Assembly: GCA_049273855.1 (NCBI GenBank)
Contig: JBASRN010000270.1
Span: 8,320-72,319 of the forward strand
Source of the DNA: Blastocatellia bacterium
GTDB taxonomy: Bacteria; Acidobacteriota; Blastocatellia; UBA7656
Direction of reading: 5' to 3'
DNA: 64,000 bases
The position numbers were made by a program, and so were the translations under genes. Shown here one piece after another: positions 1-64,000 of this stretch (the first letter of the stretch is position 1; each line of letters begins with the position of its first letter). The notes under the pieces were generated by a model, which saw only the letters and a program-made list of their open reading frames with translations, had not been told where the DNA came from and did no database searches.

Positions 1-563
1 TTTCGGCGGTCCGGTGGCTGACGGCGGGCGCCGTGGAAGACTCATCGTCGATGTGGCAGGACTCGATGCCGAGCGAAGGCTGGGGGCTTTATTCTGAGGC
101 GTTGATGGCCGAGCCTCTGCCCGGTGCGCCGCAGGGCTTCTACACGCCGGAGGAAAGACTTTATCAATTGCAGGGCAAGCTCTACCGCGATCTCCGCGTG
201 CGCATAGACACCGGCATTCACACCGGGCGGATGAGCTTCGAGGAGGCGGTTGATCTATTCTCGCAGGTGGTCGATTTTCTTCCGGGCTCGTGTCGGGATA
301 CGGCGGCGACCTCGAAGGACGATAAGCGAGCGAGCTGCAAGTCGGCCGAGGGCGCGATCTTTCGCTACTCGAAGTGGCCTACACAGGCTATTACCTATCG
401 CCTCGGAAAAGACCAGATCTACGCGCTTCGCGAGGAAGCATCAAAGCTCCTCGGCGATCGGTTCTCGGCCAAAACGTTTCATCTTCTCTTTATAAAGCAG
501 GGGACTATACCTGCCGGATATTTTCGCGATGAGTTGCTGCGCGAACTCCGCGAGCAGAACTGA
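1..563 (+). CDS. DUF885-family protein, C-terminal fragment (5' end lies upstream of window)
   Basis: The ORF runs to the window edge. C-terminal motifs ([27 protein letters not shown]...[16 protein letters not shown]) resemble the conserved C-terminus of DUF885 proteins. Confidence 0.5.
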
Positions 564-570
564 ACCAACT

Positions 571-951
571 ATGCCGACAAGCATAGAAGACAAGCTCATC
601 AACAAAGCCGAGGCGATGGGTGTGCCAAAGATCCGCCGGCACGTCTTTCTTTGCTGCGACCAGACCAACCCGATGTGCTCGGACAAAGAGAAGAGCCTCG
701 AGTCGTGGGAATATCTGAAGCGAAGGCTGAAGGAGCTGAAGCTGGTCGGCGACGGCGGTGTTTATCGAACAAAGGCGAACTGTCTTCAAATCTGCGAGAG
801 TGGCCCGACCGCGGTCGTCTACCCCGACGGAACCTGGTATCACTCGTGCACGCCTGAAGTGATCGAGCGAATTATTCAGGAGCATTTGATCGGAGGCCGG
901 CCGGTCGAAGAGTTTCTGATCGTTAGCCATCCGCTAGTCACCCCCGAATGA
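571..951 (+). CDS. thioredoxin-like [2Fe-2S] ferredoxin domain protein
   Basis: Start taken at ATG 571 (MPTSIEDKL). Cys pattern HVFLCCDQ...C...CLQICESGP and an [10 protein letters not shown] motif are typical of Trx-like ferredoxins. Overlaps rnhA start by 4 bp. Confidence 0.6.
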
Positions 952-1433
952 GTGAGCCCAAGAAAGTCACGATCTACACCGACGGAGCGTGTCTGGGAAA
1001 CCCCGGGCCGGGCGGCTACGGCGTGGTGCTGTTGTACGGCGGACATCGCAAAGAACTCTCCGGCGGCTTCCGGCTCACGACCAACAATCGAATGGAGTTG
1101 CTGGCTGTGATCGTCGGCTTGCGCTCGTTGAAGGAGCGGTGCTCCGTCAAGGTTTATTGCGACTCGCAGTACGTCGTGAATGCAATCGAAAAAGGCTGGG
1201 CGGCGCGCTGGCGAGCGAACGGCTGGAGGCGGAACAAGAAAGAGAAAGCTATCAACGCCGACTTGTGGGAACAATTGCTCGATTTGTGCGAGAAGCACGA
1301 AGTTGAGATGGTCTGGGTGCGCGGCCACTCAGGAGTAAAAGAGAACGAACGCTGCGATGTCTTGTCGGTAGCCGCCGCCAGTCAACCCGAACTTGCTATT
1401 GACGAAGCGTATGAGAAGACACTAGGTCGCTAA
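948..1433 (+). CDS. rnhA: ribonuclease HI
   Basis: [17 protein letters not shown]...NNRMEL...VRGHSG...ENERCD catalytic motifs of RNase H1; length about 160 aa. Confidence 0.9.
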
Positions 1434-1538
1434 ATGGTCTCGCCCGAGTGGCCCGACCCTCCCAAATATTCTCGTAGCAACCTAACCGGGCCTGTTTACC
1501 CTCTCGCATTTGTGCCGCGTCATCATTAACATCCTCGT

Positions 1539-3452
1539 ATGGCCATGCGTTTCTCCTTGGGCGGGTCGCATCCCGGCAATGAGCGGCCAACGCTTCACCA
1601 ACGGTTTGCCGCGCTTCGCTACATCCGTCCCCTGATCAGCCTCGTGTGGGAAGCCCATCGCGGATACACGACGACGATGGCGCTGTTACGTCTGATGCGA
1701 GCCGGCATTCCGGTGGCGATGCTTTGGGTCGGCAAGCTGATCATCGACGCGGTGGTCGCTTCGCGCGAATCGTCCCCCGACTTCGCACGGCTGTGGAAAC
1801 TGGTTGCGCTCGAAATAGTCATCGTGACTGCGAACGAGGTTCTTGCAAGAGCATCGTCGCTTGTTGAAAGCTTGCTGGGCGATCTTTTCTCAAATCATAC
1901 AAGTGTGCGCTTGATGGAGCATGCTGCGACGCTTGACCTTGCGCACTTCGAAGATCCGGCGTTCTACGATCATCTCGAACGGGCGCGACGGCAGACAACC
2001 AGCCGAATCGGGTTGCTGGCGCAGCTTCTGGCTATCGGGCAGGACGGCCTCACATTGATGTCGTTGGGCGCAGCGCTGGTGGTGTACAACCCGTGGCTTT
2101 TGCTCCTGCTTGCGGTCGCAGTGCTGCCGAGCTTTTTTGGCGAGACTCACTTCGCGTCCCTCGAGTATTCGATGCAGTTCCGCTGGACCCCCGAGCGAAG
2201 ACAACTCGATTATCTGCGCTATGTCGCCGCGAGCGATAGAACCGCGAAAGAAGTGCAGTCGTTCGGTTTGTCGCCCTGGTTAATCGAGAGGTTCCGCAAG
2301 CTCTCGTGGAAGTTCTACGACGAAAACAAGAAGCTCTCGATCCGCAAAGCTAACGTCAGCACATTGCTTTCGCTCGTAGGGACCCTGGGCTATTACAGCG
2401 CGTACGCGATCATACTTGTGCGCGCCATGCGAGGGGAGATGTCGATCGGTACGCTTACTTTCCTGGCAGGCTCATTCGCTCGAAGCCGCCAGTTGATCCA
2501 GGGACTGTTGCTGGGTGCAGGCGGGATTTATCAACAATGTCTCTACCTTAAGGACCTCTTCGATTTTTTTGAAATGAAACCATCGATCGCGTCGACTCCG
2601 GGCGCGCCTCCAGTGCCCAATCCGATAAGTGAAGGGTTCGTGTTCGAAGACGTCGGGTTTCAGTATCCCGGAAGCGATGCCTGGGCAATACGGCATGTGA
2701 GTTTTGCGCTACGGCCCGGCGAGCGCGTCGCGTTCGTGGGCGAAAACGGTGCCGGCAAGACGACTCTTACCAAGCTGCTCGCGCGGCTTTACGATCCAAC
2801 CGAAGGCCGCATCCTGCTGGACGGGATAGACCTTCGAGACTATGACATTCATTCTGTGCGTCGCGCGATCGGAGTGATCTTCCAGGATTTCGTCAAGTAC
2901 GACCTGCGTTTCGACGAAAACATCGGCGTCGGCGAGATCGACGAAGTTCGCTCGTACCTCGACGCCTCCGGCGCAAGCGAACGAGAGCGCGATTCAACCG
3001 CGCCGTTTGATGGCAACGGCGAAGTGCCCGGGGCGATCATTGAAGCTTCAGAGAAGTCGCAGGCGTCGAGCCTGTTGCCCCGATTCTCAAAAGGGTACAA
3101 GCAAATGCTCGGCCGGCGTTTCGACGAGGGGGTCGAGTTGTCGGGCGGTGAATGGCAAAAGATTGCGCTCGCCCGCGCTTACATGCGCGACGCGCAGGTG
3201 CTGATTCTGGACGAGCCGACGGCCTCGCTCGATGCGCGCGCCGAGTACGAAGTTTTCATTCGTTTCTCGCAGTTGATAGCGGGACGAATGGCGGTGATCA
3301 TCTCGCATCGTTTCTCGACTGTGAGGATGGCGGATCGGATCGTCGTTCTGCAAAACGGCATGGTGATCGAAGATGGTTCGCACCAGGAGCTCGTCACGAG
3401 AGGCGGGTTGTACGCTGAGCTGTTCGCGCTGCAGGCGGAGGGTTATCGATAG
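1539..3452 (+). CDS. ABC transporter, fused permease/ATP-binding protein (exporter type, MsbA-like)
   Basis: N-terminal 6-TM region followed by an NBD with Walker A GENGAGKTT, signature LSGGEWQKIALARA and Walker B LILDEPTASLD. An unusual insertion of about 70 aa sits between the Q-loop and the signature motif. Confidence 0.85.
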   Translation: MAMRFSLGGSHPGNERPTLHQRFAALRYIRPLISLVWEAHRGYTTTMALLRLMRAGIPVAMLWVGKLIIDAVVASRESSPDFARLWKLVALEIVIVTANEVLARASSLVESLLGDLFSNHTSVRLMEHAATLDLAHFEDPAFYDHLERARRQTTSRIGLLAQLLAIGQDGLTLMSLGAALVVYNPWLLLLLAVAVLPSFFGETHFASLEYSMQFRWTPERRQLDYLRYVAASDRTAKEVQSFGLSPWLIERFRKLSWKFYDENKKLSIRKANVSTLLSLVGTLGYYSAYAIILVRAMRGEMSIGTLTFLAGSFARSRQLIQGLLLGAGGIYQQCLYLKDLFDFFEMKPSIASTPGAPPVPNPISEGFVFEDVGFQYPGSDAWAIRHVSFALRPGERVAFVGENGAGKTTLTKLLARLYDPTEGRILLDGIDLRDYDIHSVRRAIGVIFQDFVKYDLRFDENIGVGEIDEVRSYLDASGASERERDSTAPFDGNGEVPGAIIEASEKSQASSLLPRFSKGYKQMLGRRFDEGVELSGGEWQKIALARAYMRDAQVLILDEPTASLDARAEYEVFIRFSQLIAGRMAVIISHRFSTVRMADRIVVLQNGMVIEDGSHQELVTRGGLYAELFALQAEGYR

Positions 3453-3466
3453 GCTCTTTATGGTCG

Positions 3467-4084
3467 CTAGCGCTGCGCTCTGGATGCGATTCGCTGAGTC
3501 AGGTGAGGCAGAAACGTGTTGAGCACCCGGTAGCCCAACAAGACCGCGACAGCCACACCAAAGAGGATTGGCTCGCGAGTATCCGCCTTCACAAGCATGT
3601 AGTAATGAATCACTCCGCCGATTGCCGCGAGGTAAACCAGCCTGTGTACCTGGTTCCACCGCTTGCCACCCAGCCGCTTGATGCTCTTTTGAGTTGAAGT
3701 AAGAGCGAGCGGCACCAGCATAACAAAGCTCGCCATCCCGACGGTGATAAACGGGCGCTTGACGATGTCTTCGCCGATGAGCCTCAAGCCGAAAAACTTG
3801 TCGAACCAGACGTAGGTCAACAAGTGAATGCAGCCATAGAAGAAGCCGTACAGTCCGAGCAGGCGGCGGAACTTGATCATCCACGGAAGCACGAGCGTTT
3901 TGCGGAGCGGCGTAACGGCCAGCGAGAGTATAAGGAACAGCAACGTCAGCGCGCCGGTCGTGCGAGTCGCGAACTCGGTTGGGTTCGCGCCGAGGCGTTG
4001 ATGATACCAGTCCCAGCCAAGCATCGAGAGCGGCACCGCGCTGTTAACGAAAATCACGAACTGTGCGAATCTGGTGTCTTTCAT
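3467..4084 (-). CDS. msrQ: protein-methionine-sulfoxide reductase heme-binding subunit MsrQ (YedZ family)
   Basis: Multi-TM ferric-reductase-like protein (about 205 aa) immediately downstream of msrP on the same strand. Start assigned to ATG at 4084 (MKDTRF); the listed ORF extends further upstream, probably spuriously. Confidence 0.75.
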   Translation of the reverse strand: MKDTRFAQFVIFVNSAVPLSMLGWDWYHQRLGANPTEFATRTTGALTLLFLILSLAVTPLRKTLVLPWMIKFRRLLGLYGFFYGCIHLLTYVWFDKFFGLRLIGEDIVKRPFITVGMASFVMLVPLALTSTQKSIKRLGGKRWNQVHRLVYLAAIGGVIHYYMLVKADTREPILFGVAVAVLLGYRVLNTFLPHLTQRIASRAQR

Positions 4085-4089
4085 ATGGA

Positions 4090-4201
4090 AACGTGATTCG
4101 TCATTCGTAATTCGTGCGTGACCGCATCTAAATATTCCCTCATCACGAATCACGAATCACGAATCACGGCTCACCCGTCACGCATCACGGCTCACGCATC
4201 A
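4090..4201. repeat. heptad TCACG(A/C)A-type tandem repeats arranged as an imperfect palindrome (msrP-msrQ spacer)
   Basis: catcacgaatcacgaatcacgaatcacggctcacccgtcacgcatcacggctcacgcatcac lies on one side, with the inverted arm acgtgattcgtcattcgtaattcgtg on the other. A related copy is at 42163-42235. Confidence 0.5.
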
Positions 4202-4205
4202 CTCC

Positions 4206-5198
4206 TCAATAGTACCGCCGCAAATCCATGCCTTCGTACATCTGCGCGACTTGATCAGCGTAGCCGTTGAACAGAAGCGTGTCTCGCATCCCGAACTCGC
4301 CGATCCTGCGCTCGCGTGCCTGGCTCCATCGCGGATGGCTCACCGCCGGGTTCACGTTCGAATAGAATCCGTACTCGTTGGATGCGGCGAGATTCCACGT
4401 AGTCGGCGGCTCGCTGTCAACCAGACGAATCTTGACGATCGACTTGATCCCCTTAAAGCCGTACTTCCACGGCACAACCAGCCTGAGCGGCGCGCCGTTC
4501 TGAGGCGGCAGCGTCTCGCCATATAACCCGGTCGCCAGAATAGTCAGCGGGTGCATGGCTTCGTCGAGCCTCAGTCCCTCGACATAAGGCCAGTCCAGAA
4601 CACTAGACCGGATGTTTGGCATCCTCGCCGGATCGGCCAGCGTCTCGAAAGCGATATACTTCCCTTGGGAGTTCGGCTGCACCTGGTCCAGAAGCCTGCT
4701 CAGCGGGAATCCCACCCACGGAATCACCATCGACCAGCCTTCGACGCAGCGCATGCGGTAGACGCGCTCCTCGGGCGGCGCAAGCTTGATTAGTTCGTCG
4801 ATGTCGAAGACCTTCGGTTTGTTCACGAGGCCCTCGACCGAGACCGTCCACGGACGAGTTATGAAACCCCTCGCCTTGTCGGCCACCCCGCGTTTGTCGG
4901 TCGAGAACTCATAGAAGTTGTTGTAGTGAGTAATATCCTCGAAGGGAGTGTTCTTTTCATCGAGCTGGGCAATGGCCGGGGCGGACTGAACGTCGGCGAT
5001 CTTCTCGCCCGACGGCTCGGCAAGTTGTCCCTTCTCGTTAGTGCGGGTGAAGCTTCGATAGAGCAGGCCTGTCGCAGTCGTCGAAGCGGCCAGCACCACG
5101 CCGCGCATGAAGGTTCTGCGGTTCAGATAAATGCCCTGAGGTGTGATCTCGTTGCTTTTGATATCGTCCGGCTTCTTGACCAACATGGCTGCTTCCAA
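4206..5198 (-). CDS. msrP: protein-methionine-sulfoxide reductase catalytic subunit MsrP (YedY, molybdopterin-dependent)
   Basis: Twin-arginine signal ([14 protein letters not shown]) and sulfite-oxidase-fold molybdoenzyme motifs; length about 330 aa; followed by msrQ. Confidence 0.85.
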
Positions 5199-5533
5199 TC
5201 TTACAAGCGGCCGCCGCGATTAGCTACGACGCGAGGTAGCGTCAATGTCTCTCAGCATACCCTTACGGCCCCGAGGCTCTGTGGTTCGTTAGCGTCGAAA
5301 TCCTGCTAACCGCTAGAGTCGCGAGGACGGCTCACCTCTGTTAAATCTCATGTGAGTCGGGTTCTATTCCAGGACGCGTTTGGGTGAAGGTCGCGCACCG
5401 GCATCCTTGTCGATCGCTCGATCCGTGGGGCCGCTGCTTACAGGTTTGGCTTTCGCCAGCGACAGGCACAGCCGACGAAGCTGCGAAACGAGTTTCAATC
5501 GCGCCGTAACGGCCTTGGCTGACATATCGACGT

Positions 5534-5992
5534 TCATACAAGCTCTCGCAACCGTTTAATGTCGTCGAGGTCCTGGCCACTTCCTCGAAAGGATTTTAGT
5601 TCGATCAATCCCTTTGGAGCCAGAACGCTCAGCACTCCCTCCTCCCAGTTAACGAGTGAGCGAGATGCCCAGATCTCCGCTGTCTGCGGAGTCACCAACA
5701 AGAGATCGAGCGAAAGCACAATGCCGGTCTCGGGATCTATCTTCGACACCCGCCGTATTTCTATCGCTCCTTTTGCGAACGTCATCGGCATCGCGTCGAT
5801 TACGTAGCCCAATTTCTTCGCTAAGGCTCTAACCGCTTCCAGATCATCGGCTCGTATCAGCAAGTCGATATCTACCGTGGCGCGCGGCAGTCCGTGAACT
5901 GCCATCGCAAGTCCGCCGCACACAGCGTACTCTATCCCTTCCTCTTCGAGAGCAGAGACGATTGATTTGAACTCTTCGTATAGATCAAACAC
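5534..5992 (-). CDS. small nucleotidyltransferase-fold protein (Pol-beta superfamily, MNT-like)
   Basis: A G[GS]x9-13Dh[DE]h-like motif (YAVCGGLAMAVHG...VDIDLLI) in a 152-aa protein. No HEPN partner was detected nearby. Confidence 0.4.
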   Translation of the reverse strand: MFDLYEEFKSIVSALEEEGIEYAVCGGLAMAVHGLPRATVDIDLLIRADDLEAVRALAKKLGYVIDAMPMTFAKGAIEIRRVSKIDPETGIVLSLDLLLVTPQTAEIWASRSLVNWEEGVLSVLAPKGLIELKSFRGSGQDLDDIKRLRELV

Positions 5993-6043
5993 TTCATCCT
6001 ATCCCCCCGAATTGTACCACCGCGAAACGCGATCCAGGATTAG

Positions 6044-7567
6044 TCAACCGGTGCACTGGTCCAGCAGCTCCCGCGCCCGGCCAAGCGTTTCCGAGAGAAC
6101 CTCGTCCTCGGTCATCGATTGCTCCACTACCACCACCCGCGTCTCCGCCTTTCCCGTTGGCCGCCATCGATCCAGCATTCGCCGTGAGCTGAACCCGGCA
6201 AACACATCGATGCAAGGCACGCCAAGCGCAGCCGCAATGTGTTGGCCTGCTGAATCGTAGCCAATGTAAAGGTCGCTCTCACCGATCAACGCCGCAAGCA
6301 AACCGATCCGCCCGCTCCATACAGCAAGCTCCGCTTCGATTCGATCCTCTCCCAGCAGCCGCGGCAAGCTCTCCTCGTCAAGCTCGATCATGCGGAGCCT
6401 ATCGTTCGAAGAACGTTTCGCAAACTCGAATACCGCTTCCGCACGCTTTGCTTCGCCCGCGCCCGCACCTTTGTCGAGGAAGACCGTTGCGCCGTCACGC
6501 AATAGGCTGCTGACGAGTTGTCGCTCGAAGCCGTCGCCCACTCGCTTCGACGGGTTGCCGCCGACGCCGAAGTTGATGGCGATGACCGGATGCCGCTCGC
6601 GTCTGATCCGCCCGGCGAGGGAGCGGGCCGTGTCGACGTCCGCCGGCGTAAGACTCACGACGGGGTAGGCCGGGAGCTTAGGGCCGAGCACCTCGTCGAG
6701 CCATGCCGAGGTCAGCTCCGACAGCGAGGCCATCGAGTCGTGGCGGTACTCACGGCTGGGAAAGAACAGATAATCAGCTCCATCAGCGCGCGCCTTGCCC
6801 GCGACGCCGGATGACAACGGCAGCAGCCCAAGCTGCGACAGCCGCGAATCCGGGTCGATGATCAAGGACCGCTCGACTCCTTCTGTCAGCTCGCGCACAC
6901 AATCGACAAGCGGAAGCCACGCGAGCAGCCTATCGAGCGCCGTTGCCGCACGCGGATAGTTGATCTCTTTGAACGCGAGCCGCCGGTCGCCGCCGAAAAG
7001 CTCCGAAGCTTTGCGTCCGCCGACCAACACGATCTCGGCTGATGGGAAAGTCGTCTTGAGCCTCTCGATGATCACGCTGGTTATGGCTACGTCCGCGCCA
7101 AGCGTCACCCGCGAGAGCACCATCACGCGGCCGGGCTGGAAGCGCTCAGGTCCACTCTGCTCGGTATGATCAACGCCAGACAGCCAGGGATGGCTGTGCT
7201 CCCACGAGGTGCGCAGGTCTTCCGCGCGAGCAAGCACGTCGGCTTCGGTTCGCAGACCAAACTCTCTCAGCTTTTCGTCGAGCGGCCGGCCCCTCTCTGT
7301 GTTGCGGCAAACTTGAATCAGTTGCGCGCAGGCTTGATTGCAAAGCGACACGGCGGCAGGTTCGAAGGAGTCGGCGAGAGTCTCGACCAGCGACCCGAAA
7401 AAACACTCAGAGGCTCGTTCTGCGACTTGCCTGTCTTCTGAGATGGCGAGCTTCGTGAGGCGTTCGACATGATTACGCGGGTAAGCACCGCCTGCTTGAA
7501 AGTGAGTCAGGATCTCCGAGACCAGTTGCTCGGGCTCGGCATCAGTCGAATGCGGCTCGCTGTTCAT
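6044..7567 (-). CDS. glycosyltransferase family 9 (heptosyltransferase-like) with about 150-aa N-terminal extension of unknown function
   Basis: GT9 hallmarks: RVTLGADVAITSVII...VLVGG at domain start and YIGYDSAGQHIAAALGVPCIDVFAG near the C-terminus. Confidence 0.65.
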   Translation of the reverse strand: MNSEPHSTDAEPEQLVSEILTHFQAGGAYPRNHVERLTKLAISEDRQVAERASECFFGSLVETLADSFEPAAVSLCNQACAQLIQVCRNTERGRPLDEKLREFGLRTEADVLARAEDLRTSWEHSHPWLSGVDHTEQSGPERFQPGRVMVLSRVTLGADVAITSVIIERLKTTFPSAEIVLVGGRKASELFGGDRRLAFKEINYPRAATALDRLLAWLPLVDCVRELTEGVERSLIIDPDSRLSQLGLLPLSSGVAGKARADGADYLFFPSREYRHDSMASLSELTSAWLDEVLGPKLPAYPVVSLTPADVDTARSLAGRIRRERHPVIAINFGVGGNPSKRVGDGFERQLVSSLLRDGATVFLDKGAGAGEAKRAEAVFEFAKRSSNDRLRMIELDEESLPRLLGEDRIEAELAVWSGRIGLLAALIGESDLYIGYDSAGQHIAAALGVPCIDVFAGFSSRRMLDRWRPTGKAETRVVVVEQSMTEDEVLSETLGRARELLDQCTG

Positions 7568-7582
7568 CTCAGGCCGCTCTTC

Positions 7583-8608
7583 TCACAAAACCAGTTCGGC
7601 CATCACGCGAACCGACTGGATCCCCGAAGCGCCGCAGATCAAAGTGGTCACGCCGCTTTCCCGCCAGGCGGCAAGCTGGTCTTTGATTCGCTCGCGAGGT
7701 CCGCAAAGCGCAACTTCATCCACAAGCTCGTCTGGCACGGCGGCGATGGCTTCATTCTTTTTGCCTGCGAGGTAGAAGTCTTGAATCGTCTTTGCCGCTT
7801 CTTCGTAGCCGTAGCGGCAGGCGAGGTCATTGTAGAAATTCTTTCCGCGCGCGCCCATCCCTCCTATGTAGAGCGCGAGGTTCGGCTTTACGTGCATTCG
7901 GCACGCATTCACATCGTCTCCGATTACGACCGCAACGGTCGGAGCAATGTCGAAGTCGGAAATCGTTTTGCCGTCCTTGCGACGCGCGAAACCTGCATCC
8001 AGCGACTGACGAAACACGCCCACTCGCTTCGGCGAGAAAAAGACCGGCAGCCAGCCGTCGGCTATCTCGGCGGCGAGCGCGACATTTTTTGGCCCGATCG
8101 CCGCAAGGTAAATCGGGATGTCCGCGCGCAGCGGATGCACGATAAGCTTGAGCGGTTTGCCAAGACCGGTCCCCCCTTGCACCGGAATGTCGTAGTACTC
8201 GCCGTGATAATCGAGCGCGCGTTCGCGCTTCAAGATCGTGCGCAGTATCTCGACATACTCGCGGGTGCGGGTAAGCAGCTTGCCGTAGACAACGCCATGC
8301 CAGCCTTCGACAACCTGCGGGCCGGAAGCCCCGATACCTAAAAGGAAGCGGCCGCCGGTCAACAGGTCAATCGTGGCGGCGGTCATTGCTGTCATAGCCG
8401 GAGTCCGCGCCGGCATCTGCATGATCGCGGTGCCCACGTTAATTCGTTCGGTGTGAGCCGCCAGCCATACCAGCGGCGTCACCGCGTCCGACCCGTAAGC
8501 CTCAGCCGTCCACAATGAGTGATAACCGAGCCGCTCGGCTTCCTGGGCGATAGCGATGTTGTCTGAAGGGCCCGAACCCCAATACCCGAAATTCAATCCC
8601 AGTCGCAT
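7583..8608 (-). CDS. LLM-class flavin/F420-dependent oxidoreductase (luciferase-like monooxygenase family)
   Basis: [11 protein letters not shown]...[16 protein letters not shown]...[17 protein letters not shown] pattern of luciferase-like TIM-barrel oxidoreductases. Confidence 0.8.
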
Positions 8609-8955
8609 TATGCCTCCTCGCCAATTATCTTTCGAATCTCGTTAGGTGAAATATCTCCCTGCTCGAGCTTCGAATAGATTTCAACCAGCAGCACCGCCCC
8701 GGGATTCTTTAGCTGGTAGATAAGCCGATAACCAGAGCTCTTACCTTTCTGGGCATCCCGATTTCTTACTCGCACCTTGAATACGACATATTCGATTCCA
8801 TGAATCCGGTCACCAGGAAACTCACCGCTGTGGATTGTCTCAATAACCGGCTGTACGTCAGAGCGAATATGATGGTATTTCTTTGACAGTGCTCTGAGGT
8901 GACGTTTGAACGTGCGTGCGAACTTGATTGAAACCTCGGACGATTCATTCAGCAT
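8608..8955 (-). CDS. type II toxin-antitoxin system toxin, RelE/ParE superfamily
   Basis: A 115-aa basic protein with RelE-like core (YRLIYQL...LLVEIYSK). Overlaps the upstream small antitoxin gene by 11 bp. Confidence 0.65.
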
Positions 8956-9160
8956 CTATGCCATCCCACAACTCAGACACGGGGAATGTTTCGCCATGCT
9001 GCGCGTCCCGCCAGGCTTCACGAAAGCTCTCCGCGGCGGGCTTCAACGCAATGCTGTCGCGATAAAGACGAACTATCTGCAACAGGTTGGGCAAGTACTC
9101 ATCCGGGATGCTCCGAATTTCGCGGACGAACTGCTGTTCAATCGAAGCCTGCTTACTCAT
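8945..9160 (-). CDS. putative antitoxin (addiction-module component) paired with RelE-like toxin
   Basis: A 72-aa acidic protein (start at MSKQASIEQQF) immediately upstream of the toxin, overlapping it; classic TA gene order. Confidence 0.45.
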   Translation of the reverse strand: MSKQASIEQQFVREIRSIPDEYLPNLLQIVRLYRDSIALKPAAESFREAWRDAQHGETFPVSELWDGIDAE

Positions 9161-9346
9161 TGGTTCTCCTTCGGATTCGCAAATCTGAAGACAGTGTAGT
9201 CGGGAGTGGGTATCCAATCAACGTAACTCGGCCAGGTATCGGTGATTCGGAACCGAGGTTATTCGTTCGCGATGCAAGCATCACATGAATTTCCGTCGTC
9301 TGAACGCCTTGACGTCCGCGGCGCTGAGTTCAAACCACCTGCCGTT

Positions 9347-10036
9347 TCAGCGCTTCGACTCGAATCTCTTATGCCAGTACGCTTCTATGCCGACGGGATC
9401 ATCAGTGCGAATTACGTGCACCGTGTTCGCTTTCTCCGGAAGTTGAATCGCGAGCTCGCGCTCTCGGCGCCCCAATGCGTTGCTCCTCCCGATTTTGTAG
9501 AACTCTCTTGCCTTTAGAAGATAAACAACCCCAATTTCCTCGGCGCTCGCGTTCTCATCATCGAGATTCGCCTTGTCCTCTTGCGCAATCGCCTTGCACA
9601 TAGCGAGCACATCCTCGAATCCCTCGCGTTCTCGGCAGTGTTCAGCGACCTTCGAAACTAGCTGACTCTTTGGGCCTAACCGGCGGAAAGTCTTGTCACT
9701 CGGGAACCCGCCCTGTTCATGCGCCTTGAGGCGCAGGTCGCCGGAAACCGGGAAGTGGCCAAGTTCGCGGCAAATAGCGATGAGTTTCCCTATCAGCAGT
9801 TCGTCGGAGTAAGCCTTTTGCTTCTGATTCGGAGCAAGGCCAGCTTCCCGAACCGCGTCACTCCAGCGAGCCCAATATTTACCGTACCAGTCGGACTCCT
9901 TGATCCCGGTCTCCGTGAAGAATCTCAGCCTACCAAGCGGAACACCCCCGTTCGCTTTCGCAGCGCGTCTTATCTCGTCCAGGATATGCTTCTTGTTCAT
10001 GCTGATCGGTATTTTGCGCATCGCGAGAGGAATCAA
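9347..10036 (-). CDS. T5orf172 (MUG113)/GIY-YIG-superfamily domain protein with N-terminal helical repeat domain
   Basis: C-terminal GVVYLLKAREFYKIGRSN...RRERELAIQLPEKANTVHVIRTDDPVGIEAYWHKRF matches the T5orf172 domain signature. An alternative start is at 10000 (MNKKHILDEI). Confidence 0.5.
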   Translation of the reverse strand: MIPLAMRKIPISMNKKHILDEIRRAAKANGGVPLGRLRFFTETGIKESDWYGKYWARWSDAVREAGLAPNQKQKAYSDELLIGKLIAICRELGHFPVSGDLRLKAHEQGGFPSDKTFRRLGPKSQLVSKVAEHCREREGFEDVLAMCKAIAQEDKANLDDENASAEEIGVVYLLKAREFYKIGRSNALGRRERELAIQLPEKANTVHVIRTDDPVGIEAYWHKRFESKR

Positions 10037-11256
10037 CGAGAATCAGCCACCTTTTCCGATGTCCGATCGTTAAAGGTCAGAGCGAAGAACAATGTGATGA
10101 CTGCGGCGAATATGCACGGGATCAACCAGAACATTCGCCAATCCATGACTTCGTTGGTTTTCACAGCATCGCCCACCTTCCCGGAAACGATCGAGCCAAG
10201 CCCGATACCGACGCCATAGGTGATCAGCGCGATGAACCCCTGGGCACTGGCGCGAATCTCCCGCGGCGCTTTCTTGTCGACATAAATCTGCCCGGTGACG
10301 AAGAAAAAGTCATAGCAGATGCCGTGCAAAAGAAGGCCGCCGTAAATCATCCACGCCGCCGAGTCGAGGTTGCCGTACGCGAACAACGCATATCGCGCAG
10401 CCCATGCCAGCATCCCCACCAGCAGCATCTTTTTCACGCCCAGGCGAATAAAGAAAAACGGCATCAGAACCATGAAGACGACTTCCGACATCTGCCCAAT
10501 GCTCTGCTTGGCCGCCGCGTTCTCCATTTCCAAATAGTTGAGAAACGGATTCGTGAAATTGTAGTAGAAGGCCAACGGGATGGAGATTAGCAATGAACAG
10601 AGCACGAATACGAAGAACGACCTCTCCTTCAGCAACCTGATTGCTTTGAGGCCCAGCACTTCGCCGACACTGACCTTCTTGCCGACATTTTGCGGCGGCG
10701 TGTCCGGCAGCGTGAATGAATAGAGCCCCATCACAATGGAAGCGATCGCAGCCATCTTCATCGGAATTGCCGTCTCTTCGACCTGAGGATAAAACTTGCC
10801 CAGAATAAAAGAGATACTCAACCCGGCCGCTATCCAGCCGATTGTCCCCCAGACGCGTACCTTGGGGAACTGCGAGTCCGGGGTTTCCATTTGATGAAAT
10901 GAAATATTGTTGACCAGCGCCAGCGTCGGCATATAGCTCAGGTTGTAAAGCAACAGGCCGAAGATCAACCAGCCAACCGTTGCAACGTCTGCGGACAGGT
11001 AGAGGATGATGGCGCCGAGCAGATGAAGCGCACCCATCACTTTCTGCGAGGCGAAGAATCTGTCCGCGATCATGCCGATAAAGAAGGGGGAAATGATGGC
11101 GGCGATGTTGTTCATCAGGAACGCATAGCCGATTTGACTATTTGTGAAGCCGGGACCCTTCCCCAGGTACGTGCCAAGCGTCACAAACCACGCGCCCCAG
11201 ACAAAGAACTCGAGAAACATCATCACGCTCAGCCGAGTGTACGTCTTCGCATCCAT
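10033..11256 (-). CDS. MFS transporter, NupG/XapB nucleoside:H+ symporter family-like
   Basis: 12-TM protein with N-terminus (LSVMMFLEFFVWGAWFVTLGTYL...IAAIISPFFIGMIADRF) closely following NupG family topology and motifs. Confidence 0.7.
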   Translation of the reverse strand: MDAKTYTRLSVMMFLEFFVWGAWFVTLGTYLGKGPGFTNSQIGYAFLMNNIAAIISPFFIGMIADRFFASQKVMGALHLLGAIILYLSADVATVGWLIFGLLLYNLSYMPTLALVNNISFHQMETPDSQFPKVRVWGTIGWIAAGLSISFILGKFYPQVEETAIPMKMAAIASIVMGLYSFTLPDTPPQNVGKKVSVGEVLGLKAIRLLKERSFFVFVLCSLLISIPLAFYYNFTNPFLNYLEMENAAAKQSIGQMSEVVFMVLMPFFFIRLGVKKMLLVGMLAWAARYALFAYGNLDSAAWMIYGGLLLHGICYDFFFVTGQIYVDKKAPREIRASAQGFIALITYGVGIGLGSIVSGKVGDAVKTNEVMDWRMFWLIPCIFAAVITLFFALTFNDRTSEKVADSR

Positions 11257-11383
11257 TCAACGAGTCTCCACGTTCGTAGTACCGCCCTCAGCACGTTTCG
11301 TAGTACCGCCTTCAGTCAGGCGGAAGTTCGCGAGGCTGCAACAGTCCGTCATGAACTTCCGGCTGAAGGCCGTACTATGAACG

Positions 11384-11998
11384 TTACTGGATCTCTCTTA
11401 CTCGCACGCGGCGGAACGAGACGCGCGAGATCAGATCGTGGTTTTGCAAACCAACGAAGCCTTCGGTGGCGCGAGTGCCCTCGAACTCGTTTACCTTCTC
11501 GCCGTTCAGTTCGACAGTGTAGCGCTGACCCACGACTGTTATCTCAAAAAGATTCCACTGGCCTGCAGGCTTGGAAGCCACTCTGGTAGCTGGATGAAAA
11601 CTGTAGATCGAGCCCGTCTGAAACATCAGACCCTTTTCCGCGCAGTCGTCGATTTGAATCTCGTAGCCGTTGTTCACCGCGTACCATGGGTCGTCGCTTT
11701 TGTCGGGGAAGCGAACAAACACGCCCGAGTTGTTGCACTTGTGGTTGGCCTTCCACTCGACTTGCAGCGTGAAGTTGCGAAACTTTCGCCCTTCGTACCA
11801 CAGCATTCCCATCCCGCCGTGAGTAACCAGCGCCCCGTCTTCGACGGTGAAGTTGCCTTTGCCGGCCATTCGCCAACCAGTCACGTCTTTGCCGTTGAAC
11901 AGATCGATCCACTTGCCGTCCTTCTTCCGCGGCACCGCGAGCGCAGCAAGCGAAAGGAATAGTATCAACCCGCCAGTTATCATTGTTCTTTCTCTCAA
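11384..11998 (-). CDS. DUF1080 (3-keto-disaccharide hydrolase-like, concanavalin-type fold) secreted protein
   Basis: Signal peptide and the IDLFNGKDVTGW...GYEIQIDD...GLQNH motif pattern characteristic of DUF1080 / PF06439. Confidence 0.8.
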   Translation of the reverse strand: MRERTMITGGLILFLSLAALAVPRKKDGKWIDLFNGKDVTGWRMAGKGNFTVEDGALVTHGGMGMLWYEGRKFRNFTLQVEWKANHKCNNSGVFVRFPDKSDDPWYAVNNGYEIQIDDCAEKGLMFQTGSIYSFHPATRVASKPAGQWNLFEITVVGQRYTVELNGEKVNEFEGTRATEGFVGLQNHDLISRVSFRRVRVREIQ

Positions 11999-12057
11999 TG
12001 TTGTTCCCAGCCTTTCAAGACAAGACGAGGTTCGAAATCAATCCGCAATCCGCAATC

Positions 12058-13758
12058 CTATAGGTTTCCCTTCTTGTGTTGATCCACAACGTACTCACAA
12101 GCCCGAACCGTCAGCGCCATCATCGTCAGCGTGGGATTCTGACACCCGATCGAAACAAAACAAGAGCCGTCGGTCACAAACAGGTTCTTCACGTCCCAAC
12201 TCTGATTGAACTTGTTGAGCACCGAGGTCTTGCGGTCGTTCCCCATTCGCGCGGTGCCGACCTCGTGAATGCACAGCCCCGGCGAGGCGAGAAACGGACT
12301 GCCGAAGTTGACCTGGAACTTCGCTTCGTGAGCCATCTCATTCAACGTTTCCAACATGTCCCGAGCCATGGCCTTCTCGTTGTCGCCGTGACTGCAGTCG
12401 ATGTGCGCTACGGGAATTCCCCACGCGTCTTTCATTTCCTTGTCGATCGTCACCCGGTTCTCTTTGCGCGGCAACATCTCGCCCCAGCCGCCAAGCCAGA
12501 ACGGCGCCGGATCGTTAGTTTCCCGCACTCTCTTCTTGTACTCCGAACCGAAGCCAGGGATCGACTTGAGCGTCGTCGGCAGCATCCCTCGCTGCACGCC
12601 ACCCTGCATGCCGTAGCCGCGAATGAAGTTGGGATGGCGGTCGTGGACGTTTCTAAACTTCGGTATATAGATGCCGTTCGCCCGCCCGTCGTCGAAGTTG
12701 TAGCGGTAATTAGCAACAGCCGGAACGACTCCCCCTATTGCAATCTGAAAGATGTGGTCCATCAGGTAACGACCCAGCACTCCCGATGAGTTTCCCAACC
12801 CGGCCGGATGCTGGCGAGTCGCGCTGTTCATCAACAGCCGTGTTGATTCAATCGTCGAAGCGCACAACATCACGACTTTGCCGAACACCTCGAAAGTGTT
12901 CTTTGTGACTTGATCTATGCAGGCGACGCCCCTGGCTTTGCCAGTTCTGGTGTCTACGATGACGTGACTCGCGACTGCGTTAGTGCGCAGCGTAAGCCTG
13001 CCAGTCTTAGCCGCAGCCGGAAGCGTCGAGCCGGGGCTGCTGAAGTACGACGAAGTCGTGCAGCCCCGATCGCAGTGACCGCACCAGTGACACGCGGCTC
13101 GCCCGTTGTGCCGCTGAGTCAGTATCGCCGCGCGGCCGATCATCACGCGGCGATCTTTCCACTTTCGCTCGACGCTTTTCTTTAACAGCCACTCGCCGCA
13201 TGTCATCTTCATCGCCGGTAAGAACTTTCCATCGGGGAGATTCGGAACGTTCTCGTACGAGCCGCTGACGCCGATGAACTCTTCGACCTTGTCGTAGTAC
13301 GGAGCAAGCTCGGTGTAACTGAGTGGCCAATCCTCGCCAAACCCGTCACGGCTCGCGGCCTTCAGCTCGCAGTCCGAAAGCCGATACGTTTGCCGTCCCC
13401 AGGTGATCGTGCGCCCGCCGACCTGGCGGCCGCGAATCCAGTCGAACTGTTTGCGATCGGGCGTGGTGTAGGGATTGTCGATGTCGTCTACAAAGAATTG
13501 ATGTCCGTACTCGTTACACGCGTAGCACTTCGACTGAACGGGCTGGCGCGCGCGAAAGACTTCGCGGTTGCCTAAAGTGCCGCGGTACTTAACTTCGTAG
13601 GGCCAGGTGTGCTCGTTGAAGTCTCTATCGGGATCGAGCTTGCGTCCGGCTTCGAGCACGATCACTCGCATGCCTTTTTCGGTTAGCTCCTTCGCGGCCC
13701 ATCCGCCGGTCGCGCCTGAACCGACCACGATTGCGTCGTAGATTTCTTCCTTAGGCAT
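12058..13758 (-). CDS. GMC family oxidoreductase (FAD-dependent, glycoside/sugar 3-dehydrogenase-like)
   Basis: N-terminal FAD fold [19 protein letters not shown]-terminal GMC motifs ([17 protein letters not shown]). Paralog of 16467-18176. Confidence 0.85.
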
Positions 13759-13781
13759 TGATGACCTCTCGAGCAGCGCCG

Positions 13782-14276
13782 CTATCGGTTAGCATCGATC
13801 TCATGTATCTGCTGCGTAATCGTCTCGTGATTGACTCCCAACTGCTCGAACAGTGTTACTGAATCGCTCCGGGCATTGGCGAAGATTCCAATGAGAACAT
13901 CCTCGGCTTCAATTCTTCCACGTCCATTCTGGCGAGCGTGTTCGAGCGCAGCCGCTAGCGTCGCGCGGAATTCTTCTGAGACCTTTAAGGCGTCGCCCGC
14001 ATGACTGCCCTGACCTAACCCCTCGGATATTGCATGCAGGGCAACTTCCGGATCGCGGTTCAGCTTATGCAGCAGGCTTTCAAACTTTAGCGATTCGATT
14101 TTGGCATACGCGATTAACGCATGTTCTGGAACCAGTTGCGAGTGCTTCAACGCTCTTGCTTGTCTGTAAGCCCCGCGTACAATCCTTTGACCACTTTCAG
14201 CAACTTTGCCTGTGTAAACTTCAAAGCTAATATCGCTTGGGCGTAACCCAAAGTGAGCAAGTAGGGTCTTCATCAA
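13782..14276 (-). CDS. Clp N-terminal (Clp_N repeat)-like domain protein
   Basis: Two helical repeats resembling Clp_N (EHALIAYAK..., [10 protein letters not shown]...). Sits between the GMC and TIM-barrel genes; function unknown. Confidence 0.4.
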
Positions 14277-14325
14277 CTTCGTTGACGCTCCACATCCCGA
14301 GACTTCTCATTGCCGGAATCAACTC

Positions 14326-15192
14326 TTAGGCGGTGCTCATCTTCAAAACTTCCCTGAGCGTTTCATCCGCCATTCGAGACGGTTTGTACTCCAGTCCCAC
14401 AAACCCCTGATACCCCGAAGCCGCGATCGCGCGAAACACGTTGGCGTAGTTGATCTCGCCCGTGCCCGGCTCGTGACGGCCGGGCACGTCCGCTATGTGA
14501 AAGTGCGCGATCTTCGCGATGTTCTTTGTGATGTCCGCGATCACGTTCCCCTCCATGATCTGATGGTGATAGATGTCGAACAACATCTTAAGCGCGGGGC
14601 TTCCGACTTCATCGATCATCTCGAAGCCCTCCTTCGCTGTCTGCAAATAGTAGCCCGGGTGATCGACTTTTATGTTGAGCGGTTCGAGCACAAGTGTTAC
14701 CTGGGCTTGCTCGGCCAGCGGAACGGCAGCCTTCAAAGCCGTGACGTAGTTCGCGTGTTGTTCGGCGCGCGCGATGCGCTTGTCCTCGAAGCCGGTGGTC
14801 ACAATCAGAGTCTTCACCCCCAACCGTTTCGCGGTTACCAGTGACGCTTGAATCTCTGCCACGAAAGTCTTGCGCGCTTCCTCGGAGTTCATATGCTTCC
14901 AACCCGAACCCATGATCGTAGCGATCTCGAGACCGAGCTCGTTCTTCTTCCGAAGGATTGCCTCGACGTCTTTGTTCTTCCACTCCCAGAACTCGAATGC
15001 GGGGTAGCCAAGCTTTTTGATCCGCTCCATTCGGTCGACGAATGGGACCTCGGTGAGGATCATGTCGATGCAGACCGACAGCCTTATCGGGTTGGGTTTC
15101 GATTGCGGCAGCGACCTGACAAGCAGCGGCGCAGCGGCGACAAACGCCGACGCGCCTGCTGCCTGCCTGAGAAAGTGCCTGCGACTGAGCAT
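14326..15192 (-). CDS. sugar phosphate isomerase/epimerase (xylose isomerase-like TIM barrel), Tat-secreted
   Basis: Twin-arginine signal MLSRRHFLRQAAGASAF followed by an AP-endonuclease-2/xylose-isomerase-like TIM barrel. Confidence 0.8.
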   Translation of the reverse strand: MLSRRHFLRQAAGASAFVAAAPLLVRSLPQSKPNPIRLSVCIDMILTEVPFVDRMERIKKLGYPAFEFWEWKNKDVEAILRKKNELGLEIATIMGSGWKHMNSEEARKTFVAEIQASLVTAKRLGVKTLIVTTGFEDKRIARAEQHANYVTALKAAVPLAEQAQVTLVLEPLNIKVDHPGYYLQTAKEGFEMIDEVGSPALKMLFDIYHHQIMEGNVIADITKNIAKIAHFHIADVPGRHEPGTGEINYANVFRAIAASGYQGFVGLEYKPSRMADETLREVLKMSTA

Positions 15193-15390
15193 GGTTTCTT
15201 GGTCCGGGTTTGATGCCCCGCCTTAGGGAGTCTGTCGGATTAATGGTCTTCTCTGCGCTCCGCGGCCTTGTATCGCGGCGGTGAGATATTTTTCGCGACC
15301 AGCTAACCGCGGACGCCAAGACGCAGAGGTTCGCCCAGAGAGCGACTAAACCTTCCACTGACCTGAAACGCGGAACTACGAACTGTTCAC

Positions 15391-16263
15391 TCAGGACAGC
15401 GTGCGCTTCAAATACTCAAACGCCTCCCGCACCGATGGCGTCGGGTTTTGGGGTTCGGGCTCGTACTCGATGTTTGCTGCATATTTGAACTTGAGCTTCT
15501 TGATCAGTTTCATCGTCTCGACGATCGGAGTCGCGCCTTCTCCAAGCTTGTGCTGTGTGCGTTCTGCGTCCTTCGCGCGGTCTTTGATGTGCAGGCTCAC
15601 GATCCGGCTGTGATGCTCGCGTATGTAGGCGACCGGATCGAACCCTGAGGCGAAGAAGTGCCCGATGTCCAGGTTGATACTCATATACTCCGAAGCGCCT
15701 TTGAGCGCGCTTGCGAAGTCCTCCGGCGTTTCAAACTCCTGAGTGCGGTCGCCCTTAAACCACTTCTCGCCGAACCAGTGGTTGTGAAGCCCCATTTTGA
15801 TCTTGTACTTCTGGCACCATTGATCGAGCTTCGGTACGATTGGTTTCTTGACCGACGCGGTCATCACGCTAGTCCCAAGCAGCAGCGCTCCGTTGAAGCC
15901 GCGATCCAGATGTTCGTCCGTGGCCGTGATCGGGAAGTTTACGCAGTAGGCATTGACTCGAATCCCGGCACCGTCGAACTTCTTTCGGGTCGTCATGAAA
16001 TCAGCTTCCGAAGCTTTCATGGGGTTGAGGTGCCCGTCCCACAGCTCGATGCTGCTCAAGCCGATCGAGACCATAGCCTCGATCATTTTGTCGACGCTGA
16101 AAGTCCGAAACGTGTAGCTCTGCACGCCCACTTGAATGCCACCAAAGACAGACGGCTTCAGCTTGTCACCCGGTTGGCCGGAGGCGATGCCCCGCATTGA
16201 AATGCCGGCCGCGCTTGCGAGCACGCCCTTGCCAAAGTCTCTTCGTGTTAGGCGATCGTTCAT
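15391..16263 (-). CDS. sugar phosphate isomerase/epimerase (xylose isomerase-like TIM barrel), Tat-secreted
   Basis: Twin-arginine signal (LTRRDFGKGVLASAAGI) followed by a xylose-isomerase-like TIM barrel (IELWDGHL..., LHNHW..., NLDIGHFF). Confidence 0.8.
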   Translation of the reverse strand: MNDRLTRRDFGKGVLASAAGISMRGIASGQPGDKLKPSVFGGIQVGVQSYTFRTFSVDKMIEAMVSIGLSSIELWDGHLNPMKASEADFMTTRKKFDGAGIRVNAYCVNFPITATDEHLDRGFNGALLLGTSVMTASVKKPIVPKLDQWCQKYKIKMGLHNHWFGEKWFKGDRTQEFETPEDFASALKGASEYMSINLDIGHFFASGFDPVAYIREHHSRIVSLHIKDRAKDAERTQHKLGEGATPIVETMKLIKKLKFKYAANIEYEPEPQNPTPSVREAFEYLKRTLS

Positions 16264-16347
16264 TGATCCCCGACGTGCGGCGAAATGCGGCCCGCGCCTC
16301 AGGCCTGCGCCGCATCGGGTCGCATCATACCGACAACCCGGGAGAGT

Positions 16348-16382
16348 GACAAGTAACGATCAGTGGCGGACAAGTGACGATC
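16348..16382. promoter_or_regulatory. tandem 14-bp direct repeats GACAAGTAACGATC / GACAAGTGACGATC in divergent promoter region
   Basis: Two near-identical 14-mers, 21 bp start-to-start, in the 203-bp spacer between the divergently transcribed TIM-barrel and GMC genes. Candidate operator. Confidence 0.35.
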
Positions 16383-16466
16383 TTGCTTCGCCGCTGAACG
16401 CTGTGATAACTTCCGCGCGCCGAAGTAGCACAACCTGCCAGCTTTTGATCTCAGGGCGGAGGGCCA

Positions 16467-18176
16467 GTGGCGAAGCAGAAAATCTACGACGCAATCATCA
16501 TCGTCTCGGGCGCTTCCGGAGGCATGGCGGCCAAGGAGCTCACCGAGCGCGGCATGGAAGTGCTAGTTCTTGAAGCCGGCCCGCCCGTTAATCCCGAACG
16601 CGATCTCAGCTCGCATCGCTGGCCTTATGAATCGCTTTACCGTGGATTTGGAGCTCCGGGTTGGAAAGACCAGGACCAGTGGATGCAAGCGACCGCCGGG
16701 GAGTTCAGCCGCCAGTTCTACGTCAAAGACTCCGAACATCCCTACACCACCGAGCCAGGCAAGCCGTTCCTCTGGGTGAGGGCGCGGATCGCCGGCGGCA
16801 AGACGCTTCACTGGGGCCGGATGTCGTATCGACTCTCCGATCTCGATTTCAAAGCGGCAACACACGACGGTTTCGGCGACAACTGGCCGATCAGCTATGA
16901 GGAGCTTGCGCCCTACTACGACAAAGCCGAAGAGTTCATCGGCGTCAGCGGCTCGCGAGACGGCTTGCCGAACTTGCCCGACGGAAGCTTCCAACCGCCG
17001 ATGAAGCTGAACTGCGGCGAGCAGATGCTTCGCCGAGGCGCGCAGAAGACCGGTCGCCACGGCATCCCCATGCGCGTCGCTATGCTGACAGCGCCGCCTA
17101 AGCCGTGGATGAAAAAGCGAAACCGGTGTCACTTCTGCGGCAACTGCGGAGACGGCTGCGACGTGGGCGCGATGTTTAACTCGCTTTCCTCCACTCTTCC
17201 GGTCGCCGAGGCCACCGGCCGCATGACTCTGCGGACCGATTCGATCGTTCGCCACATCATAGTCGACACCAACACCGGCAAAGCGAAGGGCGTCGCGCTT
17301 GTGGACCGCGTGACTCGCCAGGAGCGCGAAGAGTTCGCCAGGGTGATCGTGCTAGGAGCCTCGACGCTCGAGTCGACCCGAATAATGTTGAACTCGAAGT
17401 CGCGCCAGCACCCGAACGGGCTGGGCAATTCGTCGGGCAAGCTCGGGCACTACCTGATGGATCACTTCGGCGGGATCTTCATAAGCGGCTACTTCAACGT
17501 GCTGGCCGATCGCGAACCGGTGAATGAAGACGGCAAGACTTCGGGCTTGCTGGTACCCCGCTTTCGGAACATCAACAAAGAAACGAAGCAGCAGCGATTC
17601 GTTCGCGGCTACGGGTTCGAGTGCGGATCGGGTTCGCGTCAGTTCCCGGCCTTCGCAAAGAACGCGCAACTCACGCCGGGCTTCGGCTCGGAGTACAAGA
17701 AGCGAGTGCGCCACTACTACTCGACGCCGGTGAGCATGACGGTGCGAGCCGAGATGTTGCCGCGCTTTGAGAACTACGCGGAGATTGACCCGGATGGCGT
17801 GGTAGACGCGTGGGGCATCCCGGTGCTCAAGATTCATTGCCAGTACTCGGACAACGAGCGCGAGATGGCTCGCGACTCGATCGAGACCATGCAAGAGATC
17901 ATGAAAGCTGCGGGCGCCGAAATGGCGTCGATGGGCACGCGCATGAGCGCACCTGGCCGGATCATTCACGAGTTGGGAACCGCTCGGATGGGAACCGACA
18001 GAAAGACATCGATCCTGAACAAGTTCAATCAGAGTTGGGATGTGAAGAACCTGTTCGTGATCGACGGCGCGGCTTTTGTTACGAGCGCGAATCAGAATCC
18101 GACTTTGACGATACTCGCATTGACGATGCGGGCTTGCGATAAGCTGGTGGATGAGTTCAAGCGAGGAAACGTCTAG
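16467..18176 (+). CDS. GMC family oxidoreductase (FAD-dependent), second paralog
   Basis: DAIIIVSGASGGMAAKEL Rossmann motif and GMC C-terminal motifs (HELGTARMG, NLFVIDGA). Same architecture as 12058-13758. Confidence 0.85.
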   Translation: MAKQKIYDAIIIVSGASGGMAAKELTERGMEVLVLEAGPPVNPERDLSSHRWPYESLYRGFGAPGWKDQDQWMQATAGEFSRQFYVKDSEHPYTTEPGKPFLWVRARIAGGKTLHWGRMSYRLSDLDFKAATHDGFGDNWPISYEELAPYYDKAEEFIGVSGSRDGLPNLPDGSFQPPMKLNCGEQMLRRGAQKTGRHGIPMRVAMLTAPPKPWMKKRNRCHFCGNCGDGCDVGAMFNSLSSTLPVAEATGRMTLRTDSIVRHIIVDTNTGKAKGVALVDRVTRQEREEFARVIVLGASTLESTRIMLNSKSRQHPNGLGNSSGKLGHYLMDHFGGIFISGYFNVLADREPVNEDGKTSGLLVPRFRNINKETKQQRFVRGYGFECGSGSRQFPAFAKNAQLTPGFGSEYKKRVRHYYSTPVSMTVRAEMLPRFENYAEIDPDGVVDAWGIPVLKIHCQYSDNEREMARDSIETMQEIMKAAGAEMASMGTRMSAPGRIIHELGTARMGTDRKTSILNKFNQSWDVKNLFVIDGAAFVTSANQNPTLTILALTMRACDKLVDEFKRGNV

Positions 18177-18204
18177 GAATTTCGGATTGCGGATCGAGGG
18201 AGCG

Positions 18205-18813
18205 ATGTTCGGAATTGAACAGAAACGGGCAATGACAAGAGCGGCCGCAAAAGCGGCGAAACTTCACTCGATCGCGGCGGTGATGCGCGGGCGGAGCTTC
18301 GCAGGCAATTTCGAAGCAGGTGGGGTCCCCTACGGTTTTACTTACGACCCCCGGAAGTCATCGCTGATCGGCCGTAGACTTCGACTCAACGGAGGTCTGA
18401 CCGTCGTCGACGGGCGGCCTGACGCTAGAGTCCCTCCGCACAGTCTCAACAATGTGCGTGCGACACTGGTGAGCGCCCAGGGTGGAATAGGAACCGCTCC
18501 GCCGCGCAAGAAGATGCCCGCTGATCTTTCGCCCGTCCGGCCCGACTTGCCCGTAGTTGAGAGCACCGGCGCGCTTTCGTTTTGCGGCGTGCTTTACTTT
18601 AAGCTTTCGCCGCTCGATGGACGCGCTCTCGGAGTTCCAGCGGTCATGGGCCCGTTGCAACTAAACGTACGGCTCGCACCAGCGAACGACGCGGAACGCA
18701 ATCTTCAGGGTGTTTTCAGCTCGATCGTTGATGCCCTGTTCGGCAAGCAGATGGACATCGCCACGGCTTCCGCCCACATACGTGACTTGAACAAGATTCT
18801 CGCTTCGGGCTGA
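18205..18813 (+). CDS. hypothetical protein
   Basis: ATG at 18205 preceded by a GAGGGA Shine-Dalgarno; no recognisable domain. Overlaps the GMC stop if the longer listed ORF is used. Confidence 0.3.
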   Translation: MFGIEQKRAMTRAAAKAAKLHSIAAVMRGRSFAGNFEAGGVPYGFTYDPRKSSLIGRRLRLNGGLTVVDGRPDARVPPHSLNNVRATLVSAQGGIGTAPPRKKMPADLSPVRPDLPVVESTGALSFCGVLYFKLSPLDGRALGVPAVMGPLQLNVRLAPANDAERNLQGVFSSIVDALFGKQMDIATASAHIRDLNKILASG

Positions 18814-19002
18814 GGACTCGGCGCGCTCCGAGTGTCATCTGATCTAACACACCTCGCGCTGGTTCCAACAATCAACCGGGGCCCGTCCGATCTTCCGCTT
18901 CGTGATAAAACAGCCGAGCTATCGCTGGTCTTCGCAAGATGCCCTCGCAGTTGAGCCGTGCTAATATCCGAGTTGAAAAGACGAGGATAGAAAGAGGTTA
19001 TC

Positions 19003-20310
19003 TTGCCTCAGCGAAACTATCGAGACCCGCTTCACAACATCATCTCGCTCGACGAGGCTTTGCCGGACGACCGCCTGATCGTCGAGTTGATCGACTCACT
19101 GGAGTTCCAGAGGCTTCGGAGAATAAAGCAACTGGGGTTGGCGATGTTCACCTATCAGGGCGCGGAGCACAGCCGCTTCACCCACTCCCTCGGCGTGATG
19201 CATTTAATGACTCGCGTGCTTGGTCTGCTAGGCTCCCATCACAAGATCAGCGATGAGGCGCGGGTGGTCGGGCGCGCCGGCGCGCTTCTTCACGACCTTG
19301 GTCACGGCCCGTTTTCTCATGTAATAGAGAAGGTGTTTGGCTTTCATCACGAGGATTGGACGTGCCGCATAGTCCTGGATGAAACAACCGAAGTCAATCG
19401 CGTGTTGCGCGCATTTGACGGGCAGCTTCCCGAGAAACTCGCGTTGCTTTACAAACACAGTTACTCGCCGGCGTTCGTTTCGCAGCTCGTCTCGTCGCAG
19501 CTTGATTGCGACCGAATGGACTACCTGCTGCGCGACAGCCTTATGACCGGCGCGAAGTATGGGGTCTTCGATTCGGAGTGGGTGCTTCATGCGCTCAAGA
19601 TCGATGCGGAGTCGGATAGGGTTTACGTGGAAGCGAAGGGCCTATACGCCGTCGAGGAGTATTTGCAAGCCAGATACTACATGTTCCGTCAGGTTTACTT
19701 TCATCGTACGCTGAGATCGGCTGAAGCGGTGCTGATCGCTACACTCAATCGCGCTCGCGCGCTGCTGATGCGCGGAGAGCTTTGCTTTCGAATGCCCGGC
19801 TCGGCTTTCGAAAAGCTGTTGGTGGGGGAGGCGGTAAGCACACCGGAGTATCTTGAACTCGACGACACCGATCTGACTTTTCATTTGAAGCAGTGGTCGC
19901 GGGATCCAGACCCGATGCTAGCCGACCTGGCCGGGAGGTTTATGGCTCGAAGGCTGTTCAAGGCTGCGGATGTTCATCTGTCGGGCGCCGCCTTTGATCG
20001 TTTCTGGAAGCGGGCACAGGAGGCGGTTCAGCAGGCAGGCTTTGATCCCGAGTACTACTTGCTTATGGACCGGGCGACCGATGTCCCGTACTACGGGTAC
20101 TACTCTCCGGCCAGCGTCGACCCGCGCGGATTGATCTATGTCGAAGCGGGGGAGACCGGGTCACCCATAAAGGAGATCAGCGAGATATCAGACGTCGTCC
20201 GAGGAATGCGCGGCTACAAGATCGATCGAATGTGCTTCCCGGTCGAAGTGGCCGACCAGTTGTCGGCCTTGATGAGTGAACACGAAGGACAGGCGAATAC
20301 GGCTCCTTGA
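19003..20310 (+). CDS. HD-domain phosphohydrolase (dNTP triphosphohydrolase/SAMHD1-like family)
   Basis: [10 protein letters not shown]...[12 protein letters not shown]...[12 protein letters not shown] motifs. TTG start at 19003 with an AGAGG RBS. Confidence 0.75.
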
Positions 20311-20586
20311 GATGCGATCCTTGGTTTCGCCGAGTTCGAATCGGGTAGCCCTTCTCTTGAGTTAGCGGAAGCTTGAGAGCCTGAGACGATTCGCTCGTTT
20401 GTCACCCTTATCAGTGACACGCCGACTATACTTCAATCCCCGGGCGCTGGGGAAGTCCCCAGACAGGTAGGCTCCCTGGGAAGCAGGTCCGTCGCTGTTA
20501 AGTTCAAAATACTGATTGTGGCTGCAATTCTGGCGTGTGTAGGTTGCCGATGAGTCGCGTCCGCACGGCAACCGCGGGGTGACTTC

Positions 20587-22398
20587 TTACTTGTTGCCCG
20601 GCGAGTAAACTTGCTGGAATCGCGCGAGGTTCTCCCTGAAACGCTCTGCCTCGGATCGAGCGACTTTGAACTTTTGCGAACTCTGAAACTGGACGCTCAT
20701 CTCGTCTTTGGAGATTCGCACGCTCACGCCCACCAGGTTAGCCGAAAACTGGTGCTCGTTTCCCTCGTAGCGGACCCCGGTCGAGTTGACCGTCAGCGGC
20801 CCAGCGCACGAGCGGCCTAGCAAGCCCCCGTGAAGATGCCTGACCTGAATCGTCAAGGGGATCGGTTCCGCAGCCCTCTCTCTTTCCCGCCTTTCTATTT
20901 TCTCGATCTTATCGTTCAAGGCTGCGATCGTATAGAGGGTGCTTCCGCCCAATCGGCGGGCTTCTTTGTATTTTTCGGCTGCCGCAGCTGCGTTACCCTG
21001 GTTTTCCAATATTTCACCAAGCGCGGCGATCGATGATCGGTACGAAGCATCGGCCGACTCTGGCACTCTTCGAAAGTAGGAGGCCGCCTTGTCGAGCTCG
21101 CCGATTTTCATATAGGACCGAGCGAGAGCAAACACGACCTCCGGCCCGCCCATCCCGTTGACCATCGCGGTTTGAAGCTCAGGTATCGCAGCACCAAAGT
21201 CGTCCTTTTGGTAGAGATCGAGCCCCCGAACGCGGTGAGTGTTAGGGTCGATCGCCTTTGCCAATTCAGCAGTGCGAAGGGCGTTCATCTCGCGAAGCCG
21301 CGTGCGGAGTTGTTTGTCGTCCTTGAAGAGTGGTGTGATCTGTTCAAGTTGTTTGATCGCACCTTCGGCATCACCGCGCGCGAATGCCTGTTCGCTTTGC
21401 GCGACCAGCCTGTCTCTGACCTGGTTGTGGACCCGGCGCGCTTCAGCATCCTGGGTGATCGCGAGCGCCTGCTTGGAGTAGTAGTATGCGCTGGCGCCTT
21501 TGGGTTCTATCAGATTTCCAGCTTGAAGCGCCTCTTCGGCTTTGCGCACCAGCCCTCGGAGTTCACCTCGACGGTTGGACAACTGGGTTTCGATTTTCGT
21601 CGCGGCGGCTCGCGCCTCTTCGTCATCCGCATAGTTCTCGGTCAGGAACTTATAAATCTCCTGGGCCTGCGCCAGGTCAGCGCGTGAAACAGCGGCTTGA
21701 GCAGACTGGTGGGCGGTCTTGCGCACGCGCTCGCGCATCTCGAGCGCGAAAGGGTTCGCGCCGTCGAGTTCGATGATAAGGTCCGCGTAGTTAAGCGCGC
21801 TTCCTTCATAGATGAGGCCGTAGTATCCCCGCGCGAGCGCCTCTTCAGCCTGTTGCTGATATTGCCTTACTGCTTCTTCCGGAGGAAGTTCCGCCGTTCC
21901 GGAAGGTGGAAGCGGCTTGAGCTTGAACTCGAGCGGTTGAGATTCGGAGATCGTCACTTGCTTGACGATTGGCTCAAAGCCCTCCTTCGTTATTGTGAGC
22001 GTATACGTACCGATCGGGAGCTGTTCCAGCTTTACAGGAGAATGGCCGTAGTCCTTCGAGTCAAGGCTTATCTCGGCGCCGGACGGCACCGTCAGGATAA
22101 CGAGTTGATCCACAGTGGATGGCTTCTTGGTGAGCAAGTAGACGCCGGCTATCGTCAACGCGGTGAGGATCAGCGCAGAGATAGCGGCCAGCACTCGCCA
22201 ATGCGCGCCCGCTTTGCGCGGTCGGGCTGGCGCAGCGATCGCCTCCGCCCGCTCGACGGCCGACGGGCCGTCCACGGCGGTGTCCGGCAGGTCGTTCCCG
22301 GATGGCTCGGGCGGCGCCAGTTCGGAATCGAACTGGCCGTCCGCCGAGCCGCTCTCACGCGTGCCGGCTTGGCCCAAATCTTGATCTCCTAACAACAT
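20587..22398 (-). CDS. membrane-anchored PEGA-domain / TPR-repeat protein
   Basis: Single TM segment, PEGA-like beta domain (LTVPSGAEISLDSKDYGHSPVKL...YTLTITKEGFEP), then multiple TPR-like helical repeats. Start assigned at MLLGDQDL (22398) to avoid overlap. Confidence 0.6.
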   Translation of the reverse strand: MLLGDQDLGQAGTRESGSADGQFDSELAPPEPSGNDLPDTAVDGPSAVERAEAIAAPARPRKAGAHWRVLAAISALILTALTIAGVYLLTKKPSTVDQLVILTVPSGAEISLDSKDYGHSPVKLEQLPIGTYTLTITKEGFEPIVKQVTISESQPLEFKLKPLPPSGTAELPPEEAVRQYQQQAEEALARGYYGLIYEGSALNYADLIIELDGANPFALEMRERVRKTAHQSAQAAVSRADLAQAQEIYKFLTENYADDEEARAAATKIETQLSNRRGELRGLVRKAEEALQAGNLIEPKGASAYYYSKQALAITQDAEARRVHNQVRDRLVAQSEQAFARGDAEGAIKQLEQITPLFKDDKQLRTRLREMNALRTAELAKAIDPNTHRVRGLDLYQKDDFGAAIPELQTAMVNGMGGPEVVFALARSYMKIGELDKAASYFRRVPESADASYRSSIAALGEILENQGNAAAAAEKYKEARRLGGSTLYTIAALNDKIEKIERRERERAAEPIPLTIQVRHLHGGLLGRSCAGPLTVNSTGVRYEGNEHQFSANLVGVSVRISKDEMSVQFQSSQKFKVARSEAERFRENLARFQQVYSPGNK

Positions 22399-22438
22399 CT
22401 TTGTCGCCGCACGAATCTGAATCACCAGTCGCTTGGGG

Positions 22439-23461
22439 CTAAGCGGTGCAAGCCATCCTCCGTTCAACAACATTCGACGCTATATAGTCTACAACCTGCC
22501 TGCCCGTCAGGATAGCATTCTTGATGTGGACTTCACGAGTAACGTGCCCGGCAACGAAGAGCCCGGGAACTGTGGTTTCAAACGTCTCAGGAGAGTATAC
22601 CGGCCGGCCATCATCGGCGATCCTAGCTCCGGCCGTTTCAAGGAGTCGGGTATCCGGGTCGGCACCAATAAGCGCGAATATGTGGTCGCAGTCGACCTCC
22701 CACGTGGTTATATCGCCGCGCGTGCTCCGAAGAAGCGCGCTTCGCGGCCGAATCTCGATGATCTCGGTGGAAGTCAGTACCCGGAGATCGCCGGACCTGG
22801 AGGCCGCCTCGAGAGGACCGAGGACCCAAGGTTTGATCCTCGCGCGCGCGATTAATCGCCCCGAGCTCTCATCCCTGTTTGGTTCTACGGGCGGGCTGAG
22901 CTCGGTTCGGCGAACGCATAGAGTAACGTCCGCGCCGGCTTGCGAAAGGAACAGGGAGGCCTCGGCAGCTGAGTTACCCCCGCCAATCACCAACACTCGC
23001 TTGAAAACTAAAGGATGCGCTTCGAGGAAGCGATATGTGACTCGACAAGGGTCTTCGCCGGGGACACTCAGAAGCCGTCGGCGGCCAAACCCGCCAGTCG
23101 CTGCAAGCACCGCGCGCGCGCGGTAGACTCCGTCACTTGTGCGCACAAGGATTTGACCATCCGTGTTCACCAGCTCATAGACCTCTTCCCGGGTTCGCAG
23201 ATCGATGTTGTGACGCATCACCAGACGTCGATAGTGCCGCAGCAACTCTTCGCGGGTGGGCTTCCGATCCGTTGGGAGGGAACCTGAGTCTATTTCAATC
23301 TCGTCGGAGCTCGAAAACAATACGCCTCCGATCGGATAGCTGTACACTGTGTTGGCGATCGCCTCTCGCTCAAGTATGAGATAGTCAAGTCCGTGATATC
23401 GAGCCCTAACGGCAGCCGCCAACCCGGCGGGACCGCTGCCAACAATGATCAGGTCGTACAT
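22439..23461 (-). CDS. FAD/NAD(P)-binding pyridine nucleotide-disulfide oxidoreductase (thioredoxin-reductase-like)
   Basis: MYDLIIVGSGPAGLAAA dinucleotide-binding motif and a second Rossmann motif VLVIGGGNSAAE. Confidence 0.7.
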   Translation of the reverse strand: MYDLIIVGSGPAGLAAAVRARYHGLDYLILEREAIANTVYSYPIGGVLFSSSDEIEIDSGSLPTDRKPTREELLRHYRRLVMRHNIDLRTREEVYELVNTDGQILVRTSDGVYRARAVLAATGGFGRRRLLSVPGEDPCRVTYRFLEAHPLVFKRVLVIGGGNSAAEASLFLSQAGADVTLCVRRTELSPPVEPNRDESSGRLIARARIKPWVLGPLEAASRSGDLRVLTSTEIIEIRPRSALLRSTRGDITTWEVDCDHIFALIGADPDTRLLETAGARIADDGRPVYSPETFETTVPGLFVAGHVTREVHIKNAILTGRQVVDYIASNVVERRMACTA

Positions 23462-23664
23462 GCGCTCTCCCGTGCGGCTTTAACATCCGGCCTTTAAGGA
23501 TACAATATCGAATCACCCACAGCAATACTGGCACTTGGAGTGGCAGGTTTGACCTTCTTCTCAATTCATACGCCGACTCATCGATCTGCTCCACCAAAAA
23601 CCGTCCAGCTTTTCGGGCCGTCGATTGTTCCTCGGCGGGACTCAGGGTAGCCTTGCGAAGCCTT

Positions 23665-24396
23665 CTACGACGGCAACGATTCGTTGAACTTGTATCCAAC
23701 CCCCCACACGGTTAAGACATACTTTGGATCCTTCGGGTTCTCTTCGATTTTTGTTCTCAGCCTGTTCACGTGCGGATCGATATTACGCTTGTAACCCTCG
23801 TAAGCGGTGTCCCAGATGGCAGTCAGGATATCCTGCCGGGAATAAACATGTCCCGGATTGGACGCAAGAAATTTGAGGATGCTGAACTCGATAGGAGTAA
23901 GGGTGACTTCCCTGCCACCGAGTTTGACCCTATGCCGCTTCAAGTCAACCTCCATCTCTCCTCGTGTTATTATGCTTTCGACTGCCTTGTGAGAATCACC
24001 GGATGCGCGCCGCCACAACGCCTGAACTCTCATCTCCAGTTCTATCGGGTTGAAGGGCTTGCCAAGGTAGTCATCAACACCTTTCGAAAAGCCATCAACC
24101 TTGTCTTCAATGCTGATTCTCTCAGTCAGCATGATGACCGGCGTCGTCACGCCCTTCTCCCTCAGTAAGTGACAAACCTTGAAGCCGTCCATGCCGGGCA
24201 TCACCACATCGAGAACTATAACCCCCGGGTTTTCCGAGAGGGCCATCTCCAAACCCTGAACCCCGTTCGCGGCCTCGATAACAGCATATCCCTTGTCGCT
24301 CAAGCAGTCTTTGACCATCGAACGTATCGAGTCACTGTCGTCCACTACCAGAACCAACTTATTCGACATCTGATTTGCGTAGGAACCGTCACTCAA
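23665..24396 (-). CDS. OmpR-family two-component response regulator
   Basis: Receiver domain (LVVDDSDSIR...VLDVVMPGMDG...K) plus a winged-helix trans_reg_C domain (VWGVGYKF). Confidence 0.85.
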   Translation of the reverse strand: MSDGSYANQMSNKLVLVVDDSDSIRSMVKDCLSDKGYAVIEAANGVQGLEMALSENPGVIVLDVVMPGMDGFKVCHLLREKGVTTPVIMLTERISIEDKVDGFSKGVDDYLGKPFNPIELEMRVQALWRRASGDSHKAVESIITRGEMEVDLKRHRVKLGGREVTLTPIEFSILKFLASNPGHVYSRQDILTAIWDTAYEGYKRNIDPHVNRLRTKIEENPKDPKYVLTVWGVGYKFNESLPS

Positions 24397-24408
24397 GTCA
24401 TTTGCCCA

Positions 24409-25527
24409 TTAAAGAAGGCGCATCGGCATGACTACATACCGGTAGCTATCGGCCTCTTCTCCAGCGGGCCTCATCAGCGCTGGGCTTTGCTCGTCCTTTA
24501 GTTCAAATACGGTTTCTTCGGTCGCTACCACTCCCAAGAAATCGAGTAGATACTGGGCGTTGAAACCGATCGTCAGATCGTCGCCGCTATAATCCACGGC
24601 GATCGCTTCTCTGGACTCGCCCACATCGGCGCTCTGTGAGCTGATGTTCAATCTCCCCTGACCAAGCTCGTATTTGATTCCATGACTCCTCTCGTCGGCC
24701 ATCAGAGCAGCGCGCCTGACTGCTTGCGCAATTTTTTCTGTATTGAGCGTCACTAGTTTATCATTGCCCTTTGGCAGCACGAGATCGTAATTTGGAAACT
24801 GTCCTGCCAGCATCCGCGATGTGAGGTGACGCTGTCCTTGTTTGAAATACAAGTGGTTTGCGTCCGTGGAGAACTCAATATCCTCCTCTGCGGCCGCGGT
24901 CAACTTCAATATCTCGGTCAGCGCCTTTTTTGGAATGATTACTCTCAACTGCTCCTTTTCACTAACAGGTACCTCTTCGATTTCGCAGTCGGCCAGCGCA
25001 AGCCTATGCCCGTCGGTTGCGACCATTCGAAGCCTGCCGTCCGAGAAGGTCAGGAGCGCCCCGCTTAGGGCGTAGCGCGACTCTTCTTGAGTGATCGCGT
25101 ACACGGTCCTGCTGATGAGATTGTGAAGCGCAGTTGACGGAATCGACATTTCAGCTTTACCGGGCTTTGGCGTCGACGGGAAGTGCTCCTTGGCTTGCCC
25201 CGCCAGTCTGAACTCTGAGGATGCACATGTAATCTTAGTCCAGTCGTTAGCTTCCTTGACGAAATCTATATCGGCATCCGGCAAGTACCGCACAAGATCA
25301 AACAGTCGCCTTGCCTGCAGCACTACCGAACCCGCTTCGGAAACGTCCGCTGCGCACTCCGTTTGAAACGACACGTCCAGATCCGTTGCCACAAGTGAGA
25401 CCAGTGATTCATTTACGGTCTCTATTAGGAGGCTGGACAGCACTGGTATTGTTGTCTTCTTCTCGACAATTCCCTGGAGTAGGTTCAACTCCTTTAGGAG
25501 TGATGCTCGGTTCAGGCGGAATCTCAT
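24409..25527 (-). CDS. dnaN: DNA polymerase III beta sliding clamp
   Basis: 372 aa, MRFRLNRASLLKELNLLQGIVEKK... canonical DnaN; immediately downstream of dnaA. Confidence 0.95.
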   Translation of the reverse strand: MRFRLNRASLLKELNLLQGIVEKKTTIPVLSSLLIETVNESLVSLVATDLDVSFQTECAADVSEAGSVVLQARRLFDLVRYLPDADIDFVKEANDWTKITCASSEFRLAGQAKEHFPSTPKPGKAEMSIPSTALHNLISRTVYAITQEESRYALSGALLTFSDGRLRMVATDGHRLALADCEIEEVPVSEKEQLRVIIPKKALTEILKLTAAAEEDIEFSTDANHLYFKQGQRHLTSRMLAGQFPNYDLVLPKGNDKLVTLNTEKIAQAVRRAALMADERSHGIKYELGQGRLNISSQSADVGESREAIAVDYSGDDLTIGFNAQYLLDFLGVVATEETVFELKDEQSPALMRPAGEEADSYRYVVMPMRLL

Positions 25528-25788
25528 TTTGGGTCAACCCTTTCATTTCTGTCGCAATCAGGGTGCTACTATACCAATAACTTTCATAATAAAACTAGTA
25601 GTAGTAGTAGGCTGTGCATAAGTGGAAAACCTGATCAAAAGTACTGATTTCTCTATTAACTACCTCGACTGGACTCGGAAGATAAATGGAGAAAAAGGTA
25701 AGTCCGACGAATAAGTTCAGAACAAATCATATAAAGAGCCTAATTCCACAACGACATCAAAAGGAGATCTGTGGAATACGTCGCTAAC
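25528..25788. promoter_or_regulatory. AT-rich dnaA-dnaN intergenic region, candidate oriC / DUE with DnaA-box-like 9-mers
   Basis: About 35% GC versus about 60% flanking. Contains TGTGGAATA (25770-25778), AGTGGAAAA (25621-25629), the TTCCACAAC complement (25745-25753) and a (TAG)5 microsatellite at about 25588-25602. Confidence 0.45.
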
Positions 25789-27171
25789 TCATTTCATGCT
25801 AGTAATTAGATTGTCTATAACGCTGTGGAAAACTGAGTCTTTATCTCGTAAGTTTGAGATCTTATTAATGCTGTGCAACACGGTGCTGTGATGTTTTCCT
25901 CCAAACTCCCTTCCTATCTCTGGCAAGCTGGCCGATGTAAGCGTCTTACAGAGATACATTGCGACTTGGCGCGGAAATGCTATTACTCTTGTGTTGCTCT
26001 TTGACTTGAGATCGGCAGCCTTCAAACTGTAATGTCCAGCAACAATTCTCTGGATCGATTCGATCGAAGGTGCGTCGGATTCAGACTCGATGATGTTTCT
26101 GAGAATGTCCTTAGCCAAATCGATTCCTATCGGGAGCGCTTTAAGTGATGCATATGCAAGAAGCCTTACCAGCGAGCCTTCCAGTTCTCTGATGTTCGAT
26201 TTAATTTTGCTCGCGATGAATATCGCGACATCATCCGGGAGATCGATTCTCTCCAGTTCGGCCTTTCGCTTTAGGATTGCGACCTTCGTTTCGAGATCAG
26301 GCGGCTGAATATCGGCAATCAGACCCCACTCGAATCTCGAATGCAATCGCTCCTCGAGCGTCGGGATTTCTCGCGGCGGACAGTCGCTTGATATGATTAT
26401 TTGCTTTTGAGAGTCGTAGAGCGCGTTAAAGGTGTGAAAAAACTCCTCCTGAGTACGTTCCTTTCCAGCCAGGAACTGAATATCATCGATAAGCAGAACG
26501 TCGATGTTTCGATATCTGTCCCGAAACTTGATCGTCTGGTCGTATCTGATCGCATTTATCAGCTCGTTCATAAATCTCTCGGATGAGATATATGTGAGGC
26601 GCAGCGACTTATTCCTGGTCTTGATTGCATACCCAATGGCGTGCATCAAATGAGTCTTTCCCAGACCCACCCCGCCATAGATATAGAAAGGGTTATAGGT
26701 TTTGGCGGGCATGTCCACCACCGCCAGGGAAGCGGCGTGTGCGAACTGGTTACAGGAGCCCACAACAAAAGTCTCGAACTTGTATTTTGGGTTGAGCGGC
26801 AAATCTGACTGTTCGGGGACCACCGGCCTGGGCGGATCCAAGGCTTGTGAAGATCGCGGCGAGCTAAGCGGCCTATCCAGACCCGGTACAGAATCTGTGT
26901 TCGACGTTTGCCTCCTATTGTCCCCCAGAAGGAACTCGACCTTATAGCCAACTAAGCCCAGCTCCTCAAGAGACTCTTCGATTACGTCGAAATAGTTGGT
27001 GCGGATCCAATCGCGAAAGATTTCGTTCGGAACCGTTAAATAAAGGGTAGAAGAGTCCTTGGCCGCGCGCAAAATCGGTCTAAACCACGTATCGAAGCTC
27101 TCGTGGTTTAATCGCTTTGAAATCGCTCTTAGGACAGAAGAGAGGAGGTCTATCTGGACACCCGTCGTCAT
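25789..27171 (-). CDS. dnaA: chromosomal replication initiator protein DnaA
   Basis: AAA+ Walker [16 protein letters not shown], DnaA signature and C-terminal DNA-binding domain. Start taken at MTTGVQ (27171); the listed ORF extends to 27210. Confidence 0.95.
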
Positions 27172-27432
27172 TTCACGCCTCCCTATTAGGCACAGAGCAT
27201 TCGCCAACAAAAGGACGAGGTTAGCCGAGCACCGAATGGGCGACCGCGCTCCTCGATAAAGCAGACGACAACAAAGGACCGGCTGTTGAAACTCGCGAAC
27301 AGTATCACAAGTACCGAACTGTTTTCAATCCCGTCGCCTTGCGCTATATGAATAACTGCACCTTAATTAACCCAATAACAGGGTTATACCTGTTTTAATC
27401 AAAATCTGGCCCAGATCACCGCGCAATGTAGA

Positions 27433-27448
27433 CGTTTCACGTGAAACA
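27433..27448. promoter_or_regulatory. parS centromere-like site (perfect palindrome cGTTTCACGTGAAACa)
   Basis: Exact match to the tGTTNCACGTGAAACa ParB-binding consensus, located in the dnaA-parA divergent spacer. Confidence 0.7.
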
Positions 27449-27540
27449 GTGTTTGCCGTTATGGTAAAAGCTCGGGGTCTAGAGTTCAGAGATAGTTGCG
27501 ACTGTTGGTCTGGGTTCGGTTTGTGGTATGTTACCAAGCC

Positions 27541-28323
27541 ATGCCCAGAATAATAGCCATCGCCAACCAGAAGGGTGGCGTTGGCAAAACGACTTCCGCC
27601 ATAAACCTGGCAGCCAGCCTGGCAATTGCCGACCGACGGGTCTTGTTGGTTGACGCGGACCCACAGGGCAACAGCACCAGCGGACTGGGGTTACGGGGCA
27701 CATTTCAGAATAGCCTTTATCACTCGTTGGTCTCGAACCACTCGCTTGATTCAATCGTTTTGGCGAGTGAGTTATCGGGGCTATCGGTCATTCCCTCCGA
27801 GAAGATACTGGTGGCGGCCGAAATCGAACTTGTTGGAGTTGAAGAGAGGGAATTCAAGCTCAAAAAAGCACTGGAGCCGGTCGCCGCGAATTATGATTAT
27901 GTGCTGATCGACTGCCCGCCGAGCCTGGGACTCCTAACTTTGAACGCATTGGCTGCGGCCCACTCGGTGCTGGTTCCGATTCAATGCGAGTACTTTGCTC
28001 TTGAGGGAGTCTCGGAGCTTTGGGACACTCTGGTCAAAGTGCGTAGAAGTTTGAACCCAGCCTTGGCCATCGAGGGTTTTCTGCTTACGATGTTTGACGA
28101 AAGAACGAACCTCTCAAACCAGGTCGTATCCGATTTGAGGGGGTTTCTAGGGTCTCAAGTTTTTTCCACCGTGATACCAAGGAACGTTCGACTTGCCGAG
28201 GCACCCAGCCACGGCAAGCCGATTGTGCTGTACGATGTCCGATCTAAGGGTGCCGAAAGTTACCTTCGATTGGCACGGGAGGTGATCGACAATGTCAAGA
28301 CGGGCATTGGGCAGGGGGCTTGA
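27541..28323 (+). CDS. parA: chromosome partitioning ATPase ParA (Soj)
   Basis: Deviant Walker A IAIANQKGGVGKTTSAINLA; start at ATG 27541. Confidence 0.9.
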   Translation: MPRIIAIANQKGGVGKTTSAINLAASLAIADRRVLLVDADPQGNSTSGLGLRGTFQNSLYHSLVSNHSLDSIVLASELSGLSVIPSEKILVAAEIELVGVEEREFKLKKALEPVAANYDYVLIDCPPSLGLLTLNALAAAHSVLVPIQCEYFALEGVSELWDTLVKVRRSLNPALAIEGFLLTMFDERTNLSNQVVSDLRGFLGSQVFSTVIPRNVRLAEAPSHGKPIVLYDVRSKGAESYLRLAREVIDNVKTGIGQGA

Positions 28324-29155
28324 TGCGCTCTTCCCCCAGGCTAATCCTATCAACAACGATCTGATTGATTTGGATGTTGAGAGCATCGATCCAGGGGTCG
28401 AGCAACCTCGACGCGACTTCAACGAGGAGAAACTGACGGAACTGGCCCGATCGATAGAAGCGAACGGTGTCATTCAGCCAATCGTGGTGCGCCGAGTCGG
28501 CGAGCGATTCCAAATAATCGCCGGCGAGCGCCGCTGGCGAGCTGCGAAGAAGGCCGCTCTGAAGCGGATCCCAAGTCTGATTCGCAATGTTCCGGAGGAG
28601 AATATCCTCGAGTTGTCCCTCATTGAGAACATACAGCGCCAGGAGCTAAACCCGATAGAAGAGGCGAATGCGTATCGCAAGCTTCAGGAACAACTAGGCA
28701 TTACTCAGGAGGCAGTGGCGCAGCGAGTTGGAAAAGACCGTTCGTCGGTGACGAACTCTTTGAGACTTCTAAAGCTGCCCGAGGACGTCCAACGACTAGT
28801 CGAGGACGCCAGGCTTTCAATGGGGCACGCTCGAGCGTTACTCCCTATCGAATCCGCCGACAGGCAAAGAGACTTGGCCGAAGAGATTGTGACCAAACTG
28901 CTTTCGGTGCGACAGACTGAGAAGTTGGTTAAGAATGAACTTGCCACAAATACGCCGCGTCAAACAAAGCCCGAGCCAAAAAACGATGGTGAAACTGCCA
29001 ACATACTCGCGGCCGAGGCAAAGCTGAGCAGGAGGCTTGGAGCGCCAGTAAGGATCAGGTCCCTGAAAGCCGGGGGCGTGGTTGAAATTAGGTTCTCGTC
29101 GAGAGACGAACTTTCACGGATCTTCGATCTACTAATACGGAGGCCGCTGGAGTGA
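28292..29155 (+). CDS. parB: chromosome partitioning protein ParB (Spo0J)
   Basis: MSRRALGRGLDALF N-terminus, ParB box GERRWRAA, HTH; overlaps parA by 32 bp. Confidence 0.9.
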   Translation: MSRRALGRGLDALFPQANPINNDLIDLDVESIDPGVEQPRRDFNEEKLTELARSIEANGVIQPIVVRRVGERFQIIAGERRWRAAKKAALKRIPSLIRNVPEENILELSLIENIQRQELNPIEEANAYRKLQEQLGITQEAVAQRVGKDRSSVTNSLRLLKLPEDVQRLVEDARLSMGHARALLPIESADRQRDLAEEIVTKLLSVRQTEKLVKNELATNTPRQTKPEPKNDGETANILAAEAKLSRRLGAPVRIRSLKAGGVVEIRFSSRDELSRIFDLLIRRPLE

Positions 29156-29541
29156 AAAACTCTCTCAAACTGAGCCACTAACCCCAAAGTCCCTTTGCTA
29201 CAACAAATGAGATTTTCTGCTCTCCTCGACTCATCGTTCTAATTACAACGATGACCGTCCTCCGCTGTTGTGATGACTTCCGAAACCTCTTCGTGAAAGT
29301 GATATCAACTACGCGAGTACTTTCGTGGATAGGACCGCCAATATTCCAGCAGCAGTGGTGCAAACAAGTTGATGTGGTCTGTTAGCACTTGTTTGACGTG
29401 AGCAGCGCCGAGTGGCTTCCAATGCAGTCCAGTCAATCCAGGTAGCGACGCGTTGCGAAAGCCGTTGGTAGTGTCCTAATTCTGTGTTGCTAGCCCTGAG
29501 ATACTTGTTTCGCCTTGCATCGGTCGTGCTAACATTGGTTC

Positions 29542-29805
29542 ATGCCAAAGCGCCCAAGCAAGAGCGACCCGAGCCTTTTCGCAAAGAACGTTCTGGATCA
29601 CATCATCAGCAAGTACGATCCAGAGGCAGTTGAATCGGTCTTTGTAGCTGATAGTGCTAGCGAGAAGCCCGCCAAGAACCCCGCTGCCGTCGCCCTGGGC
29701 AAGCTCGGAGGCTCCAAGGGCGGTCGCGCTAGGGCCGCTAGTCTTTCACCTCGCAAGCGCAAGCAGATCGCCAAGAAAGCAGCTAAGGCGCGATGGAGCA
29801 AATGA
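29542..29805 (+). CDS. small lysine/arginine-rich protein (putative nucleic-acid binding), low-GC islet
   Basis: 87 aa; C-terminal NPAAVALGKLGGSKGGRARAASLSPRKRKQIAKKAAKARW. Overlaps the next ORF start by 13 bp (ATGGAGCAAATGATGA). Confidence 0.4.
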   Translation: MPKRPSKSDPSLFAKNVLDHIISKYDPEAVESVFVADSASEKPAKNPAAVALGKLGGSKGGRARAASLSPRKRKQIAKKAAKARWSK

Positions 29806-30152
29806 TGAATATAGAGAACCGAACCGTCATAACGGGCTTCGCTCAGCAGACCCATACAGTCGAATATAGCCCAGCGCAACTGATGTTAGGATTCAGTCAA
29901 CTCTCAGGACGCATTACAGGCACTGATCGCGAAGAAAGTGTGAGAAGTACCGTTATACTTCTTGCGAGCAGTATAACCGCTTGGAGCATTGATAATACAC
30001 CACTGCTAGTCACGGAAGCAGAAATAGGCAAATTACCGGACAACCTTATCGGCTTCATTTTTAGTGAGATCAGCCAAGATACGGCACGCTTCATGGAGCA
30101 GTTCGCTGCCAACTTTAACATACTCCTCAAAGGCGATCCCGACGGCGGCTGA
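29793..30152 (+). CDS. hypothetical protein (translationally coupled to upstream small basic protein)
   Basis: 119 aa with no recognisable domain; lower GC than the genome average. Confidence 0.3.
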   Translation: MEQMMNIENRTVITGFAQQTHTVEYSPAQLMLGFSQLSGRITGTDREESVRSTVILLASSITAWSIDNTPLLVTEAEIGKLPDNLIGFIFSEISQDTARFMEQFAANFNILLKGDPDGG

Positions 30153-30189
30153 TGGCCCTGGCCCCGGTTCTGACGATTGCTTAATCACT

Positions 30190-31305
30190 TGAAACCTCAT
30201 TCTTACCCCCTCCTTTTTTTCTTACGTAGCAACGCAATTTTGTTGACAATGCTTAGGCGTCTATGCTAATCTCGTGTTGCTCGGAAAGGGGCAACGAAAT
30301 GAACTGCCAAGATTGCAAAGCGCCGTCAAAGAAATTCGGGAAAGACCGCAAGGGAAATCAGCGTTTCCGCTGCCTGTCTTGCGGAAAGACGTTTAGCGAG
30401 CCGCGCCCGCGTCTCTTGGGGAACATGACGCTAGACGAAAACAAAGCGATTGATTGCCTCAGGCTCTTGGTCGAGGGCAATTCGATTCGGAGCATAGAGA
30501 GGTTTACCGGCGTTCATCGCAATACGATTATGAGCCTTCTTGAGCTAGCGGGCGAACGATGCGAAAAGCTGATGGAAGATCGCATCAAGCACCTATCTGT
30601 TAATGACGTTCAATGCGATGAAGTTTGGGGCTACGTTGGAATGAAAGAGCGAACCAAGGCTCGCAAGGGCGTTGATGACGATAACCTTGGCGATGCTTGG
30701 ACGTTCACCGCGATTGAACGCAATACCAAAATGATTCTTGCCTTTCACCTTGGCCGAAGAACGGAAGCCGATACGATTGCTTTCACTGAGAAGTTGGCCC
30801 ACGCAACTAAGGGCAGTTTTCAAATCACAACAGACGGATTCAGACCGTATCAACACGCAGTTGTTATGAGTCTCGGAGCGCAGCGCGTAGACTTCGCGCA
30901 ACTTGTTAAGCTCTACTCCAGCACACCGGAAGGGCCGCAGACTCGCTACTCCCCGGCTGAGTGTACTGGAGCCCGTAAGGTTCCGATCTACGGTAGTCCT
31001 GATATGGACAAGGTTTCCACTTCGCATATCGAACGCCACAATCTTTCGATCAGAATGAGTACTCGAAGAATGACAAGACTCACTAATGCGTTCTCAAAGT
31101 CTTGGAAGAATCATCAAGCGGCTCTTGCAGTTTATCTTGCCTACTACAATTTTTGTCGCGTACATCAAACGCTAAGAATCACTCCAGCAATGGAGGCAAA
31201 CATTACAGATCACGTCTGGACAATGCGCGAGCTACTAGGCTAAAGCGCGCTTGCCTTTGTTGCCAATATGATATAATAACAGAACCTCTCATTTAGGGGG
31301 TTTAG
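30190..31305 (+). mobile_element. IS1-family insertion sequence (boundaries approximate)
   Basis: Single-ORF IS1-type transposase within the low-GC islet. Flanking AACCTCATT / AACCTCTCATT and ACCCCCT / AGGGGGT motifs are noted, but terminal inverted repeats could not be resolved confidently. Confidence 0.4.
30299..31243 (+). CDS. IS1 family transposase (fused InsAB-like single ORF)
   Basis: N-terminal zinc finger CQDCKAPS...CLSCGK, then DEVWGYVG, TTDGFRPY and C-terminal YNFCRVHQTLRITPAME motifs typical of IS1 transposases. ATG 30299 with a GGAAAGGGG RBS. Confidence 0.8.
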   Translation: MNCQDCKAPSKKFGKDRKGNQRFRCLSCGKTFSEPRPRLLGNMTLDENKAIDCLRLLVEGNSIRSIERFTGVHRNTIMSLLELAGERCEKLMEDRIKHLSVNDVQCDEVWGYVGMKERTKARKGVDDDNLGDAWTFTAIERNTKMILAFHLGRRTEADTIAFTEKLAHATKGSFQITTDGFRPYQHAVVMSLGAQRVDFAQLVKLYSSTPEGPQTRYSPAECTGARKVPIYGSPDMDKVSTSHIERHNLSIRMSTRRMTRLTNAFSKSWKNHQAALAVYLAYYNFCRVHQTLRITPAMEANITDHVWTMRELLG

Positions 31306-31308
31306 GCC

Positions 31309-31545
31309 ATGTTTAAAGACGAACTAGAATACTTTGTTGCTCATCAAGAAGAACTAGTCGAAAAGTATCAAGGTAAAGTATTGGTTATAAAAGGAAACGA
31401 GCTATTAGGCGTCTATGATGACGCTCTCGAAGCGTATCTTGAAGCGCAAAAACGGTATGAGCTTGGGACGTTTATGATCCAAGCTTGTGAGCCAGGACCA
31501 CAAGCGTATAGCGTTACCATTGGTTCGATACAATCGTTTACCTAA
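31309..31545 (+). CDS. small protein, DUF5678-like (putative partner of downstream aspartic protease)
   Basis: 78 aa; ELVEKYQGKVLVIKGNELLGVYDDALEAYLEAQKRY pattern. Stop TAA is directly followed by the ATG of the next gene. Confidence 0.4.
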   Translation: MFKDELEYFVAHQEELVEKYQGKVLVIKGNELLGVYDDALEAYLEAQKRYELGTFMIQACEPGPQAYSVTIGSIQSFT

Positions 31546-32151
31546 ATGACTAATCCGCAGATTCGTCATATTCTTGCTTTCACTACCACGTTCCCCGGTC
31601 TTACAGATCGCATTATCACCGAAGTAAAGCTAACCCAAGCGTTTGATCCAAACACGCCACCAAATCCCATACCGGCGCTCATAGCAACAGCTGCATTATG
31701 GGATACAGGGGCAACTAGGAGCGTCATCACCCCGAGTATTGCGGCAGATCTGAAACTTGTTCCAACGGGAACCGTGATGATGAATTCTGCGCATGGTTCC
31801 AAACAATGCAACACGTATCTAGTTAACCTTTACTTGCCCAACGGCGCTGCGATTTATGGTGTTCCCGTTAGCGAATGCACGGACACTGCTCACTTTGGAG
31901 CGATCATCGGAATGGACATTATTGCGATGGGCGACTTCTCGATTACGAATGTAAATCGCAAGACGATAGTTTCCTTCCGCATCCCGTCTATTGCCACCGT
32001 GGACTACGTCGCCGACGTCAAGAAACTGAAGGCAGAACAAGAAAGGCTGGAGAACGCAAAGCCGATTCGCAATAAGGGTCCGCGTGTCGGGCGCAATGAC
32101 CCATGTCCCTGCGGATCGGGGAAGAAGTACAAGAAATGCTGCGGCGGCTAG
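31546..32151 (+). CDS. retropepsin-like (clan AA) aspartic protease with C-terminal SEC-C zinc-binding motif
   Basis: [10 protein letters not shown] catalytic D-T-G-A, downstream IIGMDII flap/dimer motif, and a C-terminal [18 protein letters not shown] that exactly fits the SEC-C motif. Confidence 0.65.
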
Positions 32152-32293
32152 CAACACAGAATTAGGACACTACCAAGCCGTTGGCAAACATCTCTGCGCT
32201 GCTGTATAAATGACTGGCTCTAGAACTTTCGTCATTCTCCAGCGTAGATTGGCTTGAGTTCCGACACTAACCCCGTTTACCAGGAGACAAAAA

Positions 32294-33049
32294 ATGCGCG
32301 CACGAATGATGATGACTCTGCTGTCAATTGCGCTGCTGGTGACCTTCTCTTCGGTCGCATCAGCGCGAGCGTTTAGTAATGAATCTAATCAAGCCTCGCC
32401 TACGGACAACCTTTCTGGCAAGTACGAGGGAGTAGCGAAGAGCGATCAGCTTGGAGACATCCCTCTTACGGTTGAGATCAAGAATGACAACGGCAAGTTG
32501 TCGGGCAAGATCGACACGCCGCAGGGTCCGGCGGCGATCACAAGCGGCACTTACGCGGACGGAAAGGTCACGATGAAGTTTGACGCCGGTGGAAACGAAG
32601 GCACCGTCACCGCAACAGTCGCCGGCGACAAGATCACCGGCAAGTGGGAGCTTGCTGGACAGGGCGGACCGCTCGAGCTGAAGCGAGCAAGTATGGTCGC
32701 AGCCTCGCCTTCGGCGAGCGCCGCGAGCGGAGGCTCAGCCGCGGTCCCAGCGGCAGGCGACGTGGTATCCGGAGACTGGGACGCGTCAGCCGACGCGCAA
32801 GGCACGGCCATACCGTTCACTCTGAAACTCAAGCTGGACGGCGACAAGGTGACCGGCACTTCCGACTCGGCCCAGGGTTCGGCGCCGCTAAGCAAGGGGA
32901 CTTATGCCGCTGGCAAACTGAGCTTCACGCTTGACACCCCGAACGGCGCTATCGGAATGACCGGGATGATCAAAGACGGCAAGATTGTCGGCGAGTTCGA
33001 CTTTGCCGGTCAGATGACTGGGAAGTGGGAAGCGACCAAGAAGAAGTAG
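32294..33049 (+). CDS. secreted protein with two internal ~100-aa repeats (lipocalin-like/DUF repeat)
   Basis: Signal peptide; repeated G-K-x-S/T-G-K-I-D-T-P-Q-G ... GTYADGK ... G-D-K-I/V-T-G-K/T-W/S modules. Confidence 0.5.
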   Translation: MRARMMMTLLSIALLVTFSSVASARAFSNESNQASPTDNLSGKYEGVAKSDQLGDIPLTVEIKNDNGKLSGKIDTPQGPAAITSGTYADGKVTMKFDAGGNEGTVTATVAGDKITGKWELAGQGGPLELKRASMVAASPSASAASGGSAAVPAAGDVVSGDWDASADAQGTAIPFTLKLKLDGDKVTGTSDSAQGSAPLSKGTYAAGKLSFTLDTPNGAIGMTGMIKDGKIVGEFDFAGQMTGKWEATKKK

Positions 33050-33095
33050 GCGAGGGGTTGATGTTTGAGTGATGCGTGAGCGCGGTTCTCACGCA

Positions 33096-34784
33096 TCACC
33101 CATCACCTCTGAAGACCACTTCGCCGCCGATCACTGTTATCACGCAGCGAGTCTTCAGTATCTCTTTTTCGGCAATTCTCATAATGTCCGCGGACAAGAT
33201 CGTCAGGTCGGCGAGCTTCCCCACCTCTATCGAGCCCTTCACGTTCTCTTCAAACGCAGCGTAAGCCGCCCAGATCGTAAACATTTTCAAAGCCTGTTCG
33301 CGTGAGGCCGCTTGCTCCGGGTGCCAGCCCTCACCGCTGAATCCGTCCAGACCTTTTCGCGCGACTGCGGCGTAGAACTCGATCATAGGCTCGCCTCGCT
33401 CCACCGGCGCGTCCGAGCCACCCGCGATGATCGACCCCGACTTGATGAAGCTCTGCCACGCATATGCTCCTTCCAGCCGCTTGATTCCAAGCCTGCTTGG
33501 AGCAAAGAACAAATCGCCGATCGCGTGGGAAGGCTGCATCGACGGAATCACGCCGAGCTTCGCGAAGCGCGGAATGTCGACCGGGTTGACGATCTGCGCG
33601 TGCTCGACCCGCCACCGAGGCTCGCGAATCTTTCGTTGATCCGGCGGCACTATGTTGAAAGCCTTCTCATACAAATCGAGAATCACTCTATTCGCGCGGT
33701 CCCCGATCGCGTGAGTCTCGAGTTGTATGCCACGTTTGAGAGCGTCGATAAACATCGGCAGCAGCTCTTCTTCTTTGCGCGTTAGAAAGCCGGCGGTATC
33801 GTAGTCGGAATACTTCTCGAGCAGCGCTGCTCCCTTTGAGCCAAGGGCGCCGTCAAACACCACTTTGATCGTGCGAAGCGTGAAACGGCCGTCAAACTCG
33901 CCCGAGCTCGCGCCGTCGGCCAACAACTTTGCCGAAGCCGGGCTCGGACCGTGCACCGCCTTGTAGATCCGGAGCTTGATCTTTCCTTCACCGTATAGCT
34001 TCCTTATAGACGTGACATCACCATAGCTTCCGCCGGCGTCTTGAATCTGGCACCAGCCAAGCTCGATGCTTCGCTTCACCCCAAGTAGTATCGCCTCCTC
34101 ATCGCTGCGATTGGCGTTGGGAACATATCTCTCAATCAGTCCCTGCGCGGCGTCCAGCAGCATTCCGTTAGGCTCGCCGGTCTGTTTGTCCTTCATTATC
34201 TCGCCGCCGAACGGGCTCGGAGTGCTCTTGTCCACGGATGCCACCTTGAGCGCCGCGCTGTTGACGACCAGGCCGTGGCCGTCCGCGCGACCAAGCGCGA
34301 CGGGGTTATTTGGCGAAATCTTGTCAAGATCCCAGCGCGTCGGGAAGAAAGGCGGCTTCCAGTGAGTCTCGATCCATCCACGCCCTGTTACCCACTCGCC
34401 AGGCTTCGCGCGATCGACTCGCTCTCTTACCTTTGCGAGAAACTCTTCGAGGCTCGCGATGCCTTCGAGGTTGAGCGTGATTTCCCGGGCGCCAACTCCG
34501 GACAAGTGATAATGCGAGTCAGTCAAGCCGGGCACCACCGTGCCGCCTTTAAGATCGACCACGCGAGTGTTCTTACCCTGGTAAGGCTTCGCCTGTTTGT
34601 TCGATCCCACGAAGATTATCTTGCGACCTTTAACAGCAATCGCTTCGGCGCGAGGCTGACGTTCGTTGACCGTATAGACGTTGCCGTTTATGAAGACCGT
34701 ATCGGCTTGCTCGGCAGGTCGCGGATTGGCTCCAAGACTGACGTTGATCAGCGAGAGAGCAACAAGCAGTGTGGCAATTCTCAT
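33096..34784 (-). CDS. amidohydrolase-family metal-dependent hydrolase, secreted
   Basis: Signal peptide; GLTDSHYHL metal-binding motif and ...HAIGD... / ...GSDAPV... of amidohydrolase 3 family. Confidence 0.85.
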   Translation of the reverse strand: MRIATLLVALSLINVSLGANPRPAEQADTVFINGNVYTVNERQPRAEAIAVKGRKIIFVGSNKQAKPYQGKNTRVVDLKGGTVVPGLTDSHYHLSGVGAREITLNLEGIASLEEFLAKVRERVDRAKPGEWVTGRGWIETHWKPPFFPTRWDLDKISPNNPVALGRADGHGLVVNSAALKVASVDKSTPSPFGGEIMKDKQTGEPNGMLLDAAQGLIERYVPNANRSDEEAILLGVKRSIELGWCQIQDAGGSYGDVTSIRKLYGEGKIKLRIYKAVHGPSPASAKLLADGASSGEFDGRFTLRTIKVVFDGALGSKGAALLEKYSDYDTAGFLTRKEEELLPMFIDALKRGIQLETHAIGDRANRVILDLYEKAFNIVPPDQRKIREPRWRVEHAQIVNPVDIPRFAKLGVIPSMQPSHAIGDLFFAPSRLGIKRLEGAYAWQSFIKSGSIIAGGSDAPVERGEPMIEFYAAVARKGLDGFSGEGWHPEQAASREQALKMFTIWAAYAAFEENVKGSIEVGKLADLTILSADIMRIAEKEILKTRCVITVIGGEVVFRGDG

Positions 34785-34856
34785 CGGTGTCCTCCGGACG
34801 AAGGGATTGAGGCCACGATACTAGCAGATCACGAGAGGGTTGGATCAAGCAGAAGC

Positions 34857-36860
34857 TTACGGTGCTGCTGTGATCTTCACGAGGTCAACGAAGTGTTTCC
34901 ACTTGCCGCTCGTCACTCTCGTGGTACGAATCCTCACTCGCACTTCACCTGAAGCTGACAAGTAACGCGCAGCATCTGCGACAACGCAAACGGTCGTAGT
35001 GTCATCTGTGCTTGTGACCCTTCGGTCGTCGATCAGATCCCATTCCGCGGTTGAGGGGTTGAACAGAAAGACCTGCTGACTCACAGGTGAGCCCGATGAA
35101 CGCGACTCAGAAGTCATGGTCAGGCTCGATAAGCTTGCAAGTCCGACCTCGAAGACATAGTTCAGCAAGCTGCTGAACTGGCCTTCCAGCTTGCGGGCTT
35201 TGATCTTCAGATACGAATTGTCGGAAGCCCGAACGCTTTGTTGATCGCCCTTCAGCCACTGGCCAATCTCAACGGTCGCCGAGTTGCAGAAGCGATCGGT
35301 GGCTTGCGCAGTAGTCACGGTAATATAGCCGCTTCTTGTTCGACTCGCCTGACCGTCAACATTCGTCGCTGTAAGCCTCACCACGAACGTGCCGACGCTG
35401 TTGTACGTGTGCAAAGGGTGGCGCAAGGTTGACGTCTCACCGTCCCCAAAGTCCCACAACCAAGAGGTGGGGCCGCCAGCAGACAGGTCCGCAAACTGGA
35501 CCACCAACGGAAGAGCCCCCGAGCGTGGGTTCGCGGCAAAATCGACAAGCGGAACAGCCGACGGAGCGGCGGCTTCGTAGCAGCCGATGTCGAAGCCATT
35601 GCGCTGCGGCCGCGTGAAACCGCTAATGTCGTCCGGCACATTGCTGCCTAGCGCCAGCCCAAAGTCGATCGCAGGCGAACCGGTCCTCAGTGAATAGTCG
35701 TTGCCCGCCGCGTTGGCGAACAATTGGCTCGGCGTCGCGATGATCGAATGCTGGTCGTAACCCAGCGCCTGCCACGAGGCAAGAGACATGTTCGAGTTTC
35801 CATCACTGATACTGAAGCGGTTCACCACAACGTTGTAGTTACACGAAAAACCCGCAACCGCGTTGCCATATGTGCTGACCGAGCCGCGGAACGTGTGAGG
35901 CGTGTAAAGAATGTTGTTCCTTACCTCGTTGCCTACCGGATCGGGCTGACCCTCGAAGGCAGCCGGGATGTTTATGCACCATCGCCCGTCGGCTGCCATC
36001 ACAATAGTGTTGTTGTAAACCTTGTTTCTGCTCGAGCCCTCAGCCCCGTCGATCGCGTAAAGCGAGATGCCGCTTGCGTGGTTGTTGTAGAGCAGATTGT
36101 TTCGAATGAGGCTGTCCGACACCCCGTCGCAGTTGATCCCGGAACCGCCGCCCGGAGGAGCGCCGTTCTCCCATACGATGTTCTTCTCGACTAAAGCGAA
36201 CGAGATAATGCCGTCGCCGGGTGTAAAGTTCCGGTCGCCGTTCATATGAACCCCAGCCGAAAAGTTGTGATGGAGCTTGTTTCCTCGGATCATCGGAAAG
36301 TCGCCGCTGTTGCTGTGATAGATACCGTGCTCGCCGTTCGAATACGCTTCGTTGTTCTGAATCAGCGGATGGTAGCAAAAGGCCAAGAAGATGCCGGTGA
36401 CAACGCTGTCGTGGACTGTGCAATTCTGCACAGTCACGAAGTCAGTGTCGCGTAGATCGATTCCGTAGCGTTGCGCCCCTGAAACCTCGAAGCCTTCAAT
36501 TATCCAGTACCGCACTGTGTCGTCGAAGTTCTCGACCTCAATCAGGCTCTGATGTCTATTCTCCGGGCTGAGCGTGTCAATAAGAACGGCTCCAGGGGAT
36601 GAAGCCTTGAGGGTGCAAGGCGCTCCGGCCATTCCCGAGTTCTCGATTCGACAGCCCGCGTAGCTGCCCGGTTGGACGATGATCGTGTCACCGGGCGCGA
36701 CCGTATCAACCGCGTGCTGAATGGTAAGCCAGGGCTGCGCCTGTGAACCGGGGTTCGAGTCAATGCCAGAAGTCGCAACATAGTAGGTGTTCGCCAAGTC
36801 GGTGCTCGAAAGAGGCAAACCCGCCACGAGCGATATCAGGATTAGCCTGAGAGCTTTCAT
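34857..36860 (-). CDS. right-handed parallel beta-helix repeat protein with PKD domain, secreted
   Basis: Signal peptide (MKALRLILISLVAG), multiple NNxxxxN/G beta-helix rungs, and a PKD domain (WLWDFGDGETSTLRHPLHTYNSVGTFVVRLTATN). Confidence 0.7.
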   Translation of the reverse strand: MKALRLILISLVAGLPLSSTDLANTYYVATSGIDSNPGSQAQPWLTIQHAVDTVAPGDTIIVQPGSYAGCRIENSGMAGAPCTLKASSPGAVLIDTLSPENRHQSLIEVENFDDTVRYWIIEGFEVSGAQRYGIDLRDTDFVTVQNCTVHDSVVTGIFLAFCYHPLIQNNEAYSNGEHGIYHSNSGDFPMIRGNKLHHNFSAGVHMNGDRNFTPGDGIISFALVEKNIVWENGAPPGGGSGINCDGVSDSLIRNNLLYNNHASGISLYAIDGAEGSSRNKVYNNTIVMAADGRWCINIPAAFEGQPDPVGNEVRNNILYTPHTFRGSVSTYGNAVAGFSCNYNVVVNRFSISDGNSNMSLASWQALGYDQHSIIATPSQLFANAAGNDYSLRTGSPAIDFGLALGSNVPDDISGFTRPQRNGFDIGCYEAAAPSAVPLVDFAANPRSGALPLVVQFADLSAGGPTSWLWDFGDGETSTLRHPLHTYNSVGTFVVRLTATNVDGQASRTRSGYITVTTAQATDRFCNSATVEIGQWLKGDQQSVRASDNSYLKIKARKLEGQFSSLLNYVFEVGLASLSSLTMTSESRSSGSPVSQQVFLFNPSTAEWDLIDDRRVTSTDDTTTVCVVADAARYLSASGEVRVRIRTTRVTSGKWKHFVDLVKITAAP

Positions 36861-37120
36861 TTTTTGCGCCGACCGGCCTTCCGCTGGAGGTTGTTGGGGG
36901 AGCAAGTGAAGTGTCGCCGCTCTCTCTTAGAGCCGTTTGTCTTTTTACGATGGTTGAGTAAATCAAACCAGAGGGGCGAATACAAAGCCTGATTCTAGCG
37001 CGGGCATTACCGGCTGCTCAATACAAAACATGGTTGCCCTGGAACGCTTTCAAGCGCCGGGCCCACGGCCCGATGCCGTCGACGAAGGTTGTGAACGATT
37101 GCCTTGAGTCGTCCTTGTCT

Positions 37121-37525
37121 CTAGCCGTCGGCTGCGCCGTCGATCAACTCACGCAGTATCGAGCGATGACACGCAGATTCGTTCTCGCAGTAACATCCTA
37201 TGCTGACCGGAGTCCGGCTGGCTAACTCTGCCAGAAGCTTGATCGCCTGGCGCGCGTCGGTTTTCTTCATCTCGGCTGTGTAGCGCTCTTTGAACTTCGA
37301 CCACCTGACTTGTTCGCTTGGCCAGTCGCGACCCTTGACCCACTTGAGCAACGCGGGGCTCGGAGCTAACAACGGAAACCAGACGTCGAAGTAGTCTAAC
37401 CGAGCGTAGTCTTCTTTCTTCACTCCGCGCGGCAGAAAGCGGACTGTGCCCACTCTCAAGCCCTCGCCTGATTTGCGTGGGGTACCGACTCGGAAGGTTC
37501 CCAGATTTGTTCTCGGGTTTGGCAT
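37121..37525 (-). CDS. DUF488 family protein
   Basis: FDVWFPLLAPSPALLKW...W..F.ERY..EM...CYC.E...CHRSIL pattern of DUF488 (PF04343). Confidence 0.55.
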   Translation of the reverse strand: MPNPRTNLGTFRVGTPRKSGEGLRVGTVRFLPRGVKKEDYARLDYFDVWFPLLAPSPALLKWVKGRDWPSEQVRWSKFKERYTAEMKKTDARQAIKLLAELASRTPVSIGCYCENESACHRSILRELIDGAADG

Positions 37526-37600
37526 TTCAGGAAGCGTCGCAACGGCGCGGCTCTCTCAGTTCGTGACACGGTGCTCATTCTAGGCGGTGCCTTGCAGTCA

Positions 37601-37920
37601 TCATATCTCACGGATGAGACGAATCCTGGCAAGTTTATCCTCACCCAGTCCGGCCAACTCGCTTTCGCTGAGCCAGCCTTCGTTAATCAGTCGCGCGAAG
37701 ACGAAGATCAAGACTGAATAGCGATAGTCATACTTCTCATCGACGGCTTTCGATTCTTTGTCAGAAAGTCGTGCAATGCCCACATGTCACTGGGCTCGGC
37801 AATACCCTTCGTGCGGCGGCGAACCTCGTCTACAAGGGCCGCGCACTCGCGATTATATGCCTCGTCGAACGCTCGTCGCGCGATTGCCTTTTCGCCCCTG
37901 GACCATTGCTCGTTGTGCAT
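37601..37920 (-). pseudogene. fluorescence-recovery-protein (FRP)-like gene, disrupted by a frameshift in an A-run
   Basis: Two overlapping ORFs in different frames together reproduce the FRP family pattern (W..E.A..AF.EAY.RE...L...V......I....DMWALHDFLTKNRK / AVDEKYDYRYSVLIFVFARLINEGWL..ELAGLGEDK). The frames join at cgaaagccg (around 37745-37755). Confidence 0.55.
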
Positions 37921-37975
37921 TTCAAACCTCGGGTTTCGCCAGGTACTTCACCGCAGAGCCGCTGAGGCGCAGAGA

Positions 37976-39763
37976 TTACGCCGAGAGGGAATACTTACCC
38001 GCCTTTATGACAGCATCGGCGATGTGGCGACGGGCTGCGATGGCTTTGATCGGAACGTGCTCAGCAAGCTGTTCGATAAGCTCCGTGCTCTTCTCATCCT
38101 CCGTCTCGGTTACCACTGCTCGCGCGGCGCACTCGATACGCAGAGCCGCGTCACGCGCGAACACGCGTGTGATCTCGGTTTGAACCGAACATTTCTCCAG
38201 GCCTCGTTCCTCGAACAGCCTGCGCGTTCGAAGCAGCACGCTCTCCATCGCGTACACATCCATAACCATATCGGCGATCAAACCAAGCGCTTCCTGTTGG
38301 TCGCGGGCGCTCTCACCGTAAGCGCGCGCGAAGCTTTCGATCGCAAGCAACGTCATGCTCTTCGCGCCTGTGAGCATCACGATTTCTCGCTTGAACGCCT
38401 TGTTCGCCACGTTCATTTCAAGCGTGTCCGAAGCGGGCGGTTTGACCGGAGTAACTCGGGATGCCGTTTCAAACAACCCGAGCTCGCCGGCCTTCGCTCG
38501 TCTCAGCAACTGCGTCGCGATCACGATGCGATTGATTTCATTTGTGCCTTCGTAGATTCGAGCTATCCGCGCGTCCCGGTAAGCTTGCTCGGCCGGATAG
38601 TCTTTCGAATAGCCATAACCGCCGAACACCTGCACCTCTTCGTCCACCACGTACGCGAGCGCCTCGCTCTCCCAAACCTTGATGATCGAGCATTCCATCG
38701 CGTACTGCTCCAGCACTGCGAGCACTTGCTTCGGGTCGTCCTTATCGACCTGTTCGAGCGCGTCGTCGATCATCCCAAGCGTGCGATACAGGATCGATTC
38801 GCCAACGTAAGTCCGAATCGTCATTTCCGCGAGCTTGTGTTTGATCAACCCGAAGTTGGCAATCGCCTGGCCGAACTGATGCCGTTCCTTCGCGTACTGA
38901 ACGGATTGTTGAAGCGAGAGTTTCATTGTCCCAACCGAGCGCGCGCCGAGTTTCAAGCGGCCGATGTTCAGCACGTTGAAGGCGATCTTGTGGCCGCGAC
39001 CGATCTCGCCCAGCAAGTTCTCGACCGGCACGCGGCAGTCTTCAAGCATCAGCGCGGTAGTAGATGAGCCATCGATCCCGAGCTTCTTCTCTTCATGCCC
39101 GCTCACAAGCCCCGGTCCGCGCTCGACCAGAAACGCTGTGAATTTCTCGCCGTCCACCTTTGCGAAGACGGTGAACAGATCGGCAAAGCCGCCGTTTGTG
39201 ATCCACATCTTCTGGCCGTTGAGGATGTAATCTTTGCCGTCTTCGGAAAGCACGGCTTTGGTCTTCGCCGCGAGCGCGTCCGAACCCGACTGCGGCTCGG
39301 TCAACGCATACGCGCCGATCCACTCGCCGGTCGCAAGTCTTGGCAGGTACTTCTGTTTCTGTTCCTCGGTTCCAAAGAAGACCAACGGCAGCGTGCCGAT
39401 GTTGACGTGCGAGCTGTGCGTCCCGGCAAACGAAGCTTGAAGCGCAAATTGCTCTCCAACTACGGCGGAGCTGACTTTGTGCAAACCGAGTCCGCCATAC
39501 CGCTCGGGAATGTCGATCATCAGCAGGCCAAGCTCGCCCGCTTTGCGCATCAACTCGCGATGCACCGCGTAGTCTTTGGCGTAGATTTCGGCTTCGCGCG
39601 GAATGACCTCTTTTCGAAGGAACTCCTCGGCAGTGCGCGCAAACATCCGTTGTTCGTCGGTGATGTCTTCGGGTGTGAACACTTCTGAAGGCTCACGGTC
39701 TTCTATAAGGAAGCTGCCGCCCATTGGCGATTGGACCGCTGAGGGTTTGCTGGTCATAAGCAC
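37976..39763 (-). CDS. acyl-CoA dehydrogenase (long form with C-terminal extension)
   Basis: ACAD N-terminal, middle beta-barrel and C-terminal helical domains (YALTEPQSGSDA..., GGYGYSKDYPAEQAYRDARI). 595 aa. Confidence 0.9.
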   Translation of the reverse strand: MLMTSKPSAVQSPMGGSFLIEDREPSEVFTPEDITDEQRMFARTAEEFLRKEVIPREAEIYAKDYAVHRELMRKAGELGLLMIDIPERYGGLGLHKVSSAVVGEQFALQASFAGTHSSHVNIGTLPLVFFGTEEQKQKYLPRLATGEWIGAYALTEPQSGSDALAAKTKAVLSEDGKDYILNGQKMWITNGGFADLFTVFAKVDGEKFTAFLVERGPGLVSGHEEKKLGIDGSSTTALMLEDCRVPVENLLGEIGRGHKIAFNVLNIGRLKLGARSVGTMKLSLQQSVQYAKERHQFGQAIANFGLIKHKLAEMTIRTYVGESILYRTLGMIDDALEQVDKDDPKQVLAVLEQYAMECSIIKVWESEALAYVVDEEVQVFGGYGYSKDYPAEQAYRDARIARIYEGTNEINRIVIATQLLRRAKAGELGLFETASRVTPVKPPASDTLEMNVANKAFKREIVMLTGAKSMTLLAIESFARAYGESARDQQEALGLIADMVMDVYAMESVLLRTRRLFEERGLEKCSVQTEITRVFARDAALRIECAARAVVTETEDEKSTELIEQLAEHVPIKAIAARRHIADAVIKAGKYSLSA

Positions 39764-39999
39764 CTCCTGCTGTCGAGAGGTTTGACAATACCACTCACGA
39801 AATCGCGGGGTCTACCTGCTTTCGTAGTACTCGGTTTGAGAGGGCCGTTTCTTAGCGGGCTGCTGAAAAAGGGAGGGCGCCACCGACACAAACAGGCAAA
39901 GCTGCACAGTGGTCTGGCTCGGTCACGACCGGATTATACACACGACCGACTTCGAATCGCACAGCGGAGCGCGCGTCAGGAGATGAATCCGTGATTCTT

Positions 40000-40431
40000 T
40001 CAGTCAAACACATGGCCCTCTAATCCCGCGATGCGCGCGCGAAGATCATCGGGCACACGAATCTTCTGGAGCGACTTCGGGTCCACGCAAACGTAGAGCG
40101 ACTGAGCTGTGCCGATCAATCGTTCGTCGCCTTCCGGGTAGATTTCAAACTCGAAGATGATGCTGGTGTTTCCGATCTTGGACACGCGGGTGTGGACCTC
40201 GAGCACCTCGTCGAACTTTGCCGGCGATTTGAACTCGATCGTTGTGCGAGCCAGAACCGTGTCAACGCCGCTGTCGATCATCGCTTTCCAGGTCAGACCG
40301 ATCTCGCGGAAATACTCGGTCCACGCCACATCATAGAAAGTCAGATAGTTGCCGTTGAATACAATGCCTTGAAGATCGGTGTCAGCGAAGCGCACGCGAA
40401 TCTTGTGATGGAATCGGAAGTCGGATTTCAC
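40000..40431 (-). CDS. acyl-CoA thioesterase (hotdog fold, YbgC/4HBT family)
   Basis: VRFADTDLQGIVFNGNYLTFYDVAWTEYF motif typical of 4HBT thioesterases. Confidence 0.8.
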   Translation of the reverse strand: MKSDFRFHHKIRVRFADTDLQGIVFNGNYLTFYDVAWTEYFREIGLTWKAMIDSGVDTVLARTTIEFKSPAKFDEVLEVHTRVSKIGNTSIIFEFEIYPEGDERLIGTAQSLYVCVDPKSLQKIRVPDDLRARIAGLEGHVFD

Positions 40432-40561
40432 GCGGCTTATGATGAACTAAAGCTTCCTGGTTATCAAACCCGCCGTCGAGTTGCTCGACTACACCACAAC
40501 TTTCGCTTTGTGCTATGCTGACCCGCGCCCGGATTGAACCAGGGTTCAGGAGGGTTTCTTC

Positions 40562-42160
40562 GTGATCGTTCCGCTTAATGAATACGACTTTCTCAAACGC
40601 GCGCTGGTGGTGCACGCAAACAAAGAAGCCGTCGTCTGCGGCGACTTGCGACTGACTTATCGCCAGTTCGGCGAGCGAGTGAATCGGTGGGCTAACGCGA
40701 TGCGGGAGCTCGGCGTCGAGAAAGGCGACCGGGTAGCGATCCTCTCACAGAACTGCCATCGCATCCTCGAAGCCTTCTTCGGCACGCCGCTTCTCGGTTC
40801 GATCCTGATGCCGCTCAACTTCAGACTCGTCTCCGACGACTTTGATTACATCCTCAATCACGGCGGCGCGAAAGTCGTGATCGTTGAAGAAGGGCTGACG
40901 CATCTGATCGATCCGATTCGTTCGAAGCTCGGCAGCGTCAAACATTTCATCCTGGCCCGTGACAAGCCGGACGCTGCAACTCAAGAATGGTTGGACTACG
41001 AAACAACAATTGCCGCCGCCTCAAGCGAGCCACCGCCGTGGGTCGCGATAGACGAGGACGAAACGTCTGCGTTGCTTTACACCTCGGGCACAACCGGGAG
41101 TCCCAAAGGCGTGATGCTCACCCATCGCAATCTCTATATCAACGCGATCAACTCGATCTGCGAATTCGGCATCCGCGACACGGACGTCTACCTGCACACG
41201 CTCGCCCAGTTTCACTGCAATGGATGGGGCGTGGGCTACGCGGTCACCGGGATGGGCGGAACGCATGTGGTCATCAAGAAGTTCGAACCGGCTGCGTTCT
41301 TCGATCTGGTGGGACGTGAACGGGTAAGTTTCGCCTGCATGCCTCCGACGATGATCAACATGGCCTTGAATCATCCGCTTGATGAAAAGACGCTGGCGAA
41401 GCTGCCAAGAGAAGTTCGAGTGGGGACCGCGGGTTCGGCGCCGCCAATGGCGACCATTCAGGGAGCGCAGGAGAAGTTTGGCTGGAAGGTGATTCAGATC
41501 TATGGACTGACCGAGACCTCGCCGTTCATGACCGTCTCCAAGATCAAACCTCATATGCAGGACTGGCCGGAAGAGCAGAAGATTCGCGTTCAAACAAAAA
41601 CCGGCTATCCGATGATCGGCGTCGACATACGCGTGGTAGGCGACGAAGGTCAGGACTTGAAACCCGACAGCGGCGAAGTCGGCGAAGTCATCACGCGGGG
41701 CAACGTCGTGATGGCGGGCTACTGGCGGCAACCTGAAGCTACCGCCGCGGTGATTGTAGACGGATGGTTTCACACAGGCGATATGGCGCTGATGGACAGC
41801 GAAGGCTACATCGAAGTCGTCGATCGCAAAAAGGACTTGATCATCTCGGGCGGCGAAAACATTTCATCCATCGAAGTCGAAGGCTTCTTGTACAAGCACC
41901 CCGCGGTTCTTGAAGCAGCGGTGATTGCAGCGCCGGACGAACGCTGGGGCGAGACCGTGTGCGCGCTTGTGGTGTTGAAGCCTGGCGCTTCAGCTACCGA
42001 GCAGGAGTTGATCGACTTTTGCCGCGAGCACCTCGCTCACTTCAAGTGCCCGCGCCGAATACAGTTTATTGAGGCGCTCCCGCGCACGGCTACGGGAAAG
42101 ATTCAGAAGAACCTGCTGCGCGAACGGTTCTGGCAAGGCAAGTCCAAACAGGTAGGGTAA
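40562..42160 (+). CDS. acyl-CoA synthetase / AMP-dependent ligase (fatty-acid--CoA ligase)
   Basis: AMP-binding signature LLYTSGTTGSPKGVMLTHRNL, YGLTET, and C-terminal domain lysine. GTG start. Confidence 0.9.
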   Translation: MIVPLNEYDFLKRALVVHANKEAVVCGDLRLTYRQFGERVNRWANAMRELGVEKGDRVAILSQNCHRILEAFFGTPLLGSILMPLNFRLVSDDFDYILNHGGAKVVIVEEGLTHLIDPIRSKLGSVKHFILARDKPDAATQEWLDYETTIAAASSEPPPWVAIDEDETSALLYTSGTTGSPKGVMLTHRNLYINAINSICEFGIRDTDVYLHTLAQFHCNGWGVGYAVTGMGGTHVVIKKFEPAAFFDLVGRERVSFACMPPTMINMALNHPLDEKTLAKLPREVRVGTAGSAPPMATIQGAQEKFGWKVIQIYGLTETSPFMTVSKIKPHMQDWPEEQKIRVQTKTGYPMIGVDIRVVGDEGQDLKPDSGEVGEVITRGNVVMAGYWRQPEATAAVIVDGWFHTGDMALMDSEGYIEVVDRKKDLIISGGENISSIEVEGFLYKHPAVLEAAVIAAPDERWGETVCALVVLKPGASATEQELIDFCREHLAHFKCPRRIQFIEALPRTATGKIQKNLLRERFWQGKSKQVG

Positions 42161-42162
42161 AG

Positions 42163-42235
42163 GTGACTCGTGTGATCCGTAACCGGATAGCTCACGCGTT
42201 TTTGGTCACGGATCACGCGTCACGCATCACTCTCA
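42163..42235. repeat. heptad TCACG-type palindromic element (second copy), includes T-run; probable bidirectional terminator
   Basis: gtgactcgtgtgatccgtaacc ... ggtcacggatcacgcgtcacgcatcac with gcgttttt. Lies between the convergent acyl-CoA synthetase and OMP genes and shares the TCACGCATCAC units with 4141-4201. Confidence 0.45.
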
Positions 42236-42850
42236 GAATCGCAGCACGATGCCCGCCGAAATAAGCGCGTTGTGCTGGCGCTCGCTTAGCGCGCGGACGT
42301 TCAACGGCGGAAGGTCGGAATAGAAATCGCGCACTTCACCCCTGATGCTTAAGATGGAACGCACTTTAACGTCCAGGCCAAAGCCGAAGGCGAAAACAGC
42401 CTCGGTCTTGGTCGTACGGTTCGGATTGGGTTGATTATCAATGGTCGTATCGCTTTCCCGGAAGTGCGCAAGCCCCCCTCCTATCAGCGCAAACGGAGAG
42501 TACTTGCCGCCAGGCAGCAGCTTCACCTTTATTCCCGGAGTGAAGAATATCGACGAATAGCTCCTCGGTGAAAGCGCGTTTGTGGTCGTGACCTTGGTGC
42601 GCGGCGTGCCTGCAAGTGGAACCTCAAAATACAGCGCGGCAACCCGGGCATCAAGGAACCGTCGCGCATAGCCTAGTTCGTAAGTGAAGCCCGTGCCGAA
42701 GCGCAGAAAGCCGGGGCGCGGCAGATCGAATCCCCGCTCTCCGATCTTCAGCCCTCCCGAAGTGAATGCAACTTCATGCTTTTGCGCGGAAGCGGATTGC
42801 GCTCCCAACAACGTCACTCCAAGCATAAACAGAAGTCTTAGTTTCATCAT
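42233..42850 (-). CDS. outer-membrane beta-barrel protein (OmpW/OmpA-like small porin family)
   Basis: Signal peptide, alternating hydrophobic beta-strand pattern, C-terminal aromatic (…IVLRF). Confidence 0.6.
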   Translation of the reverse strand: MMKLRLLFMLGVTLLGAQSASAQKHEVAFTSGGLKIGERGFDLPRPGFLRFGTGFTYELGYARRFLDARVAALYFEVPLAGTPRTKVTTTNALSPRSYSSIFFTPGIKVKLLPGGKYSPFALIGGGLAHFRESDTTIDNQPNPNRTTKTEAVFAFGFGLDVKVRSILSIRGEVRDFYSDLPPLNVRALSERQHNALISAGIVLRF

Positions 42851-43648
42851 TCATACCCCTTGAAAGAAATCAATCAGAGCGCGGTTCACGTCTTCCGGCT
42901 TCTCGGTGAAGAACACGTGGCCGGTCTGGGGGAACTCGATAAGGCGCGCGCCGGGGATGCGCTCGGCAATCAAGCGCGAGTTCCCCGGGTCTACAAGCGT
43001 GTCTTCGGTTCCCGTCATCACCAGGGTTGTGTGTCGGATCTGAGGCAGCCGGTCAAAAGTGTCGTGCAGCATTACCGCGCCGAGTTGAAGAAGATAGGAA
43101 GATTTGGGCTGGTTGTTGTCAGCCATAAGTTTCAGGGTTTCTTCGACAAGCTCGGGTTGCTCTTCGACGGTCTTAGCCGCGAACAGAAGCGGGATCGAAT
43201 GTCTGAGCGCGTCCGGACGCGGCATATCGCGCGACTCATTGAATATCTGCACCGCCCATTCCGGCGCGCGAGAAGCGGTTCGCGGACCGGCGTGCGTGCA
43301 ACCCAGCGCCAGCCGCCTCACCTTCTGAGGGTGACGCAGCGCAAGCTCCTGCGCGATCATACCGCCAAGCGACACGCCGAATACGTGCGCGCTCTCGACT
43401 TCCAGCGCATCGAGCAGCGCTGCGGTGTCGTCAGCCATATCCGCAATGGTGAAAGCAAGCTGAGGTTGTTCGCTCCTGCCCACGCAGCGATTGTCGAACG
43501 CGATCACCTGGAAGTGTGGCGCGAGTCCTGCGACTTGATCAGCGAAACCTTCGCACGTCGAGCCGAGCCCGCGAATCAACAACAGCGGCTCACCCTCGCC
43601 GTGCAGCTCGTAGTACATCTTGAGTAGGTTGGCTTGAACTGTAGGCAC
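42851..43648 (-). CDS. alpha/beta hydrolase fold protein
   Basis: GVSLGGMIAQ nucleophile elbow (GxSxG) and a downstream His motif; adjacent to the OMP gene with no gap. Confidence 0.85.
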   Translation of the reverse strand: MPTVQANLLKMYYELHGEGEPLLLIRGLGSTCEGFADQVAGLAPHFQVIAFDNRCVGRSEQPQLAFTIADMADDTAALLDALEVESAHVFGVSLGGMIAQELALRHPQKVRRLALGCTHAGPRTASRAPEWAVQIFNESRDMPRPDALRHSIPLLFAAKTVEEQPELVEETLKLMADNNQPKSSYLLQLGAVMLHDTFDRLPQIRHTTLVMTGTEDTLVDPGNSRLIAERIPGARLIEFPQTGHVFFTEKPEDVNRALIDFFQGV

Positions 43649-44051
43649 TGATTCTCGACGGTTCCTTTATAGACCTAGGTTGAACCCGATTGAAGTGTGT
43701 CCCGTTTCGCGCTGAGTGGTCAACACTAGAGCGTTCCAGCAAACAGAATATTTTCACTTTGTGTCGGGCGCTCCAGAGCGATGGGCGCTCGGATTGACGG
43801 CGGTATGATCGACACGCTTGACCAATCGAATTCGTGCAGCGCATCTACAGCCTCACCCTCCTTGATCAAGCAGCGACTTCACGACCCACAAACATTCTTC
43901 TCCAAACAAGACTTTCTGTGTAGAATCAGCTCACCCCCTCAACAAAAAGCATGGAGCCCCGCGCGAGCATCACTATAGTCAGCTAACAGAGAGTTGCTCC
44001 TTCAAGCGTCGTTCCGGACAAGAGAATACTCCGAAGTAGAGCGGGGGCGCA

Positions 44052-46106
44052 GTGCAGGCGGCCGGCTCCTGCCTAAATAGGGTGACACCGGTGACAACAA
44101 CAGACCCAAACGAAACTCCGTCAATTGCCCCTCAATCTGAGGCCGTCGCCGCTTCCTCCAGACCGCTATGGGCCAGCTCGGCACTCATCGTTGTCGTCGG
44201 GGTTCTTGTCTACGTCAACAGTTTCGGCGGGCAAATAGTGTTCGACGACGTGGTGATAACGGACGACTCCTCGATCCGCCAGCTTTGGCCGCCGTGGGGA
44301 GCGATGTCCTCGCCGAAGCAGGTCTCGCGTCCGCTGGTCGGGCTGTCGCTTGCGATCAACTACGCGATGAGCGGCACCGGCCTCTGGAGCTACCATCTGT
44401 TTAACCTCGTTATCCACATACTGGCCGCGCTGACGTTATTCGGGGTGGTTCGTAGAACACTGCTCACCGACGGGTTGAAAGACCGATTCGGAAAGGCATC
44501 GACCGGTCTCGCTCTCGCGGTTGCGTTGATCTGGATGGTACATCCAGTGCACACCGAGTCGGTGACCTACCTGATACAGCGTTCGGAGGCGATGTGCGGG
44601 TTGTTCTATCTGCTTACGCTCTACTGCGTAATTCGGGGACGCTCGGGGCAGCACGGTGCGCTCTGGTACAGCGCCGCTGTCTTAAGCTGCGCGGCGGGCA
44701 TGGCGAGCAAGCCGGTGATGGTCACGGCCCCGATCATGGTGCTGATCTACGATCTGGTTTTTTTCCGGGACTCGTTGAAGGAAACACTCCGACGGCGGGC
44801 AATTCTCTATGGGGGTCTCGCTTTCACCTGGATAGTCATAGCGGTCACGGTTCACGCCGCGAGTCCTTATCAGGAGTCTGCGGGCTTCCATCTCGAGCGG
44901 ATGACGCCGCTCAGTTACTTGGTTTCGCAGTTCGGGGTGATTGTTCACTACTTGCGACTGTCGGTGTGGCCTTACGATCTGTGTATTGATTACGGCTGGC
45001 CGCTTGCTGACGACGCCACCAGGATCGTCCCGTTCGCGGTGGTCGTCGGCGCTCTCGGGCTGCTGACGCTGATGGCGCTCAAGCGCCGACCCGAGGTTGG
45101 GTTTCTCGGCATTTGGTTCTTCTTGATCCTCGCGCCAACATCGAGCATCATGCCGATCCTCGACGTGGCGGTTGAGCATCGTATTTATCTCTCGCTTGCT
45201 GCCGTTGTGGCGCTTGTAGTGTTGGGGTGCTACCGATTTGCGCCTTCGCCGCGGCTGAGGAATTCTGCTACCACGCGCTGGCTGGGGGTCGGCGCGGTCG
45301 CGATAGTCGTGGCGTGGTTCGGCTCGCTTACGGTGGAGCGCAATGGTTACTACCAGAGCAGGACAGCGATGTGGCTGGACGTTGTCAGAAAGCGGCCCGA
45401 CAATTGGAGAGGTCACAACAACCTTGGTTTTTGTCTCACGGAGAAGGGCGACCGTGAAGGCGCGCGGGAGCGGTTTGCCGAAGCGCTCAGGCTGAGACCA
45501 GGCGCCATCGACGTTCTGGATAACATGGGGATGTGGCTGTTGAATTCGGACACGCCCGGTGAGGCACTGCCCTATTTTCAACAGGTGCTTAACGTGGATC
45601 CCGGCAGGAAGAGATTGCATTTTAACATCGGCCGAGCTCTGGAGAATCAGGCCCGATTGGATGAAGCCGTCCACGCGTACAACGAGGAGTTAAGGCTTAA
45701 CCCTGGGTCTGCGGAAGCTCGCATGCAACTTGGTTGGGTGCTCGAGCGGCAGAAGAAGTTCAGTGAGGCGGCCGCGGCTTATCAGGATACGCTGGCTGTC
45801 GCTCCAGAGTGGCCTCAACCTCTTTGCCGGTTTGCTCTATTGTTAGTCGACGCCGAGGCGAAGGAACTTCGGAATACGGGCGAGGCGATTCGAATGGCGG
45901 ACAAGGCGGTGAGCGTCTCCAGCCGTGAACCGGTCACGCTGGACGTCCTGGCTTCGGTCTACTCCTCGACCGGGCAATTCGAGCAAGCAATCGCCGTCGC
46001 GACGGAAGCAATCGACATGGCCAAATCCGGAGGCGCGGATCAACTGGCCGCGGCGATCGAGGGCCGCCTGGAGATGTATAAGCAAGGCCGCTCGGCAAGG
46101 CCTTAG
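44052..46106 (+). CDS. TMTC/PMT_2-like multi-pass membrane protein with C-terminal TPR repeats (putative protein O-mannosyltransferase-like)
   Basis: An N-terminal region of about 400 aa with more than 8 TM helices (DUF1736-like) followed by TPR repeats. Confidence 0.65.
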   Translation: MQAAGSCLNRVTPVTTTDPNETPSIAPQSEAVAASSRPLWASSALIVVVGVLVYVNSFGGQIVFDDVVITDDSSIRQLWPPWGAMSSPKQVSRPLVGLSLAINYAMSGTGLWSYHLFNLVIHILAALTLFGVVRRTLLTDGLKDRFGKASTGLALAVALIWMVHPVHTESVTYLIQRSEAMCGLFYLLTLYCVIRGRSGQHGALWYSAAVLSCAAGMASKPVMVTAPIMVLIYDLVFFRDSLKETLRRRAILYGGLAFTWIVIAVTVHAASPYQESAGFHLERMTPLSYLVSQFGVIVHYLRLSVWPYDLCIDYGWPLADDATRIVPFAVVVGALGLLTLMALKRRPEVGFLGIWFFLILAPTSSIMPILDVAVEHRIYLSLAAVVALVVLGCYRFAPSPRLRNSATTRWLGVGAVAIVVAWFGSLTVERNGYYQSRTAMWLDVVRKRPDNWRGHNNLGFCLTEKGDREGARERFAEALRLRPGAIDVLDNMGMWLLNSDTPGEALPYFQQVLNVDPGRKRLHFNIGRALENQARLDEAVHAYNEELRLNPGSAEARMQLGWVLERQKKFSEAAAAYQDTLAVAPEWPQPLCRFALLLVDAEAKELRNTGEAIRMADKAVSVSSREPVTLDVLASVYSSTGQFEQAIAVATEAIDMAKSGGADQLAAAIEGRLEMYKQGRSARP

Positions 46107-46368
46107 CCCCAATCGGCTTCCGGGTGTTGGAAGGCAGCAGTTCCCCTTGTGCGACCACCATGCACCCGAAGATGGACTGGGCCCAGGAGTTGTTGCTCGT
46201 GCGAAATAGGCTGTGCGATACTCCACCGAAAGGGAAGCCAAAGTTCAGAGGGCCAGCCGCAGCGGAATCGTTTCCCGCTTCTGCGGGCTCTAAGCTCGGA
46301 GTCGCGGTGGTCTTGAGATACTAACCTGCGCAACTGGCTGGCAAGATTCAGCACTACGGGGTGTCAAA

Positions 46369-48609
46369 ATGCATCGCAGAGTTCTTTCTGTCTTTCTAAG
46401 TTTTTGCTTGTTTGCTTCGTTCGCGGCTGCAGGCCCTCACCAAAAACCAGCGGCACGCAAGGCGAAACCAGCCCCGCAGAAGCCGCCGGCTGCGAAGCAG
46501 GAAGTAAAGACTGGGCCGACCGCCGCAAAGCCGGCCGAACCCTCGAAAAAGCCGCCCCGGGCCGACAACCAGTGGGCGTTGGTGGTCGGGATCAGCAAGT
46601 ATCCGGGTCAAATTCAGAGTTTGAATTTTCCGCGCGACGATGCGCGCGCGGTCAAGGACATGCTCGTTACCGACGCAGGGTTCGCTGAAGATCACATCCG
46701 ATTGCTCACCGACGATGGGGCCGGGGAGGCTAAGGCGACGAGGCAGAACATTCTTGCTGCAGTGGACGGCTACCTGGCGCCGCGTGTGCAGCCGGGGCAC
46801 GAGGTAATCGTTTTCTTCGCCGGCCACGGGATCGCTCGTGGCCTGGGCCAGCAAGCGAAGAGCTACTTCCTGCCGGTCGACGTCGATGCGCAGTCAAAGG
46901 AATCGCTCGAGCGAACGGCTGTCGATCTGGAGGATCTTGCGCGCCGGCTCAGCGTATTGAAGGCGTCTCAGTTTTCGATATTCATAGACGCCTGCCGCGA
47001 AGACCCCTTTCCGGGCCGCGGCATCAAGGGCAACACGATGACCGATGTTATGAGCCGCGGCTTGCGGATAACGCGCGGCGGTTCCACGGCTGCCGAAGCG
47101 GCGCCGGCGACTTCGATCATCTTTTACGCCTGCAAAGTTGGCGAGCGCGCTTACGAAGATCCTGAACTCAAGCACGGCGTCTTTACTTATTTTATTCTTT
47201 CCGGAATTCGAGACCTGGCGAACAGGCCGGACGGCCGGGTGGACGCCGGCTTTCTAGCAAATTTTTTGCGCGACAATATGCAAAAGTGGAGCTCGGAGTA
47301 TCAGAAGCGCGCGCGCTATGCCGTAGAGCAGACGCCGATGATGGTCGCGACTGAGGTGCACGGCCCGCTGGTCATCGTTCGATTGGCTCAGATTGCGGCG
47401 AACCCTCCGGCGCCGCCGGCCACCGGCTCGATCGCTCTGTTCACCTCGCCGAAGGACGCTACGTTGAGCTTGAATGGCAAAACGTTGGGCACCGCGCCGA
47501 TCGAAAAGGAAATCCAGGCTGGTGAGTACACCGTTCGAGCCGAGTCGCAGGGCTTTCAACCCACCGAAGCAAAGATCACGGTTGTGCCCGGCTACCAGCA
47601 GGAATTTACGATCACGTTGAAACCAACCGCAACCAACGCCAGTTACGAGAAGGGTGTGCAGTTCGAAGCTCAAAAGCTGTGGCCGCAAGCGGTCGCTTCC
47701 TACGAACAGGCACTGCGCGAAGACCCGAGCCTGACCGCCGCACTGGAGCGTCTGGCAAACGCATACACCGCAGCCGGACGTTTTCGCGATGCTGCCGATC
47801 TGCTAACCACGGCTTCTGAGAAGGCTCCCGACAATGCAGTGTTGCTTGCGCGGCGCTCGCGGGCTCTTGGCCAATGGTCGCTGCAAGACGAGACCCTGGA
47901 CGCCTCGATAAACCCGCGACCGGATAAGGCGACCAGGTACAAGGACGCCGCCAAGGAAGCGGTTAGAGCGGCGGAGCTGGCCACCAAGAAAGCACCCGAC
48001 CTTGCGGTTGTTAATCTCGCGCTCGGGTATGCGTACACGCTTCAGGAACGCGACCGGCCGAAGGCGATCCCGGCGTTTGTCCGCGCCTCGACGATCGCGC
48101 CCGAAGACCCGGAAAGCTACTATGGAGTTGGCTACGGCTATCGGCTGATGAAGCAGTACCCGCAGGCGATTCCTCAATTAAGGAAGGCCATCGAGCTGCG
48201 GTCTGATTACTACGAAGCGCATCGCGAGCTGGCTTATTGCTATCACGCGACAGGCGACACCGATCAAGCGATCAAAGAGTACAACACCGCGAGCGGTTAT
48301 CAAGGAGAGACCAGCAACTCTGGCGACATGGCGGGCAATCATCTCGCGCTCTCCGCGCTCTACGCCGAGAAGGGTCAGCAGGTGGGTGGCGCAGAAGGAG
48401 AAGAGATCTCGAAAGCAGGGAAGGGTCACGAGACTGAAGCCCGGGGCTACGATCCAACGTTGAAAGCGGCCCTCAAGATACTGCAAGGCAGCGGCGTGGC
48501 GTATCGCATGCAAAGTTACTTGCCGTCAGAGTTACGCAACGTTATCAACACCCCGGGGGTGCCTGTGCCCGGCGGCGTTAAGATACCGTTTCCGAGGAAG
48601 CGTCCGTAG
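46369..48609 (+). CDS. caspase-like (peptidase C14) domain protein with PEGA domain and TPR repeats
   Basis: Signal peptide. C14 core WALVVGISKY...VIVFFAGHGI (catalytic His) ... SIFIDACRE (catalytic Cys). PEGA-like TLSLNGKTLGTAPIEKE...YTVRAESQGFQP, then TPR repeats. Confidence 0.7.
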   Translation: MHRRVLSVFLSFCLFASFAAAGPHQKPAARKAKPAPQKPPAAKQEVKTGPTAAKPAEPSKKPPRADNQWALVVGISKYPGQIQSLNFPRDDARAVKDMLVTDAGFAEDHIRLLTDDGAGEAKATRQNILAAVDGYLAPRVQPGHEVIVFFAGHGIARGLGQQAKSYFLPVDVDAQSKESLERTAVDLEDLARRLSVLKASQFSIFIDACREDPFPGRGIKGNTMTDVMSRGLRITRGGSTAAEAAPATSIIFYACKVGERAYEDPELKHGVFTYFILSGIRDLANRPDGRVDAGFLANFLRDNMQKWSSEYQKRARYAVEQTPMMVATEVHGPLVIVRLAQIAANPPAPPATGSIALFTSPKDATLSLNGKTLGTAPIEKEIQAGEYTVRAESQGFQPTEAKITVVPGYQQEFTITLKPTATNASYEKGVQFEAQKLWPQAVASYEQALREDPSLTAALERLANAYTAAGRFRDAADLLTTASEKAPDNAVLLARRSRALGQWSLQDETLDASINPRPDKATRYKDAAKEAVRAAELATKKAPDLAVVNLALGYAYTLQERDRPKAIPAFVRASTIAPEDPESYYGVGYGYRLMKQYPQAIPQLRKAIELRSDYYEAHRELAYCYHATGDTDQAIKEYNTASGYQGETSNSGDMAGNHLALSALYAEKGQQVGGAEGEEISKAGKGHETEARGYDPTLKAALKILQGSGVAYRMQSYLPSELRNVINTPGVPVPGGVKIPFPRKRP

Positions 48610-48660
48610 CGCCGAAGCTTTCTCGTGACAGGGGAGCGATCGGGTGTTCGTCCGATTTGA

Positions 48661-49635
48661 TCAGAACAAAGAAGGCTGACTGACAGCCAGGCCCGATCGA
48701 CTCTTCATCCAACTCAGCAGGTCGTCGATGTCTTTCAGGTCAGACTCGGCAACCGGCGAGGCCCCTTTCCTGATCAACGCGTGGTTGCCGGCGGGCACTT
48801 CGTCGCCCATTCTCACAAACACCGGACACGAGCCGGACTTCAACGCCTCCGTAGCCCCCGCCCAGGTCCCGCCTTTCTCGACGTCGCTCGAAACCACTAC
48901 CGCGTAGTCCGCGAAACCGTAGATCAACTTGTTGCGACCCATCGCAGCGCCGATCGAAAACCCTGCCGAAGGTGAATAAGGAGTCACCAACGCCAGCTTC
49001 CTGTCGGAAAGCGCGTCGCGCAGGTTGGGCGCGCGAACCGCCCGCTCCAGGCTGTCGGCGAGCACCCCCAGCGACGTGCCGCCCGCGGAAAGCGACGCTC
49101 CCATCGCAATCGCGTCCGTGCCGCGAGCGCCGCCCGAGATAACCGTCACCGAAAGCCCGGCGCACTTCTGGCCGATTTCCTCGGCGAAACTCTTTCCGCG
49201 TTCGTCAACGCTTCGGGACCCCACAACCGCAACCCCGCCCTTGTTCAACAGTGCGAGTTTGCCGGCCGCGAACAAGACGGGCGGCGCCACATGCTTGAGC
49301 GACTCACGAAGCCGCGACGGATAGTCTTCATCGACGCAGGTCACCGGCGTTATGCCGAGACTCGTGAGTCGCTCGACTTCTATTGCAACCGACTCGCTGT
49401 CTTCGAGTAGATGGTGGATTCGCTCGGCGTCAACCGGCGGAATCTCGAGCTCGGCGGCTATCTCCGACGCCCCAAGTCCGAGCAACGCGCCTGCGGCACC
49501 TAGCGCGGACGAGCTGATCTTTCGCGACAGCTCATTCCATTCTCTGGCCGACAGAGGCCGCACGCCGTCAGCCGGATCTGAATCGCCAGCAGTTGAACAG
49601 AGCAGCAGCACCGCCTGACTATCATCGTTTAACAT
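48661..49635 (-). CDS. dprA: DNA processing protein DprA (Smf/DprA-SLOG Rossmann family)
   Basis: VAVVGSRSVDERG ... VISGGARGTDAIAMGASL ... LALVTPYSP ... FSIGAAMGRNKLI motifs of DprA. Start abuts the stop of the upstream RecQ fusion gene. Confidence 0.85.
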   Translation of the reverse strand: MLNDDSQAVLLLCSTAGDSDPADGVRPLSAREWNELSRKISSSALGAAGALLGLGASEIAAELEIPPVDAERIHHLLEDSESVAIEVERLTSLGITPVTCVDEDYPSRLRESLKHVAPPVLFAAGKLALLNKGGVAVVGSRSVDERGKSFAEEIGQKCAGLSVTVISGGARGTDAIAMGASLSAGGTSLGVLADSLERAVRAPNLRDALSDRKLALVTPYSPSAGFSIGAAMGRNKLIYGFADYAVVVSSDVEKGGTWAGATEALKSGSCPVFVRMGDEVPAGNHALIRKGASPVAESDLKDIDDLLSWMKSRSGLAVSQPSLF

Positions 49636-51738
49636 TCAACTGCTCCCAACAGTCGCGCTCGCCAGGGCGAACGGATAGACAGGGCCGCTTCCGTTCTTCC
49701 GCAGCAGCCACGACACCACGGTCAAGGTCCACCGCGAGTCCACCACGTCGTCGATCAACAGAACGGGGTCGTTCGGCACTTCGCCGACAACCTCGAAAGC
49801 ATCAATCACGTTCCGCAGTTGCTGCGCGCTGTTCTGCATACTCTTCTGCGCGGGTCGTTCAATTGTCTTTCGTAAGACGGGTATAAACGGCAAACCCAAC
49901 CTCTGGGCGAGACGCGCCGCGAAAGTATACACCAGCGTTGGATCACGCAACGAAGGCACGGCGGTGACCCACGCCGGGGGAGGGTCGGGTTGCCACCGCC
50001 GTTGAATCATCTCAGCCGAAGCGTCGGCGAGCGTGTCGCCGAACTGTCGGGTTTGATACTTGCAGCGGGCGACTTCTCGCCCCCAGCCGGCGTCGCCGTA
50101 GACGCTCAGCACGCGGCCGGCGCTCGCCCTCAGGTCTTCCGGTATGCGCCCCGACACAAGCGGCGATGCCCCGCTTTGCCATTGTTTTCTCGGCTCGATC
50201 ACCAGCGCCGCTCCACGAAGGTACGCGACTGCGCGTTGTTTGAGCCGCTCGTCCAGATCGCGTTTTGGAAGCTTGCCCGTGCAGTTCATACATCGTCCGC
50301 ACCTTGCCGCCGCGGGGTCGTCGAGCGCCTGCGCCAGAAACTCCATCAAGCAGCGGTCGAGCGCGACGTAGCGGCGCATCTCTTCCAGCTCGCGCAGTCT
50401 CAACGCGGTCACCGCTTCGGTGCGAGCCGTGTCGGGCTGCCAGTGGTTCGGTGTACGAGAGTAACGCCTTTTGTCTCGCGAAACCGCGCCGTCGAGTTCC
50501 AGCAGCTTCAGCGCTTTTTCGATCGTCCCAAACGAGTAGTTGAGCGCGTTCATGATCTCGAAGATGGTCAAGCCAACGGTCGGCTCGACCAGATCGATGA
50601 TCTCCTGCATAGCGCGTTCGGGTGGAAACGCGGACCGGATGAAGTACTCCTGTATCTCGTCGTCTTCGCGGCCGCTGAGCAGAATGCCAAACGCGCTGTC
50701 GACTGCGCGACCCGCGCGTCCGACCTGCTGATAGTACGCGATGACCGAGCCGGGCCGCTGGAAGTGTATGACGAACCCCAGGTCGGGTTTGTCGTAGCCC
50801 ATCCCGAGCGCGGTCGTCGCTACCAGACACTTGATCTGGTTTCCGAGCAAGGCTTGCTCTGCGCCGGTCCGCTCTTCCTCCGGAAGATCGGCGTAGTACG
50901 GGCGAGCTTCGATGCCGTTCTCACTCAGCCAGCTTGATACCCGTCGCACGTCGTTGACGGTCAGGCAGTAGACGATTCCGCTTCCTTCAAGGTTTGGCAG
51001 ATGTTGCGCGAGCCATGCGAGGCGTTCGCTCTGATCGGCGAGCTGGATGTTGAACAACCGCAGCGAAGGTCGCGTGAGCGCTCCACGCTGCACCTTGAGG
51101 TCCGAGCCGATCTGAGCGATTACATCATCGATGACCCGGGTGTTTGCGGTGGCTGTCGTGCACAGCACCGGCACTTTCGAAGGCAGCGCTTGAAGCACGC
51201 GCACGATTCGCCTGTAGTCGGGCCGGAAATCGTGACCCCAATCAGAGATGCAGTGCGCTTCGTCGACTACTAACAGGCCTACCCGCTCTCGAATTTTCGC
51301 AAGCACGTTGTTTAAGAAGCGCTCATTGTTGAGTCGCTCGGGCGCGATCAACAGGATGTCGCACTCGTCTTGCTGCAACTGCAATTCGACGCCGTCCCAC
51401 TCTTCGGTATTGTCGCTGTTGATCGTCGCCGGCCGGATGCCAAGGCCCCGAGCCATGTCCAGCTGATTGCGCATCAGCGCGCGTAGCGGGCTGACCAGAA
51501 GTGTGGGTCCCGCACCCGCGTCGCGCAGCAGCCTGGTTGACAAGAAATAGACGAGACTCTTTCCCCAACCTGTGCGCTGCACAACCAGGAGCCGTCCGCG
51601 ATTGACCGCGATCTCGCTAATGGCATCCCATTGACGTTCGCGGAACCGTGCATTCCTGCCATACATTTGTTTGAGTAGCGCCTCGGCTTTTGCCTGGTGA
51701 GGATCCGACATCGAAACCTCCGACGCGCCCGCAGGCAA
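49636..51738 (-). CDS. RecQ-family DNA helicase fused to C-terminal ComFC/GntX-like phosphoribosyltransferase (PRTase-fold) domain
   Basis: Helicase motifs (QRTGWGKSLVY, VVDEAHCISDWGHDFRP, RQC zinc motif RCGRCMNCTG). The final ~200 aa (...R..R...Q..L...RNVIDAF.V......PVLLIDDVVDSRWTLTVV...) match the ComFC-type PRTase signature. Confidence 0.85.
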   Translation of the reverse strand: MPAGASEVSMSDPHQAKAEALLKQMYGRNARFRERQWDAISEIAVNRGRLLVVQRTGWGKSLVYFLSTRLLRDAGAGPTLLVSPLRALMRNQLDMARGLGIRPATINSDNTEEWDGVELQLQQDECDILLIAPERLNNERFLNNVLAKIRERVGLLVVDEAHCISDWGHDFRPDYRRIVRVLQALPSKVPVLCTTATANTRVIDDVIAQIGSDLKVQRGALTRPSLRLFNIQLADQSERLAWLAQHLPNLEGSGIVYCLTVNDVRRVSSWLSENGIEARPYYADLPEEERTGAEQALLGNQIKCLVATTALGMGYDKPDLGFVIHFQRPGSVIAYYQQVGRAGRAVDSAFGILLSGREDDEIQEYFIRSAFPPERAMQEIIDLVEPTVGLTIFEIMNALNYSFGTIEKALKLLELDGAVSRDKRRYSRTPNHWQPDTARTEAVTALRLRELEEMRRYVALDRCLMEFLAQALDDPAAARCGRCMNCTGKLPKRDLDERLKQRAVAYLRGAALVIEPRKQWQSGASPLVSGRIPEDLRASAGRVLSVYGDAGWGREVARCKYQTRQFGDTLADASAEMIQRRWQPDPPPAWVTAVPSLRDPTLVYTFAARLAQRLGLPFIPVLRKTIERPAQKSMQNSAQQLRNVIDAFEVVGEVPNDPVLLIDDVVDSRWTLTVVSWLLRKNGSGPVYPFALASATVGSS

Positions 51739-52169
51739 GCTAACTACCAGACCGATGTAACAAAGTCAACGATGTGGGCAGGAGTTTAGTGGTGGAATAG
51801 CGTGTTGAGGCGGCGGATGCTGTCTTGCCACAAAGGCGCTAAGTCACAAAGCTACACAAAAACAGGCTTTGTGGGGGCTTTGTGTCCTGGTGTCGTAGTG
51901 GCGAGCATTCACGCGCAATTCCACCACGACGGGCAGGAGTCCTGGTGTCCTCACTTCATTTGTCTGCCGTCGCCGCCTGCTCCAAGACTCTCGCGGTGTG
52001 ACTTCGGCCCTGGGTTCACCGCTGCGCCGGGGAGGACGCAATGGTTACGCAGATAGAACATTCGAATTCGGACATCACCATCGGGAAATGGAATGGCCAA
52101 GAATCGACTGTCTCGAACTAATGGATGATCATCGGGAGCTTTCCGCGGCGTTCCTTCGAACAAAACTGC

Positions 52170-52598
52170 TTAGCCAGCGAGCTTCGCCTGCAGTCTTATC
52201 TCGGTTCCCGTCAATGCTCGCGAGACCGGGCAATTCTTCTTGGCCGCCTCGGCATGCTCCAGAAAAATCCTCTCGTCGATGCCGGGCACTTCAGCCGTCG
52301 TTTCAAGCTCGATCAACGTTATCGCAAAGCCTCCCTCGGCTTGCCCGAGATGGACCTTCGCCGTAGTGGCAATGCGCCTGGGAGATATGTGAGCCTTCGC
52401 TAGCCCCGCCGCAAGCGCCATCGAGAAGCACCCGGCATGAGCCGCGCCGATCAACTCTTCGGGATTGGTCCCCGCGCCATCTTCGAACCGCGAGGCGAAA
52501 GAGTATGGGCCTTCGAACGCTCCGCTCCCCAGTTTGACTGTGCCCTTGCCTTCTCTGAGGGTTCCTTCCCAGACGGCGCTGCCATTGCGTGTTGCCAT
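52170..52598 (-). CDS. OsmC/Ohr family peroxiredoxin-like protein
   Basis: ELIGAAHAGCFSMALA and C-terminal KNCPVSRAL cysteine motifs of OsmC. Start taken at MATRNG. Confidence 0.8.
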   Translation of the reverse strand: MATRNGSAVWEGTLREGKGTVKLGSGAFEGPYSFASRFEDGAGTNPEELIGAAHAGCFSMALAAGLAKAHISPRRIATTAKVHLGQAEGGFAITLIELETTAEVPGIDERIFLEHAEAAKKNCPVSRALTGTEIRLQAKLAG

Positions 52599-52805
52599 TA
52601 CTTGAGCCTCCCATGAAGAAGTTAGTGAACCCGCCTTCAGGCGGAGTTGTGACCGGCCCGCCAAAACAGCGGCCCGTTACAACTTCCGGCTGAAGGCGGT
52701 ACTACGAACATATATGTGCGGATGCTTGTTTTCAAACAATTGGCGGAAATGAACGCGCCCGTCGACTAAGCGAGTAGGGACGAAATTCAATCGGGAGGCA
52801 ACGAA

Positions 52806-53159
52806 ATGGAAGTCACTCTTTCGTGGTATCAGGTAGGGGATCTCGAGCGCGCGAAAAAGTTCTACAGCGAAGTGCTAGGGTTGAAAAAGACAATCGAGAT
52901 CCCGGGCTGGGTTGAGTTTAGTCACGCGGAGGGCGCCGCGTCGATCGGGCTGAATCAAATGCGTGAGAACGACGACGAGCGCGGGGCTACGGTTGTACTG
53001 CGGGTTGATGATCTGGCGCGCGCGCGGGAGGATTTGAAGAAGAAGGACGTCAAGTTCGAAGGCTCGGTCGAAGAGATCCCCGGCGTCGTTCGCATCGCTA
53101 CGTTTCGAGATCCGGACGGGAATCGATTGCAGTTGGTTCAAGTACTCGCAGTGCAGTAG
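52806..53159 (+). CDS. VOC family (glyoxalase/bleomycin-resistance fold) protein
   Basis: 117 aa, WYQVGDLERAKKFYSEVLGL ... TFRDPDGNRLQLVQ typical VOC. Confidence 0.8.
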   Translation: MEVTLSWYQVGDLERAKKFYSEVLGLKKTIEIPGWVEFSHAEGAASIGLNQMRENDDERGATVVLRVDDLARAREDLKKKDVKFEGSVEEIPGVVRIATFRDPDGNRLQLVQVLAVQ

Positions 53160-53203
53160 AGTGCTTTCGAAAGAGAGGGCACGATTCGAAATCACCGCGC
53201 GCC

Positions 53204-53761
53204 GTGACTGCGGCGGCGTTGTGCAAGGAGCCGACTGTGAGAAGACCTGCTGTCACCATAATGATGGTTTGGCTTAGCCTTCTTTACGCACCCGTAAACA
53301 CTGATGCACGCAATGCAACGATTCAGGAGGATGCAATCCTTACACGGCTTGCAGGAAGCTGGTCTGGCGAGGGTCAGCATTTGGGAAAGAAGGCGAACCA
53401 GCAACTGAAATGGGAGCGCGTACTGGAAGGCAAGTTTGCCCGCCTGAGTTTGCGGGTCGAGACGAAGTCGGCAGGGGGAGGCAACCAGATCTTCGAGGGG
53501 CATGCCTACTACCGCCAGACCGAAGCAGGTCACTACAAAGCGAATTGGTTTGACTCGCAGGGCAACGCTTTTCCGATCAATGCACAACAGGGAGGCGATA
53601 CGTTGACCGCACTGTGGGGCGAACCGGGAAAGGAAGAGGGGCGCTCCACCTATCGGCTGCTTGATGCGGGGAAAAAGCTGGAGGTGGTCGATGCCTTCCG
53701 CGCAAAGGACGGCTCGTGGAAAGAGTTCGGGCGATTCGTGCTGAGCCGCGCGGGAGATTGA
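53204..53761 (+). CDS. hypothetical secreted protein (beta-barrel/lipocalin-like, DUF-type)
   Basis: Hydrophobic N-terminus (likely true start MMVWLSLL at about 53261). No enzymatic motif recognised. Confidence 0.4.
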   Translation: MTAAALCKEPTVRRPAVTIMMVWLSLLYAPVNTDARNATIQEDAILTRLAGSWSGEGQHLGKKANQQLKWERVLEGKFARLSLRVETKSAGGGNQIFEGHAYYRQTEAGHYKANWFDSQGNAFPINAQQGGDTLTALWGEPGKEEGRSTYRLLDAGKKLEVVDAFRAKDGSWKEFGRFVLSRAGD

Positions 53762-53933
53762 GCGTTGTTCTTAGAACTTCAGCGTTACCTGGCGGATGCT
53801 GGAAACCCGGTTGCGCCACAAACTCTCGAAGACACGAAGCCACACCGAGTCACCCAACACTGGACTCTACGTGCTTCGTGCCGTTCGTGCTTTGGTGTCT
53901 TGGTCGCAAGAAAGCAGTTTTCCGGCAGCCTGC

Positions 53934-53965
53934 TAGGGGCGGCGGCGCTCCGTGGCCCCTTACAT
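53934..53965. repeat. REP-like GC-rich palindromic element (copy 1)
   Basis: TAGGGGCGGCGGCGCTCCGTGGCCCCTTACATG; related to the elements at 54535-54622. Confidence 0.45.
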
Positions 53966-53998
53966 GATGGGCTGGAATGATCGAGGAGGAAACGCGCG

Positions 53999-54529
53999 AT
54001 GCTGCTGATGACAAAAGGGGCTGCGAAGTTCATCGCCCTCATTCTGACGGCTGTTGCTGTCAGTGTTGCGAGCGGGGATCCGGTTCTTTCGCAATCAGCT
54101 TCAGTGGAAAAGGCCTCTCTGGCCGACCTGGCGTTCATCGCCGGCCAGTGGCGCGGCGAGCTGCAAGGTGGGATCACCGAAGAGAACTGGAGCTCGGCAG
54201 CCGGCGACAACATGATGGGCGTGTTCCGGTATGTAAAAGACGGAAAAGCGGTCTTCTACGAAATGCTGCTGATCGAGACGACGTCGAGCGGTCCGGTGCT
54301 GCGGTTGAAGCACTTTAATCCCGGTCTCAAAGGCTGGGAAGAGAAGGACGAGGTGCACAGCTACCCGCTGGTCGAGCTGGGAAGAAACCGGGCGGTGTTC
54401 GAACGACCGGACAAGCAGAGCCGGCTGATCTTTCATCGAACCTCCGAGGCGGAAATGTCGATATGGCTCGAACAAACCAGGAACGGTAAGCCGTCGGCCC
54501 AAGAGTTCAAATACCGGCTCGCGAGGTAG
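53999..54529 (+). CDS. hypothetical secreted protein (DUF-type, related in size to 53204-53761 product)
   Basis: Signal peptide (FIALILTAVAVSVASG). Flanked on both sides by REP-like palindromes. Confidence 0.45.
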   Translation: MLLMTKGAAKFIALILTAVAVSVASGDPVLSQSASVEKASLADLAFIAGQWRGELQGGITEENWSSAAGDNMMGVFRYVKDGKAVFYEMLLIETTSSGPVLRLKHFNPGLKGWEEKDEVHSYPLVELGRNRAVFERPDKQSRLIFHRTSEAEMSIWLEQTRNGKPSAQEFKYRLAR

Positions 54530-54534
54530 GTTAT

Positions 54535-54622
54535 GTAGGGGCGGCGCTCCGTGGCCGCCCCTCATTGGTGATGACCGTCAATCCGCGGCGAGGGGCGGCC
54601 ACGGAGGGCCTCCCCTACATGA
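54535..54622. repeat. pair of REP-like GC-rich palindromic elements in inverted orientation (BIME-like)
   Basis: GTAGGGGCGGCGCTCCGTGGCCGCCCCTCAT, then 18 bp, then GAGGGGCGGCCACGGAGGGCCTCCCCTACATG (reverse complement of a near-identical unit). Each unit is a 9-bp-stem hairpin. Confidence 0.5.
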
Positions 54623-54641
54623 CCCTGGAGTTGGAGAAGAT

Positions 54642-55478
54642 ATGCTGCCACAGATTTCAATCGAACACGAGATTACTCTTGTTGACCGCGCGCTCTCTGG
54701 AGACGAGCGAGCGTTCACCGATCTTGTCGAACCGCTTCGACGGCCGCTGTTTGCTTACGTCTACCGAATGGTCACTCACCGCGCGGACGCGGAAGATCTG
54801 ATGCAGGAGGTGTTGGTTCGCGTGCTTGAGAGCCTCCGGACGTATCGGGCGCAGGCGAGCTTCAAGACCTGGGTGTTCGGCATAGCGACTCACGCGTGTC
54901 TGGATCACTTGCGCTTGAAGAAGCGCTGGCGCGTCGAAGCTCAACTTGAGGGTGAGCGCGAGCACGACGCCAATCCCGAACAGGTGGAGGCCCTCCGGTC
55001 GCTGGTGAGTCAGGCCGATTTCGTGTACGAGGTTCGCGAGCACATCGCGTTTTGCTTTGCGTGCATAGGCCGGACTCTCGATCCGGAAGAACAAGCGGCG
55101 ATAATGCTCAAAGAAGTGATCGGGTTTACGGCTCAGGAAGCCGCCGCCGTCCTGGGAGTGTCCGAGCCGATCTTCCGGCATCGCTTGTCATCGGCTCGCT
55201 CGAAGATGATCGGCAGTTTCGATGGCTTGTGCCAGTTGATCAACAAGTCGGGCGCGTGCTGGCAGTGCACGGGACTACACGAGCACGTCCCTGAAGGTCA
55301 TCGCGGCACTCCTCTTGTGCAGATCGAACTCGCGCCTGGAATGGCGGTGACTCCCGAGAACTTGTTTGAAGCGCGGCTTGCGATCGTGCGTGGGGCGGAT
55401 CTGGAGGACGGCAAGACTCGCGCAATGCACGACTTGTTTTACGAAGGCATCTCGGAGCGCGAAGAGAAGAGGGAGTAA
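54642..55478 (+). CDS. ECF-type RNA polymerase sigma-70 factor with ~100-aa Cys-containing C-terminal extension
   Basis: Sigma-70 region 2 (DLMQEVLVRVL) and region 4 (TAQEAAAVLGVSEPIFRHRLSSARSKM), then an extension with CQLINKSGACWQC. No separate anti-sigma gene adjacent. Confidence 0.8.
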   Translation: MLPQISIEHEITLVDRALSGDERAFTDLVEPLRRPLFAYVYRMVTHRADAEDLMQEVLVRVLESLRTYRAQASFKTWVFGIATHACLDHLRLKKRWRVEAQLEGEREHDANPEQVEALRSLVSQADFVYEVREHIAFCFACIGRTLDPEEQAAIMLKEVIGFTAQEAAAVLGVSEPIFRHRLSSARSKMIGSFDGLCQLINKSGACWQCTGLHEHVPEGHRGTPLVQIELAPGMAVTPENLFEARLAIVRGADLEDGKTRAMHDLFYEGISEREEKRE

Positions 55479-55591
55479 GCAGGACTTAGGTTGCGACGTT
55501 GATCGAAGCAACAACAGATCAGCCGCCTTAGCGCCCTTCAAGCGTTTCATGTTTCGCCCGCAAAACGGCTTCGTGCAATAATCCTCGGGAG

Positions 55592-58117
55592 ATGTTCGCC
55601 GAAGTCGCCGTTCCCGTTCACGTCCGACAAAGCTTCACCTACAACTTGCCGGGCGATCTCGCCTCGCGAGCGGCGGTTGGCTCTCGAGTCACCGTTCCGT
55701 TTGGCCAGAAGACCCTCACCGGGTTCATCGTCGCGCTGCACGACCAACCTGCCGGTGAAGTCGCGGAGTCCGATATTAAAGACGTCGATCAGTTGATCGA
55801 CGAAGCCCCGGTCATCAGCAGCGAGATTCTGGAGTTGACCAGATGGGTATCCGACTACTACTTCGCGCCGTGGGGTGAGTGCATCCGTGCCGCGCTCCCG
55901 GCGGGCGCCGCCGTGGTCAGCGAGCGCATTCTGACCATCACCGAAGCCGGCCGCTCCGAGCTCGTTCACCTCGACCGCTCTTCTCCAAAGCGGTTAGCTC
56001 TCGAGCTTTTCTCGCAGTCGGACACCGTTACCGTCCGCCAGCTTGAACGGCAGTTCTCGAAGCCGCGCGCCCTGGCAATGATAAAGCAGCTCGAACGCGC
56101 GGGCTTGATTAAAACCTCGCAAAGAGTTGGCGAAACCCGCATGAGGCCCAAGCTCCAGAATGCGGTGCGGCTCACCGGTTCGGGGTTCGGAGTTCAGAGC
56201 TCAGAGTTAATCGAGGAGGGAACGATTGAAACTTCAAGCCACAAAGCTCGAACCCCGAACCCCGAACCCCGAACCCACAACGTTGTTAAGCCGCTCAACG
56301 ACAAACAGCAGCGAGTGATTGAACTAATAAGGCTTAAGGCTGAGCCTGTATCGCTTAGCGAGCTGCTGGATGAGGCCGGGGTCACGGCGTCAGTCGTACG
56401 CACGCTCGAGAAGCGCGGGGTTGTCGAAGTGTTCCCACGCGAGGTGCGTCGCGACCCGCTCGCACACATCGCGAGTCACCCGACGGAATCAATCAAGCTC
56501 AACGGCGAACAGCAAGCTGCGCTGGATCAGATAGTCTCGCAAATGGTTGAAGGCAAGTACGGAGCCTTCCTGCTGCACGGCGTGACCGGCAGCGGCAAGA
56601 CTGAAATCTATCTGCGCGCGATGCGCGAGGCGGTCACCGGCGGGCACGGCGCGTTGATGCTGGTGCCCGAGATTTCGCTCACGCCGGTTCTCTCTCGAAG
56701 GCTGCGCTCGAACTTCGGCGACTCCGTCGCGATCCTGCATTCGAGCTTGTCTGAAGGCGAGCGCACCGACGAGTGGCGACGCATCAAGCAAGGAGACGCC
56801 CGAGTGGTGATCGGCACTCGCTCAGCGGTCTTTGCGCCGGTCGAGAATCTTGGCCTGATCATCGTCGACGAAGAGCACGAGTCGTCCTACAAGCAGGACG
56901 ACTCGCCTCGTTATCACGGCCGCGATACGGCGATCATGCGGGCCGTCCAAGCCAACGCTGTTGCCGTGCTTGGCTCGGCTACGCCGTCCGTCGAGTCGTA
57001 TCACAACGCCCGCACTGGCAAGTACACCTACGTTCAACTCCAGGCGCGCTACGCCGATCGCGCGCTTGCCGCGGTTGAGATCGTGGATATGCGCGAGGTC
57101 TTCAAGCGTCACGGCAAGCAGCAAACCTTCTCGGACGAACTAAAGGCAGCGATAGGCGAAACGCACGCGCGCCGCGAGCAGTCGATGATCCTGCTCAACC
57201 GCAGAGGTTTCTCGGCGTTCGCGTTGTGCCGCTCGTGCGGGCTTGCCATTCACTGTCCCGATTGCGATGTGACGCTGACGTTCCATCGCTACAACGAAAG
57301 CCTTCAGTGTCACTACTGCGGTTATATTCGCCCGGCGCCGCGCGCGTGCCCTGCCTGCGAAGGACAGTACATTTATTACGTCGGCTACGGGACCGAACAG
57401 CTCGAGGCGAAGCTTCGCGAGATGTTCCCGGCGATGAACATCGCGCGGCTGGATCGAGACACGACGCGAAGACGCGGGAGCTTCGAGCAGATCATCATGG
57501 AGTTTGCCGCGGGCGGGATCGACTTGCTGGTAGGCACACAGATGATCGCCAAGGGTCACGACTTTCACAACGTCACGTTGGTTGGAGTCGTGTCAGTTGA
57601 CGCGGGGCTTGCGCTGCCCGACTTTCGCGCGGCGGAGCGGACCTTTCAGTTGCTAACCCAGGTCTCAGGCCGCGCCGGGCGCGGTGACCGGCCCGGCCGG
57701 GTGATCATCCAGACTTATCACCCGCAGCACTACTCGATAGTGTGCGCGCAGGAGCAGAACTACGAAGAATTCTACCGCCGCGAGTCGAACTTCCGTCGCT
57801 CTATGCATTATCCGCCGTTCAGCGCGCTGGTGAACGTGCTGGTTCACGACAAGGACCTTGAAAAGACAAACGTGACGGCGTCGCAGTTTGCTCGCGAGTT
57901 GCGCGACGCCGCAAGCGGAACAGGCTTGAGAGTGCTTGGACCCGCGCCGGCGCCGATCTCGCGAATCAAGGGCGAGCACCGGGTTCAAGTGTTGATCAAG
58001 GCGAGCACCCGGTCGCAGGCTCGTGAAGCTCTGGAGCGGGCGATGGATCGAACTCTTGCCGGCGGGGCAACCGCGCGATCGATCAACGTCGAAGTGGATC
58101 CGATGAACTTGATGTGA
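55592..58117 (+). CDS. priA: primosomal protein N' (PriA helicase)
   Basis: Walker [19 protein letters not shown] box [13 protein letters not shown], Cys4 zinc-binding cluster ([15 protein letters not shown]...CHYCGY...CPAC). 841 aa. Confidence 0.9.
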
Positions 58118-58136
58118 TAGGGAAGCGCGCTTTCAA

Positions 58137-58901
58137 CTAAGGGAGCGAACCTTTCGGCACCGACCAGGGATGAACCTCGGCGACCAATCGACCGGCCTTC
58201 ACGGTCGGGTCAGCTTCGGTTAATGACTTCGCCTCTTCCAGGGAGCCAACCTTGAAGACAAACACACCCGCGTAAGGAGGCGATTTCGTGAACGGACCCG
58301 CGATTACCAGTTTGCCCGACGCAGCCATCGACTGAATGTTAGCCATATGCGCTGCCTGCAACGCAGTCGTCTCAGGCGTGCTTTCGGGCGTCCACTTCGG
58401 ACCGCGCTTAAGGAAAGCGAAGTAATACGTCACAGGAGTCAGCGGCGTGTCAGGCTTCTTCATCACGTTCCTGGCCGCAAACCACTGAAGCACTTCGACC
58501 GCAAAGTGGCCTGCCTTGACCGCGGGATCGGCTTCGGCAAGCGACCGGGCCTCGTCCGCTGACGCTGCGGTCGTCACCAGCACCCCCCGGATGCGATCGT
58601 CGTCGGTGAACGGACCCGCGATCGCGACGCGCCCCGATTCGATTAGAGAGGAAACGTGCCTGGCGTGCCCGAGTCCCCAGCCGGCGTTCTGAGGCGTCTC
58701 GGCGGGGTTGAATCTCGGCCCTTTGACGAGAAGGCAAAGATAAAACGTGCCCATCTCGAATTTAGGCTCCTGCACCTTTCCGCCCGCCGGAGCGCCGGGC
58801 GCCATAAGGCACAAGACAGCGGCGGCGATCAGCTTTGTAAGGCTCCGCCGGATCCCCGCCTGCTTCTCACCGAACCCAACTCCAACCACTTGTTTCGACA
58901 T
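58137..58901 (-). CDS. secreted protein with tandem YciI-like domains
   Basis: Two copies of the YciI-like pattern (…KGPRFNP/KRGPKWTP…GKLVIAGPFT…) after a signal peptide. Confidence 0.5.
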   Translation of the reverse strand: MSKQVVGVGFGEKQAGIRRSLTKLIAAAVLCLMAPGAPAGGKVQEPKFEMGTFYLCLLVKGPRFNPAETPQNAGWGLGHARHVSSLIESGRVAIAGPFTDDDRIRGVLVTTAASADEARSLAEADPAVKAGHFAVEVLQWFAARNVMKKPDTPLTPVTYYFAFLKRGPKWTPESTPETTALQAAHMANIQSMAASGKLVIAGPFTKSPPYAGVFVFKVGSLEEAKSLTEADPTVKAGRLVAEVHPWSVPKGSLP

Positions 58902-59137
58902 TCTGCTGCTCCTTTGCCCATTCGTCCTGATCTTCTATTAAACTCCCGCTCGGCCCTCTTTACTCGGCGATCACACGACCGCTCTCGTACGGATTAGCCC
59001 AGTTAAGTTTTCGTCCCGTTGCGCGCGGCTAGCGCGCCTGCTCATTATCGACTCGGTCTTAGACTCTGGCAAACAAAAGCAGGGTTGCGGCTTCGCGAGA
59101 AGGGCTTCGAAGGTTTACACTTGCCGTCGGAGGCAGA

Positions 59138-59692
59138 ATGGACCCCGAAGGCCACCGCCGTCACCTCATACAGATTCTTCAATCCGCGTACTCGGGAGAG
59201 CTTGCCGCCGGACTTGCTTATCGCGGCCACTGGAAGTCCTTGAACGATGCGAGCGAATGCGCTGCGGTTCAGAAAATCGAACACGAGGAATGGGTCCATC
59301 GCGCGCGCGTCGGCGAAATGCTTGCCAGCCTCGGCGCCGCGCCACTCAAGTACCGAGAAGCCAAGTTCTGGCTAATCGGGAGAACGATCGGGCTTGCGTG
59401 TCACGTGATCGGGTGGTTCTTGCCGATGTACTTCGCCGGGAGGCTCGAGAGCGGGAATGTGGTCGAGTACGAGGTTGCGGCTTCTCACGCCGGCGCATTG
59501 GGACTGAGAGAGTTCGAAGCCGACCTGCTGGTGATGGCTGGAGTCGAAAAAGAGCACGAGATATTCTTTTTAAACGCTGTTACCGGGCATCGTCTGTTGT
59601 CACTGGTTTCAACGTTCTTTGACTGGGGACGGCCTCTACCACCTCAACAAGCCAACCCGGCTGAGAATGCTTCCATCGAAGCCGCCGACTGA
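59138..59692 (+). CDS. ferritin-like superfamily (four-helix bundle di-iron-like) protein
   Basis: E..H / E...H-like pairs (EHEEWVHRARVGE, EKEHEIFF) spaced as in a ferritin-like fold. Weak call. Confidence 0.4.
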   Translation: MDPEGHRRHLIQILQSAYSGELAAGLAYRGHWKSLNDASECAAVQKIEHEEWVHRARVGEMLASLGAAPLKYREAKFWLIGRTIGLACHVIGWFLPMYFAGRLESGNVVEYEVAASHAGALGLREFEADLLVMAGVEKEHEIFFLNAVTGHRLLSLVSTFFDWGRPLPPQQANPAENASIEAAD

Positions 59693-59696
59693 AACA

Positions 59697-60152
59697 TCAC
59701 TTTCGCATCAGTTCAGACTTCAAGAACTCTTTGACGTCCTTCCCGCCAGTGAGCCGCAGCCAGACGGGCTCGGCAGTCCCGCCTACTGCAAGCTCAAACC
59801 TGAAGAACGGGCAGCAGAGTCGTTCGAGCGTGACGAACTCGGCCGCGGCAAGAATAGTTGCTGCGGTCGCGGGCAAGCCTATCGCGTAGCCGTCCGGGAG
59901 CTCTCGCACGTCTCGGCCGGTTTCGAACAGTAAAGTGCGCAGTTCCTGCTGGCGCTTGCGTTGTTGTTCAGTCAATCCGAAGAGGTTGCAGGCGATCGGT
60001 TGGTCGGGCATTGACTTGTTCTCCGTTTTCACCCAGGGCCTGGGCTCTTCTTTGACTGACTGGTTCTGTCGCGCGGAAGTTGAAATCGGCGCCAGCAGCA
60101 TTGAGCTGAGCGCCCACGCCGCCACTGCTGCGTTTGTCCTCTTGTTGTTCAT
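59697..60152 (-). CDS. hypothetical secreted protein with CC motif (adjacent to MerR regulator)
   Basis: Signal peptide; LERLCCPFF motif. Possibly a metal-related target of the adjacent MerR-family regulator. Confidence 0.3.
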   Translation of the reverse strand: MNNKRTNAAVAAWALSSMLLAPISTSARQNQSVKEEPRPWVKTENKSMPDQPIACNLFGLTEQQRKRQQELRTLLFETGRDVRELPDGYAIGLPATAATILAAAEFVTLERLCCPFFRFELAVGGTAEPVWLRLTGGKDVKEFLKSELMRK

Positions 60153-60178
60153 GATGTCTCCTTAGCGTCCTAGTGTCA

Positions 60179-60586
60179 TTAGCGTCCTAGATTCATTTTT
60201 CCTTCGAAGAGCCGAACAAACACACAAGCCGGAAACTCCTCGGGGCAGCCGCAGTGATTGAGGCCGTGCTCGATCGCTTCGCGCATCGCCTGAAGCTGTT
60301 GAATCTTCTGGTCTATAGCCAGTAGTCTGGCCTGAGCGATCGCGCGCATATCCGCCATCGTGTGCGAGCCCTTCTCGCGCATATCGATCAGCGACTTGAT
60401 TTCGTTCAAAGTGAAACCAAGCGACTTGGCTTGTCTTATGAATCGAATAAACGTCACGGCGTCGTCGGTGTATTCGCGATAGCCCGACTTGCGCCGCCCT
60501 GGCTTTTTGAGCAGACCGAGCCGCTCATAAAGCCGAACTGTCTGGACGTTGACCTCCGCCTGTTCCGCTACCTGACCGATCCGCAT
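60179..60586 (-). CDS. MerR-family transcriptional regulator (metal-responsive subtype, C-terminal Cys cluster)
   Basis: N-terminal HTH MRIGQVAEQAEVNVQTVRLYERLGLL, coiled-coil, and C-terminal HCGCPEEFPAC metal-binding loop. Confidence 0.85.
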   Translation of the reverse strand: MRIGQVAEQAEVNVQTVRLYERLGLLKKPGRRKSGYREYTDDAVTFIRFIRQAKSLGFTLNEIKSLIDMREKGSHTMADMRAIAQARLLAIDQKIQQLQAMREAIEHGLNHCGCPEEFPACVFVRLFEGKMNLGR

Positions 60587-60871
60587 CGCAACCTCCGCCT
60601 GACTGAAAAAGAATTATCGACCTTGTACCCAAGTATAGAGTCAAGAAGATTCTCCTTGGTTAGCTTTCTAAGTCCAATGCTCTCTCTCTGGCGCAATCTC
60701 TGCGGCTCGGCGTCTTTTGCGGTTAATTAGCCTCGAAGCCCAGGTAACCGCAGAGGCGCCGAGACGCGGAGACCAAGCCGAGAATTGAAGTTAGGGCATC
60801 ACCACCTTTGTTCTCCCTGCCAGTCTCGAACACGCTGGCTCGTGCTATGATTTTCGCTTCGAGGCCAACTG

Positions 60872-61666
60872 GTGTACATCGACTCACACGCACACATCGA
60901 AGGGCCCGAGTTCGACGCCGACCGCGAAGCCGTTATCCGGCGCGCGCTCGACGCCGGGGTCGAGATCATCGTGTGCGTGGGCGACGGCGAAGCGGCCGGC
61001 GACTCGCACGCCAAAGCCTTTCGACTCGCCGATCAGTATCCCTTTATCTACACAACGGTGGGAGTTCATCCGCACGAAGCCCGTCTGCTCGATAGCGATA
61101 TGTACGCGAAGCTTGCCGACCTGTCGCAACACCCAAAGGTGATCGCGTGGGGTGAGATCGGCCTGGATTATCACTACGACAACTCGCCTCGCAAGGTGCA
61201 ATGCGAAGCCTTCACAAAGCAGTTGAGAATGGCGCGCGAGCGTCGGCTGCCGGTTGTTATTCACACTCGCGAAGCCGAAGCCGATACGCTGGCTGTTCTT
61301 GGCGAAGAGTGGAGGGACTCGGAATTAGGCGGGATAATTCATTGCTTCACCGGCACACGCGGGTTTGCAGTAGCGGCGGTCGAGCTTGGCCTTTTGATTT
61401 CGTTTTCGGGTGTGGTGACCTTCAAGAAGGCTGAAGACCTGCGGGACACGGCCAAACACCTGCCGCTCGACAGAATCTTGATTGAGACCGACAGCCCGTT
61501 TCTCGCGCCGGTTCCTCATCGCGGCAAGCGAAACGAACCAGCTTACGTGGTTGAGACTGCACGCACTATCGCCGAGCTTCGGGGTATCAGCATCGATGAA
61601 CTCGCCCAGGTGACTTCGACGAACTTTGTGCGGCTGTTCGGGCTTTCGGGTGTCGCGGCCGAGTAA
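60872..61666 (+). CDS. TatD family metal-dependent hydrolase (DNase)
   Basis: MYIDSHAHIEGPEF ... GEIGLDYHY ... IHTREAE ... IETDSPFL motifs. Confidence 0.9.
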   Translation: MYIDSHAHIEGPEFDADREAVIRRALDAGVEIIVCVGDGEAAGDSHAKAFRLADQYPFIYTTVGVHPHEARLLDSDMYAKLADLSQHPKVIAWGEIGLDYHYDNSPRKVQCEAFTKQLRMARERRLPVVIHTREAEADTLAVLGEEWRDSELGGIIHCFTGTRGFAVAAVELGLLISFSGVVTFKKAEDLRDTAKHLPLDRILIETDSPFLAPVPHRGKRNEPAYVVETARTIAELRGISIDELAQVTSTNFVRLFGLSGVAAE

Positions 61667-62031
61667 CTCAATCGCTTGTTGGATTGCGGGTCCTGCTTGA
61701 AGAGGGAAAGGGCAAAGGTCCTGATACCGCTTGACCCGAGGGTAAGCACCCTGTTCTTAAGCCTGGAGAAGTGACGGGGATCCTAAAGAGACTCGGCTTG
61801 TTGAGGTGCGTCAGCGCGGCTCCCACAAGCAGTATAGGCATCCCGACGGTCGATGCACTACAGTTCCGTTCCACGCCGGAAGAGACGTCTCGCCAATTCT
61901 TCTTAGGCAGATCGCTAAGGACATTGGGCTAGCAGTCGACGACTTTCTGAAACATTGTTGATAGTCCGATGACACCATTTCTTTTCTTTTGCTGTGATGG
62001 CTGTGCTTGCTTCCGGATCTAGAGATCGACA

Positions 62032-62490
62032 ATGAATGATGCTGCAACAACACTCTCGCACGATGAAATCAGCCTGCTGCTCTTCGCGCTGCATGGCGGA
62101 GAGGCCGCGCCAATGCCTGACGCATCTTCGTGCGAAGAGGCTTGTCCTGTTGTTGAAAGCGTCGAAGACCTGCTTTGCGGCGGCAAGCTCGACCCTGAGC
62201 AGCACCTCGTCCGTCATCTCAACAACCACGTCCGCGAAGCCTTGATCGAGAGCGGCATGTTCGAACTAATGGCAGCCGCGCGCAACGGCAACGGTGAAGC
62301 GCTCAGCGCGGAGCAGCAATCGCAACTCAACCAGGCCAATCAGCGGTTGAAGCAGTGGAATTCCGACGTAAAACTCAGCAATGACGAGCGAAAGTTACTT
62401 GCTGATGCGTTAAGGAGGCGCGTGCCACGTTCGGCGTGGCTGATGATGCCGCGAACATTGTGGCGTTTGAGGAAGAAACTGCGCGACTGA
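62032..62490 (+). CDS. hypothetical protein
   Basis: 152 aa, acidic N-terminus and basic C-terminus, with no recognisable domain. Immediately upstream of the methyltransferase. Confidence 0.3.
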   Translation: MNDAATTLSHDEISLLLFALHGGEAAPMPDASSCEEACPVVESVEDLLCGGKLDPEQHLVRHLNNHVREALIESGMFELMAAARNGNGEALSAEQQSQLNQANQRLKQWNSDVKLSNDERKLLADALRRRVPRSAWLMMPRTLWRLRKKLRD

Positions 62491-62552
62491 TCATTTGATA
62501 ATCATTCAATCCAGTCGCGCTATACTCTAACCATAACAAGGAGCAACCAACG

Positions 62553-63569
62553 ATGACTGCACAGATGACTCAACCATCACCAGCACTTTTCTTTGAAACC
62601 ATCACAGCTTATCAACGCAGCGACGCCATGAGAGCGGCGATAGAGCTTGACCTGTTCACCGCAATCGGCGAAGGCAATCTCACCGCCGCCCGGATCGCCG
62701 TGCGTTGCGACGCTTCGGAGCGAGGGACGCGGATACTCTGCGATTACCTGACGATGATCGGCTTTTTGACAAAGGAAGGAAGCAATTACGCGCTGACTCA
62801 GGACTCGGCGGTGTTTCTGGACCGGCGCTCGCCCGCTTACATGGGAGGCGCAATCGAATTCATCTTGTCCGACCAGGTTAAAGAAGGGTTCAAGCACTTG
62901 ACCGAAGCGGCCCGCAAAGGCGGGACTGCGGTGCCAGACAACGGCACGCTCGCGCCCGAACATCCCGTATGGGTCAAGTTCGCGCGAGCGATGGCGCCGA
63001 TGATGCGGCCGGTGGCGCAGGCGATCGCTCAGTTGGTAGACCCGGAAGCGACTCGCAAACTCAAGGTTCTGGACATCGCCGCAAGCCACGGCTTGTTCGG
63101 ACTGGCCTTCGCCACGCGAAACCCGCATGCCGGAATTGTAGCCTTAGATTGGGAAAACGTCCTGGAGTTGAGCAAAGAGAACGCGAAAGCAGCGGGGGTC
63201 GTCGATCGCCACAGTACGATTGCCGGCAGCGCGTTCGAAGTCGATTACGGAACGGGCTACGATGTGGTGCTTCTAACGAACTTTCTGCATCACTTCGACC
63301 CCCCGACCAACGAGAAGCTGTTGAGAAAAGTTCACGCGGCGCTTGCCGAAGGCGGTCGTGCGGTGACGCTCGAATTCGTGCCGAACGAGGACCGTATCTC
63401 ACCGCCAGGAGTGGCCGGGTTCGGTCTTACGATGCTGGCGGGCACGCCGAGCGGCGACGCGTACACGTTTGCGGAGCTCGATGCGATGTTCAAGAACGCG
63501 GGTTTTGCAAAGAACGAGCTTCACGAAATTCCGCCGGCGATTCAGCAGTTGATCGTGTCGCAGAAGTGA
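62553..63569 (+). CDS. class I SAM-dependent O-methyltransferase (family 2, with N-terminal dimerisation domain)
   Basis: VLDIAASHGLFGLAFA (motif I, GxGxG-like), VVLLTNFLHHF, and an N-terminal helical dimerisation region as in plant/bacterial OMTs. Confidence 0.8.
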   Translation: MTAQMTQPSPALFFETITAYQRSDAMRAAIELDLFTAIGEGNLTAARIAVRCDASERGTRILCDYLTMIGFLTKEGSNYALTQDSAVFLDRRSPAYMGGAIEFILSDQVKEGFKHLTEAARKGGTAVPDNGTLAPEHPVWVKFARAMAPMMRPVAQAIAQLVDPEATRKLKVLDIAASHGLFGLAFATRNPHAGIVALDWENVLELSKENAKAAGVVDRHSTIAGSAFEVDYGTGYDVVLLTNFLHHFDPPTNEKLLRKVHAALAEGGRAVTLEFVPNEDRISPPGVAGFGLTMLAGTPSGDAYTFAELDAMFKNAGFAKNELHEIPPAIQQLIVSQK

Positions 63570-63605
63570 CGCAAGCCCGGCGCAGTGGAGTCATAACAAC
63601 CTACT

Positions 63606-63696
63606 GGCGGGGGCAAGCCCACCCGATCTGAAAATGCTCCGACCGCCTGAAGTCAGCCGCACATTTTCAGGTTGGGAAGGTGGGCTTGCCCCCGCC
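63606..63696. terminator. long imperfect palindrome between convergent genes (probable bidirectional terminator)
   Basis: GGCGGGGGCAAGCCCACCCGATCTGAAAATG ... CATTTTCAGGTTGGGAAGGTGGGCTTGCCCCCGCC with a loop of about 25 nt. Confidence 0.35.
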
Positions 63697-63768
63697 GGTC
63701 AAGCTCAGCACGCATCGCATGCTAAGGCTTAGTTGGGCGCGGATGGGCAGTAACGTGATGAGCCATGG

Positions 63769-64000
63769 TTACTGCCGGGCAGCCTTGGCAGATCTCTCCG
63801 CGCGAGCCTTAGCTACCATCTCCTTGATCTCCTTCATCAGCGAAGGCCCGTGATAAGGAACCCCGTCTTTGATCGTCCACTCTACTCCGCCGGTGCGAAC
63901 GGTCTTGTCTTCTCGAATCTCATCCACGCCGGTCGGATAGAGCACCTTCAGGTTCTCAAGCGGGTTTCCGTTCACCACTATCAAGTCAGCAAGCCAGCCC
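63769..64000 (-). CDS. amidohydrolase-family protein, C-terminal fragment (5' end beyond window)
   Basis: The ORF runs off the window end. The C-terminal sequence (GGVEWTIKDGVPYHGPSLMKEI) resembles metal-dependent amidohydrolase C-termini. Confidence 0.45.
   Translation of the reverse strand, partial: GWLADLIVVNGNPLENLKVLYPTGVDEIREDKTVRTGGVEWTIKDGVPYHGPSLMKEIKEMVAKARAERSAKAARQ

Follow-up and report, generated by a model that had tools for sequence, protein, structure and literature searches.

A gene for a RecQ-type helicase with a ComFC-like C-terminal extension lies directly against a dprA-like gene in the window, i.e. the whole stretch of 64,000 nucleotides from a Blastocatellia (Acidobacteriota) MAG that was analysed here. 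The question is whether these two genes serve DNA uptake, DNA repair or a conflict system, or are neighbours only by chance. We put the probability at about 0.93 that the pair is a chromosomal PsyrTA (= RqlHI) toxin-antitoxin/anti-phage system. It is an ordinary member of a published system, already known and not a new module.

[quoted passage not shown] For PsyrTA of P. syringae, PsyrT is toxic without PsyrA, as Russell & Mulvey cite from Sberro 2013. PsyrTA is also among the experimentally validated anti-phage systems (Millman et al. 2022 preprint); in one native-host study, an E. coli PsyrTA gave no detectable phage protection.

Gene layout and domain architecture

The features of the locus are as follows:

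49636..51711, minus strand: psyrT (rqlH), RecQ-like helicase with ComFC-like PRTase, 691 aa from ATG 51711, stop TGA 49638-49636
50704..51639, minus strand: SF2 RecQ-type ATPase/helicase core (aa 25-336), Pfam DEAD 84.6 bits, Helicase_C 60.2 bits
50422..50703, minus strand: RqlH-specific linker of ~94 aa (aa 337-430), between the Helicase_C end and the RecQ_Zn_bind start
50278..50421, minus strand: tetracysteine zinc-binding module (aa 431-478), C454, C471, C474 and C477
49657..50250, minus strand: ComFC-like type-I PRTase domain (about aa 488-685), putative toxic effector by homology to RqlH
49726..49764, minus strand: PRPP-binding loop VLLIDDVVDSRWT (aa 650-662), with the acidic pair D654-D655
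49633..49647, minus strand: gene junction, SD-like GGGAG 49647-49643, stop TGA 49638-49636, start ATG 49635-49633
48661..49635, minus strand: psyrA (rqlI), DprA-fold antitoxin in its short form, 324 aa

The mechanically called ORF of psyrT spans 49636-51738 on the minus strand and encodes 700 aa from a TTG at 51738. This 700-aa ORF, on which the preliminary description was based, is present, but the probable protein has 691 aa. Translation most likely begins at the ATG at 51711, which is codon 10 of that ORF, and not at the TTG, because a GGAGG (51721-51717) lies 5 nt upstream and the resulting 691 aa equal the length of the nearest homologs and of M. smegmatis RqlH. Residue numbers of PsyrT motifs follow the 691-aa numbering.

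The stop codon of the helicase gene does touch the start codon of the dprA-like gene, as first described, with zero gap (...AGT TGA ATG TTA...), and GGGAG is found 7 nt 5' of the psyrA ATG, within the 3' end of psyrT. This layout is suited to translational coupling of psyrA to psyrT, which would then be expected here. In E. coli the two genes are co-transcribed according to RT-PCR, and rqlH is always located upstream of rqlI (PMC4670107); judging from this result and from the gene spacing, psyrT and psyrA probably form a single transcription unit. A promoter and terminator scan of 48300-52800 gave no signal above chance.

The PADLOC model of PsyrT (PDLC03928) matches with E=8.6e-289 and 957.6 bits, residues 15-697 in the 700-aa numbering being aligned to positions 5-686 of 689. 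The PADLOC model of PsyrA (PDLC03927) matches with E=8e-100 and 332.7 bits over model positions 3-308 of 398. A full-length PsyrT match, a PsyrA match, and the toxin-then-antitoxin order of two abutting genes on one strand together place the pair in PsyrTA. The earlier suggestion of an uncharacterised system fails against these matches and the published work on PsyrTA/RqlHI, while the alternative suggested with it, a conflict or immunity system, was of the right kind, PsyrTA being an anti-phage system.

In the helicase part of PsyrT, the expected RecQ core with GWGKS (Walker A, 48-52), DEAH (150-153) and a zinc motif was found, together with motif III TATA (186), motif VI QQVGRAGR (328-335) and the RecQ aromatic loop HCISDWGHDFR at 153-163. 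K51 and D150 are the equivalents of the catalytic K49 and D148 in M. smegmatis RqlH, from which helicase activity is predicted. PsyrT scores 244.4 bits on TIGR00614 (recQ_fam), above the cutoff of 219.8, and stays below the cutoffs of the recQ equivalog TIGR01389 (281.7 vs 640.2 bits) and of NF008279 (210.3 vs 1015 bits). Structures of RecQ, BLM and RECQ1 align to residues ~1-360 only, and the profile search gave no match to an HRDC domain at E<=1. HTH_41 and GntR matches in the linker are weak and sub-threshold. The RecQ_Zn_bind score is 19.9 bits, under the cutoff of 25, and the zinc-site residues C454, C471, C474 and C477 show no substitution in an alignment of the window protein with 119 homologs. 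PsyrT has the features of the RqlH clade: a RecQ-like SF2 ATPase with motifs I, II, III and VI, a spacer of ~90 aa, no HRDC and a ComF-like PRTase C-terminus. The namesake of this clade, M. smegmatis RqlH, is biochemically characterised as a DNA-dependent ATPase and a 3'-5' translocase and helicase with a ComF-like C-domain (Ordonez, Unciuleac & Shuman 2012, PMC3378886), and its 90-aa spacer is without counterpart in E. coli RecQ (Ordonez 2012, PMC3378886).

The resemblance of the C-terminal extension to the ComFC PRTase fold is real, since the closest solved structure is ComF, not ShosT, but the domain occupies ~190-200 aa (roughly 488-685) and not the last 90 residues as was stated earlier. 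On PRK11595 (GntX) it scores 18.8 bits, below the cutoff of 304. In the PRPP loop, D655 is invariant among 120 aligned sequences, while residue 660 varies (98 with G, 20 with R, 2 with K). We considered the G-to-R change in this loop (DSRWT vs DSGWT) as a sign of an inactivated or unusual PRTase, and rejected it because this site is taken by R, G, A, K, C or S in the family (S[RGAKCS]WT, 80 loci) and SRWT is also present in the E. coli homolog (DDIVNSRWT).

PsyrA is a paralog of DprA. It has the DprA-like fold, and to this extent the former label of a bona fide DprA is correct, but it scores under the DprA equivalog thresholds (98.3 vs 191.15 bits on TIGR00732 dprA; 83.7 vs 495 bits on PRK10736). 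The ShosA HMM matches it at 2.5e-26. The C-terminal ~90 positions of the 398-position PsyrA model are absent from the window protein; this short form is common among related loci, and the C-terminal region is dispensable in E. coli RqlI (Russell & Mulvey 2015, PMC4670107).

These scores bear on the competence reading of the preliminary description, in which a RecQ motor, joined to a ComFC-like domain, takes the place of ComFA and acts with DprA on incoming ssDNA. ComF as the nearest structure and the DprA fold of the partner agree with such a module, and the analogy was noted by Ordonez 2012 (PMC3378886) and by Russell & Mulvey 2015 (PMC4670107), who also argued against it. However, the DprA and GntX/ComFC cutoffs are all missed, and no competence gene was found among the window genes scanned with Pfam. 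Moreover, the pair acts as toxin and antitoxin in E. coli, in which Russell & Mulvey (PMC4670107) detected no transformation, the same family gives phage protection (Millman 2022), and in one E. coli genome psyrTA adjoins another defence system. The competence reading is unsupported, and we regard it as extremely improbable.

Conservation and genomic setting of the pair

Public annotation names the second gene 'DNA-processing protein DprA' and the helicase homologs 'RecQ family ATP-dependent DNA helicase', as would be expected if an ordinary RecQ and an ordinary DprA had come together by chance. This explanation is refuted. A PsyrA homolog lies immediately downstream on the same strand in 76 of 77 informative loci from more than a dozen phyla, so the adjacency is not accidental, and the proposed check of neighbour conservation came out in favour of a genuine pair. 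The gap between the genes is <=30 nt in 68 of 76 related loci, and 32 of the 76 overlap (26) or abut exactly (6). The RecQ and DprA equivalog cutoffs are both missed, whereas the PsyrT and PsyrA models are matched almost end to end.

For example, an E. coli locus of the same architecture contains a 692-aa RqlH-type protein and a 'DprA' gene with 1-nt overlap. Identity to this pair is 49% over 691 aa for PsyrT and 41% for PsyrA, and the E. coli proteins match the models at 6.6e-278 (PsyrT) and 5.5e-136 (PsyrA). At least 577 genome contigs contain the PsyrT C-domain. When E. coli genomes were searched at the DNA level, the matches covered ~5% of the query; one annotated E. coli locus was taken from this search, and its count of 1676 genomes, which may include canonical recQ, was not used.

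Compared with the syntenic ortholog, dN/dS is 0.13 for psyrT and 0.17 for psyrA. With catalytic motifs intact and purifying selection on both genes, the window copy looks functional, as far as can be judged from sequence.

The pair is situated among housekeeping genes, ~22 kb from dnaA. There is no defence island around it, the other window genes scanned with Pfam being housekeeping, metabolic or IS element genes. A low-GC stretch at 24-32 kb was considered as a mobile island carrying psyrTA and rejected, because this stretch comprises the dnaA-dnaN/parAB origin region together with an IS element and lies ~17 kb from psyrTA. DnaA boxes were enriched in a dispersed manner and formed no distinct oriC cluster. 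Searches of the window for tRNA genes and Rfam families gave no matches.

This setting is relevant to another reading, namely that PsyrT is a housekeeping repair or recombination helicase (RqlH as a RecQ substitute) with a DprA-like mediator, and that toxicity is an overexpression artefact. A chromosomal location near the origin and outside defence islands fits it, as do the intact helicase motifs, the purifying selection and the native E. coli PsyrTA that gave no phage protection. M. smegmatis, which lacks RecQ and has RqlH, possesses in the latter an active 3'-5' helicase (Ordonez 2012, PMC3378886), and the related antitoxin ShosA reportedly neutralises via DNA binding, recombination and RecA. 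However, deletion of rqlI alone in E. coli leads to RqlH-dependent genotoxicity at native expression, and the toxicity maps to the PRTase domain, not the helicase (PMC4670107). The pair is conserved beside shared as well as beside unrelated flanking genes, it moves as a unit among unrelated genomic contexts, and a 93%-identical relative gained a candidate defence ATPase right beside psyrA. A primarily housekeeping role is very unlikely.

Toxin-antitoxin model and its significance

As a PsyrTA system, the window pair could work as follows, by analogy with its characterised relatives. The ATPase core, the RqlH-specific linker and the tetracysteine zinc module of PsyrT would form a RecQ-like 3'-5' helicase, and its ComFC-like PRTase C-terminus would be the toxic effector. 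PsyrA, presumably translated from the same message as psyrT, would bind the PRTase domain through its DprA-like structure and restrain the toxicity; in E. coli, RqlI co-precipitates with the RqlH PRTase domain (PMC4670107). Infection or stress, as the supposed trigger, may remove or divert PsyrA and release the PRTase-dependent activity of PsyrT, which would cause genotoxic stress (SOS induction, filamentation, viability loss) and thereby abort phage replication. E. coli RqlH loses its toxicity when D663 or DIVD663 is mutated (Russell & Mulvey 2015, PMC4670107), and D654-D655 of the PRPP loop, the apparent equivalent, is present in the window PsyrT. The helicase motor of E. coli RqlH modulates its toxicity. 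The window copy is probably toxic or defensive by this analogy.

It is conceivable, though unlikely, that the helicase brings its ComFC-like PRTase onto ssDNA or replication intermediates and that DNA or DNA-bound bases are phosphoribosylated there directly, with the DprA-fold partner gating ssDNA access. DNA phosphoribosylation was floated earlier by Russell & Mulvey (PMC4670107); if true, it would concern the whole PsyrT/RqlH family and nothing special to the window copy, the PRTase chemistry being a family-wide question. RqlH occurs without RqlI in M. smegmatis and many Gram-positive bacteria (Ordonez 2012, PMC3378886; Russell & Mulvey 2015, PMC4670107), and therefore the helicase may act in repair as well. 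Under the phosphoribosylation reading, the Acidobacteriota pair, origin-proximal, outside islands and with an HTH-less PsyrA, might contribute to genome maintenance no less than to defence.

The locus has little discovery value: its architecture, gene pairing, toxin-antitoxin behaviour and anti-phage function have all been described in print, and the pair is picked up by standard defence-system finders. Its practical value lies in annotation, as the names DprA and RecQ invite a mistaken inference of natural competence or of a repair RecQ. In addition, the documented range of PsyrTA is extended to Blastocatellia, and two natural variants that are common can be seen at the locus, namely PsyrA in its short form and the alternation of G and R in the PRPP loop.

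Comparison with known systems

The window locus shares with PsyrTA/RqlHI the same two genes, their order, strand and tight joining. It differs in that PsyrA, at 324 aa, is shorter than the 400-aa E. coli RqlI and lacks the HTH-containing C-terminal region of the latter, and in that the four zinc cysteines are retained in PsyrT but missing from the E. coli protein used for comparison. Moreover, this copy, known here from its sequence, resides in an Acidobacteriota MAG outside a defence island. M. smegmatis RqlH is identical to the window PsyrT in length (691 aa), domain order and spacing, but it has no RqlI partner, whereas the window PsyrT has an adjoining one.

With canonical RecQ, PsyrT has in common the RecQ-family helicase core and the zinc module; the extra linker, the PRTase domain, the lack of HRDC and the equivalog score below cutoff distinguish it. 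PsyrA and canonical DprA share an N-terminal helical domain and a Rossmann/SLOG fold, but PsyrA reaches 333 bits with the PsyrA model vs 98 bits with TIGR00732. The PsyrT C-domain is likewise not an ortholog of ComFC/ComF (H. pylori ComF, PDB 7p0h) according to its 18.8 bits vs 304. It is fused to a RecQ-type motor and not to a ComFA-type one as in transformation, its family acts as a toxin (shown in E. coli RqlH), and the window genes scanned with Pfam include no competence gene.

ShosTA (Pu et al. 2025; Yang et al. 2026) is also composed of a PRTase-domain toxin and a DprA-like antitoxin, and provides abortive-infection-type phage defence. However, the PRTase of ShosT is paired with a pyrophosphatase-fold domain while that of PsyrT is paired with a helicase, and ShosA does not bind ShosT directly, in contrast to the association of RqlI with the PRTase domain of RqlH.

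Gene limits and domains of PsyrT

The pair (psyrT and psyrA in P. syringae naming, rqlH and rqlI in E. coli naming) and the PRPP loop of its first product are located as follows:

49636-51738, minus strand, helicase-PRTase ORF (mechanical ORF, 700 aa from TTG)
48661-49635, minus strand, DprA-like ORF (324 aa from ATG)
PsyrT residues 650-662, PRPP loop VLLIDDVVDSRWT, with R at 660

As the preliminary description stated, the psyrT stop codon TGA (49638-49636) directly abuts the psyrA start codon ATG (49635-49633); the junction reads AGT TGA ATG TTA, and GGGAG lies 7 nt upstream of the psyrA ATG. The 700-aa ORF is present, but judging from the sequence the real start is probably the in-frame ATG at 51711 (codon 10), which makes the TTG-based product 9 residues too long, because GGAGG lies 5 nt upstream, the resulting 691 aa equal the length of the closest homologs among the matches listed, and the register of the PsyrT model agrees. 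M. smegmatis RqlH is also 691 aa long.

The RecQ core is confirmed. In the Pfam scan, DEAD and Helicase_C are matched at 84.6 and 60.2 bits, RecQ_Zn_bind and Pribosyltran stay below their cutoffs (19.9 vs 25 bits and 19 vs 26.3 bits, respectively), and no HRDC domain was found. In NCBIfam, PsyrT belongs to the RecQ family (TIGR00614; 244.4 bits, above the cutoff of 219.8) and is far from the RecQ equivalog cutoff (281.7 vs 640.2). The motifs GWGKS (48-52), DEAH (150-153), TATA (186) and QQVGRAGR (328-335) are intact, as is the RecQ aromatic loop, and C454, C471, C474 and C477 are invariant in PsyrT and 119 of 119 aligned homologs. Sequence matches to solved RecQ, BLM, RECQ1 and RECQ5 structures are confined to residues ~1-360.

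The last 236 residues were modelled by AlphaFold2 from a 20-sequence alignment, and the model is confident (pLDDT 84.3, pTM 0.79). Its top Foldseek match in PDB is H. pylori ComF (7p0h; E=4.4e-5), followed by APRT, PurF, PRPP synthetase and ShosT, and the sequence profile of this domain matches only PRTases in PDB, with the best-scoring alignments covering the PRPP loop. The predicted PRTase/ComFC assignment is thus correct. The ComFC-like fold had been assigned to the last 90 residues; the fold stands, while the modelled domain spans ~190-200 aa (roughly residues 488-685). Position 660 is R in the window and G in the common form. R660 was considered as a mark of an inactivated PRTase and ruled out, since R, G, A, K, C or S occur here across the family and SRWT is also present in an E. 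coli homolog.

PsyrA and conservation of the pair

PsyrA matches DNA_processg_A (132 bits) and SLOG in Pfam, and does not reach either DprA equivalog cutoff (98.3 vs 191.15 and 83.7 vs 495). Thus, it is a DprA-fold paralog and not the competence DprA. PsyrA lengths in related loci are bimodal (~320-340 aa and ~400-450 aa), and the 324 aa in the window represent the common short form, which corresponds to the E. coli RqlI 1-320 truncation that nearly completely rescued the ΔrqlI growth defect (Russell & Mulvey 2015, PMC4670107). The NCBI record 100% identical to PsyrA is named “MAG: DNA-processing protein DprA [Blastocatellia bacterium]”, and public names for the helicase homologs are “RecQ family ATP-dependent DNA helicase” or even “RecG”. 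Such names carry no toxin-antitoxin or defence flag and may lead to wrong conclusions on competence or repair.

The helicase-PRTase protein has at least >8000 homologs. The 120 matches listed mostly show 97-100% query coverage and 55-93% identity, and the source-named homologs among them come from Acidobacteriota, Verrucomicrobiota and Chloroflexota. A scan with the C-domain alignment over one genome per species found at least 577 contigs. From the best 80 of these loci, covering more than a dozen phyla, 77 were informative (downstream sequence of 800 nt or more), and in 76 of them the gene that follows on this strand encodes a PsyrA homolog (tblastn E<=5e-37), so the pair is indeed conserved as neighbours. 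The intergenic gap is no more than 30 nt in 68 of 76 loci; the genes overlap in 26 and abut exactly as in the window in 6. In a relative with 93% PsyrT identity the pair has the same neighbours as in the window, and in Verrucomicrobiota its neighbours are unrelated. Both genes are under purifying selection, as dN/dS against the syntenic ortholog is 0.13 for psyrT and 0.17 for psyrA.

The sole exception is a Candidatus Parabeggiatoa contig (L082 2648-5875), which carries a full-length PsyrT homolog with no PsyrA detectable in the 1146 nt downstream. In an Anaerolineales MAG (L040 2395-4215), PsyrT is detectable only at residues ~444-691 despite ~2.4 kb of upstream sequence, and an intact 322-aa PsyrA follows after ~110-180 nt, depending on the start codon chosen; this locus represents a helicase-less variant or else a toxin truncated to a remnant beside a retained antitoxin.

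Genomic neighbourhood

The following features lie near the origin region:

24409-25527, minus strand, dnaN
25789-27210, minus strand, dnaA
27496-28323, plus strand, parA
28292-29155, plus strand, parB
30263-31243, ORF with IS1-type DDE transposase domain
31546-32151, ORF with aspartyl-protease-like domain and SEC-C motif

The presence of dnaN, dnaA, parA and parB at 24.4-29.2 kb indicates that the window is chromosomal and near the origin. This region coincides with a low-GC stretch (24-32 kb; 0.48-0.53 vs about 0.58). The window contains 16 DnaA-box-like 9-mers where 5.3 are expected; this enriched set is dispersed, and a clear oriC cluster was not located in it. About 1.1 kb (29155-30263) contains no ORF of at least 150 aa, and 30263-32151 is a possible insertion element.

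On one side psyrTA is flanked by an OsmC-like gene, a glyoxalase, DUF6265, an ECF sigma factor and PriA, and on the other by a caspase-PEGA-TPR protein, a TPR/PMT protein, a hydrolase and an acyl-CoA ligase-type enzyme; these flanks are not a defence island. PEGA and TPR domains are combined in two large secreted-looking proteins (46369-48609 and 20587-22473), and the former, convergent with psyrA and syntenic in the 93%-identical relative (L001), also has a caspase (Peptidase_C14) domain. With otherwise identical flanks, this relative carries a 1.87-kb insert right after psyrA (L001 9049-10921), at a position that in the window is just a 52-bp spacer (48610-48660), therefore the site next to psyrA is variable between close relatives. 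The insert carries a 69-aa ORF and two ORFs that match, respectively, the N-terminal and the C-terminal half of PADLOC PDC-M07A (AAA_21/AAA_15 candidate-defence ATPase), as would be expected if a candidate defence gene had been split or frameshifted.

Comparison with PsyrTA/RqlHI systems

PADLOC models match the pair almost end to end (PsyrT, E=8.6e-289, positions 5-686 of 689; PsyrA, E=8e-100, positions 3-308 of 398). PsyrTA was described as an antitoxin homologous to DprA with a PRTase-containing toxin, and was listed among the experimentally validated anti-phage systems (Millman et al. 2022, preprint). In M. smegmatis RqlH, the ATPase (1-346) is followed by the RqlH-specific linker, the tetracysteine zinc domain (435-499) and a C-terminal ComF-like PRTase domain; HRDC is absent, and the 3'-5' helicase activity is independent of the C-domain (Ordonez et al. 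2012, PMC3378886). [quoted passage not shown] The same study raised the ComF/DprA competence analogy and then argued against it. All architectural features defining RqlH and PsyrTA are found in the window pair, which belongs to this published system as an ordinary and apparently functional copy. In summary, the preliminary observation is confirmed and its domain interpretation largely right, while the claim of an uncharacterised system is wrong, RqlH and RqlHI having been published in 2012 and 2015.

By analogy, toxin-antitoxin-type abortive defence is the best supported mechanism. The DprA-fold PsyrA would bind and restrain the PRTase domain of PsyrT, and the PRTase-dependent genotoxic activity would be released when PsyrA is lost or diverted. 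Triggering models are available from the related ShosTA system, although ShosA does not directly bind ShosT, unlike RqlI with RqlH. According to a 2025 preprint, ShosT is the only defence PRTase with a characterised function, and a native-host study of one E. coli PsyrTA saw no protection.

A comparison locus comes from E. coli NZ_AP021946.1:

L084 3120-6589, NZ_AP021946.1 chromosome, E. coli PsyrTA-type pair

Here a 692-aa “RecQ family” gene overlaps a 463-aa “DprA” gene by 1 nt, and the pair scores 6.6e-278 for PsyrT and 5.5e-136 for full-length PsyrA. Identity with the window proteins is 49% over 691 aa for PsyrT and 41% over 296 aa for PsyrA. The four zinc cysteines of the window PsyrT are missing from the E. 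coli RqlH-type protein, whose partner is the long form whereas that of the window is short, and, unlike in the window, the E. coli pair lies in a defence-island context, directly beside an ABC-three-component system.
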